A DNA stretch of 64,000 nt, taken from Candidatus Hodarchaeota archaeon. GTDB lineage: Archaea > Asgardarchaeota > Lokiarchaeia > Sigyniarchaeales > SOKP01. The translations under genes were made by a program, and so were the position numbers. Below, in pieces: positions 1-64,000 of this stretch. The notes under the pieces were generated by a model, which did not search any database, had not been told where the DNA came from, and was given only the letters and a program-made list of their open reading frames with translations. Where the stretch lies: the NCBI GenBank assembly GCA_048887225.1, contig JBHLJY010000002.1:128001-192000 (forward strand), in the 5' to 3' direction. The first letter of the stretch is position 1; the number at the start of each line of letters is the position of its first letter.

Positions 1-177
1 AATGAGCATAACGCGAGATTTGAAGTAGTACCTTTCAAATACGCTGGAGATAATGGAGCTATGATTGGCTGGACTGGTATTTTACGATATGAATCGGAAG
101 GAGGTCAAAATATCTCAGAAACAATTATAAAACCCAAAAAAAGAATGGACCAGATTACTGTACCATGGAGGTCTTAG
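1..177 (+). CDS. kae1: Kae1/TsaD t6A synthase, C-terminal fragment (5' end outside window)
   Basis: Frame 1 reads ...KYAGDNGAMIGWTG...RMDQITVPWRS*; DNGAMI motif; directly upstream of Bud32. Confidence 0.9.
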   Translation, partial: NEHNARFEVVPFKYAGDNGAMIGWTGILRYESEGGQNISETIIKPKKRMDQITVPWRS

Positions 178-183
178 AATTCG

Positions 184-882
184 ATGAGTTCAAATATTAC
201 AAGAGATAAAATCATACGTAAAGGTGCTGAAGCAAATCTTTATTATGGTCATTGGTTTGATAAGGAAGTTATTTTTAAATACCGTATCCCTAAAAGATAT
301 CGGATTGAGGAACTTGATAAAAGAATTAGAAATGCTCGTACATTAAATGAAGCTCGTGCATTAATTAGAGTAAAAAATTATAGATTAAATGTCCCTCAAG
401 TCTACGAAATTGATACAAAAAATTCAATAATAGTAATGAAATTCATAAAAGGCGAAAAATTGAAAGACAATCTAAAAACTTTGGAAAACACAAAAAAAAA
501 GGAGATTTTTGAAAGTATTGGTGTCTTTGTCGCTATTTTACATATGAATGGGCATATCCATGGTGATATCACAACCAGCAATATTATTATCACAAAAAAT
601 CAAAAAATTTTTTTTATTGATTTTGGACTTCATGAATACTCTGATTCTATCGAAAATAAAAGTGTTGACATTCATTTATTAAAAAGAGTATTAATTTCCA
701 CTCATGGTAAAGATTATAATATATGTTTTGATTCATTTCTAAAAGGATATCAAGCGGAATATAGTAAAATGGACGCAAAAGAATGTCAACAAATAATAAG
801 AAACACAGAAGTAATTGAAACAAGGGGACGATATGTAAGGAAATCAGAAAGAAAATCATTGGGTAGATATGATAGACTGTAA
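184..882 (+). CDS. bud32: KEOPS kinase Bud32
   Basis: KGAEA, HGDITTSN, IDFGL, RGRY motifs. Confidence 0.95.
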   Translation: MSSNITRDKIIRKGAEANLYYGHWFDKEVIFKYRIPKRYRIEELDKRIRNARTLNEARALIRVKNYRLNVPQVYEIDTKNSIIVMKFIKGEKLKDNLKTLENTKKKEIFESIGVFVAILHMNGHIHGDITTSNIIITKNQKIFFIDFGLHEYSDSIENKSVDIHLLKRVLISTHGKDYNICFDSFLKGYQAEYSKMDAKECQQIIRNTEVIETRGRYVRKSERKSLGRYDRL

Positions 883-1146
883 TACTGATTTTTAATAAAA
901 TTTTTTCAATAATAATATATACTTGAATATAAAACGTTCAATATCTTTCCTTACTTCTGATATAGAGTGCTTTATATAGAAGCAAATATATATATAACAA
1001 TTCTAATTATTATTATTATATTTGAAAATAATAGAAATATATGAATGGGCTTTTCGCTATCAGATATAATACCAAATAAAAAATTCGGGTTAATATAAAA
1101 CTTCAAATATCACATTATTTAAAATATTTTAATGGAAGCGAATTAA

Positions 1147-1371
1147 ATGAGAGAGAAAAAAAAAGAAAAAACCAAAACTCCAATGAGAAACATTACTATA
1201 AATATTCCAGATATATATGATAAAAATATTCAATGGTTAATTTCTAAAAAAATAATCGCCAGTAGGTCTGAGGCCATTAGGACTGCTCTAAGAGAATATT
1301 TACATTCTGAATATGGAAATAATCTAGAGTTGCTGGGATATGCTCCTACTGAAAATGTAGATCAAAAATAG
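1147..1371 (+). CDS. Ribbon-helix-helix (CopG-like) regulator
   Basis: ITINIP...SRSEAIRTALREYL pattern. Confidence 0.8.
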   Translation: MREKKKEKTKTPMRNITINIPDIYDKNIQWLISKKIIASRSEAIRTALREYLHSEYGNNLELLGYAPTENVDQK

Positions 1372-1384
1372 CTTTTATTTTTAT

Positions 1385-1624
1385 TTATCGTCTTATTTTC
1401 CTTGCTTCTCTTTCTACTTCTCGCAAGACGACTATGTCATCTAATCGCACAGGACCTTTCACATTTCTAGTAAGAATTCGATTTTTATCAGGACCTTCAA
1501 GAATTCGAACTTTTATCTGAGTGATTTCCCCTGTAAGTCCTGTACGCCCAATAACAGCAATAACTTGAGCAAGAATGGATTGATCATTTAATTCTATTCC
1601 TTTTGATTTGTCAAATTTAACCAG
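1385..1624 (-). CDS. rps28e: 30S ribosomal protein S28e (absent from ORF track; start CTG at 1624 or ATT at 1630)
   Basis: Manual translation (L)VKFDKSKG...[61 protein letters not shown]; follows L7Ae. Confidence 0.95.
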
Positions 1625-1640
1625 GTTAATTTTCCCCCTA

Positions 1641-2012
1641 TTATTTTTTTATTACTTCAAGCTGCTTTATTATATCATCTAATATATTCTCATTTCCCGT
1701 ACCAACATTATCAACGGCGATTGATGAAGCGCCAACATTCAAATTTACAGCATTTCCTAAGTTTTTTCTGCTCGAAATATACGTATAAGGAATGTTCTTT
1801 TCTTCACATAATAGTGGCACATGATATAATATCTCTGGAGGATTAACATCTTCAGCCATAACGACTATTTTGGCCTGTCCTCGTTCTATAGATTTTGTAA
1901 CTTCGTTCATGCCTTTCCTTATTTTTGAATCCTTTGTTTCGGCGATACTATTTAATATATTCTTAATTTGATCCTTTAATTTATCAGGAACTTTAAACTT
2001 AACATAAGACAT
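1641..2012 (-). CDS. rpl7ae: Ribosomal protein L7Ae
   Basis: [31 protein letters not shown]. Confidence 0.95.
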
Positions 2013-2165
2013 TTAATTCACATCTCATTCTAATATATTAATATATATTTTCATTAATCATAGAGATTTTAATGAGAAAATTAGTACATAATATAAAATA
2101 AAATTTATGATTTAAAGCTGAAAACATTAAAATTTTTTTAGGATGTTTCTTTTTAATTATTTATA

Positions 2166-2366
2166 ATGATTATACCTATACGATGCTTCTCCTGTAATAA
2201 GCTCATTGCCCATGTTTATCAACCATATCTGGATTTATTAGAAAAGGGCGTAAGTTCTGAGGATGCTTTTGAACAATTAGGTATAGAGCGCTTTTGTTGT
2301 AAACGCATGATTGTGGCGCACGTTGATTTGATAGATGACTTACTAAAGTTTCCTCGCCTGCAATAA
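2166..2366 (+). CDS. rpoN: RNA polymerase subunit Rpo10/N
   Basis: MIIPIRCFSC...RFCCKRM. Confidence 0.95.
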   Translation: MIIPIRCFSCNKLIAHVYQPYLDLLEKGVSSEDAFEQLGIERFCCKRMIVAHVDLIDDLLKFPRLQ

Positions 2367-2472
2367 GAGAAAAAATATTTGGTTTGATTTAGATTAAATT
2401 ATATTGAATTTAAATTAAACACAAATTTTATTCTATATTAGATTTTTAAAAGAATAATGAAGTTAGAAATAA

Positions 2473-2655
2473 TCAGTGCTTACCGTAATAAATAGTCCAG
2501 CGCGTTTTTCTTGGGTTCTTATTGTATTTTAACATTGCTTTTCTACATTTTGCTGTACAGAAATTCAAGATATTACCATCTCTTTTAATAAACATTACTC
2601 CTCGCCCAATTGGTATATCATATCCGCAGAAACTACACTTTTTAACCTTAACCAT
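2473..2655 (-). CDS. rpl24e: Ribosomal protein L24e
   Basis: CSFCG...FCTAKC...NPRKTRWT. Confidence 0.95.
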   Translation of the reverse strand: MVKVKKCSFCGYDIPIGRGVMFIKRDGNILNFCTAKCRKAMLKYNKNPRKTRWTIYYGKH

Positions 2656-2665
2656 AAGAATTCAA

Positions 2666-3079
2666 CTATTCTTTTGTTTTAAAAAGTTCGGCTTCTCCAT
2701 ATTTTATAACTTTAAGGTTTATTAAAGTTATATCGTGAGTTATTTCATTACCTCTTACTGTTTTTCTTCTTCTTTGACCTTTCCTTTTAGGTTTATACCC
2801 AATACCTCGTTTGGAAACCAATATTTTTTTCTTCACTGGACCATGCACGTCTTTCCGTATTGGGAATCCTGATGTATCGCTCCCTCCTGTAATTTGAAAT
2901 TCGTAGTTAGGAAACCCAATAAATCCTCCTTTAATAACATCACCAATCTTCAATCCTTCAAACCTAAATTTCTTTTCGTCAATTTGTACTAATTTAGAAA
3001 ATCCCTTTCCAGGACCCGTGTTACCACCAGAAATATTCAATTTGTATACTCTTTTCTCAGAACTCATTTTTATCAACAT
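2666..3079 (-). CDS. rps6e: Ribosomal protein S6e
   Basis: ITGGSDTSGFP, RRRKTVRG. Confidence 0.93.
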   Translation of the reverse strand: MLIKMSSEKRVYKLNISGGNTGPGKGFSKLVQIDEKKFRFEGLKIGDVIKGGFIGFPNYEFQITGGSDTSGFPIRKDVHGPVKKKILVSKRGIGYKPKRKGQRRRKTVRGNEITHDITLINLKVIKYGEAELFKTKE

Positions 3080-3219
3080 TACAAAAAGAACACTGAGTTA
3101 TTAAAAGAATGAAAATTTAAATATTTTTTCGAAATTTGAAGGCTTATTCATTAGTTTAGCCATAAATTTAAAATTATTTATAGCTTAATTAACTTATAAA
3201 GAAATATTTGGAGTAATCT

Positions 3220-4005
3220 ATGCAAATCTTTGAAGTTATTGAAATAAACGAATATCCTTACATGATGACAAAAGAAATTTATGATGGCGAGATCGTGAGA
3301 GATGTTATAAAGGAGGATAAAGTCTACCTTATCGTTGACCATAATTTGAATAGACTCTGGACATATAATGGTTATAAAAGTTCTTTCAAATTACAAATGT
3401 ATGGTGTTAAATTAGCAGAAATGCTTAGTAGACAACTTATGTTAAAATATAACGTTTATTCTTTAAATAGAATTCCTGAAAAAGATGAAAGATTTCAAGA
3501 ATTAATGGAAAAACCTCTTGGTGGAGGTATAGCACAAGCTATTGGAAAACAAGACTTTATTGAATTTGCAGATGGATTTAAAGTTAAAGCTGATGTTAAG
3601 ATCATTCCAAATATTAACGTGAAAAACGCTTTAGAATATATAAACGAAATTCCACCTCCCGAACATTTTATTAGAAAATTTATGATTGTGGGTGGAAATA
3701 TATATACAGACGAAAAAATTACAGAATCTTTTATTACGGAAGAAAAGATGGTCGAAAAACCATTGAAATTGGGAAGATTAAATAGAGGTTTTACTTTTTT
3801 TGAAGATTACACTGCTCGATTAATAATAAATGATAGAAAAATGCAAGGTATTGAATTATATATTCACGAGAAAGATAAAAGTAAGACAAAATTATTAGAG
3901 GTAAAAATTCCTATATTTGCAGAAGAAAAGTTTAATAAAAGCGGTTCAATGGATACATTAATCAATGCTTTTCAAATACCTGAGGAATTGCCAAAAGAAG
4001 AATAA
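3220..4005 (+). CDS. Protein with N-terminal gelsolin-like domain and unknown C-terminal domain
   Basis: DKVYLIVDH...LWTYNGYKSSFK resembles the gelsolin DvylLD...iwvWxGxxSS pattern. Confidence 0.55.
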   Translation: MQIFEVIEINEYPYMMTKEIYDGEIVRDVIKEDKVYLIVDHNLNRLWTYNGYKSSFKLQMYGVKLAEMLSRQLMLKYNVYSLNRIPEKDERFQELMEKPLGGGIAQAIGKQDFIEFADGFKVKADVKIIPNINVKNALEYINEIPPPEHFIRKFMIVGGNIYTDEKITESFITEEKMVEKPLKLGRLNRGFTFFEDYTARLIINDRKMQGIELYIHEKDKSKTKLLEVKIPIFAEEKFNKSGSMDTLINAFQIPEELPKEE

Positions 4006-4205
4006 AACTCATTCCTTAAGAAAATTTAGGTGAATTTCTACATTCAACATTATCTTAATTATAGAAATTTTAATATTAGTGAATTAACTTGTTTTTATTG
4101 GAGATAAGTATTTTTTTAAATATTATCTACAAAATACAATAATATATAAAGAAAATATCTACAAATTATACAAAAATAAATGATTTAAAGTAAAAATTTT
4201 TTGTT

Positions 4206-5510
4206 GTGATACTTATGCCAAAAGCTGTCGAATATTATATCGGGGAAGCATTAGTGGGTGATGGTCGCGATCCAAATATAGCTCATATAGATTTAATAAT
4301 TGGTTCTAAAGATGGACCTGTTGGGGTATCTTTTGCTAATGCTCTTAGTGAACCATCAAAAGGACACGGTGGATTACTAGCTGGTATCCGTCCAAACCTA
4401 CTCGCGAAACCAGTAACATTAATAGTACCAAAAGTCACAGTAGCAAAAATGGAGGATGCCAATAAAATCTTTGGGCCTGCTCAAGCAGCAGTCGCTAAGG
4501 GGATTGCAGACGCTGTAGAGGAGGGATTGATACCGATTAACAAATTAGACCAATGGCTAATAATTGCTAGTGTTTTTATCCATCCTGAAGCTTCGGATTA
4601 TAGAAAAATCTACCAATATAATTATGGTGCTACGAAATTGGCGATTCAAAGAGCCTTGAAACAATATCCTCCAATTGAAAAGATATTTTATGATAAGGAC
4701 CGAGCAAAACACCCTGTAGCTGGATTAAGGGTTCCAAGACTCTGGCGCCCTCCCTATATACAAGTAGCTTTAGATCATCCAGCTCTCGAGCGCCAAATGA
4801 AAGTTGTTCAACAATTACCTAAAAGTGATCGAATTTTACTTGAAATTGGCACACCTTTTCTTAAGAAATATGGTGTTGAATCGATTAAAAAAATACGTGA
4901 CCTTGCAAAAGAAAAATTTATAGTTGCCGATTTAAAAACATTAGATGTCGGTAAGTTAGAGGTTGATTTTGCGTTTGATGCAACTGCTGATGCTGTTGTA
5001 GCAAGCGGTTTAGCTTCTAATGCTTCACTCGATAAATTCATTCTAGAAGCGCAGCGTCTTGGCATTCACGCATTTGTTGATACGATGGAAGTTCCAGATC
5101 CTCTTGAGAAATTGAGTTCGCTAAGACAAACCCCTGATGTTGTAATAATTCATAGAGCTATTGATGTTGAGCAATCTTTAGAAGGAGATAAATCTCCTGA
5201 TGCCCAGCAACGACAAAGATGGGCGTTGGTTTCAAAAATTAAAGAATTATATAAAGAACAAAAAAAAGCGTCAGGAAGGGATCGTGTCTTAGTTGCTGTT
5301 GCTGGAGGAATTGAGCCAAATACTGCGCAATATGCCCTTGAGATGGGTGCTGATATCCTCATAGTGGGGCGTTTTATAGCGTCAGCAAAAGATGTAAAAT
5401 TTGCCATGAGAAGGATGCTCCAAGTTTTACCGGGTTATCAAGATATTGACTTAAAACGAATACACTCTGAAGATGATGACCAAAGTGTAAAGAAGGCTAC
5501 ATGGGATTAA
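4206..5510 (+). CDS. fae-hps: Bifunctional formaldehyde-activating enzyme / 3-hexulose-6-phosphate synthase (likely start ATG 4215)
   Basis: GEALVG...AHIDLIIG (Fae); QVALD, EIGTP, ADLKTLD (Hps). Confidence 0.92.
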   Translation: MILMPKAVEYYIGEALVGDGRDPNIAHIDLIIGSKDGPVGVSFANALSEPSKGHGGLLAGIRPNLLAKPVTLIVPKVTVAKMEDANKIFGPAQAAVAKGIADAVEEGLIPINKLDQWLIIASVFIHPEASDYRKIYQYNYGATKLAIQRALKQYPPIEKIFYDKDRAKHPVAGLRVPRLWRPPYIQVALDHPALERQMKVVQQLPKSDRILLEIGTPFLKKYGVESIKKIRDLAKEKFIVADLKTLDVGKLEVDFAFDATADAVVASGLASNASLDKFILEAQRLGIHAFVDTMEVPDPLEKLSSLRQTPDVVIIHRAIDVEQSLEGDKSPDAQQRQRWALVSKIKELYKEQKKASGRDRVLVAVAGGIEPNTAQYALEMGADILIVGRFIASAKDVKFAMRRMLQVLPGYQDIDLKRIHSEDDDQSVKKATWD

Positions 5511-5645
5511 TTTTTTTTAAATCTCGTTTATTCTTTTATATAATTTTGAGATTGAATCCACTTTTCTTTTTTTTTGCAGCTTAATTTTAATCAAAAAGCT
5601 TTTTAAAAACAAATTCAGATTTAAAAAAAAAGAAATTAAAAAATT

Positions 5646-8153
5646 CTAGAGCTTTATCGGACGACTATTAGCTTGGAATACTGGTCCTATGATTTGACTG
5701 TAAAGCTTAGAGTATTGCTCTTGGTTGCTGATAATGGCTACCATTTCCGTTTCTTTTGTTGTCACGGGCGCAAGGATTACCTCTTCAGCATCTCGTGTTA
5801 CAGCAAAAAAATCTCCCGCTCCAGTTAAATTGCGGAATTGAATGTTTCCCAATTGCATCATTTTCTTAATGATATCTCCGTAGGTTGCCATATCAAAAGC
5901 AGATGTAAGCATAAATCTGGCTGCTTTTTTCTGATAAGCGAATTCAGAGATAAGTTGTAAAATTTCGGGTAATACTTTAGGCATAACAATTATTATTGAA
6001 GATTTGGTTCGATACACAGCACTTTTAACTGCTGCTATCAACGCATCTCTTCCAACAGTGTGCCATGTGTTAACTATTCCTTTATCTTCTTGAACAGAAC
6101 TCGATGCGTTATGAATATCTTTTAACTTTGTTTCGTTAGTTTCAGCTATTTCAGTAACGTCGTCAATTGAGTTCATAAAATGAAGTGTAAAATCGGCAAT
6201 AGCATCTTTTACATTTTGGGAAGTGTCCCGAGTTGTATTCGATAAACTAGTTCGTAGGGTTTCAGCGTTTTCTTTATATTTATTTTTATGATCTTCGAGC
6301 ATATTAGACAACATTTTGTCCATATCAGCTGATTCCTCGTTCCAGAGGTTAATTTCAGAGTCAATTTTTTCAGAAGTAATTGACTTAGATGAGTCAAAAT
6401 CAGAACGAATTTTAGCTAAACGGCTATCTACAGTATTTTTATTTTTTGATTTGAAATCGTTTATGGTGGTAATTTGATTATTGCATTCAGTGGATACATC
6501 ACTTTTGCCTCCAGAAAATTTAGAATCCATATCCTTGCCCCAATTATCATTCTTTGTTTTAATATCGGAATCAAAAGCAGTATAATGTTTTAACGATTGT
6601 TCTTTATGTGTATTTATTGCTTCATCATAATCCTTATGGTGCTGTTTTAATGTATTTTCTAGGGAATCCTTCAACTTTATTGTGGTATCAGAACAGTCTT
6701 TTATTCCACTCTGCAAAGTGTTATCGATTTCACTTGCCATATCTGTTGCTAAAGTATCTAATTCTGCACTTATCGTTTCCTGTGCTCTTTTATCAAGGTC
6801 TGTAGTTTCTGTAGCGAGAGAACTATTTTCACTAGATATAGTTTCCGTTACTTCTCCTTTCAATTCATCTGTAGTTGCCTGGGTATCATTGATATATGTA
6901 TCGCAATCATTAACAAAATCGTCTTTAAATGGTCTTGAAATTGATGCTACTTTTTGCTCTATTACCTTCCAATCGTTAATAAATCTCATTTTTTTCTTTT
7001 TTCCAAAGAAAAAACCTACATTTGTGATTGCTTCTGAAAAATCACTAAATCGATTTGAAGTATCAAGAAGATTTTCAAGCAAGGTAAGAGCACTATCTTT
7101 ATATTCATTTACTTGATTTTGAAAAATCGAATGTCGATTCTCAACTTTAGAATGTATATCTGACTCAATCCTACTAGTCGTGCTTTTCACATGGTTAATA
7201 TGTTCCGATAATAATTTTGCGATTCTTTCTTTTAAATCTGTAATAATTTTTTCCATTCTTTCTAAATATTTTTCAAGAATTTGTTCCATTTTAGGTTTAA
7301 GCTCATTCGCAATATTTTTATGCCTCTCAACGTGGTCATCTAAATCCTTTTTCAATTCTTTTTCCAAATTTTCGACACGAGATGAAAAATCTCCTAATAA
7401 ATCGGCGATTAAACTATTTAAATCATTTTTAGCGGTAGTTATAGCCGATTCATTATCACCTACAAAAGAACTTGAAATATTCTTAAGATCAGTGTTTAAT
7501 GTGTCTAAGATATTATGAATGTTATTTTCCAGACTTCCTGTAGAGGAATTTTGTGCCTCTTTGATTGCCTCTAATTCGCCATCCAACTGATCTACATCAG
7601 CTTTTAATTCTGAATAATCTTTCTCAATATTATCGTGAAGTTCTTTTTCTAAAGTTTTAGATGTTTCGGTAAACCGGTTGGTTGCTTTATCAATTCTGGC
7701 TTTTTTATCAGAATTTTTTGCGTCAGAATCATCGAAAAAAGCCTTAATTTGAGTAGCTACCGCATTCTCAACTTCCTCGATACTTTTATTTTGAATTGAT
7801 TCAAGCTTCTCAAATCGACTTGATTGGTCAGATAGAGCATTATCCTTAATACTAGCAATCTCATTTCTAAACACTTCAGATTCATTCGTAAATAATTCAA
7901 AATAAGGTTCCAACGGGATATATCTATCTACAATACCTTTTATTTTTTTTAAGAAATTATTTTCCACGAGTTTTTTGGTTATTTCTTCAACTTTAGAATA
8001 CTCAATCTCATCCTCTTCAAAATACATGAGTACTTCAGATATTGTGGCTTGAGGTACTCCTAGATATTTTATGTAAACACTAATATCCTCTTCAGTCAAT
8101 CCGTATCGAGTGAAGACTTCTTTAGTTATCTCTTTTAGAGACATATTTTTCAC
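5646..8153 (-). CDS. TrmB-like winged helix + long helical rod + TrmB/PLD-like C-terminal domain
   Basis: YGLTEEDISVY...ATISEV N-terminus; ~600 aa amphipathic helical middle; C-terminal alpha/beta domain (RTKSSIIIVMP, FFAVTRDAEEVILAP). Confidence 0.6.
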   Translation of the reverse strand: MKNMSLKEITKEVFTRYGLTEEDISVYIKYLGVPQATISEVLMYFEEDEIEYSKVEEITKKLVENNFLKKIKGIVDRYIPLEPYFELFTNESEVFRNEIASIKDNALSDQSSRFEKLESIQNKSIEEVENAVATQIKAFFDDSDAKNSDKKARIDKATNRFTETSKTLEKELHDNIEKDYSELKADVDQLDGELEAIKEAQNSSTGSLENNIHNILDTLNTDLKNISSSFVGDNESAITTAKNDLNSLIADLLGDFSSRVENLEKELKKDLDDHVERHKNIANELKPKMEQILEKYLERMEKIITDLKERIAKLLSEHINHVKSTTSRIESDIHSKVENRHSIFQNQVNEYKDSALTLLENLLDTSNRFSDFSEAITNVGFFFGKKKKMRFINDWKVIEQKVASISRPFKDDFVNDCDTYINDTQATTDELKGEVTETISSENSSLATETTDLDKRAQETISAELDTLATDMASEIDNTLQSGIKDCSDTTIKLKDSLENTLKQHHKDYDEAINTHKEQSLKHYTAFDSDIKTKNDNWGKDMDSKFSGGKSDVSTECNNQITTINDFKSKNKNTVDSRLAKIRSDFDSSKSITSEKIDSEINLWNEESADMDKMLSNMLEDHKNKYKENAETLRTSLSNTTRDTSQNVKDAIADFTLHFMNSIDDVTEIAETNETKLKDIHNASSSVQEDKGIVNTWHTVGRDALIAAVKSAVYRTKSSIIIVMPKVLPEILQLISEFAYQKKAARFMLTSAFDMATYGDIIKKMMQLGNIQFRNLTGAGDFFAVTRDAEEVILAPVTTKETEMVAIISNQEQYSKLYSQIIGPVFQANSRPIKL

Positions 8154-8305
8154 ATTAGTTTTTTTAGATTTGTTTTAAGATTCACTTACAATTTAATTTA
8201 AATTTTATATGAATTTACTAATATTTTATTTAAAATATTATTTAATAATATTTTCATACTAATTATTCTTTTTATATTTAGTTATAGAAAAAAAAGTTAA
8301 CATTC

Positions 8306-9991
8306 TTAATCATTTTTTCTGTGTCTTAAAATTTGACCGTTTAAGACTCCTAAGTGACTTCCATTTTTAGCAGTGATTTCTCCATTTACAATAACATAAT
8401 ATATACCTTCTGGAAATTGACGACCATTCTGATAAGTAGCTTTGTCTTTTATTTCGTCTGAATTAAATATGGCGATATCCGCCTTGTAGTTTTCTCTGAT
8501 AATCCCTCTGTCTTTCAAACCTAATATCGATGCGGGTAATGAAGTCATCTTTCTAACTCCTTCTTCTAATGACACAATCTTTTTATCTCTAACATATCTA
8601 GCCAATATTCTTGGAAAGGTTCCGTAGGAGCGTGGGTGAGTATTACTATCTAAAACTAAAAAACCATCAGAACCTATACACACAAAATCTTGTTGAAATA
8701 AAAATAAAATGCTTTTTCTCTCGTTCATACCTTTAAAAGAAACCATGATGGAACCTTCTTCATCTCTAATGAAATCCAATAGAGCTTCAGCTATTTCTTT
8801 TTTCGGATAAATACTTTTCAACACATCGTTTAAATATTTTCCCTCTATTTGATGATTATGCAAAACACTGATAATTCTTACACTATTTTTTAAAAAATTG
8901 AACATAATCTCTATCATTTTAGTTCTAGGGAGTTCTTGTATTTTAGATGTGATATTAGTTAGAAATGTTGAGGTTAACATATTGATTGTCTCATCTATGA
9001 TTTTTTCTCTAGTATTTGGGTTAGTTAAATTTTCTTGAAAGTTTTTATAAACCCAAGGTTTTAATAAAAATCCTGCCAAACTAGTAGAACCCTCCTCATA
9101 AGGATAAAGATCTGCGTAAATATTAAGACCTTCCTTTCTCGCATTTATTACCATTTTAATCATCTTTGGAGTTAATTTCCATGCAAAATTACCAGCAGCC
9201 TTCCAATGAGATATCTGACCTTGAATATTTGCTTTTCTTACAATTTTGATAAATTCATCCATTCCTTCGTCTAAAATTTTAGTCCCTTCGTTTCTTATAT
9301 GAGAGTCGTAAATCCCTCCGTATTGTCTTACAACTTTGCAAAGTTCAATAATTTCTTCTGTAGAGGTTATAGATCCTGGAGGATATATTAAACCTGTACT
9401 CATTCCGAAGGCCCCAGTTTCTAATTCTCTTTTAACGATATTTTTCATTGACTTCAATTCTTCTGGTGTTGCTGAGCGATCATCTAACCCCATTATACTT
9501 GCTCTTATATTTCCTTGAGGTATGAAAAATGCTAGATTTGTAGAGATTCCTTTTTTCTCAATCACATCCATATATTCTTGAAGTGTATCAAATAATTGCA
9601 ATTTACTGGAACCAAACACATTTTCCACGAAAGTCGAATAATAATTTCGAACTTTATCATTAGCAGGAGCAAGACTTATCCCACACATTCCTACTACGAG
9701 AGTTGTAACTCCCTGCATAATGGTTGCTTCAGCTTTATTTGCTTCTAAGATTGTAAGATCACCATGGGAATGCATGTCGATAAATCCCGGGGAGACAACT
9801 TTATTAGACGCATCAATTAATTCGCAGTCATCCTCCTCTAGATTCAATCCAATCTTATCAATTCTACCATTTTTAATATAAACATCAGATTTATATCCTG
9901 GAGAACCAGTACCATCGACAATTATTCCATTTCTTATTAAAATATTCATAGGAACATCAAAAATTAAGTGTGATAAGAATTTGAGAATCAA
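8306..9991 (-). CDS. N-acyl-D-amino-acid deacylase (amidohydrolase; likely start ATG 9949)
   Basis: PGFIDMHSH, QGVTT, GSDG, HPRSYGTFPR. Confidence 0.9.
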   Translation of the reverse strand: MILKFLSHLIFDVPMNILIRNGIIVDGTGSPGYKSDVYIKNGRIDKIGLNLEEDDCELIDASNKVVSPGFIDMHSHGDLTILEANKAEATIMQGVTTLVVGMCGISLAPANDKVRNYYSTFVENVFGSSKLQLFDTLQEYMDVIEKKGISTNLAFFIPQGNIRASIMGLDDRSATPEELKSMKNIVKRELETGAFGMSTGLIYPPGSITSTEEIIELCKVVRQYGGIYDSHIRNEGTKILDEGMDEFIKIVRKANIQGQISHWKAAGNFAWKLTPKMIKMVINARKEGLNIYADLYPYEEGSTSLAGFLLKPWVYKNFQENLTNPNTREKIIDETINMLTSTFLTNITSKIQELPRTKMIEIMFNFLKNSVRIISVLHNHQIEGKYLNDVLKSIYPKKEIAEALLDFIRDEEGSIMVSFKGMNERKSILFLFQQDFVCIGSDGFLVLDSNTHPRSYGTFPRILARYVRDKKIVSLEEGVRKMTSLPASILGLKDRGIIRENYKADIAIFNSDEIKDKATYQNGRQFPEGIYYVIVNGEITAKNGSHLGVLNGQILRHRKND

Positions 9992-10076
9992 TAAATTAAA
10001 TTATAAATATATGAATCTGTTTATATTTAAATTAATTGTTTAAGATTTAAAATATGAAATTGAAAGTGGATATGAA

Positions 10077-11501
10077 TTGAACTCTAAGGTTGCAACTTTA
10101 TTTGAAGAATATATTCCTAGAAAATCAAAATTAGCTTTTGGTGCTCTTAATGGAGCTAATGGAGTTTTATCAGGGATAGCATTTTCGGCTATAACATTTT
10201 ATTATAATGTTAAACTAGGATTGAGCGCCCCTTTAATCGGAATCGCATGGTTACTTTTTGCCATTTGGAATACGATAAATGATCCTCTTTTTGGTTATAT
10301 ACAAGACCGTACAAAATCTGAAAAGTATGGAAGAAGAATACCTTATGTTCGCTTTGGAGCTCCGATTATTGGGATTTTATTTATTATTTGTTGGTTTCCT
10401 TTTGTTGATAAGACTGATGAGTTTGGGCTCTTTTTAAATCTTTTAATTGTACTTCTTTTATTTGATACACTATTTACTATAATAGGGCTTATTGGATTTG
10501 CTTTACCTGCAGAAATGGGCATCACACAAAAAGCCCGCGCTGAAATTGTGACCTATGGAGTAATTTCCACTTCAATTGGATTCATTATTTCATTTATAAT
10601 CCCAGTTTTTCTTTTAACAGGTGACAAGTCTACCAACATTGATCCAATGTTTTTTATTGCAATGATTCTAATTGGAATAATATGCGCCAGCATTATTTTT
10701 ATGAGTAGTTTTTTCTTGAAAGAAAATCTTTATACTCAACTAGAAGAGCCATTAGGATTAATGGATACAATAAAAGAAACACTTAAAAATAAACCATTTT
10801 TAAAATATGAAGTTAGTAATTTTTCTTTTCTACTTGCTCAAACAATTTTTACTACAGGTATATTTTACTATGTTGATTTTGTTTTAAATTTAAGGGGATT
10901 TTTAACGATAGTTCCTTTGTTGCTAATTTTTTTAATGGTATTCATATTTACTCCCATTTTCAGTAAAATTGCTGGAAAACATGGATTAAAAAAAGTTTAT
11001 ATATTTGGTCTTGCATTTACTGGTGTAATTTCTATCAGCTTCTTATTCTTAGGTTGGTCTTTATTAACTGCAATAATTCCATTGCTTTTATTAGGAATTG
11101 GATTTTCTGCATTAATTCTTTTAAGACCTGCTATAATGGCTGATGTTATTGATTTTGACGAAACTCGTACTGGTAAGCGTAGAGAAACGAGTTATGGTGG
11201 AATGAATGCTGTAATTGAAAAACCAGCAATTTCAATAGCAAACTGGATTTTTTTATTTGTAATAGCGTACTTCGGATTTCAAGCAAAAGCACAAACACAA
11301 TCAACAAATGCACAGTTGGGAATAATGGTTGCATTAACGTTAATACCTGCAATTTTTGTTCTGTTTAGTGCATTTGTTATGAAATCTTTCCCTTTAGATG
11401 GTCCAGAATGGAATAATCAAAAATTAGAACTTAAAAAAATCCACGATGAGAAGGAAAAAAAATATATTAAATATCTTAAGGAACAAGGTAAAATCCCATA
11501 A
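10077..11501 (+). CDS. MFS transporter, GPH/MelB family
   Basis: NDPLFGYIQDRTKS..GRRIPY; ADVIDFDE..TGKRRE; many TM segments. Confidence 0.88.
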   Translation: MNSKVATLFEEYIPRKSKLAFGALNGANGVLSGIAFSAITFYYNVKLGLSAPLIGIAWLLFAIWNTINDPLFGYIQDRTKSEKYGRRIPYVRFGAPIIGILFIICWFPFVDKTDEFGLFLNLLIVLLLFDTLFTIIGLIGFALPAEMGITQKARAEIVTYGVISTSIGFIISFIIPVFLLTGDKSTNIDPMFFIAMILIGIICASIIFMSSFFLKENLYTQLEEPLGLMDTIKETLKNKPFLKYEVSNFSFLLAQTIFTTGIFYYVDFVLNLRGFLTIVPLLLIFLMVFIFTPIFSKIAGKHGLKKVYIFGLAFTGVISISFLFLGWSLLTAIIPLLLLGIGFSALILLRPAIMADVIDFDETRTGKRRETSYGGMNAVIEKPAISIANWIFLFVIAYFGFQAKAQTQSTNAQLGIMVALTLIPAIFVLFSAFVMKSFPLDGPEWNNQKLELKKIHDEKEKKYIKYLKEQGKIP

Positions 11502-11523
11502 CTACTAAATAATAGGATAAAAT

Positions 11524-11847
11524 ATGAAAAAGAAAGAAAATGATGAAAATCGCGAAGAAGTCCAAAAAGTTCAAATCATTAATTCAAAGCAAAACCATAC
11601 ATCTTCTTATATTAAAGATAAATTAAAAGAATTAGAATTCGTTGCAGATGAGTTAATTAAGTTTGCTATGTGGAGATGGGAAAAAACTCCAAATAAGAAG
11701 GATAAAATATTAAAAGAAACAGAAGAGTGGTTAACTCAGAGAATCGGACACGGATCAATTGGACCAGCAACAGCGGCAGCGGAACCATTATTAAGAGAAA
11801 AACTAGAGGAATTGCGTTTATTATTTAAAAAAGTATTTTATAAATAA
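11524..11847 (+). CDS. Hypothetical protein
   Basis: 107-aa ORF co-oriented between two clear genes. Confidence 0.6.
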   Translation: MKKKENDENREEVQKVQIINSKQNHTSSYIKDKLKELEFVADELIKFAMWRWEKTPNKKDKILKETEEWLTQRIGHGSIGPATAAAEPLLREKLEELRLLFKKVFYK

Positions 11848-11903
11848 AATAAGAACATAATACATTTTGTAATTGATAAATTAGATATTTTATATCATAA
11901 ATA

Positions 11904-12425
11904 TTGAGTACTAATATGATGATAGACCCAGAATTATTTTTAGAATTTTTGAAAGGAAGAAGGTCGATAAGGAATTTTCAAAGCAAACCTCTTTCCGATA
12001 AAGATATAGATATGATTCTAGAGGCTGGTAGATGGACCCCAAGTGCATCTAATGTACAACCATGGGAATTTATTGTAATTAAAAATCGAGAAATCTTAAA
12101 GCAAATTTCTAAAACAGGAATTTATGGAGGCCCTCTGAGAAAAGCACCCATGGGAATTGCGATAGTAGGAAAAAAAAAAGAAAATCCCAATTGGTATATT
12201 CAAGATACATCCTTAGCTTCTATGAATATGATGTTAATGGCTTGGACTCTAAATATTGGTATGTGTTGGATGGGAAATATGGATAGAGAATTCGCTAAAG
12301 AGTTGTTAGGGCTAGGTAAAGATGATTTTCTCTTAACAATTTTAGCTACAGGATATATTAGAGGACAAATTCCTAAGCCAAGTCTTAGAAAAAGCTTAGA
12401 TGAAATAAAAAGAGAAATAATATAA
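11904..12425 (+). CDS. Nitroreductase family protein
   Basis: RRSIRNF, PSASNVQPWEF. Confidence 0.92.
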   Translation: MSTNMMIDPELFLEFLKGRRSIRNFQSKPLSDKDIDMILEAGRWTPSASNVQPWEFIVIKNREILKQISKTGIYGGPLRKAPMGIAIVGKKKENPNWYIQDTSLASMNMMLMAWTLNIGMCWMGNMDREFAKELLGLGKDDFLLTILATGYIRGQIPKPSLRKSLDEIKREII

Positions 12426-12446
12426 AATCTATATTAATCTTTATCC

Positions 12447-13613
12447 TTAAATGGGTATTGTAACCTCGTTAAGTTCTTCAGGTGCTCGAGTGAGTTTCAT
12501 ATTTCCATCATCAGTGATTAAGACACTATCAGAGTGCCGAAAGCCACCTATGCCAGGAATATAGATTCCGGGTTCAATGCTGACTAACATCCCAGGTTCA
12601 AGTTTCCGATCATAACCTTCAGCAATATACGGTGCTTCGTGTCCGGTGATTCCTAAACCATGTCCCGTGCGATGAATGATATAATCTCCATATCCTCGGG
12701 CAGTGATGAATTTCCGCACAGCCTTATCAATCTCATTCATTAGAACCCCAGGCTTGGCGAGTTCATATGCTAAAGCCCTGGCTTCAAACATAACTTCAAA
12801 AGGTTTCTTGGCGTTCTCAGGAACAAATCCTAAAAAAAACGTTCTTTCAACCTCTACTCCGTAGCCATCTATTTGACCGCTCACAATGGAGACATGAGGT
12901 CCCCCATCCTCCATCTCTTGAAAGATAGTGGGAATTTTATGAGGATCATGAGAGATTTTTGGTGGCCAAACAGCTCCAACAACTCTTGTTACAATCATAT
13001 TTGCGTTAGGAATATCTGCTATAATCTTTTTCGTCATAGCACTCGTTACTTCTTGGTATATTACGAATTCCAGCACCTTAGGTTTGCAAACCTTCAATAG
13101 AACTTTATGGCCTTTATTTACTACTCGGCAGGCATGAATGGTCCGCCCAATCTCGTAATCGGATTTTATGAGCCGCACCTCCTCTACAATATCAGATATT
13201 ATTTTCTTTCCGGGTGTTTTTTCATAAATTCCCATAGGCATGGCTGATTCTATTCCAACGCAGGTATTCTCCTTAACAAGAGAGCGATAATAGTCAAACC
13301 AATTCTTTCCTTCAGGTGCAGGAAACTCGTAATAGCTTAAGAAATCTAAATCGCACCGAGCTCGAGTCTCGACGTGGACTTTTTCTAATAGAGGGACCAC
13401 CATTTTTGGAGTTTCCTTTTTTGTAATAACTAAAATAAAAGGACGCTCGTGGACGTAATTGGCAAAATTGGTAAGGAAATATATGTTAACAGGGTCGAAT
13501 GAGACATAATAATCTAAGTTCTGTTCATCCATTAAACTTCTCACCTTTTCTAATCGGTGAGATAATTCCTCTCGGCTTGGAGGTGATGTAATAGGTTTAA
13601 GGTTCCTATTCAT
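12447..13613 (-). CDS. M24 Xaa-Pro peptidase / creatinase family
   Basis: HRTGHGLG..HEAP, SIEPGIY, GFRHSD. Confidence 0.88.
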   Translation of the reverse strand: MNRNLKPITSPPSREELSHRLEKVRSLMDEQNLDYYVSFDPVNIYFLTNFANYVHERPFILVITKKETPKMVVPLLEKVHVETRARCDLDFLSYYEFPAPEGKNWFDYYRSLVKENTCVGIESAMPMGIYEKTPGKKIISDIVEEVRLIKSDYEIGRTIHACRVVNKGHKVLLKVCKPKVLEFVIYQEVTSAMTKKIIADIPNANMIVTRVVGAVWPPKISHDPHKIPTIFQEMEDGGPHVSIVSGQIDGYGVEVERTFFLGFVPENAKKPFEVMFEARALAYELAKPGVLMNEIDKAVRKFITARGYGDYIIHRTGHGLGITGHEAPYIAEGYDRKLEPGMLVSIEPGIYIPGIGGFRHSDSVLITDDGNMKLTRAPEELNEVTIPI

Positions 13614-13767
13614 TTTATTTAACCTCTTATCTCACGATATTTATCTTAATCTTCTAAAAAAATTAACTAATATTTATTAATTAGGATCTTAAATTTAATA
13701 TATTTTAATGTAAAAGATTTATATAAGGACAAAAAAGTTTAAAACTGTTTTTATAAGAAATAAACCG

Positions 13768-14520
13768 ATGTTATTCGAAAAATTAAATGAAGTAGAGCAT
13801 CTAACTGGTATATTTGGAATTATTTCTACGTGCACAGCTTTTTTATTAGGTATTATTGTTCTATACAAAGCGATTGATACAAAACAAAAGTTACTTTTCC
13901 TTTTCTTTTTAACTGTGACATGTACGGCTTCTCCTTGGTATCCCAGTGGATTAGGATATATCTATTTGTTAATTACTGGCAACACATTTGATTATCGATT
14001 TTATATTTTATTAGGAACTGTTTTAATTCCCATTGCAATACACGCTTGGCTAACAATATATATGACAATTATTTTTCCTAAGAAAAAGAATTTAGTTTTA
14101 ATTCTTTATGGTGTTATTGCTATAATTTTTTATATTTATCTGTTTTATTTTCTTTACCTTGCTCCAGGAGCTCCAATAGAGAATATGATTGGAATTAAAA
14201 GAACCATAATTGATATAGATTATAAAGGTTTTGTTCTTGTTTATCTATTAATTTTAATTATAACTACTATTATTACAGGTATCCATTTTTCTTTGATTTC
14301 AATGAGAACAGATTCAATTGTAGTAAAATGGAAAGGTAAATTTTTATTGGCAGCGTTTATTTCCTTTGGTATTGGGGCGTTCATAGATGGTTTACTTGAG
14401 TTATCCATAATCACCTTAATTATATGTAGATTAATCATCCTGTTTTCAACACTCTTCTTTTATATAGGATTTATTATGCCTAAATGGATGAAAAAAATTA
14501 TTGATTTATCGAAGGCTTAG
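13768..14520 (+). CDS. Multi-pass (~7 TM) membrane protein, unknown function
   Basis: About seven hydrophobic segments; no soluble domain. Confidence 0.7.
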   Translation: MLFEKLNEVEHLTGIFGIISTCTAFLLGIIVLYKAIDTKQKLLFLFFLTVTCTASPWYPSGLGYIYLLITGNTFDYRFYILLGTVLIPIAIHAWLTIYMTIIFPKKKNLVLILYGVIAIIFYIYLFYFLYLAPGAPIENMIGIKRTIIDIDYKGFVLVYLLILIITTIITGIHFSLISMRTDSIVVKWKGKFLLAAFISFGIGAFIDGLLELSIITLIICRLIILFSTLFFYIGFIMPKWMKKIIDLSKA

Positions 14521-14634
14521 GCATCATAATTTATTTAATTAGAAAAAAGATACAATCAAAAAGAGGCATAGAGATTAAAGAAATCATGAAAATTTCGCCT
14601 AAATCAGTATCTTTCGAAGAAAAAAATAAATAGA

Positions 14635-15534
14635 TTAGCTTAAAATATAACCATTTTTTTTTTTTTCAATTAATTTTTTTTTTAGAAATTTATCAAAATG
14701 CTTTTCAATCATTATTCTTTCAGCTATTATTTCGTATGTTTCCCATTCACTGTATCTTTTATATATAATATTTTTTTTAATCAAATCCTGTGGGTTTAAT
14801 GGAGTCTTTTCTGAAAGATACGACAAAACACATTCGTCATTTTTATATATAATTGATTTATAATTCTCTAATTCTTCTTTTATTAGTTTCTTACCTTGAA
14901 ATATTCCTTTATGACCTGAAATTGCGAGTTCTATATCTATATTCTCTAATTTTTCTACAGATTCTTCATAATCAATTAAGTTTGAATCAATACACCCATA
15001 AAAAAGAAACCTCGTGAGATCAATATCCGCTAAAAAAGCAATTTTTGAATTTTTTTCGTAAAAACAACAATGACCCGCGGTGTGACCAGGAGTATGAATC
15101 ACTTTTAATAGATAATTGTTAATTTCAATTAGTTCATTATGTTCTATCGTTTTACTTATTTCGGTATTTTCTATTTTATACCCTTCTATTATTGGATCTA
15201 ATGCATTTTCTGCAATTGTACCATCAAGGCCGTAATACGGGATCATTTTATTTATATCTTCTATAATGTGCTTATCATCACCGTGGCATAAGTATATAGC
15301 ATTTTTAAATAATCTATTACCTGAGATATGATCTTCGTGCCAATGACTTAAAATTATGCGATTTACGGAGAAGTTTCTTTTTAATTTGCGTAAATGTTTG
15401 CTTGAAACTCCTGTATCAATTAGATAATCTCCAATTAACATTGAGTGGGAATATGGATATCTTCCATCCCTTTCACCTCTAATAAAAAAAATGTCCTTAA
15501 ACTCATCTGATAAAGGTTGTATAATATCCTTCAA
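14635..15534 (-). CDS. Metallo-beta-lactamase fold hydrolase
   Basis: SHWHEDHISG, HTPGHTAGH, SGH. Confidence 0.9.
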   Translation of the reverse strand: MKDIIQPLSDEFKDIFFIRGERDGRYPYSHSMLIGDYLIDTGVSSKHLRKLKRNFSVNRIILSHWHEDHISGNRLFKNAIYLCHGDDKHIIEDINKMIPYYGLDGTIAENALDPIIEGYKIENTEISKTIEHNELIEINNYLLKVIHTPGHTAGHCCFYEKNSKIAFLADIDLTRFLFYGCIDSNLIDYEESVEKLENIDIELAISGHKGIFQGKKLIKEELENYKSIIYKNDECVLSYLSEKTPLNPQDLIKKNIIYKRYSEWETYEIIAERIMIEKHFDKFLKKKLIEKKKNGYILS

Positions 15535-15636
15535 AAAAAATGCCTCAATTAAGAGAATTGGTTATGATAAAGATTTTAATCTCTTAAATTTTTACATTTA
15601 ATACGTTAATTTTAAAGTTTCTATATTATTATTAAA

Positions 15637-15834
15637 TTATTTTAATGCGTAATAGCAACGTTTAGGAGAATGAACCTTACCCTGTTCTCTTAATTCTTTA
15701 ATAATTTTAGAAACTTCTTTTGATTCGATACCAGTTTGCTTTGCGATATCTCCTGGTCGTAAAGGCTTATTAGAATTTTGGAAAACTTGCAACACTTTAT
15801 CTTTATCAGTCATTATATTTAACACTAATTTCAA
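15637..15834 (-). CDS. Small winged-helix protein (likely starts at MTDK)
   Basis: PLRPGDIAKQTGI...VSKIIKELREQGKVHSPKRCYY. Confidence 0.75.
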   Translation of the reverse strand: MKLVLNIMTDKDKVLQVFQNSNKPLRPGDIAKQTGIESKEVSKIIKELREQGKVHSPKRCYYALK

Positions 15835-15870
15835 TATTTTATTAAATTTAATTCCTATATTTTTTAAAAA

Positions 15871-17355
15871 TTAATAACTCTTAGCAAGATACACCGTACA
15901 TGACGCAGGCTCTCCACAAATAATACAGCTTGCAAATTCATGTTTTTCTTCATCCATGCGTTTTCCTCTTACAAACGCTCCAATTTCTTTTTCAACAAAT
16001 TCGGCACATCTATATCCCTTATTATCTATTGAGCAAAAACCACAACAAACTATTTTCCCATTTTTTATTGCTTCCATAGCTGAATCTTTTTCATAACATA
16101 TCTCTATTTGAGACTCGAAATCTAACATTTTTTTGTCTTTAATTTCTTTTGTATAATTCTTCGCAATATTTTCTATGAATGATTCAATTTCATTATTTTT
16201 TACGGTGAATTTTTGCCCATCATGTCTTTTTACTACGACTACTTGATTGTTTTCAACGTCTTTTGGTCCAACTTCAATTCTGAATGGTACACCTTTCATT
16301 TCCCAGTAATAAAATTTACTGCCAGGAGATTCATCAGAATCGTCAAATTTTACTATAAATTTATCTTTAATTGTCTCATAAACTTCTTTACATTTTTTTA
16401 AGACAATCTTCTCTTTTCCTTTAATTAATATTGGAACTATAACAATTTGCACAGGTACTAAGTCGAATGGCAAAATTAATCCTTTATCGTCCCCTAAATA
16501 AGCAATCATCGCACCATAAATTCTGCTTATGGCGGGTCCATAACAAGTTTGATACCCATATTTTTCTTTTCCATCCTTATCAACAAATTTGACTTTAAAA
16601 GGTTTTGAAAAGTTTTGACCAAGATAATGCGTAGATGGTAATTGTAATACTCTACCTGACCCCATAAGCGCATCTGCGGCATAAGTGTTCACAGCTCCGC
16701 TAAACTTATCCCATTGAGGTCGTTCAAAGAAGATGATTGGAAGTGCGAATTCATCTTGAAGTATTTGATATGACATTTCCATATCCTGATGGACTTGTTC
16801 CATTGCTCCTTCCTCGGTGGCAAAAACATCGTGAGATTCTATCCAATGGAATTCCCTCCCTCTAAAAAATGGTCTTGTCATTTTACCCTCATAACGCCAT
16901 ACTTGACACGATTGATATCTTTTAAATGGTAAATCTTTATAACTACGGATCCAAATGCTATACATGGGATATATTACCGTTTCGCTAGTTGGGCGAAGGG
17001 CTAATCTTTCAGTTAGAGGACCAGAACTTCCTGCTTCAGTAACCCAAAATACTTCTGGAGCAAACCCTTCTACATGTTCTGCTTCTAACATAAGATTGCT
17101 CTCAGGAATTAAAGAAGGCATTGTTAAGGGCAGATGACCATTCTTTTCTAATAATTCTTCGTATTTTTGATACATTTTCTTAATTGTAATAGTTGCCCAA
17201 GATCTATAACAGACAAAACCCTTGATATTATATCTAATATCTGCCAGTTCAGCTTTATTAATAACTTCTGTATACCAAGCTGAGAAATCCTCTTCTTTTG
17301 AAACTGTTATTCCAGTTATTGGAGATTCTTTCTTCTTTTTAGCCATAGTTATCAT
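15871..17355 (-). CDS. proS: Prolyl-tRNA synthetase, archaeal/eukaryotic type
   Basis: EAEHVEGFAPEV, LALRPTSET, GQNFSKPF, C-terminal AKSY. Confidence 0.96.
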   Translation of the reverse strand: MITMAKKKKESPITGITVSKEEDFSAWYTEVINKAELADIRYNIKGFVCYRSWATITIKKMYQKYEELLEKNGHLPLTMPSLIPESNLMLEAEHVEGFAPEVFWVTEAGSSGPLTERLALRPTSETVIYPMYSIWIRSYKDLPFKRYQSCQVWRYEGKMTRPFFRGREFHWIESHDVFATEEGAMEQVHQDMEMSYQILQDEFALPIIFFERPQWDKFSGAVNTYAADALMGSGRVLQLPSTHYLGQNFSKPFKVKFVDKDGKEKYGYQTCYGPAISRIYGAMIAYLGDDKGLILPFDLVPVQIVIVPILIKGKEKIVLKKCKEVYETIKDKFIVKFDDSDESPGSKFYYWEMKGVPFRIEVGPKDVENNQVVVVKRHDGQKFTVKNNEIESFIENIAKNYTKEIKDKKMLDFESQIEICYEKDSAMEAIKNGKIVCCGFCSIDNKGYRCAEFVEKEIGAFVRGKRMDEEKHEFASCIICGEPASCTVYLAKSY

Positions 17356-17442
17356 TTAAATGAATTATCCAAAAATTAAATATTTAATGAGAAGTAGAAC
17401 AATTGAATCGACTTCTAATTAATAATGATATCATTATCCTTA

Positions 17443-18207
17443 TTAATTATCTGGTAATAGATGGGCATTTGTAAGTACATAGGTATCTAGAATTTTCACT
17501 TCATACCCCTTTGATTCTAAATATTTTTTTAATTCTTCTCCAATTTTCTTCAATTTTTGCAAGTCAGCTGACTCGACAGAATAGCTTATTACCGATTTAG
17601 CTGATTTTAATAAATTTATTTCGTCAGAGCTACTTGCTATGTTAATACTAACTTTGTCGGCACCAGTAACCTTTGCTATTTTTTTAATCTCTTCTTCTAA
17701 TGAGCCAAATGTAAAGAATTCTCTACTCTTTTTATCAAATTTTTCTGATATTATCCTTTCTAAATTTTCCCTTGTCTGCTTATCGTAAAAAGAAGTTAAT
17801 TCAAGTTTACAGATGTCTCTATATTTTCCTTCTATTAAATAGTTTTTATGTTCAATAAATTTTATTATTGTTTCATAATATTCTTGTGAAATTTTTTGAA
17901 AATTTTCAACATTTCTAATAAAATCAGTTAAATAATCAATTAAATCGAAATAAAATTTTAACACAGATTTAATGTTTAATTTTTCATTCATATCCTTTAT
18001 TTCTGGATAATATTGTTTAAGTATAAGATTTATATTTTTATTAAAATCAGCACAAACTTTTGCGATATTATCTACAACCGCAATGGATCTCTTATTTAGC
18101 AATTCAAGCAAATAACCTTCCCATTGAGGTAATTCTTCTTTAAATATCTCGTTAATCTTATTAAGGTATTTTTTCTCAATATAAGACATATGTAAAAAAA
18201 ATAACAT
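17443..18207 (-). CDS. Hypothetical protein (likely start ATG 18189)
   Basis: Long ORF, no recognised motif. Confidence 0.65.
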   Translation of the reverse strand: MLFFLHMSYIEKKYLNKINEIFKEELPQWEGYLLELLNKRSIAVVDNIAKVCADFNKNINLILKQYYPEIKDMNEKLNIKSVLKFYFDLIDYLTDFIRNVENFQKISQEYYETIIKFIEHKNYLIEGKYRDICKLELTSFYDKQTRENLERIISEKFDKKSREFFTFGSLEEEIKKIAKVTGADKVSINIASSSDEINLLKSAKSVISYSVESADLQKLKKIGEELKKYLESKGYEVKILDTYVLTNAHLLPDN

Positions 18208-18287
18208 TATTTATTTATAACATTATTTAATAAAGAAATAAGAAGAATGCATAATGAAAACAAACTACTATTAAAAGGGAGAAGTAT

Positions 18288-18698
18288 ATGAAAATAAACC
18301 TGCATCACGCTCATTTATTTGCCTCAGATATTAATGAAAGCATCCAATTTTATCACGACATGTTCGGAGCAGAGGTTCTATTCGATCTAGAAATGGCAGG
18401 GGCCCGAAATGTGATGATTGCCATTGGATCCTCAAAAATAAACTTCTACGATCAGCCGCCAAAAGACCAAGGGAGGGGTATTGTTCATCATTTAGGGATC
18501 GAAACAGACGACTTGGAAGCTCTCGTAGAACATATGAAGCGCAAGGGCTTTGAGTTTAAAAGATCGATCAAAAATTTTGGGGTATGGAAATATGTCATGG
18601 TGGAGGCTCCAGATCACATACTTCTGGAAGTTTTTGAGGTTGTAAAGAAAAAAATATCCAAGGATCAATACAAAACAATCTCGTCGTTAAATCCCTAG
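18288..18698 (+). CDS. VOC/glyoxalase family protein
   Basis: LHHAHL...FYHDMFG, HHLGIETDD, APDHILLE. Confidence 0.88.
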   Translation: MKINLHHAHLFASDINESIQFYHDMFGAEVLFDLEMAGARNVMIAIGSSKINFYDQPPKDQGRGIVHHLGIETDDLEALVEHMKRKGFEFKRSIKNFGVWKYVMVEAPDHILLEVFEVVKKKISKDQYKTISSLNP

Positions 18699-18841
18699 AT
18701 CTAAATATTTAATGTGCCCTTTTATACTCCATGATGTTTTATCAGAGTTTATTTCTTAATAAATTTAAAGATTTATTTTAAAAAAAATGAAAAAAAAATA
18801 AAAAAAGCAAACAAAAAGTAGTTCCAAAAAAAAATCGAATT

Positions 18842-19753
18842 TTACAGCTTATTTTTGATTTGTTTTGAACGAGATCTCAAGGTAACTTCAGTCACCTTTG
18901 CAATTTCCGAAACCTCAGCTTGAGTCTTTCTGCAGTTGCTTGCTTTCGCTGCCATATAAATTACAGAAGCAGCTAATCCTTTAGGGTCCTTTCCGGTTCT
19001 TAAAAGACCATTCTTCGAGGCTTGAACTAACATGTTAATCGCTTTCTTTTGCGTCTCCATTGGCAACCCTAAGTCGTTTCCAAAACGAAAGACTAATTGT
19101 TCTGCGGTAATTGGTTTGTATTTCAAATTGAGCTCTGGAAGCACTTCTTTCACAACCATCCCTAAAGAGCGATGTACAGTTCTTCTAGGAGTCATAGAAG
19201 CTTCGCATACTTCCTCAAGTAATCTTGGAAACTCATGTACTCTTATTGCAGCGTACAGAGAAGCGCTAATGAATCCGTCAATTGATCTACCCATCGTGAG
19301 TTTTTTCCTCGCTACAACGGAATAAATCTTCCAGGCAGTCTCTTTGATATATTCAGGTGTATTAAGCTTGCTAGTAAGCATTTTTAACTTAGGTTTTGCC
19401 TCCCAGAAATTCCTTTCAATTGAAGAAATTAAAGAATTTTGAATTTTTGATAATCTAGAAAATAGCGTCTTGCCTTTAGCACCGATTAAACGCCCTTTGC
19501 TGTCAATCTTACTATTAGGTAACATTGTACGAGGTCCGAATTCTCTCCATCGAGGTTCAGTACGTCTTCGTTTGTTTACCTCTTCTACTGTATAAGCTCT
19601 TCTTTCATTTCCAACGAGGTTTCTCCCGATAACCATTCCACAATTTAAACAAATGTTGTCCCCATCTTTAGCCTCGATACTAGGAGTGTTACAGCATTGC
19701 TCTACATCCTGTATTTCTTTTTTGGAACTTTTTAATCGATCTTTATAACTCAT
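18842..19753 (-). CDS. tfb: Transcription initiation factor B
   Basis: N-terminal Zn ribbon (CC...CLNCG), two cyclin repeats, GKDPKGLAAS, VTEVTLRSR. Confidence 0.93.
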   Translation of the reverse strand: MSYKDRLKSSKKEIQDVEQCCNTPSIEAKDGDNICLNCGMVIGRNLVGNERRAYTVEEVNKRRRTEPRWREFGPRTMLPNSKIDSKGRLIGAKGKTLFSRLSKIQNSLISSIERNFWEAKPKLKMLTSKLNTPEYIKETAWKIYSVVARKKLTMGRSIDGFISASLYAAIRVHEFPRLLEEVCEASMTPRRTVHRSLGMVVKEVLPELNLKYKPITAEQLVFRFGNDLGLPMETQKKAINMLVQASKNGLLRTGKDPKGLAASVIYMAAKASNCRKTQAEVSEIAKVTEVTLRSRSKQIKNKL

Positions 19754-20036
19754 AGTTTTTCACTTTCCCGATATTTGACATTGATCAAATTATACTTTTT
19801 AATCAACGGTTTTTTATTTTCGATAGTATTTTTTTCTATCTCAGTAATTATTTTTTTTCTTTTTTAATATTCTTTATTTTTATTATTATTTAAATATGTT
19901 GTTCTTTTTTGGTCTTTTTAGTGAGCAACAGACATGTTTTTCCCATTGTTTTCCCACATTATTTCATCATTTGTGAATAATTGCTGTTCTCATGATTACC
20001 AAAAAAATCTAAATTAATATATTTGTTTGTTATTAG

Positions 20037-21782
20037 TTATAAAAAATCAAATTTTTTGGTTTCAAATCCCCTATTTTTAAGAATTTTTTTAGCATTAGTT
20101 ATTATATTATCAATAAATTCATTGACTGAGATTGATTTTTTTATATGACCTGAAGCCATACTCCCTACGGTAATGTCTCTATAATTAAAATCAAAGATTT
20201 TCTTATGATAATCCTCGTCAAATATATTTTGCGTTATAATCTTGTTTTTATAGTCTTCTGGAGCTGGACATTCTTTTGTAGTCAATATTGCGGTGCCAAA
20301 GCATACTGCTTCTGCCCCCATTGCTAAAGCCCCGAGAAATCCTCTAGCATCACCAATTCCGCCAGCGGCAATGATTGGGACTTGAAGTATATCTCGTGCC
20401 ATTGTAATGTTAATTAGAGTTGTATTTTGATAAGGATTTTTAGCTCCAGCACCTTCAATTCCCACCAATGTTATAGCATCTGCTCCATATTTTTCTGCAG
20501 ACACCGCATGTTTTACAAGTGCACATTTGTGAAACCAATAACATCCTGCTTCATAGAGTTTCTTCCCAATTTTATTCGCTTGATACGCTGAAGTGGTACA
20601 AACTTTAATCCCCTCCTCAATAGCAATATCAACGTAATCTAAGTACGAATCTTCAGTTCTTAATCTCGGATTGCTTTTTGCCATTTCCGAAGATACAACA
20701 GAAAAATTAACACCAAATGGATGTTTTGTTAGTTTTTTTGTTAATTCAATTGCTTCTCGGAATTTTTCTTTAGTATTGTAAATTGATGCAGTAATAATTC
20801 CAAATCCCCCCGCATTTGAAAAGGCAGCAGCAAACGTGGCAGTTCCAAATCCCGCAAAAGCTCCCATAATAATTGGATATTTTGATCCCGTCATTTGAAT
20901 TATTCTATTTTCCTTATTTATTACTCCTCTTTCTATTATTTGCTCTGATTTATTTATAATATTCCCTATAAATTCTTTTAAGGATAAGATTTTTTTACAG
21001 TGTCCAATCGCCATTGAGCCAATGGGAGAATCTTTTAATTGTAGATGGAATATTTTCTTGTAATATATTTCGTCAAAGATATCTTGATTTATTATGTTTT
21101 TTTTCCATCTATTTGAAGCAGGGCTCTCAGTTGTAGCTATTATTGCGCTGCCAAAACATACAGCGTCAGCACCCATAGTAAGAGCTGCAAGAAACCCTCT
21201 TGCGTCGCCAATCCCCCCTGCTGCAATTATTGGAATTTCTAACAATTTTTTCCCCATTGTTATGTTAATCAACGTTGTATTTTGATTAGGGTTTTTGAAT
21301 CCAGTTCCTTCAAGACCTACTAGCGTTATTGCATCAGCTCCTGATTTTTCTGCTGCTAACGCATGTTTCAATGTAGTACATTTGTGGAAACGATAACATC
21401 CTGCATTTTTTATTTTTTTTCCAAGTTTAGGAGCGCGATATGCTGATGTTGTAAACACTTTAACTCCCGCATCAATTGCGATGTCTAAAAAATCCATGTA
21501 AAGTTCTTCGGTCCAACTTCTCCCCCCTCTTCTTAGATAAGGAGGCGTTATTGTAAAATTTACACCAAATGGTTTATCAGTCAATATTTTCATTTTTTCA
21601 AGTTCTTTTCGAAACTCATCAGCATTATTAAAATTCAGAGCAGTAATAATTCCTAGCCCTCCTGCATCTGAAAAGGCCGATGCAAATTCCGCTCTTCCTA
21701 AAAAAGCAAAAGCACCCATGATTATAGGATACTTAGTTTCAGTCATCTCAGTTATATTAGTTTTCCATATCAATGTTCTCAC
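20037..21782 (-). CDS. Nitronate monooxygenase/FabK-like flavoprotein with two tandem domains
   Basis: Two copies of KYPIIMGAFA...PIIAAGGIGDARGFL. Confidence 0.85.
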   Translation of the reverse strand: MRTLIWKTNITEMTETKYPIIMGAFAFLGRAEFASAFSDAGGLGIITALNFNNADEFRKELEKMKILTDKPFGVNFTITPPYLRRGGRSWTEELYMDFLDIAIDAGVKVFTTSAYRAPKLGKKIKNAGCYRFHKCTTLKHALAAEKSGADAITLVGLEGTGFKNPNQNTTLINITMGKKLLEIPIIAAGGIGDARGFLAALTMGADAVCFGSAIIATTESPASNRWKKNIINQDIFDEIYYKKIFHLQLKDSPIGSMAIGHCKKILSLKEFIGNIINKSEQIIERGVINKENRIIQMTGSKYPIIMGAFAGFGTATFAAAFSNAGGFGIITASIYNTKEKFREAIELTKKLTKHPFGVNFSVVSSEMAKSNPRLRTEDSYLDYVDIAIEEGIKVCTTSAYQANKIGKKLYEAGCYWFHKCALVKHAVSAEKYGADAITLVGIEGAGAKNPYQNTTLINITMARDILQVPIIAAGGIGDARGFLGALAMGAEAVCFGTAILTTKECPAPEDYKNKIITQNIFDEDYHKKIFDFNYRDITVGSMASGHIKKSISVNEFIDNIITNAKKILKNRGFETKKFDFL

Positions 21783-21882
21783 ATGTTTTTTAGAAAAAGT
21801 AATAATTAAAATATTAAATTCATAAAAATTTTTATTAAAGAAAAGAGATGTATAAAATAAAAAAGAATCCCAAGATTATTAT

Positions 21883-22632
21883 ATGGTTGACATAGTCTTT
21901 GTCGGGATGGTTTTTGAGACTATCATTATAGTAATTGCGTTAATTTTATTGAGTTTAATTTTAAAGAAATATACAGAATTGAAGAATCGACCGACATTAT
22001 ATCTATTTCTGATTTTTTTAAATATATCTATTGCAATTATTTTTTCATGGCTTTCGAAGATTATTGTCCTGACTACAGATATTAAATATATATATAATGA
22101 CCCAAATGCTAGATATCCAAATACGCCAATTTATTGGATTCTTCTGAGAATAGTAGATTTTAGAATTGCTCTTGATTTTTTAGCATTAGCTATAATTTTT
22201 TCATATATTTTTAAAGTAAAGGTTTTTGAGGAAGGCTACAATAAAGTTCATAAATTAATTTTTTTTGGGTATGCTGGCTTTACTATTTTCTTTTCAACAT
22301 TTATCTACGAACGAGGTAATACATCTTTGGATGCTTTTAATTTTTTTTTTATGTTCATGCTTGTTGCTATTATATACATACCTTTTACAATAAAAGCTAT
22401 TATGAGTTATAAGAATTCTATTGATCCATTTATTAAAAACAAAATCTTATTTTTAGTATTAATGTCCTTAAGCTTCATAACTGTTGTATTGAATTTTTTA
22501 ATCGATCGAATTTTGGTATTAATGGGAAGCCCACATTTTACGATCTTTTATTTTATGGCATGGATTTGTTTAATTATAGGAATTATTTTTGCTTACATTG
22601 GATATATTAAACCTAAAAGTAGCGAAGTATAA
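21883..22632 (+). CDS. Multi-pass (~7 TM) membrane protein
   Basis: About seven hydrophobic segments; same layout as 13768..14520. Confidence 0.7.
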   Translation: MVDIVFVGMVFETIIIVIALILLSLILKKYTELKNRPTLYLFLIFLNISIAIIFSWLSKIIVLTTDIKYIYNDPNARYPNTPIYWILLRIVDFRIALDFLALAIIFSYIFKVKVFEEGYNKVHKLIFFGYAGFTIFFSTFIYERGNTSLDAFNFFFMFMLVAIIYIPFTIKAIMSYKNSIDPFIKNKILFLVLMSLSFITVVLNFLIDRILVLMGSPHFTIFYFMAWICLIIGIIFAYIGYIKPKSSEV

Positions 22633-22673
22633 ATCCTGTAATTATTCAATTTTATCTTGGTCAAAACATAATA

Positions 22674-22862
22674 TTATTTTTCTTTAATTAGTTTTATAGT
22701 AGCAACAAATATCCCTATCAACAATGGTAAAGGGGCAAGTAAACCTAATATAATATATGATCCATCATTTTGGGCATATGCTACGTTAAGTGCCTGTAAA
22801 AAAACTAACATATAAATAGCTAGCATTACTATGATCGGGATAAATTTCACTCTATTTTTCAT
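22674..22862 (-). CDS. Small two-TM membrane protein
   Basis: Two hydrophobic segments; 15 bp downstream of the co-oriented upstream gene. Confidence 0.6.
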   Translation of the reverse strand: MKNRVKFIPIIVMLAIYMLVFLQALNVAYAQNDGSYIILGLLAPLPLLIGIFVATIKLIKEK

Positions 22863-22877
22863 TTTTCATCATCTCAT

Positions 22878-23720
22878 TTAAATTGAGCCAATAGGTATAA
22901 GATCTACTCCAACAAAAAAAGGTGATATAATTAAATATACTAAAAATATTAAAAAAAAACAAATAAATAAAAAAATGGGGATATACCCATAAAATATTAT
23001 TGCGGATTTATTTTTTCCTCGATTCTTGATTTTTTTTTCATTTAAGACAAAGTAATAAATAACTGCGAATAGAAATATTACGAAAAACCAGCCAAGAAAA
23101 TTGTAAAATGGAATTGAAAAAATTGAAAATGTTTCATTTGGTTCCATTAACCAAACCCAAGATCCCTTTGAATCAGGATATCTTGAGATTGAACCCAAAT
23201 TTACCATTACGGGATCCATAAAAAGATCTAAGGAAACTGCTAAAATTCCAGCAATTAAAGCATGGAAAACATAATTACGATTTGGAAATATTATTTCTGC
23301 TATATAAACACACGACCATGCAATAACAAACCAAGCTAAACAAGTAGCGAATGGAATTTCTAAAAACCATAAACCTCCTCTAGTAAAGAAATAAGTTTGA
23401 AATGGAATAATCTTGAACCGCCCTCCCAATATCCAAAAACATTCTTCTAATCCTGTAAAAACTATAGAACCGTACAAGAAACAAGTAGTTCTATATTTTC
23501 CATGCCTTTTATAACCGTGATATATGATTAATATAGCTATAAATGAAATAGAAACATCAATTAAAATTAAATCGATCCAAAAGGGTTCATAAGTGTATGG
23601 TCCTCGGACATTTGGAACTTGTAACACCTGTGGAAAAAGATGGTGTAATATTGTTGAAATTATAATTACTGGAGCCAATACAATTGAATTAATTATAATG
23701 AATTTATTGTCGTATTCCAT
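22878..23720 (-). CDS. CruF/DUF422-like (carotenoid 1,2-hydratase family) membrane protein
   Basis: E..IP....AW, DLFMDP, WVW, IPFYNFLGWF. Confidence 0.7.
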   Translation of the reverse strand: MEYDNKFIIINSIVLAPVIIISTILHHLFPQVLQVPNVRGPYTYEPFWIDLILIDVSISFIAILIIYHGYKRHGKYRTTCFLYGSIVFTGLEECFWILGGRFKIIPFQTYFFTRGGLWFLEIPFATCLAWFVIAWSCVYIAEIIFPNRNYVFHALIAGILAVSLDLFMDPVMVNLGSISRYPDSKGSWVWLMEPNETFSIFSIPFYNFLGWFFVIFLFAVIYYFVLNEKKIKNRGKNKSAIIFYGYIPIFLFICFFLIFLVYLIISPFFVGVDLIPIGSI

Positions 23721-23919
23721 AATACGGGCTCTAGATTTTCGATATTTTTATATAAAAAAGCTGTAGGAATATTTTTAGATGAAATAAATTGAATTTAATT
23801 TTATTTAAATTTTCATAACAAGCGAAAGATAAATATTTTCAAATCGTAAAGAATTTAAGAAAAATAAGATATTTAAAAATTGAACAAATCTTATTAAAAG
23901 AAAATATTCGTTTAAGTAA

Positions 23920-24228
23920 ATGAATGACTCAGAGTTTAATGAAGAAATTGAAAAGTTAGGCAGAAAAAAAATAAATTTGTTTTCTTCAGAAGCATTAGAA
24001 AATTCTATTAAAAATTTGACAAATCCTCGTTTTTTAGGATCTATTCATATGAAAAATTTACGCCCAAACACTAATTTTAGCTCAATAGAGAATTTATTAA
24101 AAGGAGAACTTGAATTAAAAATTAACAAATCCTTAAAAAACACAATTTTCAACCCTATAGCAAAGATCTTAATCATTTTAATGATAACTTTTAATATTAT
24201 ATGGATTACTATTTTCTTTCTACTATAG
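23920..24228 (+). CDS. Hypothetical protein with C-terminal TM anchor
   Basis: Hydrophobic final ~22 aa. Confidence 0.55.
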   Translation: MNDSEFNEEIEKLGRKKINLFSSEALENSIKNLTNPRFLGSIHMKNLRPNTNFSSIENLLKGELELKINKSLKNTIFNPIAKILIILMITFNIIWITIFFLL

Positions 24229-24429
24229 CTTCAAAAGAGAGATGAATAAATCCAAAATTTTTTTTTTAAAAAAGCTATAGAATTATTTAGCAGAAACTAA
24301 CTTTATCAATTAGAAAATATATTCTATTAAATTAAATTTTAAAAAGATCTAACTTATTTATATTTAAATTAATAGCTTTTATATAATTTGATTTTCGAAA
24401 ATAAATCTCGTTAACAAGGTAGCCTACAA

Positions 24430-25899
24430 TTGAAATACGATGTTGTTATTATCGGTGGTGGAGTCATTGGATGCTGCATTGCTCGTACTCTTTCAAAATA
24501 TGATTTAAAAATAGCTTTATTAGAAAAAGAAGCCGATATTGCTTCTGGAACCACTAAAGCCAATTCAGGCGTTATTCACGCAGGGTATGCTTCTGAAAGA
24601 CAATATATTAAGCGTCATTTATGCATTAGAGGGAATAGGTTATATACCCAAGCTCAAGAAGAGTTAAATTTTCCTTTCCAACGAATCGGTTCATTTGTAG
24701 TTGGGCTAGAAGATGATCAAATTAAAGATCTAGAAGAATTGAAAAAAAAAGGAATGGAAGATGGAATTCATGATCTAGATGTAATCCTCGATAAAAAGAA
24801 AATTTTGCAAATGGAACCTAATATAACGGATGATGTAGTTGGTGTCTTACACGCGCCTTCAGCTGGACTCGCAAGTCCTTATGAATTAACATTTGCGTTA
24901 GCAGAAAATGCTGCAATGAATGGAGTAAAATTTTTCCGCAATCATGAAGTTATTAAGATTAAACATCAAGATTATACTTTCAGCGTAAGGACAATAGGAA
25001 GAGAGGAGTTTAAGGCGAATAATCTTATTAATGCATCTGGCCTTTATGCAGCGCATATTTCTAGGATGCTAGGATTAGATTATTTCGAGATAATGCCAAG
25101 AAAAGGTGAATATATTCTATTTGATCGCAACGCAATTCATCTGAATAAAATAGTATTTCCAATTCCAACTAAGGTATCGAAAGGAATATTGGTCTGTCCA
25201 ACTCTACATGGAAATACGTTTGTTGGACCTAACGCTCAAAATATTACTGATTTAGAAGATATTTCAACCACAGAAGCGGGTTTAAAGGAAATTTTAGAGG
25301 GAGGAAGAAAATTAGTACCTAACTTGCCAGCAAGGAGTTCCATTAGAAGCTTCGCAGGTCTTAGAGCAGTACCTAATACGTACGATTTTATAATTGATAA
25401 TACAGATGTGTATGGTTTTATAAATGTTGCGGGTATATTATCCCCTGGTTTAACAGCGAGTTTCGCGATAGCAGAAAAAGTTGAAGAATTTCTTGAATTG
25501 TTAGGTGTTGTTATGAAACTTAAAGACGATTACAATCCAAATAGACCTAAACCTGAACGATTTAAAGATTTTACTAAAGAGGAATTAGATAAAAAGATAC
25601 CAGAAGATTCTACGTGGGGAAGAATAATTTGTCGTTGCGAAACTATTCCTGAAAGAGAAATTCTGAACGCAATTCATGCGCCAGTAGGGGCGACCACTGT
25701 TGATGGAATAAAGTTCCGATGCCGCCCGGGGATGGGTCGTTGCCAAGGAGGATTCTGTCGTCCTCGAGTAATTGGAATATTATCGAGAGAACTAAATCTT
25801 CCGTATGAACAAATAACAAAAAAGGGTGAAGACACACAATTCTTAATAGGACACACAAAAGATTTTATTTTAGAAGAGATAGAACGGGAAAAAGAATAA
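24430..25899 (+). CDS. glpA: FAD-dependent glycerol-3-phosphate dehydrogenase-like subunit with BFD-like [2Fe-2S] domain
   Basis: GGGVIG, TTKANSGVIHAG, CRCE, GMGRCQGGFC. Confidence 0.8.
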   Translation: MKYDVVIIGGGVIGCCIARTLSKYDLKIALLEKEADIASGTTKANSGVIHAGYASERQYIKRHLCIRGNRLYTQAQEELNFPFQRIGSFVVGLEDDQIKDLEELKKKGMEDGIHDLDVILDKKKILQMEPNITDDVVGVLHAPSAGLASPYELTFALAENAAMNGVKFFRNHEVIKIKHQDYTFSVRTIGREEFKANNLINASGLYAAHISRMLGLDYFEIMPRKGEYILFDRNAIHLNKIVFPIPTKVSKGILVCPTLHGNTFVGPNAQNITDLEDISTTEAGLKEILEGGRKLVPNLPARSSIRSFAGLRAVPNTYDFIIDNTDVYGFINVAGILSPGLTASFAIAEKVEEFLELLGVVMKLKDDYNPNRPKPERFKDFTKEELDKKIPEDSTWGRIICRCETIPEREILNAIHAPVGATTVDGIKFRCRPGMGRCQGGFCRPRVIGILSRELNLPYEQITKKGEDTQFLIGHTKDFILEEIEREKE

Positions 25900-27194
25900 T
25901 GAAAAAATATAATATTGATGTCGCTGTAATTGGAGCAGGTGCAGCGGGTTTGGCGGCTGCTATTGAAGTAAAAAAGGCTGGATTAGACGTTTTAATTTTA
26001 GAAAGAGATAAAGAATTAGGAGGTATCACATTACAATGCATTCATAATGGTTTTGGGCTACACGAATTTGGAGAAGAATTGACTGGTCCGGAATATGTGC
26101 AGAGATTTATTAATGAAGTAAAACAATTAGATATACAGTATAAACTGGATACTATGGTAATTGAGTTTACGCAAGATAAAAATGTTTATGCTGTAAATAA
26201 AGAAGAGGGTCTAATAGAAATAAAAGCAAAAGCAATAATCTTAGCTATGGGTTGTCGTGAAAGAACAAGAGGGGCAATCAATATACCTGGATTTAGACCA
26301 GCTGGAATTTATACAGCCGGACAAGCTCAAAGATTCGTAAATATGGAAGGTTATTTGCCCGGTCGTTCTTTCGTTATTTTAGGAAGCGGAGATATTGGTA
26401 TGATTATGGCAAGAAGATTGACATGGGAAGGATGCCAAGTAAAAGCAGTTGTTGAGATAAATCCTTATGTAAGCGGTTTGATCAGGAATCAAGTGCAATG
26501 CCTAGAAGATTACGACATCCCACTCATATTAGGTTATACAGTAACTAAAATTCATGGTGATGAACGCGTTCAGGGAGTAACCATTTCGAAAGTTGATCGA
26601 AATTTTGATAGAATTATTGGTACAGACAGATTTATTGAGTGTGATACTTTATTGTTATCAGTTGGTTTAATCCCAGAAAATGAATTGACACTACAAGCGG
26701 GAGCAGAGATATCTGCCATGGGAGGCCCAATTGTTGATAATAATTTAGAAACAACAATAGAAGGGGTTTTTGCCTGTGGCAATGTATTACAAGTTCATGA
26801 TCTAGTCGATTTAGTTACTGCTGAAGCAAAAAGAGCAGGATTAAATGCAGTTGAGTATATTAAGGAAAAACATGGAAAAGATATTAAAAGAGAAGATCAA
26901 ATTAATTGTATCGCTGGAGAAAACGTCGCTTACGTTAAACCAGACATAATTAATAGAGAAGACTTATCCAATGACATCATATTCTCGTTTAGAGTGAAGT
27001 ATCCAGATAGAAGAATTCTGATTCAAATTAAAGATCTGGATAGTAATCACATTCTCTATAATAAAAAGAAAGTGTACGTCATACCTAGCGAAATGATTGA
27101 ATTAAACATAAACTTTGAAAATATAAGTCCTAATTGCAAACAGATAGAAATTGAAGTTATACCTCGCCCAGAGGTTTTAATCGAAGAAGATTAG
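25899..27194 (+). CDS. Pyridine nucleotide-disulfide oxidoreductase (partner subunit)
   Basis: GAGAAG, QCIHNGFG, GCRERTRG; 1-nt overlap with upstream gene. Confidence 0.85.
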   Translation: MKKYNIDVAVIGAGAAGLAAAIEVKKAGLDVLILERDKELGGITLQCIHNGFGLHEFGEELTGPEYVQRFINEVKQLDIQYKLDTMVIEFTQDKNVYAVNKEEGLIEIKAKAIILAMGCRERTRGAINIPGFRPAGIYTAGQAQRFVNMEGYLPGRSFVILGSGDIGMIMARRLTWEGCQVKAVVEINPYVSGLIRNQVQCLEDYDIPLILGYTVTKIHGDERVQGVTISKVDRNFDRIIGTDRFIECDTLLLSVGLIPENELTLQAGAEISAMGGPIVDNNLETTIEGVFACGNVLQVHDLVDLVTAEAKRAGLNAVEYIKEKHGKDIKREDQINCIAGENVAYVKPDIINREDLSNDIIFSFRVKYPDRRILIQIKDLDSNHILYNKKKVYVIPSEMIELNINFENISPNCKQIEIEVIPRPEVLIEED

Positions 27195-27219
27195 AGATTA
27201 TATTTTGGTGATATAAAAA

Positions 27220-27606
27220 ATGTCAGAAAGTAGCCAAAGCGTCGTAAAAGTTATAAGATGTATTATTTGTCCAACTGGTTGTGCAATTCAAGCAGTTGGC
27301 GACGGTAAAGGAAACGTTACTTTTGATGGATACACCTGCAAAAGAGGGTTGGAATATGCTGAACAAGAATATTACGAACCCAAAAGAATTCTTACAACTA
27401 CTATGCGCGTAGAGAATGGATTATTACCCTTGATTCCTGTAAGAACAAACGAGCCAATTCCTAAAGATAAGCTTAAAGATGTTTTAAAAGAAATTGCTAA
27501 AAAAATTCTTAAGCCTCCGATTAAAATGGGTGATATCTTAATTGAAAATGTGTTAGGTTTAGATGCCAATATAATAGCTAGTCGAGACCTAATTAAAAAC
27601 TCATAA
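27220..27606 (+). CDS. DUF1667-family Cys-rich subunit
   Basis: CIICPTGC...CKRG...PKRILTTT. Confidence 0.85.
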   Translation: MSESSQSVVKVIRCIICPTGCAIQAVGDGKGNVTFDGYTCKRGLEYAEQEYYEPKRILTTTMRVENGLLPLIPVRTNEPIPKDKLKDVLKEIAKKILKPPIKMGDILIENVLGLDANIIASRDLIKNS

Positions 27607-27727
27607 TTTTGATATACTTATTTTAAAATCTCTCCCTTTGAATAATTCAAAATTATGTTATTCTTTAATTAATTATAAATATTCTAAAAAATAATTCTAT
27701 CTTTTTTATTGAACTAAGATAATTAGG

Positions 27728-29107
27728 ATGTTCCAAATGAATAAAAGTGAAGTTTTAACATATTTGGAAGAAATCGTAGGCAAGGATTATGTTTCCAATA
27801 AACCCGAAGATTTATTTATATATTCACAGGATCCTGGAGCTTCTTTACCTCGCCCAGCTGATTTTGTAGTCTTGCCTAAGACAGTTGAAGAAATCCAAAG
27901 AATCGTGATATTGGCAAATAAGGAAAAAATTCCTATAGTACCCATGGGTGGTGGATTGACCCTTAGCGGATTAATAATCCCTGTTAGAGGGGGAATTGTT
28001 TTAGATATGAAAAGAATGGATCAAATTCTCGAAATAAATGAATTAAGTCGTTATGCTCTTATAGAAGCTGGTGTTACAACGGGAAAATTACTTTCCCATT
28101 TAAATGAAAATCATCCAGACTTACAGCCTCCAGTCCCAGATGCTCCACCCTCTGCAACAGTTGCTGGAAACGTGCTAATTCATGGTTCAGGTTATTTATC
28201 TCAAAGATATGGAGATCATGGAGCCATGATTAATGGGCTTGAAGTCGTTTTGCCAAACGGAGAAATATGTAGATTAGGATCGTGCGCTGTTTCCAATTTT
28301 TGGTTTGGTAGAGGGCCTATCCCTGATTTTATTGGATTATTTATAAGTTCGTTTGGCACGATGGGAATAATTACGAAACTTTCAATCCAATTGTTTCCAA
28401 AACCAAAAAAGAGAGATATAATCTTTGGGCTTATGAAAGATCCAAAAAATATACCGCATTTATTGCTAAAAATTACCTCAACGGGATTAGCTGAAGACGT
28501 TTTACTTGGAATGCAAGATAAACCTGAATGGATGAAAGGTTATATTTTTATTATGACTTATATTACAGGAGATTCTCAGGAAGATATAGAACACCAAATA
28601 AAAATTTTTAAGCGCTTATATCGTAATGCAAAAGCTAGATATATGAAAGCCCCTCAAAAGATGGTAAATCTTTATTTAGAAAAACCAATATTTGCTTCAG
28701 GTGCGGCTGATTATAGAAAAGGAGGAGGATTTGAATATGTTGGAGCATTTATGCCTTTAGAAAAGATACCAGAAGCTTACGAAAGAGGAGCAGAACTTTC
28801 AAGAAAATTTGGTATTCCTCCAACATTAGGTTCTCGTTTGATGGGAGGAACTCATACCATTATAATGTTCTTCTCCTATTCTTTCAATAGAGCAGATCCA
28901 GCCGACATGGAAAATGCGAGAAATGCACTTGAAGAAACGAATAAATTAGCTTTAGAATTAGGAGGTATTCCATGGAAGGCGGAATTAACTGGTCAAAGAT
29001 TAATTCTAGAAAAAATGGATCCTAATTATAAGAAGCTAATGAAAATAATTCGGAGTACTCTAGATCCTAATGGAATTATGAATCCAGGAAATTGGGAGGT
29101 GGATTAA
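27728..29107 (+). CDS. FAD-linked oxidase (GlcD/D-lactate dehydrogenase/alkyl-DHAP synthase family)
   Basis: VVLP..VEEI, GLEVVLPNG, GTMGIITK, LDPNGIMNPG. Confidence 0.87.
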   Translation: MFQMNKSEVLTYLEEIVGKDYVSNKPEDLFIYSQDPGASLPRPADFVVLPKTVEEIQRIVILANKEKIPIVPMGGGLTLSGLIIPVRGGIVLDMKRMDQILEINELSRYALIEAGVTTGKLLSHLNENHPDLQPPVPDAPPSATVAGNVLIHGSGYLSQRYGDHGAMINGLEVVLPNGEICRLGSCAVSNFWFGRGPIPDFIGLFISSFGTMGIITKLSIQLFPKPKKRDIIFGLMKDPKNIPHLLLKITSTGLAEDVLLGMQDKPEWMKGYIFIMTYITGDSQEDIEHQIKIFKRLYRNAKARYMKAPQKMVNLYLEKPIFASGAADYRKGGGFEYVGAFMPLEKIPEAYERGAELSRKFGIPPTLGSRLMGGTHTIIMFFSYSFNRADPADMENARNALEETNKLALELGGIPWKAELTGQRLILEKMDPNYKKLMKIIRSTLDPNGIMNPGNWEVD

Positions 29108-29109
29108 AA

Positions 29110-30282
29110 TTGACTATAGAAGCTGAACAAGATTGGAAAGATATAATACATAGATGTTTTCGATGTGGATATTGTAAATTTACTTATGATTTTACTAACT
29201 TAAATTGTCCTAGTTATAAAAAGCACCGATTTGAGACATATAGTACGGGTGGAAGAATGTGGCTTATATATGCTATTATTAATGGAGATCTCCAATGGAG
29301 TGAAAATTTAGCTAATGTTTTATACTCGTGTTCTACTTGTGGAAATTGTATGGAAAATTGTAGGTTTGATAAATTTAATCATTTTCTCGTAGATTTTATT
29401 GAAGCAGCGCGCGCAGAAGCCATTAAAAATGGCTATTGTCCTGAGAGGCAAAAAGTTATAGTAGATCGAGCCACAAATCCAGAATTCTGGAATCCTTATG
29501 GTGAGCTCAACTCCGATAATGAGGTATTAAAAAGAGAATACAATTTGACAGATGAAGCAGAATGGGTTTATTTTATAGGATGTACCTCAAATTATCGTCA
29601 AAAACAAATTAGAGATGCTACCTTAAGATTATTAAAAAAAACAGAGATAGATTTTACCTTAATTGATGAACATTGCTGTACAAGTCCAATTCTAAGAATA
29701 GGTAATATAGATGTGGGTCCTGATTTTATGAATTATAACATTACGAAAATAAATAATTCTGGTGCTTCTAAAGTCGTAACCTCCTGTGCTGGGTGCTATA
29801 GAACGATGAAAAAAGATTATGAGAAATATGGAGCAGATATAGGATTCGAAATCTATCACACTGGAGAATTAATAAATAAATTATTGGATGAGGGAAAAAT
29901 CAAAATTAAGTCAAAATATGAAAAAATAATTACTTATCACGACCCTTGTCACCTTGGAAGACATATGGAGATGTACGAAATTCCCCGAGAAATTTTAAAA
30001 AAAATTCCTGGAATTAAGTTTGTCGAAATGAAGAGAATTAGAAATAATGCCTGGTGTTGTGGTGCAGGTGGTGGTGTTAAAATTGGTTATCCAAATTGGG
30101 CATTAGAAATTTCAAAAGAGAGACTAGAGGAAGCTAAAAAAACAGGTGCAACAGTTCTAACATCAATGTGTCCATTTTGTAAAACAAATCTTAATGAGGC
30201 AAATAAAAAATTTAACATTGGATTTGAAGTAATTGATATAATAGAACTATTAAATCAGTTAGATATTGAAATTAATGAATAA
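29110..30282 (+). CDS. Fe-S oxidoreductase, GlcF/GlpC/HdrD-like with CCG domains
   Basis: CFRCGYC, CSTCGNC, YHDPCHLGR, CCGAGGG; TTG at 29110 in frame with the ORF-track call. Confidence 0.87.
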   Translation: MTIEAEQDWKDIIHRCFRCGYCKFTYDFTNLNCPSYKKHRFETYSTGGRMWLIYAIINGDLQWSENLANVLYSCSTCGNCMENCRFDKFNHFLVDFIEAARAEAIKNGYCPERQKVIVDRATNPEFWNPYGELNSDNEVLKREYNLTDEAEWVYFIGCTSNYRQKQIRDATLRLLKKTEIDFTLIDEHCCTSPILRIGNIDVGPDFMNYNITKINNSGASKVVTSCAGCYRTMKKDYEKYGADIGFEIYHTGELINKLLDEGKIKIKSKYEKIITYHDPCHLGRHMEMYEIPREILKKIPGIKFVEMKRIRNNAWCCGAGGGVKIGYPNWALEISKERLEEAKKTGATVLTSMCPFCKTNLNEANKKFNIGFEVIDIIELLNQLDIEINE

Positions 30283-30297
30283 TATAAAAAAAACCTT

Positions 30298-31314
30298 TTA
30301 ATAATCTAATTTTTCTCCTAGAGCAAACCTAGCTAAATCACTTAGTAAATATGATTTCAATCCATTTCTTTCGACTTTCGAACCCATAGTCTCCTTACAC
30401 ATAGGACAATTAAAAACACAGACTTCAGCCCTATACTCCATCATATCGTTGATATTTTTATTCAGAGTTTCTCTTACTAATTTTTTCCTGCCAAGCATAG
30501 CAAACGGGGCAGCACAACATAATCCATTTTCTCTATCATATTTCCTTGGTACTCTCTCTAATCCAATCAAATCGCAAATCTTATCTACCCATTTATCTGT
30601 TTCAGGTATAAATCTGTTGGAGCAGTTTCGCTGATAAGCAATTTTCATGTTAAGTTTTTTAATGTCTGACTCATGTTCTTTTAAGTAATTGTAAATATAA
30701 TCAAAGAGATGAATAGGTTTAAATGGGACTTCAATATTATTTCTTGGACAATAAGAAGCATAAAATCCATAACACTCATCATGCCAACAAATCAATTCTT
30801 TAATTCCATGTTTCTTTATGTTTTCGATAATGATCGGTGCTCTTTCTCTTATAATAGAATCTCTTGCTGCATGATGATACATTAAATTACAGAAAAAATC
30901 AAGTCCACTTACATATTGTAAATTCTCGAACATTGGACCTTGCATTTCTTTAACATTTAACTTCGAAAAAGTACACTTATTTAATACAGGTTTTTCTGAA
31001 TCAATTTCCTTCATTCTAATTTCGTCATGAGGTTTATATCGATTGATTATAGTTTCCCGAATACTAGGATTGATGTTGAACGAGTTATATTTTTCTTGTA
31101 ATTCTGTCTTTAAATCGAAAGGATGAGATTTATAAGGGCAATATTCATCGCAAGAGAAGCAAGTTACACATTCACTTAAAACGCGTGAATCTTCGCCATT
31201 AATCATTTTCATCTGTTCTGCTCTTGCATCCTCTACACTTTCAAATTTTATCCACTGACAACGCGTCAGACAATCGATATTTTCACATTCTGAACAATGA
31301 GACTTATCAAACAT
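30298..31314 (-). CDS. Fe-S oxidoreductase with CCG-like domain
   Basis: CVTCFSCDEYCP, LCCAAP, FNCPMC. Confidence 0.8.
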   Translation of the reverse strand: MFDKSHCSECENIDCLTRCQWIKFESVEDARAEQMKMINGEDSRVLSECVTCFSCDEYCPYKSHPFDLKTELQEKYNSFNINPSIRETIINRYKPHDEIRMKEIDSEKPVLNKCTFSKLNVKEMQGPMFENLQYVSGLDFFCNLMYHHAARDSIIRERAPIIIENIKKHGIKELICWHDECYGFYASYCPRNNIEVPFKPIHLFDYIYNYLKEHESDIKKLNMKIAYQRNCSNRFIPETDKWVDKICDLIGLERVPRKYDRENGLCCAAPFAMLGRKKLVRETLNKNINDMMEYRAEVCVFNCPMCKETMGSKVERNGLKSYLLSDLARFALGEKLDY

Positions 31315-31512
31315 ATATTACATCTTTTCTTAATTTTTTAAGATAAAAAATCGCTAAATATTATTGAATTTGAGTTATATAAGGTTTTTATAATTTTAGA
31401 AAATTATTAATTTTTTTATTATATTGCTAATTTTTAGATACTATTTTTCATTTCTAAAAAATAATACTCGTAGAACTAAACTAATTTATCTTGTCCTTTC
31501 AAGTTTATAATT

Positions 31513-31968
31513 ATGCCAGATATGGATGACATTTATAAAGTTCACGAAAACTTATATATTGGAGCATATTGGCCAAGAATCAACTTTGAAAAACTTAAAA
31601 AAGAAGGGATCACGGCAATCGTAAATTTAATGGAAGAAAATCACTACGATCCCAGAGATCTAGGATTTGATTATTTACATCGAGGATTTCCTGACGATTG
31701 GTACGTGCCCCATAGCTTTCTAAAAGATATTTTGGATTTTATTGATATTCATACAAGGAAGGGAAAAGTTTTAGTACATTGTGCTATGGGAATTTCAAGA
31801 AGCGGCGGAATTATTGTAGCATGGTTGCTTAAAGAAAATCCAGATTGGAGCTGGAGTGATGCTATGGATTACGTCGGAAGATCTCGGTTAATCTTTCCAG
31901 CAGTTGAGATTAGAGAATCAGTGTTAGATTATTTTGAATCGTTTGAAGGACGAAGAAGAGAATATTAA
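31513..31968 (+). CDS. Dual-specificity protein phosphatase
   Basis: VHCAMGISRSG (CX5R) motif. Confidence 0.92.
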   Translation: MPDMDDIYKVHENLYIGAYWPRINFEKLKKEGITAIVNLMEENHYDPRDLGFDYLHRGFPDDWYVPHSFLKDILDFIDIHTRKGKVLVHCAMGISRSGGIIVAWLLKENPDWSWSDAMDYVGRSRLIFPAVEIRESVLDYFESFEGRRREY

Positions 31969-32030
31969 AATCTTTTTCGTTATAATAAGAAATTCAAAAA
32001 AAAAGAGATTTTAAAATTTACTTTTCTAAT

Positions 32031-32687
32031 TTAATAGACCCAACCAAAAATTCCCATAAAAATAACGTTTAATATTATCGCTATGGCAAAAATGATTCCT
32101 ATTGCCATCTTCTTTTGCTTATCGTCTTTCAATCGAAGCACTAGAATTATTGCTACAAAAAAATGGAAGTAACCGATTAAAAATATCAAAATAACTCCCC
32201 ACGGTGACAAATTCCACCATGGATATTCCTATATTAACAATCCGCCAATATTCAGAAGGCATTCAATAAATAAGGCAAAAGCAGCAAAAAATATTGCCAA
32301 AAACCAGCGATTAGGAAGTCCTAAGATCTTCTTGTCTTTATCTTCGTAAAGAGAATAGTAATAAACGATTCCTGCTATTGAAAACATAAATATAATCTCT
32401 AAATTCCAACCAACCATAACTCTTAGTGCTGTATCTCCTGGAGTAGTCCAAAAAGCAGAATGCTGAGTGGCTGCAAAGACCATACCGTTCCACGTCTCGT
32501 TGATAAAATCCATACCAAAAAGAGTTAAACCAGCGTAAATGGGATCCCAATTCCCGGTTTCTCGAGCCTTATGGATCTCTTTCATATAAATATAAAGAAC
32601 GATTACTAGTAGAGGGATCGCATACCATTTCATCATAGTAAGGTTCCGAAGTCCATCGAGGGCCTGCCTTGATGCTTCCGTTACCAT
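32031..32687 (-). pseudogene. Membrane protein gene with in-frame TAG at 32229-32231
   Basis: Frame continues past TAG as ...GLLI*EYPWWNLSPWGVILIFLIGYFHFF...GIFGWVY-TAA, adding two TM segments. Confidence 0.7.
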
Positions 32688-32833
32688 CTTTTTTCACTTT
32701 TTTATTATATTTTTTAATTTAGTTTAATTTAAATTTGCTTTAAGAGATATTTATACCTTATTGGACAATTGTTTATATATGATTGAAATTTAATCAATTT
32801 GTATATTATACAATTTGAGGTGATATATCTAAC

Positions 32834-33469
32834 ATGAGTTTTAAAAAAATGATGGGAACCATTTCAGATAAGTTAAAGATTTCTGGAGGAGTTATAAGAG
32901 ATGCTATTAAACAAAATAAGGATTATATAGACGCTGAATTAAGAGTTGTAAAAATAGCTCAAGAAGGTATTAATGCATTAAAATCTTATGCTGAGGCTGA
33001 AACGCCAAGCTTAAAAACATCTGTGAACGCATTAGCTAAAAAACTTGAAAGTATAGAAAAAGCAAGAGAAGAAATGGCAAATCAATTGCAAGAAAAATTT
33101 ATTGGCCTTCTTAATGAAGTTGCGGAAGAAGAAAAAAATTTGAGTGAGAAACTCAGGATAGCTGACGATGCTCAAAAAGACTTGGCAAAAGCAGAAAATA
33201 AACTTGCAAAACTAGAATCTAAACCAAAAGAAAAGCTAAAACCTGAACAAATTGATGAGGCTAAGAGCGCTTTAAAAAAAGCTGATGGAACTTACCGGGA
33301 AGCTGAGGCTGAAGCTAATGCTGTAGCCAATGCTTACAATAAAAAAAAATTGGATTTAACGAAATCTATATTAAAGAATATAGAAGATATCGAAAGAATA
33401 TATCATGATAAGGCTTTGAAGCAAATTGGAGCTAAAAAAGAAGAAGCAATTAGTGTTTCAGATGAATAA
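32834..33469 (+). CDS. BAR-domain-like protein (FAM92/CIBAR-like)
   Basis: All-helical, 211 aa; ETPSLK...LQEKFI.LL and K...K.I...IERIYHDKAL match remembered FAM92 patterns. Confidence 0.65.
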   Translation: MSFKKMMGTISDKLKISGGVIRDAIKQNKDYIDAELRVVKIAQEGINALKSYAEAETPSLKTSVNALAKKLESIEKAREEMANQLQEKFIGLLNEVAEEEKNLSEKLRIADDAQKDLAKAENKLAKLESKPKEKLKPEQIDEAKSALKKADGTYREAEAEANAVANAYNKKKLDLTKSILKNIEDIERIYHDKALKQIGAKKEEAISVSDE

Positions 33470-33721
33470 AAAGTAAAATGACTTTTTATATCTCAATATT
33501 ATGTATTAATAAAAAATTATTAGAAGTTTATCTTTTTTTTAATTATTTATTCATCAATTTCGTCATGGGTATAAGAAAATGTTTTAGAGTCATAAAAGAA
33601 ATAATTTTATAAATGCTACTTTTATAAATATCTTTGATTAGGTAATTATTTTAAAATCTAACTTTAAAAAAACACAAAATTAAAAATATTTTATTTTTAT
33701 AAGCAGATTGGGGGGTTCTAA

Positions 33722-34801
33722 ATTCCTCGTAAAAGAGTCAAAAACTGGTTTCGATCAATTAGAAATTTTCTTCTTAACAAATTTACCGGGAAAAAAATTC
33801 CATATTCCGCCCAAATAGAAGTAAATTTAAAATGCAATGCTAAATGCCCATTCTGCGCAATTGATATATTACCGGAGTCTTATGTTAATAATGAGATGAC
33901 AACAGAACAGATAAAGTTATTAATTGATCAGTTAGCTGAAATAGGTGTAAATGCGTTATCTCTCACGGGAGGAGAGCCAACTTTAAGGAATGATCTGCCA
34001 GAACTCATTTATCACATGGGCATTGTTCATGATTTTTTTAATGGCATAACTAGTAATGGATTTTATCTACCTGAATTGATTCCTAAATTTGAAGGCTTAG
34101 ATTATATATTAACTTCGCTTGATTATCCTACGGCTGAATTACACGACAGAATAAGAGGAATAAAAGTTTTTGATAAAGTCATTAAGTCTATTCATTTAGC
34201 TCATAAAAAGGATATAAACGTTGTAATCAGTACGGTTGTTATGAAGGATAATTTAGATCTATTAGAAGATCTCTGTGAATTAGCTGAAAATTTGAATTGC
34301 GCAATCGAATTATATCCCTGTGAAGATATTATTTGGAAAATTTCCAATCAAAGTTATCGAGTTAATGGCATTAAAGATTTAATACCTAACTTAACACTCT
34401 GGGCTAATAAAATTAGAGAGCTAAAATGCAAATTCAAAAATCTTCTCACAGATACAGTAAGCGTTGAAATAATTGAGAAGGGTGGTTTTGGAGGTAATCC
34501 TCATTTTTACCAGGATATATTGCGATGCCATGTCGCCGAAGCTTACATGTTTATACGTCATGATGGTGTTATTGATTATCCTTGCAAAATAAATCCTCTA
34601 AGAAGTTTTAATGCGTTTAAGTATCCTCCTTCTAAAATAATTAATTGTAAGGAAGTAAGAGAGATTATGGAAAAACACGACGATTATAGTTTTTGTAACG
34701 GTTGTCGACTAGGATGTGCCATAATGTCTTCAATACCAACTAGATTGAAAACATTTTACGCAAAATACGTCCGAGGTTTCTTAGATGGCAATTTAGGATA
34801 A
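33722..34801 (+). CDS. Radical SAM protein with C-terminal Cys cluster (SPASM-like); N-terminus extends upstream of the ORF-track start
   Basis: CNAKCPFC lies in frame upstream of ATG 33896; TGGEP; C-terminal CNGCRLGC. Confidence 0.85.
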   Translation: MPRKRVKNWFRSIRNFLLNKFTGKKIPYSAQIEVNLKCNAKCPFCAIDILPESYVNNEMTTEQIKLLIDQLAEIGVNALSLTGGEPTLRNDLPELIYHMGIVHDFFNGITSNGFYLPELIPKFEGLDYILTSLDYPTAELHDRIRGIKVFDKVIKSIHLAHKKDINVVISTVVMKDNLDLLEDLCELAENLNCAIELYPCEDIIWKISNQSYRVNGIKDLIPNLTLWANKIRELKCKFKNLLTDTVSVEIIEKGGFGGNPHFYQDILRCHVAEAYMFIRHDGVIDYPCKINPLRSFNAFKYPPSKIINCKEVREIMEKHDDYSFCNGCRLGCAIMSSIPTRLKTFYAKYVRGFLDGNLG

Positions 34802-34914
34802 TTTTAAATAAAAGTTTCTATTAAAAATAAGTTTCGTTTAGACTCCTAATTATAACTCCTTTAATATATAAAAAAATTTAATTAAAATTCAAATTTTCTT
34901 AATATAGTGATATT

Positions 34915-35535
34915 ATGGAACCAATTACTCCTGATATAATAATTCAACTTATGTTTATCGCCTTTGTGATGGTTTTATTTAGTATATTGTTGAATAAAAT
35001 TCTTGGATTAAAACCCTCAAAAATGAAAGAAATTAGAGATAAAGCACAGAATCTAAGAGAAAGGGTGCGACAAGCTGAGATTTTAGGAGATACTATATTA
35101 ATGCAACAATTACAAGTTGAAACAATGCAAATGATGAAAGATATGTTAAAAAAACAATTGGTTCCAATGTGTATTAGATGTTTGATTTTTATCGGAATTT
35201 TTATTGTTATTTCTATATTTTACGGTCAATACGAGTATTGGTTTTGGATTTATTTCTTGTTCTCTTTTAGTTTTTCAATGATAGCAATGGGCTTAAGCTA
35301 TGCTTATAAAAAGGTAAAAAGGAAAGAAGATAAAAGAAAAATTTTTGCTAAAGAAATTATGGAGTCTATTTATCCATCTCAACAACTCCAACTTCAAGGT
35401 TCGGGCTTTCATTTAACAGGTCATCCTGCAACAGAATCCCAAGACTCTACTAATTTTCAAGAAAGCCCTAATGCAAAAGAGGAGAACCAAAAAGTTGAAA
35501 AGTCTGATGATTGGAAAGATCGAATGCAAAATTAA
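34915..35535 (+). CDS. DUF106/EMC3/TMCO1-like (Oxa1 superfamily) membrane protein
   Basis: TM, Met/Gln-rich coiled hairpin, KQLVPM, then further TM segments. Confidence 0.65.
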   Translation: MEPITPDIIIQLMFIAFVMVLFSILLNKILGLKPSKMKEIRDKAQNLRERVRQAEILGDTILMQQLQVETMQMMKDMLKKQLVPMCIRCLIFIGIFIVISIFYGQYEYWFWIYFLFSFSFSMIAMGLSYAYKKVKRKEDKRKIFAKEIMESIYPSQQLQLQGSGFHLTGHPATESQDSTNFQESPNAKEENQKVEKSDDWKDRMQN

Positions 35536-35594
35536 ATTTAATTATCCTTCAAGCTTTCTCTATATATATTAATTTTATTATAATCTAAACGCTT

Positions 35595-35882
35595 ATGAAA
35601 CGCAATATTATAGTTCTTAATATTTTTTTTATAACTTTATTCGTTATATTTTTAATTTTATCATTGTTCTTCTGGTTCTTTTTATTAATCCCTTTTTTCT
35701 TTTTGCCCATTATATGTTATTTACCATTTGCTTTTAAAGGGAAAAAGAGAAGATTGGAACCATTATTAGATATTGACAGTCAAATTCCAAAAATAAGAAA
35801 ATGTCCCGTGTGCGGGGGCGAGATTAGAGAACCAATAGCTCAGTACTGTTATCACTGTGGTTCTAAACTAAATAAAGAATAA
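35595..35882 (+). CDS. Membrane protein with C-terminal zinc ribbon
   Basis: Hydrophobic N-terminal half; CPVCG...YCYHCG. Confidence 0.75.
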   Translation: MKRNIIVLNIFFITLFVIFLILSLFFWFFLLIPFFFLPIICYLPFAFKGKKRRLEPLLDIDSQIPKIRKCPVCGGEIREPIAQYCYHCGSKLNKE

Positions 35883-35888
35883 AAACGG

Positions 35889-36395
35889 TTGAAATTCATG
35901 GAAGAAATTAACGAAATTAAAAAAGTTGATGATATCAGAAAACAAATGATTCTCTATTTCTTATTTGCTATAGCTATGATTCTGTTGAATTATTTAATCC
36001 AAAAACTAAATCAATTATTATTTGCGCCATATATTTGTCAAAATTTTGGAGCTTCTTCTCTCATTCAAACTTTCTATTGTTCAACTAACCCATATAACCT
36101 ACCTGAATTAATTGGCTCTATTTTCGCAGTTGGAATTACTTACATAACAAAATTTATTTTAGATAAATTTATTGTTTTCAAACAGACAAAGATCGAGTTA
36201 AAAGAAACTTCTAAAGAATTCTTTAAATATTTTGGATTTGCCATCATTACTACAATAATAAACATTGGTATTCAATTTATTTTAACAAACTTTTTTAAGA
36301 CACCATTAGAAATTAGTGTTATAGTAGCATTATCAATAGGATATTTCCTGAAATTCTTATTGGATCGTAAATATGTTTTTAATAAAGAGTATTAA
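35889..36395 (+). CDS. GtrA-family membrane protein
   Basis: Repeated KFILDKFIVF / KFLLDRKYVF; four TM segments. Confidence 0.8.
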   Translation: MKFMEEINEIKKVDDIRKQMILYFLFAIAMILLNYLIQKLNQLLFAPYICQNFGASSLIQTFYCSTNPYNLPELIGSIFAVGITYITKFILDKFIVFKQTKIELKETSKEFFKYFGFAIITTIINIGIQFILTNFFKTPLEISVIVALSIGYFLKFLLDRKYVFNKEY

Positions 36396-36487
36396 ACAAG
36401 ATTAGAATTACTTCAGAATAATAAAATTTAATAGATTAAATTGCGTTTCAACTATTAAATAAAAAAAATAAAAGATCAAATTGCTTT

Positions 36488-37819
36488 ATGCCAAAAGATC
36501 GTGAAGAAGACGATAAATCAATCGTTGACGCTCTTTCTGCTCTAGGATGGGTCGAAGAAAAAGAAGAAGGCGAAGAGTCAACAGAATTAGAAGAGGACCT
36601 TCAAACTCAACTTAATTTCTTTAAAGAACAATATAGACAATTAACTGAAGACATAAAAAAGCTTACTAGAGAAAAAGATGAGTTGATGAAAAAGAAAAAC
36701 GAATTGTCAAGAGAAAATGAACAACTATTACAAATGACTCTTACCGAAAAAAATAAGACCGATGACGTCCAAGCTGATAATGAATCTATAAAAGAAAGAG
36801 ATCAAATTATTGCTGATAAGGATCGATTAATAGATGAATTGGAAACGAAAATTCAAAAAATGACTGAAAAAATCGATAGTCGTGGACATCAGATTGCGGC
36901 AGTCCAAGAATTAAAAGACATTATAGCCCAGAAAGACCAAGAGATTGAAGAAAAACAACATTATATGCATCAACTATATTCTACAATCAGCGAGAAAAGT
37001 TTCGAAATTGAAGAAAAAACTCAAGAGATACTGGATATGGATAATAAAGTTAAAAATTTAGAAGAGAAAATATCCCATTACGAAGATTTAACTCCAATTA
37101 TGGAGGAACAAAATCAAAAAATAAAAGATTTAGTCTCTCAAATTGACAAACAGAAGATTGAACTCGAGAGCTTACAAGAAAAGGATAATAAAATAAGAGA
37201 ATTAGAAGAGCAAATTCAGTATCTAGAAAATGAGATGAAACTTGATACAGTAAAAAAATCAAAATATGAAAAAATTAGATTGCTTGCGGAAAAAAAAGAC
37301 GAAATTATAACAGAAAAGGAAAAAGCGATTTTTGAAGCTGAAAATTCCTTAAAATTATCAAATCAAAAAATTAATGATTTATCACAGCAATTAGAAACTT
37401 TTAATCTTGTTAAAAAAGATTTGGAGAAAAAAGAAGAACGCATTAAAACATTAGTAATTGAAATTGAAGAAAAAATTCAAAAAGAGCTTGCAAATAAGGA
37501 AACAATTAAAAATCTTGAAGACAAACTTGAAAAGGCTCAAAAATCTAGTGCTAAATATGAAATACAATTTAATAATAATGTAAATTTACTACAAGAAAAA
37601 GAAACAGAGTTAAAGAATTTAAATAGTAAAATTAAAGAATTAAACAATAAGTTAACTGAAGGAGAAAAAATCGAGGATAAGCTTTTAAACGATATCCAGA
37701 AGATTAAAGATGATAAATTAAAGCTTGAATCAGAGCTGGAAAAAAAGGATGCGGAGTTAGTAGAACTAAAGAAAAAAATAAAATTAATGCGTAGAGAAAT
37801 ATCAAAATCTAAAAAATAG
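36488..37819 (+). CDS. Long coiled-coil protein
   Basis: E/K/Q-rich heptads over ~400 aa. Confidence 0.75.
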   Translation: MPKDREEDDKSIVDALSALGWVEEKEEGEESTELEEDLQTQLNFFKEQYRQLTEDIKKLTREKDELMKKKNELSRENEQLLQMTLTEKNKTDDVQADNESIKERDQIIADKDRLIDELETKIQKMTEKIDSRGHQIAAVQELKDIIAQKDQEIEEKQHYMHQLYSTISEKSFEIEEKTQEILDMDNKVKNLEEKISHYEDLTPIMEEQNQKIKDLVSQIDKQKIELESLQEKDNKIRELEEQIQYLENEMKLDTVKKSKYEKIRLLAEKKDEIITEKEKAIFEAENSLKLSNQKINDLSQQLETFNLVKKDLEKKEERIKTLVIEIEEKIQKELANKETIKNLEDKLEKAQKSSAKYEIQFNNNVNLLQEKETELKNLNSKIKELNNKLTEGEKIEDKLLNDIQKIKDDKLKLESELEKKDAELVELKKKIKLMRREISKSKK

Positions 37820-37882
37820 AATTTTTGCTAATTAAACCTATTTCTATATTAAAAAAGATAAAAATAAAATAATTTAAATTTA

Positions 37883-38881
37883 CTATTTCTCCCTCCAAAC
37901 GACCCCACAGAGGCCGCATTTATATTTCTTGCCGTACATTCTAGGATAATCAAGAATAATGTTGGTCTTATCTATCGATTCGTGAATCAAGCTTTTATCT
38001 TCGTTATCGCATTTTGGACATTTTCTGCGTCCTTCGACTTTTTGAATTGTCATAATTGATTCATCGACTTGTCCTGGCATACCAGGAGCTGCACTTGAAG
38101 ATACTTCTGTTTTTATCTCGGGAGTTACTTCCTCCTTAAACTCTGCTTTATGTTCTGGTTCAATAGCTGCAGTAACTTTATCTGCTTCAGTTTCAGGCTC
38201 TAATTCTGACTCTGCTCTTAATTGAACGGCATCTGATTCTTTATAATCCTCACCTTTTTCTAAGGCAGCTAAAAACTCAGCATCATCTCCTTCTTCAAAT
38301 ATTACCTCATTTTGATCACCTGCTCGATCGGCATCAATACTTCTAGCCCATTGACCTGACTTTACCTTCTCTTTTACACTACAGGTTGTTCCCTGCCATA
38401 TATAAATTTTCGTTCCCAAATCTGCAACAAAACAATCTTCAGAATCTAAAGAATCCTTGGAAAAAGGGACTTGAATCATTTTCATAGAATTAATGTCTTC
38501 AAATTCTTCAGAAGATATTCTATATAAAACATTTTTATGTTCAGCAAATTGACCCCAATCCCCAGTTACAACGTCTTTTAACATAGTCTTAGCGATATTT
38601 TGTTCAACAATCTTCATTGCGCCCATGGAAGCGATGAGTTTCAAAAATTCTGGTGTCTCTTGACCTTGATCAACGGTAATAATTTTTGCTGCCCCGCCCC
38701 TCTCCTGGTCTAACCTACGAGCATTGGCTGCACCTGTAGTCTTCTCGTCAACGCTACATTTACTTCCAATCCATATATAAATAGTTTTTTCGTCGTCAAT
38801 AAGATACACATCGCCAGTAGAGAACACTGTATTCTTTATTTCGTTAAGCTCCCCCTTGTTTATTAAATATAATTTAACCAT
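37883..38881 (-). CDS. Two-domain gelsolin with acidic linker and C-terminal zinc ribbon
   Basis: GDVYLID...IYIWIGSKCSVDEK and EDCFVAD...IYIWQGTTCSVKEK; CPKC...CGLC. Confidence 0.88.
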   Translation of the reverse strand: MVKLYLINKGELNEIKNTVFSTGDVYLIDDEKTIYIWIGSKCSVDEKTTGAANARRLDQERGGAAKIITVDQGQETPEFLKLIASMGAMKIVEQNIAKTMLKDVVTGDWGQFAEHKNVLYRISSEEFEDINSMKMIQVPFSKDSLDSEDCFVADLGTKIYIWQGTTCSVKEKVKSGQWARSIDADRAGDQNEVIFEEGDDAEFLAALEKGEDYKESDAVQLRAESELEPETEADKVTAAIEPEHKAEFKEEVTPEIKTEVSSSAAPGMPGQVDESIMTIQKVEGRRKCPKCDNEDKSLIHESIDKTNIILDYPRMYGKKYKCGLCGVVWREK

Positions 38882-39012
38882 TCTAAATCACCAATTTACT
38901 TTTATTTTTTTAGTTTAAGTATTTTGATTATAGTGTATATTTATAAAAATCTTTAGAATCATTTTTATATATTTTTATAAAAAAAGAATTGAAAATAAAA
39001 AAACTATTTAAA

Positions 39013-40392
39013 TTAAAAATCCTTAAGAGCCAAATTAATTCTGTTTATAAACTCTGGTATTTGTTGTATGTCAATAGAACAATAAGCAATTCGAATACCA
39101 TTAATATTATCGTTTATTTTCTCAATAGGAATTACTCCTACTTTATATTTCTTTAATAAATGGTCTGCAAATTCAGTTGCTCTAATTTTATATGGATTTA
39201 GGTTTACAAATAAGAAAAATCCCCCAGAATTAGGATCAACTGTAATATCTGGATCATTTATTTGTGCCAATTCAGAATTTATTTTTTCATATCTTGTTTT
39301 AAGTAGATGTTTAACCTTATCTCTCTCTGCTATAATTTGGTCTATCCCATTTTCTTGTAGCATTTTTTGAGTTATAGCTTGATAAAAGTGGTTACAATTT
39401 GATACCGTACTCCGATTCATTCCCTCTAATTTATTATCGATCTCTTTTTTCAAAATTTCTAATTCATCGTCTTTTGCTACCCAATTTGGTTTTATACCTA
39501 TAGTAACGAAACCTATTCTTCCACCATACATCAGAAGCTCTTTTGTTATTCCATCTAATTTAATAGGAATAATATTTTCGTCTAACTCGTGTAGATCGTA
39601 AAACATAGAGATATTTATATTTTCCTCATTGTAGACGTAAGATTCATACGCGTCATCTACAATAACTATAATAGTTTTTTTCAGGGAACTATGTATTTCT
39701 CTTAGCAAATCAATTATCTCTTTAGCTTCTCTGAAAGTTGGCGTATAACCCGTTGGATTATTTGGGAAGTTTAAAATTGTGACTATTTTTTCTTGCACTT
39801 CGGAAACTTCTAAAATTGCGTCTTTTAATCCTTGTAGATTAATCGTATTATCCTTAAAAAAATCGAAAGATTTAATCTTAGCACCTATATGTTTTACGAT
39901 AACATTATCGTAATTTCCCCATCTTTTATTCGGAGAAACAATGTATTCTCCAGGATTTAAAAATATAGCACAGCATAAATAAATCCCGTTTGTTACACCC
40001 GAAGTTATAATTGGTGTCGTAATATACATTTTAAGTCTTTTAATCTTTTTTTTTTCTATATCTTCCTTATACAGAGATTTTTTAATTATCCACTTTTTCC
40101 AAACATCTCTAGTGTCAGCAAGGCCACCAATGGAAGCATAAGGAACGATTTGCTTAATGTTTATGTTTGTATAATTTTTAATATCCTTAAGATAACATGG
40201 AACCCATTCGTTAGATCCGCCGTCGATGAAATCTTTTTCAAAACCAAAAGCAGAGCCTATTGTCCCGATGATCTCAGCTTCTTTTTTCGCTCTTCCTGAC
40301 CAATAAAATATTCCCTCTGGTAAAAAAATCCGTTTTCCTAACTCCGAGAACGTATTATATAGGGGAGTTTTCTGAATATACTTAAATTCCAT
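39013..40392 (-). CDS. PLP-dependent aminotransferase class I/II
   Basis: NFPNNPTGY, DDAY, DGITKE..YGGRIG. Confidence 0.88.
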   Translation of the reverse strand: MEFKYIQKTPLYNTFSELGKRIFLPEGIFYWSGRAKKEAEIIGTIGSAFGFEKDFIDGGSNEWVPCYLKDIKNYTNINIKQIVPYASIGGLADTRDVWKKWIIKKSLYKEDIEKKKIKRLKMYITTPIITSGVTNGIYLCCAIFLNPGEYIVSPNKRWGNYDNVIVKHIGAKIKSFDFFKDNTINLQGLKDAILEVSEVQEKIVTILNFPNNPTGYTPTFREAKEIIDLLREIHSSLKKTIIVIVDDAYESYVYNEENINISMFYDLHELDENIIPIKLDGITKELLMYGGRIGFVTIGIKPNWVAKDDELEILKKEIDNKLEGMNRSTVSNCNHFYQAITQKMLQENGIDQIIAERDKVKHLLKTRYEKINSELAQINDPDITVDPNSGGFFLFVNLNPYKIRATEFADHLLKKYKVGVIPIEKINDNINGIRIAYCSIDIQQIPEFINRINLALKDF

Positions 40393-40476
40393 ACTATCTG
40401 GGGAAATCTATTAAAATTAATTAATTTTTCTAAAAAAGTAAAATTTTTTAATATAATCGAAGGTATATTTAAAATT

Positions 40477-40941
40477 ATGAGCAATGAAAATAATTCTGAA
40501 AAGGAAAAGGAAAATATTATTACGAAAGGCTGGAACGATTTCGTTTCTGGACTAAAAGATGGATTTGAAAAATTTAAAACCAATCTAGAGGGCCAATCTC
40601 GTAAAAATGTTGAGAACTGGGAAAAAGCTAAAGGAAAAGTTGGAAATTTTTTCGAAAAAATGAATACTAATTGGGATATACAAGTCAAAGAATGGGAGGA
40701 GGGGATAAAAGAAATTCAAGAAAAAAATAAAGAACAGTGGGAAGCGAGAAAAGAGAGAATTAGAGAAGATTTTGAAAAATGGCAAGATAATATACGACAA
40801 GACTGGAAAGATGGAGTTAAATCATGGAATAGGGGGATGATAAAAGGAGCCTGGATATTCCTTATTGTTATGATTCCCATAATTATCGTTTTATTCGTTA
40901 TTGTTTATATATTTCGAATGTTAATGGAAGCTGTCCCGTAA
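40477..40941 (+). CDS. Amphipathic helical protein with C-terminal TM anchor
   Basis: Periodic W/F in a charged helix; hydrophobic C-terminal segment. Confidence 0.65.
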   Translation: MSNENNSEKEKENIITKGWNDFVSGLKDGFEKFKTNLEGQSRKNVENWEKAKGKVGNFFEKMNTNWDIQVKEWEEGIKEIQEKNKEQWEARKERIREDFEKWQDNIRQDWKDGVKSWNRGMIKGAWIFLIVMIPIIIVLFVIVYIFRMLMEAVP

Positions 40942-41061
40942 CTTACAAGCAATTTCTATCTCTTTTTCTTCTAAAATATTTATACCTTTGAATGAAAAAA
41001 TCTAAATTCTATTAATTTTTAATTCAATCATAATAAGTTTATTAACCGTGATGATTTCCTT

Positions 41062-41853
41062 TTGAGAGTATTTCCTTCAGATAATAAGAAAATCGTGATT
41101 AAAGTTTCAACAAATATGATTACGGATGGTGTTGATACTATTTATTTAGATAAAGTTCAAGCATTTGTAAAAGAAGTAGCAGAATTAATTAAGGACGGTA
41201 AATCCATAATAATTGTAAGTAGCGGAGCTATTGGTTGTGGGCTCGCAAAACTTGCTATTAAAACTCGCCCAAAAGAATATAAACTACTTCAAGCTTTAGC
41301 ATCTGTGGGTCAGATTCATCTAATGAGTATCTACCAAGAAGAATTTAATAAATATGGCTTAAATGTAGGCCAAATATTACTTACTGCTGATGATACTAAA
41401 GATTCTACTCGAAGAGCTTATGTAAGGAATACTCTAGAAGTTTTATTAGAAAAGGGGATTGTTCCAATAATTAATGAAAACGATTCTGTTGCAATAGAGG
41501 AAATAAGATATGGTGATAACGATACTCTTTCGGCTTTGGTGGCAATATTACTATTCGTTGATCTTTTAGTATTACTAACCGATGTTGAAGGTCTCTATGA
41601 TAAAAATCCTAAGATCCATTCTGACTGTAAATTAATAAAACAAGTAGATATTATCGATGAGGATTTAGAAAAATTAGCAGAAGATATTGATTGTGGAATC
41701 ACATTCGGTGGAATGACTTCGAAGATAAAAGCAATAAAAAAATTAACCAATATTGGAATTCCAGCCATAATCACGTCGTTTAGTAATAATAATATTTTAA
41801 AAAGACTCTTAAATGGAGAAGAGTTAGGGACTTATTTTATACCACATAAATAA
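41062..41853 (+). CDS. proB: Glutamate 5-kinase (no PUA domain)
   Basis: VSSGAI, PIINENDSV, GDNDTLSA, GGMTSK. Confidence 0.94.
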   Translation: MRVFPSDNKKIVIKVSTNMITDGVDTIYLDKVQAFVKEVAELIKDGKSIIIVSSGAIGCGLAKLAIKTRPKEYKLLQALASVGQIHLMSIYQEEFNKYGLNVGQILLTADDTKDSTRRAYVRNTLEVLLEKGIVPIINENDSVAIEEIRYGDNDTLSALVAILLFVDLLVLLTDVEGLYDKNPKIHSDCKLIKQVDIIDEDLEKLAEDIDCGITFGGMTSKIKAIKKLTNIGIPAIITSFSNNNILKRLLNGEELGTYFIPHK

Positions 41854-42127
41854 ATTTGAGTTTATTTAATTAATAATTAAAATCTTATATGGTGCTGAAA
41901 TAACAAATTCCTTCTTTTTGTTGAAATAATCAATTCAATGTTATCAGGTTTTTAACATTCAGAGAAAAAATTATAAGCCAGTAAATCTTACTAAGGCTAA
42001 GAAATTAATATTTTTTTAAGATAATTAATTATATCTACTTATATAATTATTTAATAATGAGAGAATTTTTATACTAATAATAGAATATAATCCATTTTTT
42101 TAGACTATTTAAAAAAGCAAATTTTTT

Positions 42128-45100
42128 ATGATATTTTATTTACCTTGGCTACCAGATTTTTCATATTTTGAGCATAAGATAAAAAGTCCATTTAATCTAG
42201 ATAAGGCTTTAGGTTTTTTAAAGCGAAAAATTAGTGATGATGAAATTTTTCAGTCAAATGAATATCTCTTCTGGATCCTTATCTTATTATCTCATATTGA
42301 TAAATTAGATTTAGTAGATGAAAAAGCAATTAAAAAATACATCTCAGGGTTAAAATATCACAAAGGTGGATATAAATTTTCAGACAAATTTGAGGAACCT
42401 GATATATGGAGTACTTTTTATTGTATAGCTAGCTTGAAATTATTAGAACTTGACGATCTTATAGAAGATGATAATATAGAATTCATTAAGAAATCTCAAA
42501 GTCTTGGATCTGGAGGTGATGGCGGATTCTTTCATTGCAGCGCTAGAAACTGTTATATTAAATGTGATAGAAAAACTTCAGTGAAATCTAGTTTTTTTGC
42601 GCTTTCAACTTTAAAATTATTAGAGAAATTAGATGAAATTGACAGAGAACAATTAATTAAGTACCTGAAGAAAAGTACTTTAAATAATATAGATTTAATT
42701 TATCAAATTTTAAGCCTAAAAATTTTAAACGCGATAGATAATAATATTTTGAAGAAAGAAATTCCAATTATTCTCTCATGGCAGAAATTAAGAAGTGGAT
42801 TTGCAATTGAAAGTAAAGTTCCTTCAATCGAAAATAATTTTTGGCCACTAATTTGTCTCGAGTTCTTAAAGAAATTAGATTTAATTGATTTTGGAGGAGT
42901 ACTAGGTTTTATAAGATCTATGGAAGAATTTAATGGTGGGTTCACAGAACAATATACCAGTCTTAGTCAAAATGTACCAAATATACGGAGTACTGCCCAA
43001 GCTCTTCTTTGTATACTTTTTGTTTGGAAAAGGCTTATTGAATTAATTGAAAATGAAATTCTTATCCAATTAAAAGACTCATCTGAAATCGACTTGACTC
43101 TTATCAGTGATAAATTTTCGATACCTGTGAAATTCGTAAAGGATATTGCAGATTGGATGATAACAAACAAATGGATTGATGGAAAAATATTTAATAGAGA
43201 AAAAAGATTTAACAGTTATTTTAATAGGCAGAATGCGATTACTCAAGAAATTATTAATGAAATTATAGGAATTTTCAAAAATAAGCCAGAACAAAAAAGA
43301 CTTAATTTAATTGAATTTAGCAAGAGTTTCGACTTTTCTAATGCATTAGAACGAGTTAAATTGGTGGTTAATGATTTAATTATTAATAAATTTTTAATAG
43401 GTAATATAACAACACAAAAAAGGGAAACTTTTCTTGATAATGTTTTAGTCCTTAGAGAATACATTCGTCTTAATAAGCCTATTACTACTTATGTTGAAAT
43501 AATGGATGAGAAAAAAAGGTTGGAAGATGCAAAAGATAATTTATTAAATTTACACACAAAATTAACCAATTTTTTACGAAAAAGCTCAGTTGAGTTAAAA
43601 ATACTTATTGATCAAGAAAAAATTTCTGATACAAAAAAGAAATTTCACGATAATTGTGAATACGTTGATACTCAAATTCAAAAATATGAGAAGTTAATAA
43701 ATCAAATTAATTCTGATCATATATTTATTAATTCTAAATTATTAAATCTCAAATTTGATAAATATTGGCCTTTCATTAACAGTTCTATAGAGAAATGCTT
43801 TTCAACATTTAAATCAGAAATAGATGAAAAAATCAAGAAAAAAGAAGAATTTATTACTGAACGGCTTGAAAAGGCTAGAAATCAAGAAGCAATAAAATCA
43901 GTAGAGAAAACTTTACATGATATTGAAATAGAATTAATTCAATATGGTGTTCAAATAAAGGATTTCTTCCAAAAGAATTATACAAATCACAAAAAAGCGC
44001 TTTCACAAATTAAAACCATATCAGATTATATTAAGAAATCAGATTCTTCATTAAGATCAAAAATTTCAAAGAAATCTAATATTATTAAATTCGATGAATT
44101 TAAAAAAGAACTCAATGAATTAAAAATCTTGTGGACGAAAAGACGTAAGGAATCAAAGAAAGTTATTCAATTTTATCAAAATATAATAAATAAACGAGAA
44201 GAATTAGAAAAATATATTGCTGATAACGTTTCCCTTCTTCAAAAATTTTCTGATGATGTAAATAAACAAATCACCAGTTTGATAAAAAAGAATGAAATAG
44301 AAGAAGCCTCCAATATTTTAAATAAAAGTATCAAGGAATTCACCGAAATGTCCTCAAATAAAAATGAAATTTTCTATGTGTCTGTAGATCAGATAAATCA
44401 AGAAATTTCTGAATTTCCAAAATTTTCTTCGGATATTAAAGCATTGTGGAATAAAAAATTAGAAGATCAGAAAAGTAAATGGGCTAATGTGACTTTAGCG
44501 TTAAAAAAAAACCTCTATTTAGGAAAGGAATCTGATAAAAAAGATGAATTGGAACAAGATTTAAAAGAGAATATCGGAGATATTAAAGATTTTGTTGAGA
44601 ATATAAAAAAAGTTACACATGAATTAATTAAAAAGAAATATATAACTGATGCTGAAAACAAAATCCGTGAAACTTATATAAAAATAACTAAAAAAATAGA
44701 TAATTACAATCAAAAATTTAAAGATTTTATTAAAACATCCACCACTGAATTTAAATCATTTAGAGAAACAGTAAAAGATTTGGTCGAAAATTGGGAAAAA
44801 GAAAAGATTAATTTAATCATACTTTTAAATAAAGCTAGAGACGAGTTGTTAAATGAGATAGAAAACACTACCTCAACTGAAAAAAAGGGAGAATTGCGTG
44901 AATTAATTAAAACTTATGTGTCTAATTTAGAAACCAATATAAATCAATTAAAATCGAGTTATAATCAATTTATTCAATCTGGAAAAAGGTTAAGCGAGTT
45001 TGAATCTAAACTGCAAGCTGAAATGTTTAAAGTAAGAGATTCTCTAAAATTAATTGATAATCAAATAAAAAATTTTATTAAAAAGGAATCTCGAATTTAT

Positions 45101-45868
45101 GAATCATTTCACGAAATAATTGAAGAAGAATTGGAATTATGGAATAATTCTAAATTATCAATAGAAAAAAATTTTGAAACAGTCATTAATCGGATTGAAG
45201 AAGATATATTCATTAATAAACTTCAATTCTTCGTCAAAGCATTCAAAGATAATAAAGTTAGCATTAATTATTTATCTAAAGTACTGAATATGAAGTTAGA
45301 ACCTTTAAAAATGAAATTAATTACTTTCATTTCAAATTCAAAGCTTAAAGGAAAATTAGATTCCAATGCTGATATGTTCATTTTAGAAGAAGAGCTTGTT
45401 CCTAAGGAATTTTCAGTTAAAGGAATAAAAGGCGAAGAGATAAAAGAAGAAATTGATCCTATCAAGCGAGATATTCTAAATTTACGCTATTTAATCGTTA
45501 TTCAAAATAAAATGGGTGCTTCAGTGTTTAATAGAAAATTAGGTGAATGGTATATGGATTCCGAACTTATTGGAGGATTTTTGACAGCTATACAAGATTT
45601 TAGTTCAGAAATAAAGCAAAAGAAAATTCCAATAAAGAGAATGGAATATAAAGATTTTGAAATTATTTTAGAACAGGGAAAGTATACTTTTGCCGCATTA
45701 TTTATTGACGGTGAAGAGACAGACTGGATCCGTAATAAATTACAGTTATTTGTAGAAGAATTTGAAAAAGTCCACGAAAAAAGCCTTAAACATTGGAGTG
45801 GTGAACTTGGGTCTTTTAGAGATTCTAGTTATTTGATTGATAAAGTCTTCGAATTATATCGTTTATGA
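42128..45868 (+). CDS. Large multidomain protein: prenyltransferase-like alpha/alpha barrel, PCI-like winged helices, coiled coil, C-terminal longin-like domain
   Basis: GGY/GGF repeats with PDIWSTFYCIASL; wH-like segments ending IDGKI, LIGNI, LKGKLD; C-terminal LRYLIVI...GASVF...LIGGFLTAIQDFSSEI. Confidence 0.65.
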   Translation: MIFYLPWLPDFSYFEHKIKSPFNLDKALGFLKRKISDDEIFQSNEYLFWILILLSHIDKLDLVDEKAIKKYISGLKYHKGGYKFSDKFEEPDIWSTFYCIASLKLLELDDLIEDDNIEFIKKSQSLGSGGDGGFFHCSARNCYIKCDRKTSVKSSFFALSTLKLLEKLDEIDREQLIKYLKKSTLNNIDLIYQILSLKILNAIDNNILKKEIPIILSWQKLRSGFAIESKVPSIENNFWPLICLEFLKKLDLIDFGGVLGFIRSMEEFNGGFTEQYTSLSQNVPNIRSTAQALLCILFVWKRLIELIENEILIQLKDSSEIDLTLISDKFSIPVKFVKDIADWMITNKWIDGKIFNREKRFNSYFNRQNAITQEIINEIIGIFKNKPEQKRLNLIEFSKSFDFSNALERVKLVVNDLIINKFLIGNITTQKRETFLDNVLVLREYIRLNKPITTYVEIMDEKKRLEDAKDNLLNLHTKLTNFLRKSSVELKILIDQEKISDTKKKFHDNCEYVDTQIQKYEKLINQINSDHIFINSKLLNLKFDKYWPFINSSIEKCFSTFKSEIDEKIKKKEEFITERLEKARNQEAIKSVEKTLHDIEIELIQYGVQIKDFFQKNYTNHKKALSQIKTISDYIKKSDSSLRSKISKKSNIIKFDEFKKELNELKILWTKRRKESKKVIQFYQNIINKREELEKYIADNVSLLQKFSDDVNKQITSLIKKNEIEEASNILNKSIKEFTEMSSNKNEIFYVSVDQINQEISEFPKFSSDIKALWNKKLEDQKSKWANVTLALKKNLYLGKESDKKDELEQDLKENIGDIKDFVENIKKVTHELIKKKYITDAENKIRETYIKITKKIDNYNQKFKDFIKTSTTEFKSFRETVKDLVENWEKEKINLIILLNKARDELLNEIENTTSTEKKGELRELIKTYVSNLETNINQLKSSYNQFIQSGKRLSEFESKLQAEMFKVRDSLKLIDNQIKNFIKKESRIYESFHEIIEEELELWNNSKLSIEKNFETVINRIEEDIFINKLQFFVKAFKDNKVSINYLSKVLNMKLEPLKMKLITFISNSKLKGKLDSNADMFILEEELVPKEFSVKGIKGEEIKEEIDPIKRDILNLRYLIVIQNKMGASVFNRKLGEWYMDSELIGGFLTAIQDFSSEIKQKKIPIKRMEYKDFEIILEQGKYTFAALFIDGEETDWIRNKLQLFVEEFEKVHEKSLKHWSGELGSFRDSSYLIDKVFELYRL

Positions 45869-46021
45869 GGTATCCAAATTTTTAATTATTGCTTCTGTAA
45901 GAAAAACCTCAAATAAAAGATAACAAATATGTTAGTCTTTTGAGATCTTAAACTTTCTTTTATAAAGCAAAAAGGATTTATGATATTTATTATAATTGTT
46001 CTTTAAGAAAATAAGAAAATT

Positions 46022-47290
46022 TTGTGGAATTTCATGACGATTCAGGATTTGATGAAAAAAATTGGAGAAAATGCTCGAAATGCCGCATTTTTTTTAAAAA
46101 ACGTTTCAACAACTTCAAAAAATAATGCTTTATTACGAATGGCTAATGATTTAGAAAAGCAATCAGAAAAAATAATCGAAGCTAATAAAAAAGACTTAGA
46201 ACACGCTAAAAAAATCGGATTAGAGCAAGTAAAATTAGACCGTCTTATCCTAAATTCTGATAAAATTCATAAGATCGCAGAAGGATTGAGGGAAGTTGCA
46301 GCTCAACCAGATCCAATTAATGAAATCGTATCTATGTGGAGAAGGCCAAATGGAATGGATGTAGGCTTGATTAAAGTTCCATTGGGCGTAATTGGCATTA
46401 TATATGAATCACGACCAAATGTTACTGCTGATGCAGCAGGACTATGTTTAAAAGCTGGTAATGCTATAATATTACGTGGAGGGAGTGAGGCAATAAATTC
46501 TAATCTTCTAATTGCGGATATTTTACACGGAGCAGCAGTTAAAGAAGGTCTTCCAGAAAATTGCATTCAAATTATAAGAGATACAAATAGGGAATATGTA
46601 GGGGAGATGTTGAAATTAAAAGATTACATTGATGTAATAATTCCAAGAGGCGGGGAATCCTTAATTCAGAGGGTAATTCAAAATTCAACTGTACCGACTA
46701 TAGAAACTGGCATCGGAGTAGTTAGTATTTTCGTAAATTACGATGCAGATTTTAAGATGGCTAAAAGATTAATTATTAATTCTAAATGTTCTTATCCCGT
46801 AGTATGTAATGCTTTAGATAAAATTCTCGTTCACGAGAAAATTCAAGAAAAATTTATTCCATTTATTGTTGACGCGTTAATTGAAAATGGAGTTGAAGTT
46901 CGGGGCTGTGAAACAACTCAAAAATTAGTAGCAAATGTCATTGCCGCAACTGAAAAAGATTGGAGTACAGAATACTTATCTTTAAAAGTGTGTATTCGAG
47001 TTGTTAAAGATATAGATGAAGCTATAGCCCTTATTACTAAATACGATTCAAAACACACAGAATCAATAATTACAGAGAATTACGATGAGGCAAGGAAATT
47101 TTTATATGAAATAGATGCCGCTGCTGTTTACGTGAATGCCGCCACGCGATTAACTGATGGAGGTGTCTTTGGCCTAGGCGCCGAGATTGGTATTTCAACA
47201 CAAAAGCTACATGCTAGGGGTCCTATGGGAGTTAATCAATTAACCACTACAAAATTTATCATTTACGGTAATGGACAAATTAGAGAATAA
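46022..47290 (+). CDS. proA: Gamma-glutamyl phosphate reductase
   Basis: VPLGVIGIIYESRPNVT, GAEIGISTQKLHARGPMG. Confidence 0.96.
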   Translation: MWNFMTIQDLMKKIGENARNAAFFLKNVSTTSKNNALLRMANDLEKQSEKIIEANKKDLEHAKKIGLEQVKLDRLILNSDKIHKIAEGLREVAAQPDPINEIVSMWRRPNGMDVGLIKVPLGVIGIIYESRPNVTADAAGLCLKAGNAIILRGGSEAINSNLLIADILHGAAVKEGLPENCIQIIRDTNREYVGEMLKLKDYIDVIIPRGGESLIQRVIQNSTVPTIETGIGVVSIFVNYDADFKMAKRLIINSKCSYPVVCNALDKILVHEKIQEKFIPFIVDALIENGVEVRGCETTQKLVANVIAATEKDWSTEYLSLKVCIRVVKDIDEAIALITKYDSKHTESIITENYDEARKFLYEIDAAAVYVNAATRLTDGGVFGLGAEIGISTQKLHARGPMGVNQLTTTKFIIYGNGQIRE

Positions 47291-47318
47291 AAAATATTTA
47301 ATATTAGGTTAAAATACT

Positions 47319-47978
47319 ATGCTTGAGATTTTTATTTTCTCTTTTTTAATTGCTCTAACAGGAGCTTTATCTCCCGGCCCTGTTTTAACATTTACAATTT
47401 ATAAATCTCTTAATACTGAAAGAGGCTATTTGGCTGGATTTTTTATTATATTAGGGCATGCTATATTAGAACTCGTGCTCATAACACTCCTCTTATTAGG
47501 AGCGTATTTATTTTTTCAAAATATAATAATCTTAACTGTAATAGGCGTTGTTGGAGGAATTTTTCTAGTGATATTTGGTTGTTTGGTCATAAGAGATGTT
47601 TATAAAGGGAAGTATGAAATTGATTTTTCGGTTTCCGAAGACGATATTAAAGGATTTAAAGGAAATAGTTTTCTAGGGGGTATCTATATAAGCTTATCGA
47701 ATCCTTTTTTTTTAATGTGGTGGGCAATAATCGGTTTGAGTTTTATGCTTAACTTTAATATTAATTTTGACAATCCAATAGGGCTTCTTCTCTTTTATCT
47801 TGGACATGAATTTGGTGATTTTGTATGGTATATTCCGATTTCTATTTTTGCTTATTATGGAGGGAAATCAATCAATTTAAAAGTATATAAATATGTATTG
47901 ATTGGATGTGGACTTTTTATGATTAGTTTTGGACTTTACTTAGCAATAAATATAATTGTCTTCCCTCCAAAACTTTGA
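47319..47978 (+). CDS. LysE-family exporter
   Basis: ALSPGP, GH...E, SLSNPFF. Confidence 0.85.
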   Translation: MLEIFIFSFLIALTGALSPGPVLTFTIYKSLNTERGYLAGFFIILGHAILELVLITLLLLGAYLFFQNIIILTVIGVVGGIFLVIFGCLVIRDVYKGKYEIDFSVSEDDIKGFKGNSFLGGIYISLSNPFFLMWWAIIGLSFMLNFNINFDNPIGLLLFYLGHEFGDFVWYIPISIFAYYGGKSINLKVYKYVLIGCGLFMISFGLYLAINIIVFPPKL

Positions 47979-48051
47979 ATGTAATGATCGGATTGAAGGC
48001 ACCTGATTTAGCTTTATGAATAACAATAAACTCTTAAATTTATCCCTTTAA

Positions 48052-49209
48052 TTATCTTTTTCTTTTTTTAAACTCATTGATTACTTCCATGTATTCCCTA
48101 ACGGAAATAATTTTTGGATTTCTCCGAAAACTTGGTGGAATTGAGGCATCACATCGAGAACAAAGAGGCGAAGCTTTTGTCCAATCTTTAAATTCATCTG
48201 CATGAGAGGGATGTCTACAATTCGGACATAAAACAATTCCACGCCTCTGGTCAGAAAGTTGAGGAAGTTGAAAACAAAAAATACACTTAAAATCCTCTAA
48301 TGAGAGGATTCCAGCTTTTGGTTTAAGTTTTTCAAAGCTTGCGCTTACTGCAGATCTTGGCCTACGAACAATTGCTCTTGTGATACTAGTTGTAGAGGGT
48401 TTACGGGCTGTTATTCTTGAAGTAGTTGTAGTGGTTGATCTCTGTGTAGTTGTTCTTGAACTACTCTTAGTGGTAGCTGGTCGAGGTGTTGATCTTACTG
48501 GAGTGAAAGTTACACTTTCTAATCGCCTTCTTCGGCGAGCTATATAATCCTGAGAAACTTCAGGGACGACACGAGCAGACCCAAATATTGCATGTCTAAC
48601 AAATAAATATATTAAAAAAATACTAAAGGATAAAAGAATTATATCTAATTCATAAAAATAAGCACGCTCAATAACAATAAAAAAGTAATTAAGAATAACA
48701 TTAAAGTAAATTATATAAGAAAGAATTCCAATTAAAATTAAAATCGTATAAAATATAACGAATTTACGAGCATTAATAGACCTAGTGCGTATAATATATA
48801 CAATATCAAATTTTTTATAACATGCTCGAAGTGTAAATATTCCATACAGTATATAAGGTAAAGCAAAAATAATTGTCCATGGGCTAACATATAAAAATGG
48901 AACGAAATCCTCCAAGAGGTTATCACCTCCCAATCCAGTGAAATAACCCCAAAAATTAAAAAATAAACCGACCCCTAAAGGACATAATAAAAAGAAGGAG
49001 GTATTTTTGGGGGAGTTATATTCCTTATATTCTTTTCTTTTTTGAATAACTTTTATAGTAAAAACAATCCAGAGTCCAACCAACAGCCAAGAGAAGAATG
49101 CATTCAGTGATTTTAAAAAAAATACTAAATCAATTATAGCAATAGCTGAAAAAATTAATAAAATTATAGCTGTATGCTTTTTAATCAACTTTTTTAAACC
49201 ACCGTGCAT
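48052..49209 (-). CDS. Polytopic membrane protein with C-terminal RING-like finger (putative membrane E3 ligase)
   Basis: ~6 TM segments, T/S/R-rich linker, CIFC...CPNC..H...W...CSRC; last gene of the Ubl-E1-E2-JAMM run. Confidence 0.72.
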   Translation of the reverse strand: MHGGLKKLIKKHTAIILLIFSAIAIIDLVFFLKSLNAFFSWLLVGLWIVFTIKVIQKRKEYKEYNSPKNTSFFLLCPLGVGLFFNFWGYFTGLGGDNLLEDFVPFLYVSPWTIIFALPYILYGIFTLRACYKKFDIVYIIRTRSINARKFVIFYTILILIGILSYIIYFNVILNYFFIVIERAYFYELDIILLSFSIFLIYLFVRHAIFGSARVVPEVSQDYIARRRRRLESVTFTPVRSTPRPATTKSSSRTTTQRSTTTTTSRITARKPSTTSITRAIVRRPRSAVSASFEKLKPKAGILSLEDFKCIFCFQLPQLSDQRRGIVLCPNCRHPSHADEFKDWTKASPLCSRCDASIPPSFRRNPKIISVREYMEVINEFKKRKR

Positions 49210-49245
49210 TTATTCATAAAAATTGAAGTTAAAACAGTTTTATGT

Positions 49246-50043
49246 TTAATCCTCGTCGTATTCAAGATATGCAGGTTTTCCTTCTATTATTGGATTCATG
49301 AATTCTAAAATCTCGGGTAGCATCTTTACGTCCAAAGCTCCTTCTATAGTATATGGGATACGAAACCATTTCTTAGTTTTCAAGTCTGCTCTAAAAATTT
49401 CAAAGCCTACAGATGTACCATCAATCTGGTAGGGATCTATTACAAGAGCAACAGCTTTGCTCCATAATTTTTGGTACCTTGATTGAGTTCCAATATCTTC
49501 TGGACTCATCCAAGTTCCATAAGAGGGGTGGGAATGATACCAACCACATATAAATAATTTTTTTTTTTTAATATCCTTAAAAGCTCTAACATAATTATTG
49601 TAATTCTTAATTTCTGCATTGATTGCACTCCCATGTCCCATAGGATACGCATCTTCTATGTGGAGCATAGGCCCGTAATTATATTCTTTTCCCGCGAGAA
49701 GTCCAATAACCTCAATCCATTGTTCTTTTGGAATCTTATGATGAGCATATTTTAAAGCATGACTAGCAATTTTAAGAATTGCTTTAACAGTGATGCTTAT
49801 AGTTTCCTTATCCTCCAATTCCGTTATTGATATAGCTTCAGTTATGGGATCTCTCGTAGATTCAATTGGAGGTGAAGTAGTTTTATTTTTAAGTCGTGTA
49901 GCAATCTCCTCTGTTAAATCATTTTCCTCAGATATTAATTCGTTAAAGATTTCTTCAAGAATTTCTCTTTTTAATTTTTCCTTGATTTTCTTTTTTAAAT
50001 CTTCTTTAATTGAATCTTCACTTGATTCGTCGTTATTGGTCAT
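49246..50043 (-). CDS. JAMM/MPN+ metallo-isopeptidase (Rpn11/CSN5-like)
   Basis: EVIGLL, GWYHSHP....MSPED..TQ, VIDP. Confidence 0.93.
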   Translation of the reverse strand: MTNNDESSEDSIKEDLKKKIKEKLKREILEEIFNELISEENDLTEEIATRLKNKTTSPPIESTRDPITEAISITELEDKETISITVKAILKIASHALKYAHHKIPKEQWIEVIGLLAGKEYNYGPMLHIEDAYPMGHGSAINAEIKNYNNYVRAFKDIKKKKLFICGWYHSHPSYGTWMSPEDIGTQSRYQKLWSKAVALVIDPYQIDGTSVGFEIFRADLKTKKWFRIPYTIEGALDVKMLPEILEFMNPIIEGKPAYLEYDED

Positions 50044-50062
50044 TTAGTAGTCCTCTTTTAAA

Positions 50063-50590
50063 TTACCATTTCTTATTAGCATATTTTTTGACTAAAAACT
50101 TTACTTTTTTTTCAAATTTTTTAGGATCTCCCATTGCCTCCAGCGCAGCTTTTTTATTAAACACATCAGTAGGATTAAAATATTTCCCTCGAGTATTTAA
50201 CATTGCTGTTATTGCCTGTATTACTGTTGTAATAGTTTTTGAAGGAGACCAACCACCCTTCTTTCCTACATAGTTCGGATCTACAAGAGCAAGACAAATA
50301 TTTCTTTGACCAGGGTATTCGTGAGGTTTTGCCCAAAAATTTGGATGCCATATTGCTGTATGTAAACGTACATAAGGAGGATGATGTGGATAATTAGGAG
50401 GATATTTAATCTCAAGTTTAAACAAACCACCTTGATAAACTGTACTTTTAGGACCTTTTAATGTAACTGCAACATGATCTATACTTTTTTTTTTAGGATC
50501 GAATGGTTTCAATTGCGTAATTACACCACTTTTTAACATTTTTTTCAGAGCTGCAAAATCTTGCGAAATTCTTGTGCTTCTCAGACTCAT
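50063..50590 (-). CDS. E2 ubiquitin-conjugating enzyme
   Basis: GP..TVYQGGLF, YP..PP, WHPN, ICL, WSP. Confidence 0.93.
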   Translation of the reverse strand: MSLRSTRISQDFAALKKMLKSGVITQLKPFDPKKKSIDHVAVTLKGPKSTVYQGGLFKLEIKYPPNYPHHPPYVRLHTAIWHPNFWAKPHEYPGQRNICLALVDPNYVGKKGGWSPSKTITTVIQAITAMLNTRGKYFNPTDVFNKKAALEAMGDPKKFEKKVKFLVKKYANKKW

Positions 50591-50664
50591 ACTATTCTCA
50601 TACTCTTAAAAATTTTCAATTATAATGTGACTATATTATAATAATAATCGTTTAAATTCTTAAT

Positions 50665-51891
50665 CTAGAGGATTTTTAAATTTATAAAAATTTCACCACC
50701 TTCAAATCCAACTGCCGTAATCAATTCATCGTTTCTCAATTGATTTTGAATAGGTGTAAGATTAAGATCTATTTCATTTATATTCTCAAAATCCATTATT
50801 GTCAATGTTGGTTCTAAATCAGGATTCTTTACGAATCCCATTTTCATCAACGAATAGATAATATCCTCGCAACGTTCATTCTGAGAAATTTCTAAATTAA
50901 TCCGTTTAACATTATCGCCACACTGCAAACAATCTGGATTTCTTTTCTTTTCTATTGGATAAAATTTTAATGTCATCGCATTAAAAATTACATATGATTT
51001 GACTGGCTCTCCTAAGGCTTTATTTCCTTTTAACCAATGTAAAATTTTAATAGTTTCGTGTGATTGAATTGCTGATATCAGAGCGTTAATAGTAATAATA
51101 GCCGGCTCATGGAAATCGATTATTTTTATTATTTCATCTTTTGTAAAAAGTGGTAGAAAATTATGTTTTGTCGCAAGATCATTTGCATAATTTTGAATAA
51201 AATTAACATGTTTAATATTCTTGGGATCTGGATCTTGCTCATCGTTTTCTTCCTTAAAAGCCATATTTCCTTTAAAAATGCAATGAATTCTTTTTCTTGG
51301 AACTCCAACTACCGTACATGCCGCCATATCGTCCATCTCACCAACAGGAAGGGGGTTACATTCATAACAAGCGTTTTTATACGGAAAAACTGTGTATACA
51401 TGACCGTGATATCCCGCAACACCTCCATCGATAAGAGGTTTTTTAAATCGAATTGATTGAGCGTTCAAATTTAACCTAGCATTCATTGAATCTAATCCTC
51501 CAATAATGACATCAGCAGCTTTATATATTGCTGGATCAAGCCTTTCAAGTGAAGTATGGTATCCTTTAACTTTGATATTTGGATTTATTTTTTGCAACTT
51601 GGTAGCAGCCACAGTGGACTTTGGTTCACCCATTACTGCGTCGGCAAAAAGAATTTGCCTATTTAAATTTGAGTGTTCTATTATGTCTAAATCAACTAAA
51701 TCAAGATGGCCAACACCTAACATCGCCAAATTCTTAGCAATTTCACATCCAAGACCACCTACACCGGCAATCAAAACTCGAGAATTTTTAACTAATTTCT
51801 GAGACCATCCTTCAAGACGAAATTGTCTATCGTATAAGTCTCTTTCTTCCGCTGTGAGTTCTTTGCTAAAAAAATCTGAATCTCTTTCCAA
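50665..51891 (-). CDS. E1 ubiquitin-like activating enzyme (Uba2/Uba3-like)
   Basis: YDRQ, GVGGLGCE, SNLNRQ, CYEC, catalytic-Cys region CTVVGVPRKRIHC, NPDCLQC. Confidence 0.93.
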   Translation of the reverse strand: MERDSDFFSKELTAEERDLYDRQFRLEGWSQKLVKNSRVLIAGVGGLGCEIAKNLAMLGVGHLDLVDLDIIEHSNLNRQILFADAVMGEPKSTVAATKLQKINPNIKVKGYHTSLERLDPAIYKAADVIIGGLDSMNARLNLNAQSIRFKKPLIDGGVAGYHGHVYTVFPYKNACYECNPLPVGEMDDMAACTVVGVPRKRIHCIFKGNMAFKEENDEQDPDPKNIKHVNFIQNYANDLATKHNFLPLFTKDEIIKIIDFHEPAIITINALISAIQSHETIKILHWLKGNKALGEPVKSYVIFNAMTLKFYPIEKKRNPDCLQCGDNVKRINLEISQNERCEDIIYSLMKMGFVKNPDLEPTLTIMDFENINEIDLNLTPIQNQLRNDELITAVGFEGGEIFINLKIL

Positions 51892-51983
51892 TTTTCACAC
51901 CTATTAAATATACTGATACTTTATAAAAAATCTACTATTAAATATTAAAAAAATTAAAAAAAAAAAACAAATTAATTAAATGT

Positions 51984-52340
51984 TTACCCAGCGGTGCTTG
52001 CAGGAATAAGCAAAACCTCATCTCCATCGTCGACACTATATTGGTTTAAAGGTGCATTTTCTTCCATTGTTACACCTCCAGAAGATAGGTGAAAATCGTT
52101 TGGATCTAACCCAAAAATATTCCCAACTGTTTGTTTGATTGCGCTTACTGGATTAGCATCGTCAACAAGTAATTTTTGTCTTTTTTCACCAGGACCAATT
52201 GTTGATAAAAAAAAGAGGTTTATTTTTCTTCCTCCTGCCTCGACGGCAGCAGCAGGAGTTTTAGATTTCATTGGAGATTTCTCTTCAGGCTCTTCTTCTA
52301 AATCCTCATCAAATTCGTCTTCAAAACCCATAATTATCAA
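51984..52340 (-). CDS. Ubiquitin-like beta-grasp protein ending -STAG, with acidic N-terminal extension (likely start ATG 52331)
   Basis: VSAIKQTV, PLNQYSVDDGDEVLLIPASTAG*; immediately upstream of the E1. Confidence 0.85.
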   Translation of the reverse strand: MIIMGFEDEFDEDLEEEPEEKSPMKSKTPAAAVEAGGRKINLFFLSTIGPGEKRQKLLVDDANPVSAIKQTVGNIFGLDPNDFHLSSGGVTMEENAPLNQYSVDDGDEVLLIPASTAG

Positions 52341-52522
52341 GCTCCATATTTTTCAAAATTATTATATATAAAATTAATTATTTGCCTTAAGTATTTAATT
52401 ATTTTCTTTCAATAATTTATTAGAAAAGAATTTAGTTAAAATTTTTATATATTTTTTATAGAATAATAATATATGGAAGGTAATTATTTAATTAATCAAA
52501 TTAATTTGTTAGAGTTAATAAA

Positions 52523-53368
52523 ATGAAAGATAAAACTCCTCCAAAATATAATATTAAGGATAAAACGCCAAGTAAAGAAGAAACTGTTGTTCCAAGTAAA
52601 ACGCTGCTTAAGAAGTTGAGAGATGAGCAGATAAATTTAGAAAAAGAAAAGATTGAATGGGAGGCTGTAATTAAAAAAGTTGAAGGATATCAAGTATCTT
52701 TGAAAGATCTGGAAAAAAAGAGGAAAATTCTTGAAAATGATATTAGAAATCTTTTAAATGAGAAAGGCAAGTTAAATCGAGATTTAAACGATTTAAAAAA
52801 GGGGATATCTGACGAAGACAAACGACTTCAAGCTGAAGAACGTAATATTGAGGATACTAAAGATAAACTGCTTAAACAAAATGATGAAATAAATAAGAAA
52901 ATGAGAAATTTGAAAAGAAGAGAAAATGAATTAAAGAAACAGGAGAGATATTTGGAAAACGAAAAAAAATACTTAGAAAGGGATCTAAAAAATGAGCAAA
53001 TTCTTTTAAAAGAGATTAGAAGTAAAATTCCAGGATTAGAAAAAAGAAAAAATTCATTAGAAAACAAGGTTAGAATCCTAGAAAATAAAATGCAAGTGTT
53101 AAAAAACGATACAAAAAGAATCGAAAATGAAAAGAATAGAATAGAATCATACATCCAAAATGAGAAAAGCAAAATAGAAAAAGAAAAAATTAATATTCAA
53201 AACGATAAGAATAATATCAAACGCGAAAGAAATAAATTAGCAAGCGAAAAAGAAAAATTAAGAAGCGATCGTAGTAAATTAGAGGTGGAAATTAGAAAAA
53301 TTAAATCTGTACCTAAACAAAAAATGTTAAAACAAAAAATAAAAACTAAAACTCCACCAAGAGAATGA
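52523..53368 (+). CDS. Highly charged coiled-coil protein with terminal KTPxK/R motifs
   Basis: K/E/N-rich heptads; KDKTPPK, KDKTPSK, KTKTPPR. Confidence 0.7.
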   Translation: MKDKTPPKYNIKDKTPSKEETVVPSKTLLKKLRDEQINLEKEKIEWEAVIKKVEGYQVSLKDLEKKRKILENDIRNLLNEKGKLNRDLNDLKKGISDEDKRLQAEERNIEDTKDKLLKQNDEINKKMRNLKRRENELKKQERYLENEKKYLERDLKNEQILLKEIRSKIPGLEKRKNSLENKVRILENKMQVLKNDTKRIENEKNRIESYIQNEKSKIEKEKINIQNDKNNIKRERNKLASEKEKLRSDRSKLEVEIRKIKSVPKQKMLKQKIKTKTPPRE

Positions 53369-53430
53369 TCTCAATTCAATTTTATTGCAATATCCAGATA
53401 ATATGCAAATAAAATTAAATGTGATTGCTT

Positions 53431-55506
53431 TTAATCCTCCTTATATACATCTTCTTGATCAGTATAAATACCTGCGTTTGGATCGAGAAATTGGTTTTGG
53501 CACGCAGGACAGGAGTTATATTTTGATAACCAAAATGCTACGCATAAATAATGATAAATTGCTTCACAAAAAGGACATTTTATTATCTGTTCTTTTGCAA
53601 AATCAAATTTTTTATGACAAACTCCACATTTTATTTTGTCTGAGGTGATCCCTTCTCTAACTTTTACTCTCTCAGATAATGTTATTTCTAAATTAGTTAA
53701 TTCTGTTCGGTATAGATCTATTTCATTACTTAAATTCTTAACTCTTGATTTAATTTCAATTATTCTCTCGTTTAATTCCTCTTCTGTTAATTTATCGAAT
53801 AAAAAGGTTGATAACGCAAAATTTAATGGCATAGTATCAATGGTATCTTTTTGGTCTGTAATTTCTGTTATGCGTTCAAGCATTAAATCTTCTTCCTCAA
53901 TTAGCTCCTTAAAATTTTTAAATAACTTATTAAGTATCATAGACAATAAAAAGGTTAATTGCTGTTTTTTAAAATTGAAATTATCTTCCCATTGCTTAAT
54001 AATTTGATAGATATCGATGTCCTTTTCTTTATATAAATCTATTTTTTTATAAACATCATCCTTAATTTTCTGAATCCTAGATTTATACTTACTAAGAATT
54101 TCACGAATTTGTTTTAATTGAGGAAACTCTTCCCGTACTATTAAAGCTGTTTCATCTTGATATCTACTCATTAAATCATTAACTTCCGAAATCTTTTCAT
54201 AAATAAAATTCCTAACATGATCACGCAATCGTTCTTTTCTAACTGATTTTAAATAATATAAATACTCTTCTTTCCTTCGTGTTATTTCAGTAAGAACATT
54301 ATCAATAATTTTTTCATATGAACTTGTTATTTCCCTGTATGGTTCCAAAGAAGATTCAAAATCTCCGAAATGACGACTTAATTCCTCTAATAACGAATAA
54401 AAGATATCAACTTTTTCAGAATAATACTTAATGACATTTTTAAACTCGTCGTACTCTTTCAAATCGCTAATTGTAGCTTGATATTTCTTTTCTAAACCAC
54501 TTAAGTAATAATCTGCTATTTGGGGTAAATATTGGCTAATTTTTTGTTCTAAAACAGTTTTTAAATTTATTTTCTTTTTACCCTCTTCTAATGTAAAATT
54601 CTTATCTAACTCATTTATTTCAACTAAAATTGCCTTAAATTTATTTTCGATTAGAGATTTAACAATTGGACGAATGAATTTTTTTAATTTCTGAATAATC
54701 TCTTTTCTATCTACAATATTTATATATTCATCGTTATCCTTTCCCTCTTTAAATTCTTCAATTATTGTGTTCTGAAATAGAAGAAAAATTAAATCAGAAT
54801 AAATATCAATTTTCCCGTCTTGTTTTTTGTTATAAAATTGATATATATCAGCAAAATATAATGTTATATATACTCCCTTTTTTTTCTTTTTCTTTTTTTT
54901 ACTAACCTCTTGATTAGAATCTTCAATGAAATCGTAAAGTTCCTTTATTTCATTCCATTTTGTTAACGCACTTGGAAACTCGTTAATCTTTAAGTTTAAA
55001 TTTTTTATTTTATTTGCTTCAATCCAAATATACGAAATATTATCATAAAGACCCTCAAACTTATATTGAGATTTCTCAAGTTCTGAATAAAGTTCATTAA
55101 ATTCATCAATAAGACCTTGAGTTGTTATTAAAAACTCATCTAAAAATGAATTGTGTTTCAAAAATCTCTTAATATTTCGACAATTTAATTTAAGATTTAG
55201 TAAATTATTTGAATAGAGCTTAATCTCTTTTAAAATTCCTAATTTTAAATTATGAAAATTATATTTTTCAGAAATGTCTTTAGGTGTTAAATATATGGCA
55301 GCAAAATCTCTTATTTCTTCAAAATAAATTGAGTAATAATCGAGAATTTTTCTTTGGAATTTTGTCTTTAAAAAATCATCAATCTCAGGTGAATCTGGCT
55401 TTTCTTTCTTAAATTTATCTATACTTCTTTTAATATCTAATATATCTTCTTTAGAAAATCCTTTTATTTCCCGAACATCGTTAAAAACATTATCAGTTAA
55501 TTTCAA
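53431..55506 (-). CDS. Helical/coiled-coil protein with C-terminal C4HC3 RING-like finger (putative E3)
   Basis: CGVC-x13-CPFC-x4-HYLC-x3-W-x6-CPAC. Confidence 0.78.
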   Translation of the reverse strand: MKLTDNVFNDVREIKGFSKEDILDIKRSIDKFKKEKPDSPEIDDFLKTKFQRKILDYYSIYFEEIRDFAAIYLTPKDISEKYNFHNLKLGILKEIKLYSNNLLNLKLNCRNIKRFLKHNSFLDEFLITTQGLIDEFNELYSELEKSQYKFEGLYDNISYIWIEANKIKNLNLKINEFPSALTKWNEIKELYDFIEDSNQEVSKKKKKKKKGVYITLYFADIYQFYNKKQDGKIDIYSDLIFLLFQNTIIEEFKEGKDNDEYINIVDRKEIIQKLKKFIRPIVKSLIENKFKAILVEINELDKNFTLEEGKKKINLKTVLEQKISQYLPQIADYYLSGLEKKYQATISDLKEYDEFKNVIKYYSEKVDIFYSLLEELSRHFGDFESSLEPYREITSSYEKIIDNVLTEITRRKEEYLYYLKSVRKERLRDHVRNFIYEKISEVNDLMSRYQDETALIVREEFPQLKQIREILSKYKSRIQKIKDDVYKKIDLYKEKDIDIYQIIKQWEDNFNFKKQQLTFLLSMILNKLFKNFKELIEEEDLMLERITEITDQKDTIDTMPLNFALSTFLFDKLTEEELNERIIEIKSRVKNLSNEIDLYRTELTNLEITLSERVKVREGITSDKIKCGVCHKKFDFAKEQIIKCPFCEAIYHYLCVAFWLSKYNSCPACQNQFLDPNAGIYTDQEDVYKED

Positions 55507-55622
55507 AATAAAGACACCTTAATCAGCAAGATGTTCTATAGCAAAATTGCCGTTAGTTAGTCTAGTAGTGATAAAATGGAAAAATTTTAAATTTTTCTAT
55601 TCAAAAAAAAGCGTTTAAAAAA

Positions 55623-56240
55623 TTATTCCCCAAGTTCTTTAATTTCAATGTGTTTTTCTATGGCTCCATCTTTAGTTATCGTTAAAATATCAATCCCATC
55701 CCCCGACATTGCATCTCGTGCTATCGCTGCTCTAATTGCTTTTTCTACTAATGCTTCACCCGCCTCAACGCTCATATCAGGTTTATATTCAGCTTCGAGG
55801 ATTCCTATTGATAGCAGCATTCCTGTGCCGGCAGTACCATAATCGTCTGGCATTAGCGAGCCAATTGCGTCAAGTGTGTAGAGTTTAGGACCATCTTTGT
55901 CCATTCCCGCAATTACTAAATTAGTATATAGTGGAAACATTTTTCGTGAATATAAATAATTTGAAACTAATTTCCCCATACTCTTTGTTGATATCCTCTT
56001 CCCAGCATCTAATAAATATAAATTAGCTTGTGCCTTCATAATCTTTACTAAAATTTGCCAGTCTCCGATAAGACCATACGCAGCTAAGCCAATATTATCT
56101 GTTATCTTAAATACTTTTCTCGTTGATTTGTTTGCTACTGTATATCCCCACGTCGCTCTATTATCGTTGCCAAGGACAACTCCATCAAGACATTTAATTG
56201 CTACTCCACATGCGCCAGGTACAATAATTTGCTGTGCCAT
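55623..56240 (-). CDS. psmB: Proteasome beta subunit lacking catalytic Thr1
   Basis: DGVVLGNDNRAT, RKVFKI, RDAMSG; N-terminus PG|ACG in place of G|TTT. Confidence 0.93.
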   Translation of the reverse strand: MAQQIIVPGACGVAIKCLDGVVLGNDNRATWGYTVANKSTRKVFKITDNIGLAAYGLIGDWQILVKIMKAQANLYLLDAGKRISTKSMGKLVSNYLYSRKMFPLYTNLVIAGMDKDGPKLYTLDAIGSLMPDDYGTAGTGMLLSIGILEAEYKPDMSVEAGEALVEKAIRAAIARDAMSGDGIDILTITKDGAIEKHIEIKELGE

Positions 56241-57106
56241 TTTTTTCCACTCTTATGTGTTCAATATCATAAAGTTATTGAAAACATATAAGGTTAATCT
56301 TAATACTCTAAAGTTGTAGAGACTTTTGTGAGTTTGATTTAATTTCTCCAATAATGGTTTGATTAAATCAAGATCATTATTTAATTAATAAAAAAACAAG
56401 TCAAAAGGGCAATTTCTAAGAGAAGAAGAGCCACAAGCGAATTCTCTGATTAAGATATTCATAAATTTTACCTGCAAAAATTAGTAATTTCATTGGAAGC
56501 ATCAATATATCGAAGAATATAACAATATATTAGGCAATTAATAATCTTAAAATCTCATTTACCATTTATTTAAAAGGTCTAATCTTTAGTTTTACTGCTC
56601 AATTTAGTACTTACTCATTGTCTTAGATCAAATTACAAAATATCACAATCATTTCCCTTATTTCTCATTTAGAAATTATTTTTACTTATCATTTCAATCA
56701 TAACATATTTTCAATGATCATAATATTAATGGTATGATATTTTATTACGAATGAAATAATTTTATTCAAAATTTTTTAATTCTCCATAAAATCATATAAA
56801 AACTATAATTAGATATAAATTTATCATAATCAAGATCCCTATTAGTTTTATTGTAAAAAATTTATGTCATCTTTTTAAATTGATCATTGATCGAATAATG
56901 ACAGAGTTTTTTTTAATTATATAGAGGTATCAAAATTTTTGTCGAAATTTTTTTAAGTAACTTCTTCATATTCTTCACGAATATACATAATATTTAAATA
57001 GCACTTCGATTATAATAATAACTAAGAACTTTACAAAAATAATTAAAAAAAAATTAAAAACCTAAATTTTAAAAAAAATTTTACAATTTTAAAGGAGGAA
57101 TAAAAA

Positions 57107-57325
57107 ATGGCTAAAAAGAAACATAGCTTTGCATGGAGTCCAATTCGAAGACTCATGAAGCAACAAGGAGCTAGCATTGTAGCGAGAAATGCAGTCGATT
57201 TATTAATCGATCATTTAGAAAAAACTGCCACTGGTTTAACTGAACAAGCTCGAGCCTTTACCATGCATGCTAACAGAAAGAAAATTACCAAGAATGATCT
57301 CTTATTATCGATTAAATACAAATAG
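57107..57325 (+). CDS. Archaeal histone
   Basis: SPIRRLMKQQGA, HANRKKITKND; upstream AGGAGG ribosome-binding site. Confidence 0.92.
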   Translation: MAKKKHSFAWSPIRRLMKQQGASIVARNAVDLLIDHLEKTATGLTEQARAFTMHANRKKITKNDLLLSIKYK

Positions 57326-57527
57326 AGATATTTCGTGAGAATTAGCTTTAATTTTATTTATCTTATTTTTTTTTTCTTTTATACTTAATTGAAGTTTCTT
57401 AAAGTTATTTCAAAATTAAATAAAAAAAAAATAAGGTTCGATAACAATCGTAAAAAGAGATTTTTACTAATTTTTATTTACTACTTATGTTATATTATGC
57501 TTTGTAGATTTACACTTATCCATAAAG

Positions 57528-57803
57528 TTAATAGCGATAATTTCGTCTACCACCTTTATTATATGGATTATATTGTCGAGGAGCTTTTTCGATAACGACA
57601 ACATTACTCGCTTGTGGCCCTTTTTGACCTTCAACAATATCAAACTCAACCTTGTCATTTTCATTTAGCGCTTTATATTCTTCATCCCCCGCCAATGCTG
57701 AGTAATGAACAAATACATCATTCCCCTCTTCAGAGCTTATAAATCCATAGCCTTTTCGGCTATTAAACCATTTTACTGTTCCTTTTACCAAATTTAAAAC
57801 CAA
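57528..57803 (-). CDS. cspA: Cold-shock domain protein with R/G/Y-rich tail
   Basis: GTVKWFN, KGYGFI, DVFVHYS, KGPQA. Confidence 0.93.
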
Positions 57804-57920
57804 ATTTCAATTTTTGAAAAATTAATTTAATTCTCAAAGAATTAATAATGAAAAGAATCTAAGGAAAATAAACCTTTCTATTCAACTTTATTCATTTATG
57901 AATTTTTATTAACCTCGAGA

Positions 57921-57961
57921 GATTAATTCAGCGGTTATCACGTCAATTTGCTGAATTAATC
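57921..57961. promoter_or_regulatory. Perfect 12-bp inverted repeat with 17-nt spacer between divergent csp and enoyl-CoA hydratase genes
   Basis: GATTAATTCAGC (57921-57932) and GCTGAATTAATC (57950-57961); function inferred, not shown. Confidence 0.55.
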
Positions 57962-58069
57962 CATTAGGAAAAAACATTTTTTCCGTCCTTTTTTCGATAT
58001 AAATATTAAAAAGGATTTGAGTTTTAATCTAATTTATTAAAACTATAAAATAAAAATGGAGGTAGAAAT

Positions 58070-58879
58070 ATGGCTTACAAGAATATTTTATATGAAAAGG
58101 AAAACCATGTTGTAATAATAACAATTAATCGTCCAGAAGTCCGTAATTGCATCAATAATGAAACTAATTTGGAATTACAAAATGCTTGGAAGGCTTTCCG
58201 TGATGACGATGATGCTTTTGTTGCTATATACACTGGAGCCGGAGATATCGCCTTTTCTGCTGGATGGGATCTTAAAGACGCCGCAGCGCTTGATACAATG
58301 GCCAACTATGATCAATTTCGAGTTGCTGTTCATAATATTGAAGGGTGGTGTGGATATACTAAAAAATTTGATATATTTAAACCAATTATAGCTGCTGTAA
58401 ATGGTTATACATATGCCGCTGGTCTTGAAAATTGTCTTCTGGCTGACATACGCATTGCTTCTGAAAATGCTAAATTTGGTGCTACAGAAAGGAGATGGAA
58501 TATTGTTGCTGGTGATGGTCTATGTGTGAGATTACCACTTGTAGTTGGATATGCTCGAGCTTTAGAACTCATTATAACAGGTAAAGTAATTGACGCCCAA
58601 GAAGCATATCGTATAGGTTTGGTAAATGAAGTGGTTCCTCTTGAGAAATTAATGGAAAGAGCAAAAGAATTGGCACTATCGATATGCAAATTGCCCCAAG
58701 GTTCAATTCGAACTGATAAGGAGTCTGTAATCCGTTCTATTGGTAGAACAGTCGAAGAGAGGACTTTTATTGAAACCGAAGGAGTATTATCGATGTTTCT
58801 AAGGGGCGACAAACATACTGAAGGTGCTAAAGCTTTTCTCCAGAAAAGAGGTCCTGAATGGAAGGGACATGGATTATAA
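58070..58879 (+). CDS. Enoyl-CoA hydratase/isomerase (crotonase family)
   Basis: INRPEVRN, FSAGWDLK, KPIIAAVNG, IGLVNEVVP. Confidence 0.92.
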   Translation: MAYKNILYEKENHVVIITINRPEVRNCINNETNLELQNAWKAFRDDDDAFVAIYTGAGDIAFSAGWDLKDAAALDTMANYDQFRVAVHNIEGWCGYTKKFDIFKPIIAAVNGYTYAAGLENCLLADIRIASENAKFGATERRWNIVAGDGLCVRLPLVVGYARALELIITGKVIDAQEAYRIGLVNEVVPLEKLMERAKELALSICKLPQGSIRTDKESVIRSIGRTVEERTFIETEGVLSMFLRGDKHTEGAKAFLQKRGPEWKGHGL

Positions 58880-58889
58880 ATTATATCCC

Positions 58890-60080
58890 TTATAATTCTT
58901 TATATTCGTCGAGAATCTTATTTGCAACATCTTTAGTATTACCATACTTTCCTTCCTTTCTATATTTTGGTGGTACGGCATCTCTAGGCAAAGTTTTCCA
59001 ATTTTTTTCTACATCAAGCCCTCCAGCTAAAGTATTTTCTAATGCTTTCATTAACTTTTTCGATTCATTTTCAAACCCTAAATAATCAAGCATCATTGTA
59101 GCAGAAATTATGGTAGCAGCAGGATTTGCAATTTTCTTACCGGCTATATCAGGAGCAGAACCATGAGTAGGTTCGAAATATGGGATTTTTGAACCATAAA
59201 CACCCGAGCCAGCAACTCCTAATCCTCCCACTATTTGAGCGGCTTCATCACTCAATATATCACCCATCATATTTGGAAGAACAATAGTATCATGGTAATT
59301 AGGAAATCTAATCAATCTAGCTGCAAAATCATCAACAATATATGTCTCAACTTTTATTTCAGGGAATTCATTCTCAGCTATTTTTCTAATTCTCTTTATG
59401 AACATGCCATCTTGGGTGCGAAATATATTCGGCTTACATACAATTTCGAGCAAGCCTTTTCCAATTCCCTCATTCTTGCGTTTCATACACATTTCACATG
59501 CAACATGCCCTACCCTGTCTGTTGCTTGAGGGGATACTATTCTTAAACTGTATATTGCTTTTTCAGTCCATCTTTCAATATCTGGCTTATAAATTAGTCC
59601 CTTTTTAATCAACTTTGTTAATTTTCCTTCTTTACCAACCGCTGCATAGCTGCCCTGTGTACATTCTCTTATAAAGGTATAATCTATATTTTCAACTAAA
59701 TCTAGTTTGAGATTAGTGTTCATTCCTTTAAAGTATTTAATAGGTCTGATATTGGCATAATTTCCAAGACCCCATCGTAAATATGCAATTACTTGGATAG
59801 CAGTTTCATGGGTAGCCCCAAATAAAACAGCATCACTTTTATCTACTGCTTTCCTTGTTTCTGGGGGAAACGCATTCCCGTGAGTTTCCATGGCACTCTC
59901 TCCACATGGCATTTTTTTTATTTCTAATCCATTAATGTTCATTCCTTCTAAAACGAGAACTGTCGCATTAACCACTGTTGGACCTATTCCATCACCCCCT
60001 AAGGCTGTGACAATCTTTTTTGGTTTATGAATATTAGGACTTTTTAGCACGCTTTTATATTCTCCTGTCATTATTTTCAC
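58890..60080 (-). CDS. Isocitrate/isopropylmalate dehydrogenase family
   Basis: GDGIGP, NMMGDILSD, EPTHGSAPDIAGK..ANP. Confidence 0.88.
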   Translation of the reverse strand: MKIMTGEYKSVLKSPNIHKPKKIVTALGGDGIGPTVVNATVLVLEGMNINGLEIKKMPCGESAMETHGNAFPPETRKAVDKSDAVLFGATHETAIQVIAYLRWGLGNYANIRPIKYFKGMNTNLKLDLVENIDYTFIRECTQGSYAAVGKEGKLTKLIKKGLIYKPDIERWTEKAIYSLRIVSPQATDRVGHVACEMCMKRKNEGIGKGLLEIVCKPNIFRTQDGMFIKRIRKIAENEFPEIKVETYIVDDFAARLIRFPNYHDTIVLPNMMGDILSDEAAQIVGGLGVAGSGVYGSKIPYFEPTHGSAPDIAGKKIANPAATIISATMMLDYLGFENESKKLMKALENTLAGGLDVEKNWKTLPRDAVPPKYRKEGKYGNTKDVANKILDEYKEL

Positions 60081-60082
60081 TC

Positions 60083-60613
60083 TTATCTAGCCTTTAATTC
60101 ATCAATTAGTTGCTTTTCTAAACCTCCTTTTTTCAGAAGATCTAACAGAAGTGGATGAATTTTTTTACCTCTTATCTTTTTATCAGTTCTTAAATTAGTT
60201 ATTTCCGCATTAGGGATATTAATTTCAATCTTATCTCCCGTATCGAATTCCTTAGAGATTCCTTCCACCTCCAAAATAGGAAGTGCTCGGGCAAAAGAAG
60301 ATCTATAAAAAATTCGAGCAAATGACTCTGCTACTATTGCTGCTATACCTTTTTCTTGAAGGATAATAGGTGCAGTTTCTCTGCTCGAGCCACACCCAAA
60401 ATTTCTTCCCGCAATAATGATATCTCCATCTTTAACTTGACTCGGAAATTCTTTAATTAAAGTTTCGCAAGTATGATCCAACGTTCCTTGTAAATCATCG
60501 AAATATTTACTAGGTGAAATTGCGTCTGTATCTACATTATCTGGAAAAACCCAAACTTTTCCTTTTAAAATATCTTTATATTCTTTAATTGCTTTTGATC
60601 CCATTATTGCCAT
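60083..60613 (-). CDS. leuD: Isopropylmalate/homoaconitate hydratase small subunit
   Basis: NVDTDAI, NFGCGSSRE, AESFARIFYR; substrate (Leu vs Lys/other) not resolved. Confidence 0.8.
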   Translation of the reverse strand: MAIMGSKAIKEYKDILKGKVWVFPDNVDTDAISPSKYFDDLQGTLDHTCETLIKEFPSQVKDGDIIIAGRNFGCGSSRETAPIILQEKGIAAIVAESFARIFYRSSFARALPILEVEGISKEFDTGDKIEINIPNAEITNLRTDKKIRGKKIHPLLLDLLKKGGLEKQLIDELKAR

Positions 60614-60624
60614 TTAAATCACTC

Positions 60625-61893
60625 TCAATATTCTCTCGGGTCTGTTATTTCTCCTTTCAAAGCCGAAGCAGCGACAGTAGCAGGAGAACCTAAATAAATT
60701 TCTGCTGCTGGGCTTCCCATACGGCCTTGAAAATTTCTATTAGAACTAGAGATACATTTTTCACTTGGAGCAAGAATCCCTCCAAGAGCTCCAAAACACG
60801 CACCGCAACTTGGATTTGTAATGATAGCACCTGCCCTAATTAATGTCTCAGCAACACCGGATTTAGCGGCTTTAAGCCAAATTTGTTGTGAAGCAGGAGT
60901 TACGATCATTCGAACATCGTTATGAATTCTCTTTCCTTCTAATATTTTAGCAGCTATTTCTAAATCTTCGAACCTTGCATTGGTACAAGATCCTAAAAAT
61001 GCTTGGTTGATTTTAGTTCCTGCAACTTCAGAAACTGGTTTTACATTATCTATAGTATGTGGACAAGAAATCTGGGGTTCCAAATCACTAACATCCATTT
61101 CATATATCTTTTCATATATTGCGTCAGAATCTGGTTTAACTAATTCACAACGTTTGGAAGTTCTTTCTTTAATCCAATCCACAACTTTTTGATCAGGAAC
61201 TCCAAAAGCAAACTTCGCGCCCAATTCAAGAGCAAAGTTAGAAATTGTCATTCTTGATGCGATGCTTAGGTTTTCCATAGTGTCACCTGTAAATTCTATG
61301 GATTTATATGTTGCAACTTCAGCGGAATAATCACCTGCTATTTTGATAATTATATCCTTGCTCATTACATTATCCGGCAGTTCACCTGTAATATTAAATT
61401 TAATTGAGTGAGGCACTCTAAACCATAATTCTCCTTTTACATATGCGTAAAAGAGATCTGTATTACCAAGACCGCAACTAGCAGCATTAAAAGCGCCATA
61501 TGTAGTAGTATGACTATCACCACCAACTATCAACATTCCAGGTCGTATGTGTCCTTTTTCAGGTAAAACTTGATGACAAATTCCTTCCTTAATATCATAA
61601 AAATTTTTGATTCCTTGCTTTCTGACGAAATTTCGAATAAGATCATGAACTGCTGCCCATCTTTCAGAAGGGGCTGGATTATAATGATCAAAAATTACAA
61701 TGATTTTATTTGGATCGAATACCTTTCGTTTTTTAGAAGGTCTTATCTTATTAAAATCCAACACAACTTTCCCAGTTCCTATATGACTCATTATTAAATC
61801 AAGCTTCGCGATAATGATATCTTCTGGTTTAATATCGCTTCCAGAAAGAGAATGAGCCCCTAAAATTTTTTCCGCAATTGTTTGACCACTCAT
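60625..61893 (-). CDS. leuC: Isopropylmalate/homoaconitate hydratase large subunit
   Basis: GICHQV, DSHT, GSCTN, CGAC, NRNFQGRMG; substrate not resolved. Confidence 0.82.
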   Translation of the reverse strand: MSGQTIAEKILGAHSLSGSDIKPEDIIIAKLDLIMSHIGTGKVVLDFNKIRPSKKRKVFDPNKIIVIFDHYNPAPSERWAAVHDLIRNFVRKQGIKNFYDIKEGICHQVLPEKGHIRPGMLIVGGDSHTTTYGAFNAASCGLGNTDLFYAYVKGELWFRVPHSIKFNITGELPDNVMSKDIIIKIAGDYSAEVATYKSIEFTGDTMENLSIASRMTISNFALELGAKFAFGVPDQKVVDWIKERTSKRCELVKPDSDAIYEKIYEMDVSDLEPQISCPHTIDNVKPVSEVAGTKINQAFLGSCTNARFEDLEIAAKILEGKRIHNDVRMIVTPASQQIWLKAAKSGVAETLIRAGAIITNPSCGACFGALGGILAPSEKCISSSNRNFQGRMGSPAAEIYLGSPATVAASALKGEITDPREY

Positions 61894-62058
61894 TTAATTC
61901 CCTCGAAAAAAAATTATTTAAGATAATTTAAGTTCAAATTTTAACCTTATAGATCTATTAGAAATATATTTATTTTTTCAATTAATTTGAACCATAATAT
62001 ATTTTTTGATAGCATCCTTACATATATTGTATCTTATTAAATCAGAATAGGATTAAAA

Positions 62059-62697
62059 ATGTCCGAAAAAAATACTGCGCAAGTAAATAATAGTGCCAGA
62101 CGTGTTCTTTTTCAATCCATGGATCGTATCTTGACCAATCTTAGGGATAATATGGAGCATCTTAGTAAACCGAAATATTTCAAATATACTCAGAGATTTA
62201 TTGATTTAGTCTACGATGGTCTAAAGAATAAGAGAAGATTCTTTTTATTGGCTTCGGGCAGAAGTGCCTTCATATTACAATGTTTTGCTACAAGATTGGT
62301 TCATTTAGGTGCAGAGGTATATATGATCACGAATTTAGCAAGTATACCAGCATTAAGGAGAAAAGATATATTAATAGTACTATCTGGATCTGGTACAACC
62401 AATATTGTGGTAAGTTTACTTGAAACATATGTAAATACTGTAAAACCTTATGGAATTGTTGCGATAACATCTCATCCTGATACTATTATAGGGCGAATTG
62501 GAGATATAACGATAAAACTCAAAGGTCGAACAAAACGGGATAAAGGAAAAGAGGCTGAAGAGGCCATCCTTACTCCTGAAGGAACGATGTTTGAAGCCGT
62601 TGCATTTACTTACTTGGACGCAGTCATCGCTGAATTAGCAATAAGAATGGGTAAAGCTAACGATGATTTATTAAAGGCGCACTCTGAAACTATATAG
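62059..62697 (+). CDS. SIS-domain 6-phospho-3-hexuloisomerase-like protein
   Basis: SGRS, FATRLVHLG, SGSGTT, PEGTMFE; Hps is in the same window. Confidence 0.8.
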   Translation: MSEKNTAQVNNSARRVLFQSMDRILTNLRDNMEHLSKPKYFKYTQRFIDLVYDGLKNKRRFFLLASGRSAFILQCFATRLVHLGAEVYMITNLASIPALRRKDILIVLSGSGTTNIVVSLLETYVNTVKPYGIVAITSHPDTIIGRIGDITIKLKGRTKRDKGKEAEEAILTPEGTMFEAVAFTYLDAVIAELAIRMGKANDDLLKAHSETI

Positions 62698-62797
62698 CCT
62701 AAAAATTAAAGATCTTTTTCTTTCTTTTTTCTTTAAGTTTTTAAAAGATTATTGTATTCTTAAGTAAATTTTAAGTATATCAAAATATATACTTATG

Positions 62798-62872
62798 ATG
62801 TGCCCATTTATAGTGTTTCTAAGAGATTAATTTAAAATTATTACGATGAATAGAAATCTCCAATGGGCACAT
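62798..62872. repeat. Long imperfect inverted repeat between convergent genes
   Basis: ATGTGCCCATT (62798-62808) and AATGGGCACAT (62862-62872), plus inner TTTCTA/TAGAAA. Confidence 0.6.
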
Positions 62873-62887
62873 TCTATTCCTAGTAAT

Positions 62888-63721
62888 TTATATGAGAAGG
62901 GCTCCAATCGCACCACAGAATTCTGAATTTTTTAAAAAAATTGCTTTTTTATTGTTAACTTTACAAATCAATGATAACATTTTTTTTAAAACCTTGTTAT
63001 TCCTAAGAAAACCTCCACAGAAGATTAAATTAATTATATCATTGGTTTCAGCCATTTGACACGCAATTATTCCAATATTTTCACCGATCATATTTATTAA
63101 AGAATTTATAATATCTTCTTTTTGAACTGAATTTACGATAAAATAATCGTTAATTTTCCCAAACGATGCAGCAGTGAATTCTCTAAAAATCGAGTCAACC
63201 CGATCGTCTTCGGGTTCATAAATATCCGATACTTTTAAATCTACATTATATCTATCTCCTTTCTTTGATAAATTCATCGCTTCTGGGAAATCATTAAAGT
63301 TAAATAGTAATTTAATTAATCCCATAAATAGGCCACCTCCAAGAGCGGTTCCTCCCAAATGTTTAAACGATTTCTTTTTCAAAATTATGGAAGTTCCCGT
63401 CCCTATAGTAATTATTAAAGAATCTGGTAAAACTTTTTCTTTGTTTAGCAAGTAAAGAGTTTCTATTCCTTTAATATTTGCTTGAAATTCGTTATATAAT
63501 TTTGTTTCTACTTCTTTTGAATACTTATTATGCAAATTGAAAGCTTTACCACCTGTAAAATTAAACTTTTTATAAAATCCTTTTTTTGAATCTAAAAACT
63601 CAATTATTTCTTCGAAATTTGGTTTAGTTAATATTAAATTAAGATATAAATTATCACCTTCGAGATAAACAATTTTTGTTAAACTTTGTCCCATATCGAT
63701 TCCTATTATATTTGAAGGAAT
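62888..63721 (-). CDS. Type II (fumble-family) pantothenate kinase; N-terminus extends upstream of the ORF-track start
   Basis: IIGIDMGQSLTK begins upstream of ATG 63694; TGG, IGTGTS, GGTALGGG, VDLKVSDIY, AASFGK, GAIGA. Confidence 0.85.
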   Translation of the reverse strand: MPSNIIGIDMGQSLTKIVYLEGDNLYLNLILTKPNFEEIIEFLDSKKGFYKKFNFTGGKAFNLHNKYSKEVETKLYNEFQANIKGIETLYLLNKEKVLPDSLIITIGTGTSIILKKKSFKHLGGTALGGGLFMGLIKLLFNFNDFPEAMNLSKKGDRYNVDLKVSDIYEPEDDRVDSIFREFTAASFGKINDYFIVNSVQKEDIINSLINMIGENIGIIACQMAETNDIINLIFCGGFLRNNKVLKKMLSLICKVNNKKAIFLKNSEFCGAIGALLI

Positions 63722-63870
63722 TTCAATTTTCGATTGATTTATTCGTATTTTTAATAGGTCAATTTTTGAGATTTTTTACCACTTCGCTAAAGGTTTAATT
63801 GAAAAATCCATTATAATATTATAAATTTATTTTGAAATTATAAATTAATTCTCTCAGACTATTTGTTAAA

Positions 63871-64000
63871 ATGGATCTAATAAACTCTGAAACTGTTGAA
63901 GTTGCCATAGTTAAAGGTCAGACCCCTAAGGAAACTGTGTTAAATGGAATCGATAAACTCGGAGGGATTTATAAATATATTAATAATGGAGATCAAGTAT
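63871..64000 (+). CDS. DUF362-like protein, N-terminal fragment (runs off window)
   Basis: MDLINSETVEVAIVKG...IDKLGGIYKYINNGDQV. Confidence 0.55.
   Translation, partial: MDLINSETVEVAIVKGQTPKETVLNGIDKLGGIYKYINNGDQV

Follow-up and report, generated by a model that had tools for sequence, protein, structure and literature searches.

A widespread ubiquitin-like cassette of Asgard archaea with a membrane-built ligase candidate, and its lineage-specific adjacency to a proteasome beta/RING gene pair

Eukaryote-like ubiquitylation is known in Asgard archaea, and the published systems use small soluble RING ligases and Gly-Gly tags. The locus described here lies in a 64-kb window (the whole stretch of DNA that was analysed) from a Loki-type Asgard archaeon, and combines a ubiquitin-like modifier (Ubl), its enzymes, a polytopic membrane RING-like protein, a second RING protein and a proteasome beta subunit. 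It therefore raises the question of whether these genes form a single pathway for tagging, untagging and degrading membrane proteins, analogous to ERAD, as an initial annotation of the sequence had proposed. In this study, we report computational evidence which makes it reasonably probable that two units are present, namely a self-contained Ubl cassette with a membrane E3 (48002-53410) and a family-specific beta/RING pair (53431-56240), and that they are merely adjacent in the genus of the window.

All of the ORFs annotated initially (8/8) were confirmed in position and strand. The minus-strand run at 48052-52340 encodes the Ubl, E1, E2, JAMM and polytopic membrane RING-like proteins, with intergenic gaps of 92, 74, 19 and 36 bp as calculated from the coordinates, so that the co-oriented five-gene order and spacing first described were reproduced. 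The single opposite-strand gene reported to precede the RING and proteasome beta genes was also found, and separates the operon from both. The features are as follows.

51984..52340, minus strand: Ubl modifier (Pfam ubiquitin, 5e-5; profile and AF2/Foldseek matches)
50665..51891, minus strand: E1-like activating enzyme, UBA3/SAE2-like, 408 aa (ThiF, 1e-57)
50063..50590, minus strand: E2 conjugating enzyme, 175 aa (UQ_con, 4e-25)
49246..50043, minus strand: JAMM/MPN+ isopeptidase, Rpn11/CSN5-like, 265 aa (JAB, 8e-13)
48052..49209, minus strand: six-TM membrane protein, candidate membrane E3, 385 aa (AF2, structure matches, conserved ligands)
52523..53368, plus strand: divergent coiled-coil protein, 281 aa (coiled-coil-type matches only)
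48002..53410, no strand: indel block holding the five cassette genes and the coiled-coil gene (blastn against the closest relative, genome G172)
53431..55506, minus strand: 691-aa protein with a C-terminal C4HC3 RING (zf-RING_2, 1e-4)
55623..56240, minus strand: non-catalytic 20S proteasome beta subunit, 205 aa (Proteasome, 2e-49)

The ThiF, UQ_con, JAB and Proteasome matches were above the curated Pfam cut-offs, and the Ubiquitin and zf-RING_2 matches were below them. A 1246-aa prenyltransferase/PCI protein encoded near the cassette was considered as a conserved partner and was dropped, as it had no homologue in any of the fetched loci.

The Ubl ORF encodes 118 aa from TTG 52340 or 115 aa from ATG 52331. 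The ATG is probably the true start, because a GGAG lies 11 nt upstream of it and the start of the orthologues agrees with it. In the protein, a beta-grasp core is preceded by an acidic N-terminal arm, which is disordered and bears two K-x-P motifs, and is followed by the mature C-terminus -IPASTAG, where the ORF terminates (...STAG-stop) without a di-Gly and without a tail. A T13 run follows the Ubl gene and might attenuate read-through. A profile of the family, searched against PDB, matched ubiquitin with the tail in register, G118 corresponding to G76 and A117 to G75. The AF2 model of the core had a pLDDT >90, and its top Foldseek match was the Caldiarchaeum ubiquitin (6fno_D, 6e-7). The Ubl is a true ubiquitin homologue. 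Across 23 orthologues, IPxSTAG and the K-x-P motifs were invariant, and some of the orthologues carried short C-terminal tails. With -STAG invariant and Ala at the position of ubiquitin Gly75, the family has no Gly-Gly end, either exposed directly or after processing. The non-GG modifier, listed initially among the unusual features of this locus, is a phylum-wide trait of the Ubl family. The single terminal Gly had also prompted a reading of the tag as UFM1; this identity was rejected, since the fold and profile searches matched ubiquitin, ISG15 and NEDD8, and is also countered by the canonical HPN motif of the E2. The genome of the window additionally encodes a separate small ubiquitin, ending in ...AGG plus a 3-residue tail and adjoining a short E1-like gene, as well as a second E1/E2 pair elsewhere.

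Analysis of the three enzymes revealed intact catalytic motifs. In the E1, the adenylation domain is accompanied by a catalytic Cys192 and by zinc motifs of the CxxC type at 175 and 321; its best PDB matches were SAE2 and UBA3, and Cys192 aligned to their catalytic-Cys motif CT(I/V)xxxP. The E2 carries HPN at 82-84 and Cys99, with conserved insertions flanking the Cys on both sides, and was most similar in PDB to Cdc34/UBE2R- and UBE2G-type E2s; among its 22 orthologues, HPN and Cys99 were invariant and the mean column identity was 76%. The JAMM protein retains the E...HxHx7Sx2D motif (E111, H170), and its best match in PDB was the Rpn11 homologue of Caldiarchaeum (6fjv, 1.5e-16), ahead of Rpn11 and CSN5. 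Of the hallmarks of an archaeal ubiquitylation operon of the Caldiarchaeum/Asgard type, the ubiquitin fold, the E1 adenylation domain and catalytic Cys, the E2 HPN/Cys and an intact Rpn11-like JAMM metal site are present in the cassette.

The only RING-like gene within the cassette encodes the 385-aa six-TM protein, and a small soluble RING is absent from it. Residues 248-282, behind the six helices (N-in, C-in), form a disordered S/T/R linker, which leads to a RING/U-box-like zinc domain at the C-terminus (about 287-385); this domain was placed in the cytoplasm on the basis of the positive-inside rule, with 20 Lys and Arg residues in the cytoplasmic loops versus 2 in the outer loops. The AF2 model of the protein had a pLDDT of 86. 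Structure matches of the C-terminal domain included 3lrq (Z 7.6), Ring1b (6.9), UHRF1, CHIP, TRIM21/25 and the RING of HRD1. Residues 300-385 aligned over their full length to U-box/RING domains (72-89 residues, Z 6-7.6), consistent with a cross-brace fold, the comparison being one of a predicted model with middling Z. Pfam detected zf-RING_16 alone, at 0.07, and across the family no Pfam RING model reached its cut-off, zf-RING_16 being found weakly in 24 of 52 members.

The family of the membrane protein comprised 167 representatives. The residues C309, Ile310, C312, C328, C331, H336, W343, C350 and C353 were invariant. The sixth ligand position is occupied by E339, conserved at 90% or more, and by Ala in one orthologue. 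Seven invariant Cys/His were thus found in place of the eight zinc ligands of a complete RING; the first zinc site consists of Cys, Cys, His and Glu or Ala, and one zinc site is incomplete. The degenerate site suits an explanation in which the membrane protein is an anchor, receptor or substrate rather than a ligase, its zinc domain docking the cascade while the E2 itself directs conjugation by reading K-x-P, as Ubc9 does with its own consensus. The nearest zinc-finger likenesses of the domain also include the structural fingers of GATOR2 and IFT proteins, which serve in assembly and not in catalysis. The two conserved insertions around the E2 active site, and the invariant Lys and Pro in the disordered arms of both the Ubl and the coiled-coil protein, fit the same explanation. 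Against it, Ile310 and Trp343 are invariant, and they occupy the canonical E2-contact positions of c-Cbl-type RINGs.

A complex of the E2 and the RING-like domain (residues 283-385) was also predicted. It scored 0.59 versus 0.00 for the best control, which amounts to weak support. In the calibration, 58 of 80 solved complexes attained this mark, as did 2 of 110 mismatches, but among these, scores of 0.60 or lower came from just 7 of the 80 solved complexes and from both of the mismatches. The contacts agreed fully between runs (100%), with a partner pLDDT of 88. The pass may reflect likeness to the well-represented solved RING-E2 structures. We judge a non-ligase role to be unlikely, and the membrane protein to be the probable E3 of the cassette.

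Relatives of the membrane domain were sought in several ways, and none of known function emerged. An exhaustive HMMER search found none outside the family, barring a few short matches that were confined to the TM region and lacked a RING (such as the paralogue in families f13 and f16); a PDB profile search returned low-complexity and TM noise only; a protein-atlas feature search gave no usable match, and the corresponding fold search gave nothing beyond the protein's own Asgard cluster and RING-only matches. A Hrd1/Doa10-like membrane domain was likewise not matched in the PDB profile, Foldseek, VIA-align wide or exhaustive HMMER searches. As the domain was not folded on its own, this absence of matches does not prove a new fold. 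In the full-text literature searched, no membrane RING was described for any Ubl operon of Asgard archaea.

Comparison of related genomes showed that the cassette genes keep together. The order Ubl-E1-E2-JAMM-membrane protein was kept in every locus that was long enough among 20 loci from 12 GTDB families of the phylum, and in the NCBI MAG loci inspected, and the E2-JAMM-membrane protein part was intact even where Ubl-E1 had relocated. The synteny check proposed with the initial annotation therefore bore out the five-gene order, and the membrane RING gene, whose separation from E1/E2 in relatives would have spoken against a joint function, was instead found tightly linked to them. In the family of the window, the membrane protein and the cassette E2 were both present in 116 genomes and both absent from 16; in the two discordant genomes, the genes lay at contig ends. 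Families lacking the cassette E2 gave weak, RING-only matches to the membrane protein. The Ubl cassette is widespread in Asgard archaea, and its sole ligase candidate is membrane-built.

The boundaries of the indel block were revealed by blastn of window positions 40001-60000 against G172, the closest relative (approximately 94% nucleotide identity). G172 lacks exactly 48002-53410 and is otherwise collinear: the flanks 40001-48001 and 53411-56314 aligned at about 94-95% identity, and about 60 bp stand in G172 in place of the 5.4-kb block. No obvious repeats were seen when the junctions were inspected by eye.

The beta subunit and the 691-aa RING protein lie outside this block. In the beta subunit, the Thr1 position is occupied by Ala10, while the Asp and Lys positions of the triad are kept; its N-terminus reads PG-A-C-G-V, versus G-TTTVG in the other beta subunit of the genome (C1:428188-428736). 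All of the orthologues (11/11) have Ala at this position, and the subunit is accordingly not a catalytic beta. Its best PDB match was a Sulfolobus beta chain (6z46_H, 4e-46), presumably the structural, inactive beta of the two-beta 20S proteasome of Sulfolobus acidocaldarius; unlike that chain, the beta described here immediately precedes a 691-aa RING gene on the same strand throughout one Asgard family. The 691-aa RING protein was present in 128 of 134 genomes of the window's family, and wherever its gene occurred among the family-f1 loci examined, the beta gene lay next to it. In 12 loci from the genera g1 (G172), g2, g7, g11, g12 and g13, the pair stood beside LysE, and the stretches fetched contained no cassette gene; in a single-contig genome it was 750 kb from the cassette, and it is kept in genus g2, from which Ubl, cassette E2 and membrane RING are all missing. 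The pair is far from the cassette in most genera, and abuts it in g1, in g6 and in a single g13 genome. Because of the cassette-free loci beside LysE, the persistence in g2 and the clean 5.4-kb indel in G172, beta and the 691-aa RING are a separate two-gene unit, whose adjacency to the cassette is lineage-specific. The proteasome subunit first thought to be linked into the same pathway thus proved to be non-catalytic, separable and part of a conserved pair of its own. No paper describing this pairing was found, and a dead beta paired with a large RING protein is a lead in its own right.

These results weigh on the ERAD-like reading of the whole 8-kb locus, according to which the membrane RING would tag membrane proteins for extraction and degradation by a proteasome containing the neighbouring beta, with the soluble RING helping. 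The bundle of TM helices with a linker and a C-terminal RING does recall membrane quality-control ligases, the E2 has its nearest solved relatives among the Cdc34/UBE2R- and UBE2G-type enzymes, which carry an insertion after the Cys, the deubiquitinase is Rpn11-like, and the two units do abut in g1, g6 and one g13 genome. However, that juxtaposition is lineage-specific, as the 12 cassette-free loci from six genera, the 750-kb separation, g2 and the G172 indel indicate; the beta is non-catalytic; no Cdc48, Derlin or Hrd3-like gene occurs in any conserved neighbourhood; no likeness to Hrd1 was found for the membrane domain; and cultured relatives have no internal organelles (PMC7015854). We consider this reading highly improbable, and the ERAD analogy is a speculation at the level of architecture. 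Of the tag/untag/degrade pathway originally envisaged for membrane substrates, the complete tag/untag cascade with a membrane RING-like protein stands, and the link to degradation is unsupported, the beta being separable and non-catalytic. This negative result matters, since the proto-ERAD appearance came from a lineage-specific juxtaposition with the proteasome.

The remaining gene of the indel block, that of the coiled-coil protein, is co-inherited with the cassette. It adjoins the Ubl gene in families f1, f2, f3, f4, f7 and f28, and K-x-P-rich analogues stand next to the cassette in f13 and f16. The protein has K-T-P motifs at both ends, the terminal motifs being conserved. The motif is rare: the ORFs, 1.05 M residues in all, contain it 35 times, with 3 of these copies inside the coiled-coil protein, and it is common to this protein and the N-terminal arm of the Ubl. 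Only two other ORFs carry it twice (glycosyltransferase-like and ParA-like), and both look unrelated. The coiled-coil protein is a candidate partner or substrate of the cassette.

Two further readings involve this gene. Tentatively, and at low probability, the cassette could be a consensus-site membrane modification system, in which the E2 would recognise the acceptor, the K-x-P Lys, through its conserved insertions at the active site, in the manner of Ubc9 and its consensus site. Chains of the tag would grow on its N-terminal arm, and the system would bring its own substrate in the coiled-coil protein, whose assembly or regulation at the membrane would fall to the six-helix RING protein. If true, a pre-eukaryotic, SUMO-like logic would have been joined to a membrane E3. 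Similarly doubtful is a signal for sorting or assembly instead of degradation, by which the membrane E3 would mark membrane or membrane-proximal proteins for ESCRT-type sorting or vesicle formation or, by modifying the coiled-coil K-T-P protein, would build or control a membrane-associated structure. Asgard ubiquitin does bind Asgard ESCRT-I/UEV proteins (PMC9192718; bioRxiv 10.1101/2023.07.25.550441), and the one additional partner that accompanies the cassette phylum-wide is a protein with K-x-P motifs, not a protease; yet the conserved neighbourhood of the cassette has no ESCRT gene, and the ESCRT-linked ubiquitins of those reports end in Gly-Gly, unlike the Ubl.

For the preferred reading of a self-contained cassette beside a separate beta/RING pair, the gene identities, folds, catalytic motifs, topology, synteny, co-occurrence and indel were computed as described above. 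Everything biochemical, from the individual steps and the ligase function to the substrates and what becomes of tagged proteins, is inferred, and the steps would run as follows. The E1 would adenylate the terminal Gly of the Ubl (at its Ala-Gly end) and load the Ubl onto Cys192, from which it would be handed to Cys99 of the E2. The RING/U-box-like domain of the six-helix protein would then recruit E2~Ubl to the cytoplasmic face of the membrane, acting as E3, with the coiled-coil K-T-P protein as a dedicated partner or substrate. The JAMM protein would remove the tag, and would trim the short tails of some Ubl orthologues. A membrane-only ligase candidate across many Asgard families would date membrane-anchored ubiquitin-type tagging before eukaryotes, and the cassette offers a compact six-protein system for asking what such tagging first did.

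Among known systems, the eukaryotic ligases Hrd1/gp78, RNF121-type, TMEM129 and MARCH/Doa10 similarly have a multi-pass membrane domain holding a cytosolic RING that recruits a soluble E2. Their number of helices and their pattern of ligands are different, the cassette has no linked ERAD partners and no similarity of the membrane domains in sequence or fold was detected, so the likeness is one of analogy, with homology not demonstrated. The Asgard ubiquitin-ESCRT systems, in which an E1/E2/RING cascade ubiquitylates UEV-Vps23 in vitro, also use E1, E2 and a RING E3 on a ubiquitin homologue and are often clustered (PMC9192718; bioRxiv 10.1101/2023.07.25.550441), but they have Gly-Gly ubiquitins, soluble RING E3s and ESCRT neighbours, none of which is found in the window's cassette. 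The operon of Candidatus Caldiarchaeum subterraneum (Rpn11, Ub, E2-like, E1-like and small RING), which has been reconstituted in vitro (PMC5654768, PMC6043591), is likewise an operonic, eukaryote-like Ub/E1/E2/RING/JAMM set, and its ubiquitin and Rpn11 are the best matches of the Ubl and the JAMM protein. Its E3 is a small soluble RING, whereas that proposed here is a six-helix membrane RING-like protein with Glu as sixth ligand; its tag carries Gly-Gly behind a processed tail, whereas that of the window ends in Ala-Gly and is encoded mature. Compared with the Caldiarchaeum operon, the window's cassette has in addition an acidic K-x-P N-terminal arm on the tag and an accompanying K-T-P coiled-coil gene.

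The source genome (G000) is an Asgard assembly of 3.27 Mb, 98% complete, with a GC content of about 30%, and the window corresponds to G000:C2:128001-192000. The initial annotation described a five-gene minus-strand operon with gaps of 92, 74, 19 and 36 bp between its genes. The locus is real, and the ORF listing confirmed this layout, with all eight genes of the region placed as follows:

48052-49209, minus strand: membrane protein, 385 aa, with almost no match in the Pfam scan
49246-50043, minus strand: JAMM protein, 265 aa (Pfam JAB above cut-off)
50063-50590, minus strand: E2, 175 aa (Pfam UQ_con above cut-off)
50665-51891, minus strand: E1, 408 aa (Pfam ThiF above cut-off)
51984-52340, minus strand: ubiquitin-like protein (Ubl), 118 aa (Pfam ubiquitin sub-threshold)
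52523-53368, plus strand, opposite to the cassette enzymes: coiled-coil protein, 281 aa
53431-55506, minus strand: RING protein, 691 aa (Pfam RING sub-threshold)
55623-56240, minus strand: proteasome beta subunit, 205 aa (Pfam Proteasome above cut-off)

Synteny was assessed in 20 loci fetched from across the phylum, representing 12 GTDB families. The five cassette genes were adjacent in every locus of sufficient length, so that the linkage of the membrane RING gene to E1 and E2 holds in relatives; in one family Ubl-E1 was displaced by about 2 kb, with the E2-JAMM-membrane block intact. The same order was found in three NCBI MAG loci. Within the window's family, the membrane protein and the cassette-type E2 were both present in 116 genomes, both absent from 16 and discordant in 2 (the surviving gene lying at a contig end in both), counts that are descriptive and carry no statistical test, as the kin are not independent. 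Co-loss of the two genes was seen in separate genera. All five genomes of genus g2, two of them 100% complete, gave no membrane-protein match and retained as their sole E2 a paralogue 43-45% identical; four of them also yielded no Ubl. In families without the cassette E2, the membrane-protein query gave weak, RING-only matches.

Three genomes filed under other families carry cassettes (G307:C4:694385-696844, G308:C16:8249-10720 and G309:C186:2982-5399) whose E2 is 75-81% identical to that of the window. The cassette is absent from the smaller genus-mates G304-G306 (1.7-2.1 Mb) of two such carriers; G307 and G308 measure 3.6-4.2 Mb, about twice their genus-mates' size, with 8-11% contamination, which suggests mixed bins or gene transfer. 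Also in the window, at 42128-45868, lies the gene for a protein of 1246 aa in which a prenyltransferase alpha-alpha toroid (3e-16) is joined to a PCI domain (1e-6), as found in scaffold proteins of the proteasome lid, CSN and eIF3; it was linked to the cassette in no fetched relative.

The initial annotation joined the cassette and a linked 20S subunit into one pathway. Alignment of archaeal beta subunits showed that the window's subunit has Ala10 at the Thr1 place (P-G-A-C-G-V), with the Asp and Lys positions retained, and Ala stood at this position in 11 of 11 orthologues examined; the other beta of the genome (C1:428188-428736) reads G-TTTVG. With Ala in place of Thr1, the window's subunit is non-catalytic. 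The 691-aa RING protein was present in 128 of the 134 genomes of the family, and its gene was adjacent to and co-oriented with the beta gene in all 10 loci (genera g2, g7, g11, g12 and g13) that were chosen because the pair stands apart from the cassette. LysE adjoins the pair in eight of these, and the two g2 loci had no LysE match. Two further loci repeat the arrangement of the pair away from the cassette, and in one genome assembled as a single contig 750 kb separates the pair from the cassette. Only in genera g1 and g6 and in one g13 genome is the cassette found between LysE and the pair; genus g2 has the pair but no cassette. In G172, the closest relative (nucleotide identity about 94%), the sequence is collinear with the window at 40001-48001 and 53411-56314, and about 60 bp stand where the window has 48002-53410, a block of exactly the five cassette genes plus the divergent coiled-coil gene; the membrane protein and cassette-type E2 were not found elsewhere in this genome (82% complete). 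Because the beta subunit is non-catalytic, the pair is separable from the cassette and the indel takes in the cassette and the coiled-coil gene but not the pair, the view of one locus and one pathway fails, and the window holds two units that happen to adjoin in this lineage.

In a sister family the inactive Thr1-to-Ala beta is conserved with no RING gene adjoining (L094:6347-6970 and L095:7548-8171); judged from these sequences, the dead beta thus predates its association with the 691-aa RING protein. About 45 kb past the window end, at G000:C2:237464-242863, lies another E2 of 169 aa, which shares 43% identity with that of the cassette and adjoins a second E1 of 526 aa and a helical protein of 843 aa. 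As this is the type of E2 kept by genomes without the cassette, it may be the E2 that works with the 691-aa RING protein.

The membrane protein family is compact, comprising 367 clusters at 90% identity. No cluster has a Pfam domain, and all those with a source name are labelled as an Asgard MAG "hypothetical protein". When 1.84 billion representatives were searched exhaustively with HMMER, 167 matched. Alignment of 52 members showed C309, C312, C328, C331, H336, W343, C350 and C353 to be invariant and D338 and E339 to be at least 90% conserved. The resulting pattern, C-x2-C...C-x2-C-x4-H-x2-E...W...C-x2-C, has the C4HC3 spacing of the 691-aa RING, with Glu at the sixth ligand place (Ala in one orthologue). 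In the AF2 model (pLDDT 86), six membrane helices are connected by a disordered linker (248-282) to a C-terminal domain modelled with confidence, which in a structure search with the predicted model matched U-box/RING domains full-length (best 3lrq, Z 7.6; then Ring1b, UHRF1, CHIP, TRIM21/25, Rad18 and the HRD1 RING). When sequences were scanned singly against Pfam, 24 of the 52 members matched zf-RING_16 weakly. The membrane domain, searched as part of the whole protein, gave no specific match in PDB profile, fold and protein-atlas searches. Even loops carry 20 Lys and Arg residues versus 2 on odd loops, which points to an N-in, C-in topology and would place the RING on the cytoplasmic side. 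Complex prediction for RING binding to the E2, called for earlier, scored residues 283-385 with the cassette E2 at 0.59 versus 0.00 for the best control; this lends weak support to binding, and the score could also stem from a resemblance to RING-E2 complexes of solved structure.

In two distant Asgard families, the gene immediately downstream of that for the membrane RING protein encodes a RING-less membrane protein of about 195 aa (L055:4502-5086, L057:3615-4202 and L056:8914-9507), 35% identical between the families. It is a probable paralogue of the membrane domain of the RING protein (hhalign 72.7%, E 3e-5, invariant P-Y helix included), which hints at a hetero-oligomeric membrane module.

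E1 residues 31-352 align to SAE2 and to UBA3; Cys192 falls in the catalytic-Cys motif, and the two CxxC zinc motifs are retained. The E2 has HPN and Cys99, with conserved insertions either side of the Cys, and its closest solved structures are Cdc34/UBE2R- and UBE2G-type enzymes. The JAMM metal motif is intact, the nearest proteins being the Caldiarchaeum Rpn11 homologue, Rpn11 and CSN5.

Profile comparison matched the Ubl family to ubiquitin with the tail in register, Gly118 and Ala117 corresponding to Gly76 and Gly75. In the AF2 model, whose top structural match is Caldiarchaeum ubiquitin, a beta-grasp core (pLDDT >90) follows a disordered arm (residues 1-37), in which the orthologue alignment shows an acidic F-D-E-D-L stretch and two K-x-P motifs that are invariant. 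Across 23 orthologues from many families the IP-x-STAG end is invariant, usually with the stop codon directly after it and sometimes with one or two extra residues. The likely start is the ATG at 52331, with GGAG 11 nt upstream and an equivalent Met opening the orthologues. A T13 run lies after the Ubl stop codon and before the E1 gene (within 51935-51983), and is a possible partial terminator of archaeal type, which would yield Ubl transcript in excess over the enzyme transcripts; the E1 gene starts at a TTG, with AGGTG 7 nt upstream.

Close to the cassette in relatives, the same type of Ubl is fused C-terminally to large proteins, unrelated and 296-585 aa long (L061:2213-3964, L064:15672-17414, L069:12770-13660 and L074:9691-11448); its end reads STAG or SRAG, followed in some cases by a short tail. 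Such a protein with a free activatable end could be conjugated itself to targets, or be a precursor trimmed by JAMM. A second, small ubiquitin-like gene at G000:C3:62319-63433 ends in ATQAGG plus a three-residue tail (FLI) and adjoins an E1-like gene (288 aa); this Gly-Gly system is distinct from the Ala-Gly cassette of the same genome.

In no fewer than six families the coiled-coil gene accompanies the cassette, and it falls within the G172 indel. Its orthologues start with K-x-P-P-K-Y...K-T-P, and most end in I-(R/K)-(S/T)-K-T-P or a close K-x-P variant, in agreement with the K-T-P motifs of the Ubl arm. Two distant families have a K-x-P-rich protein of 212-262 aa beside the cassette instead. 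The ORFs of G000, 1.05 million residues in all, contain 35 copies of the motif, three of them within the coiled-coil protein. The invariant Lys and Pro common to the disordered arms point to a putative docking or acceptor motif.

The best-supported reading of the cassette, and a plausible one, is a ubiquitin-like conjugation and deconjugation cycle at the cytoplasmic face of the cell membrane, which the membrane-embedded RING-like E3 would localise there and in which the coiled-coil protein would take part as a dedicated partner. The ERAD-like system of the initial annotation, with its proteasome, was not supported: no Cdc48, Derlin or Hrd3-type gene was linked to the cassette, no Hrd1 likeness was detected in the membrane domain, the cassette had no conserved proteasome link, and internal organelles are absent in cultured relatives (PMC7015854). 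No evidence thus ties the system to ERAD.

No description of the membrane RING, the Ala-Gly tag or the K-T-P partner was found in the literature searched, which covered the key papers incompletely. Among characterised systems the nearest is the Caldiarchaeum operon, whose RING is small and soluble and whose tag is Gly-Gly (PMC5654768, PMC6043591), and the Asgard ubiquitin-ESCRT systems likewise have Gly-Gly ubiquitins and soluble RINGs (PMC9192718; bioRxiv 10.1101/2023.07.25.550441). The cassette differs from these systems in its Ala-Gly tag and in carrying its RING-like domain on a membrane protein.
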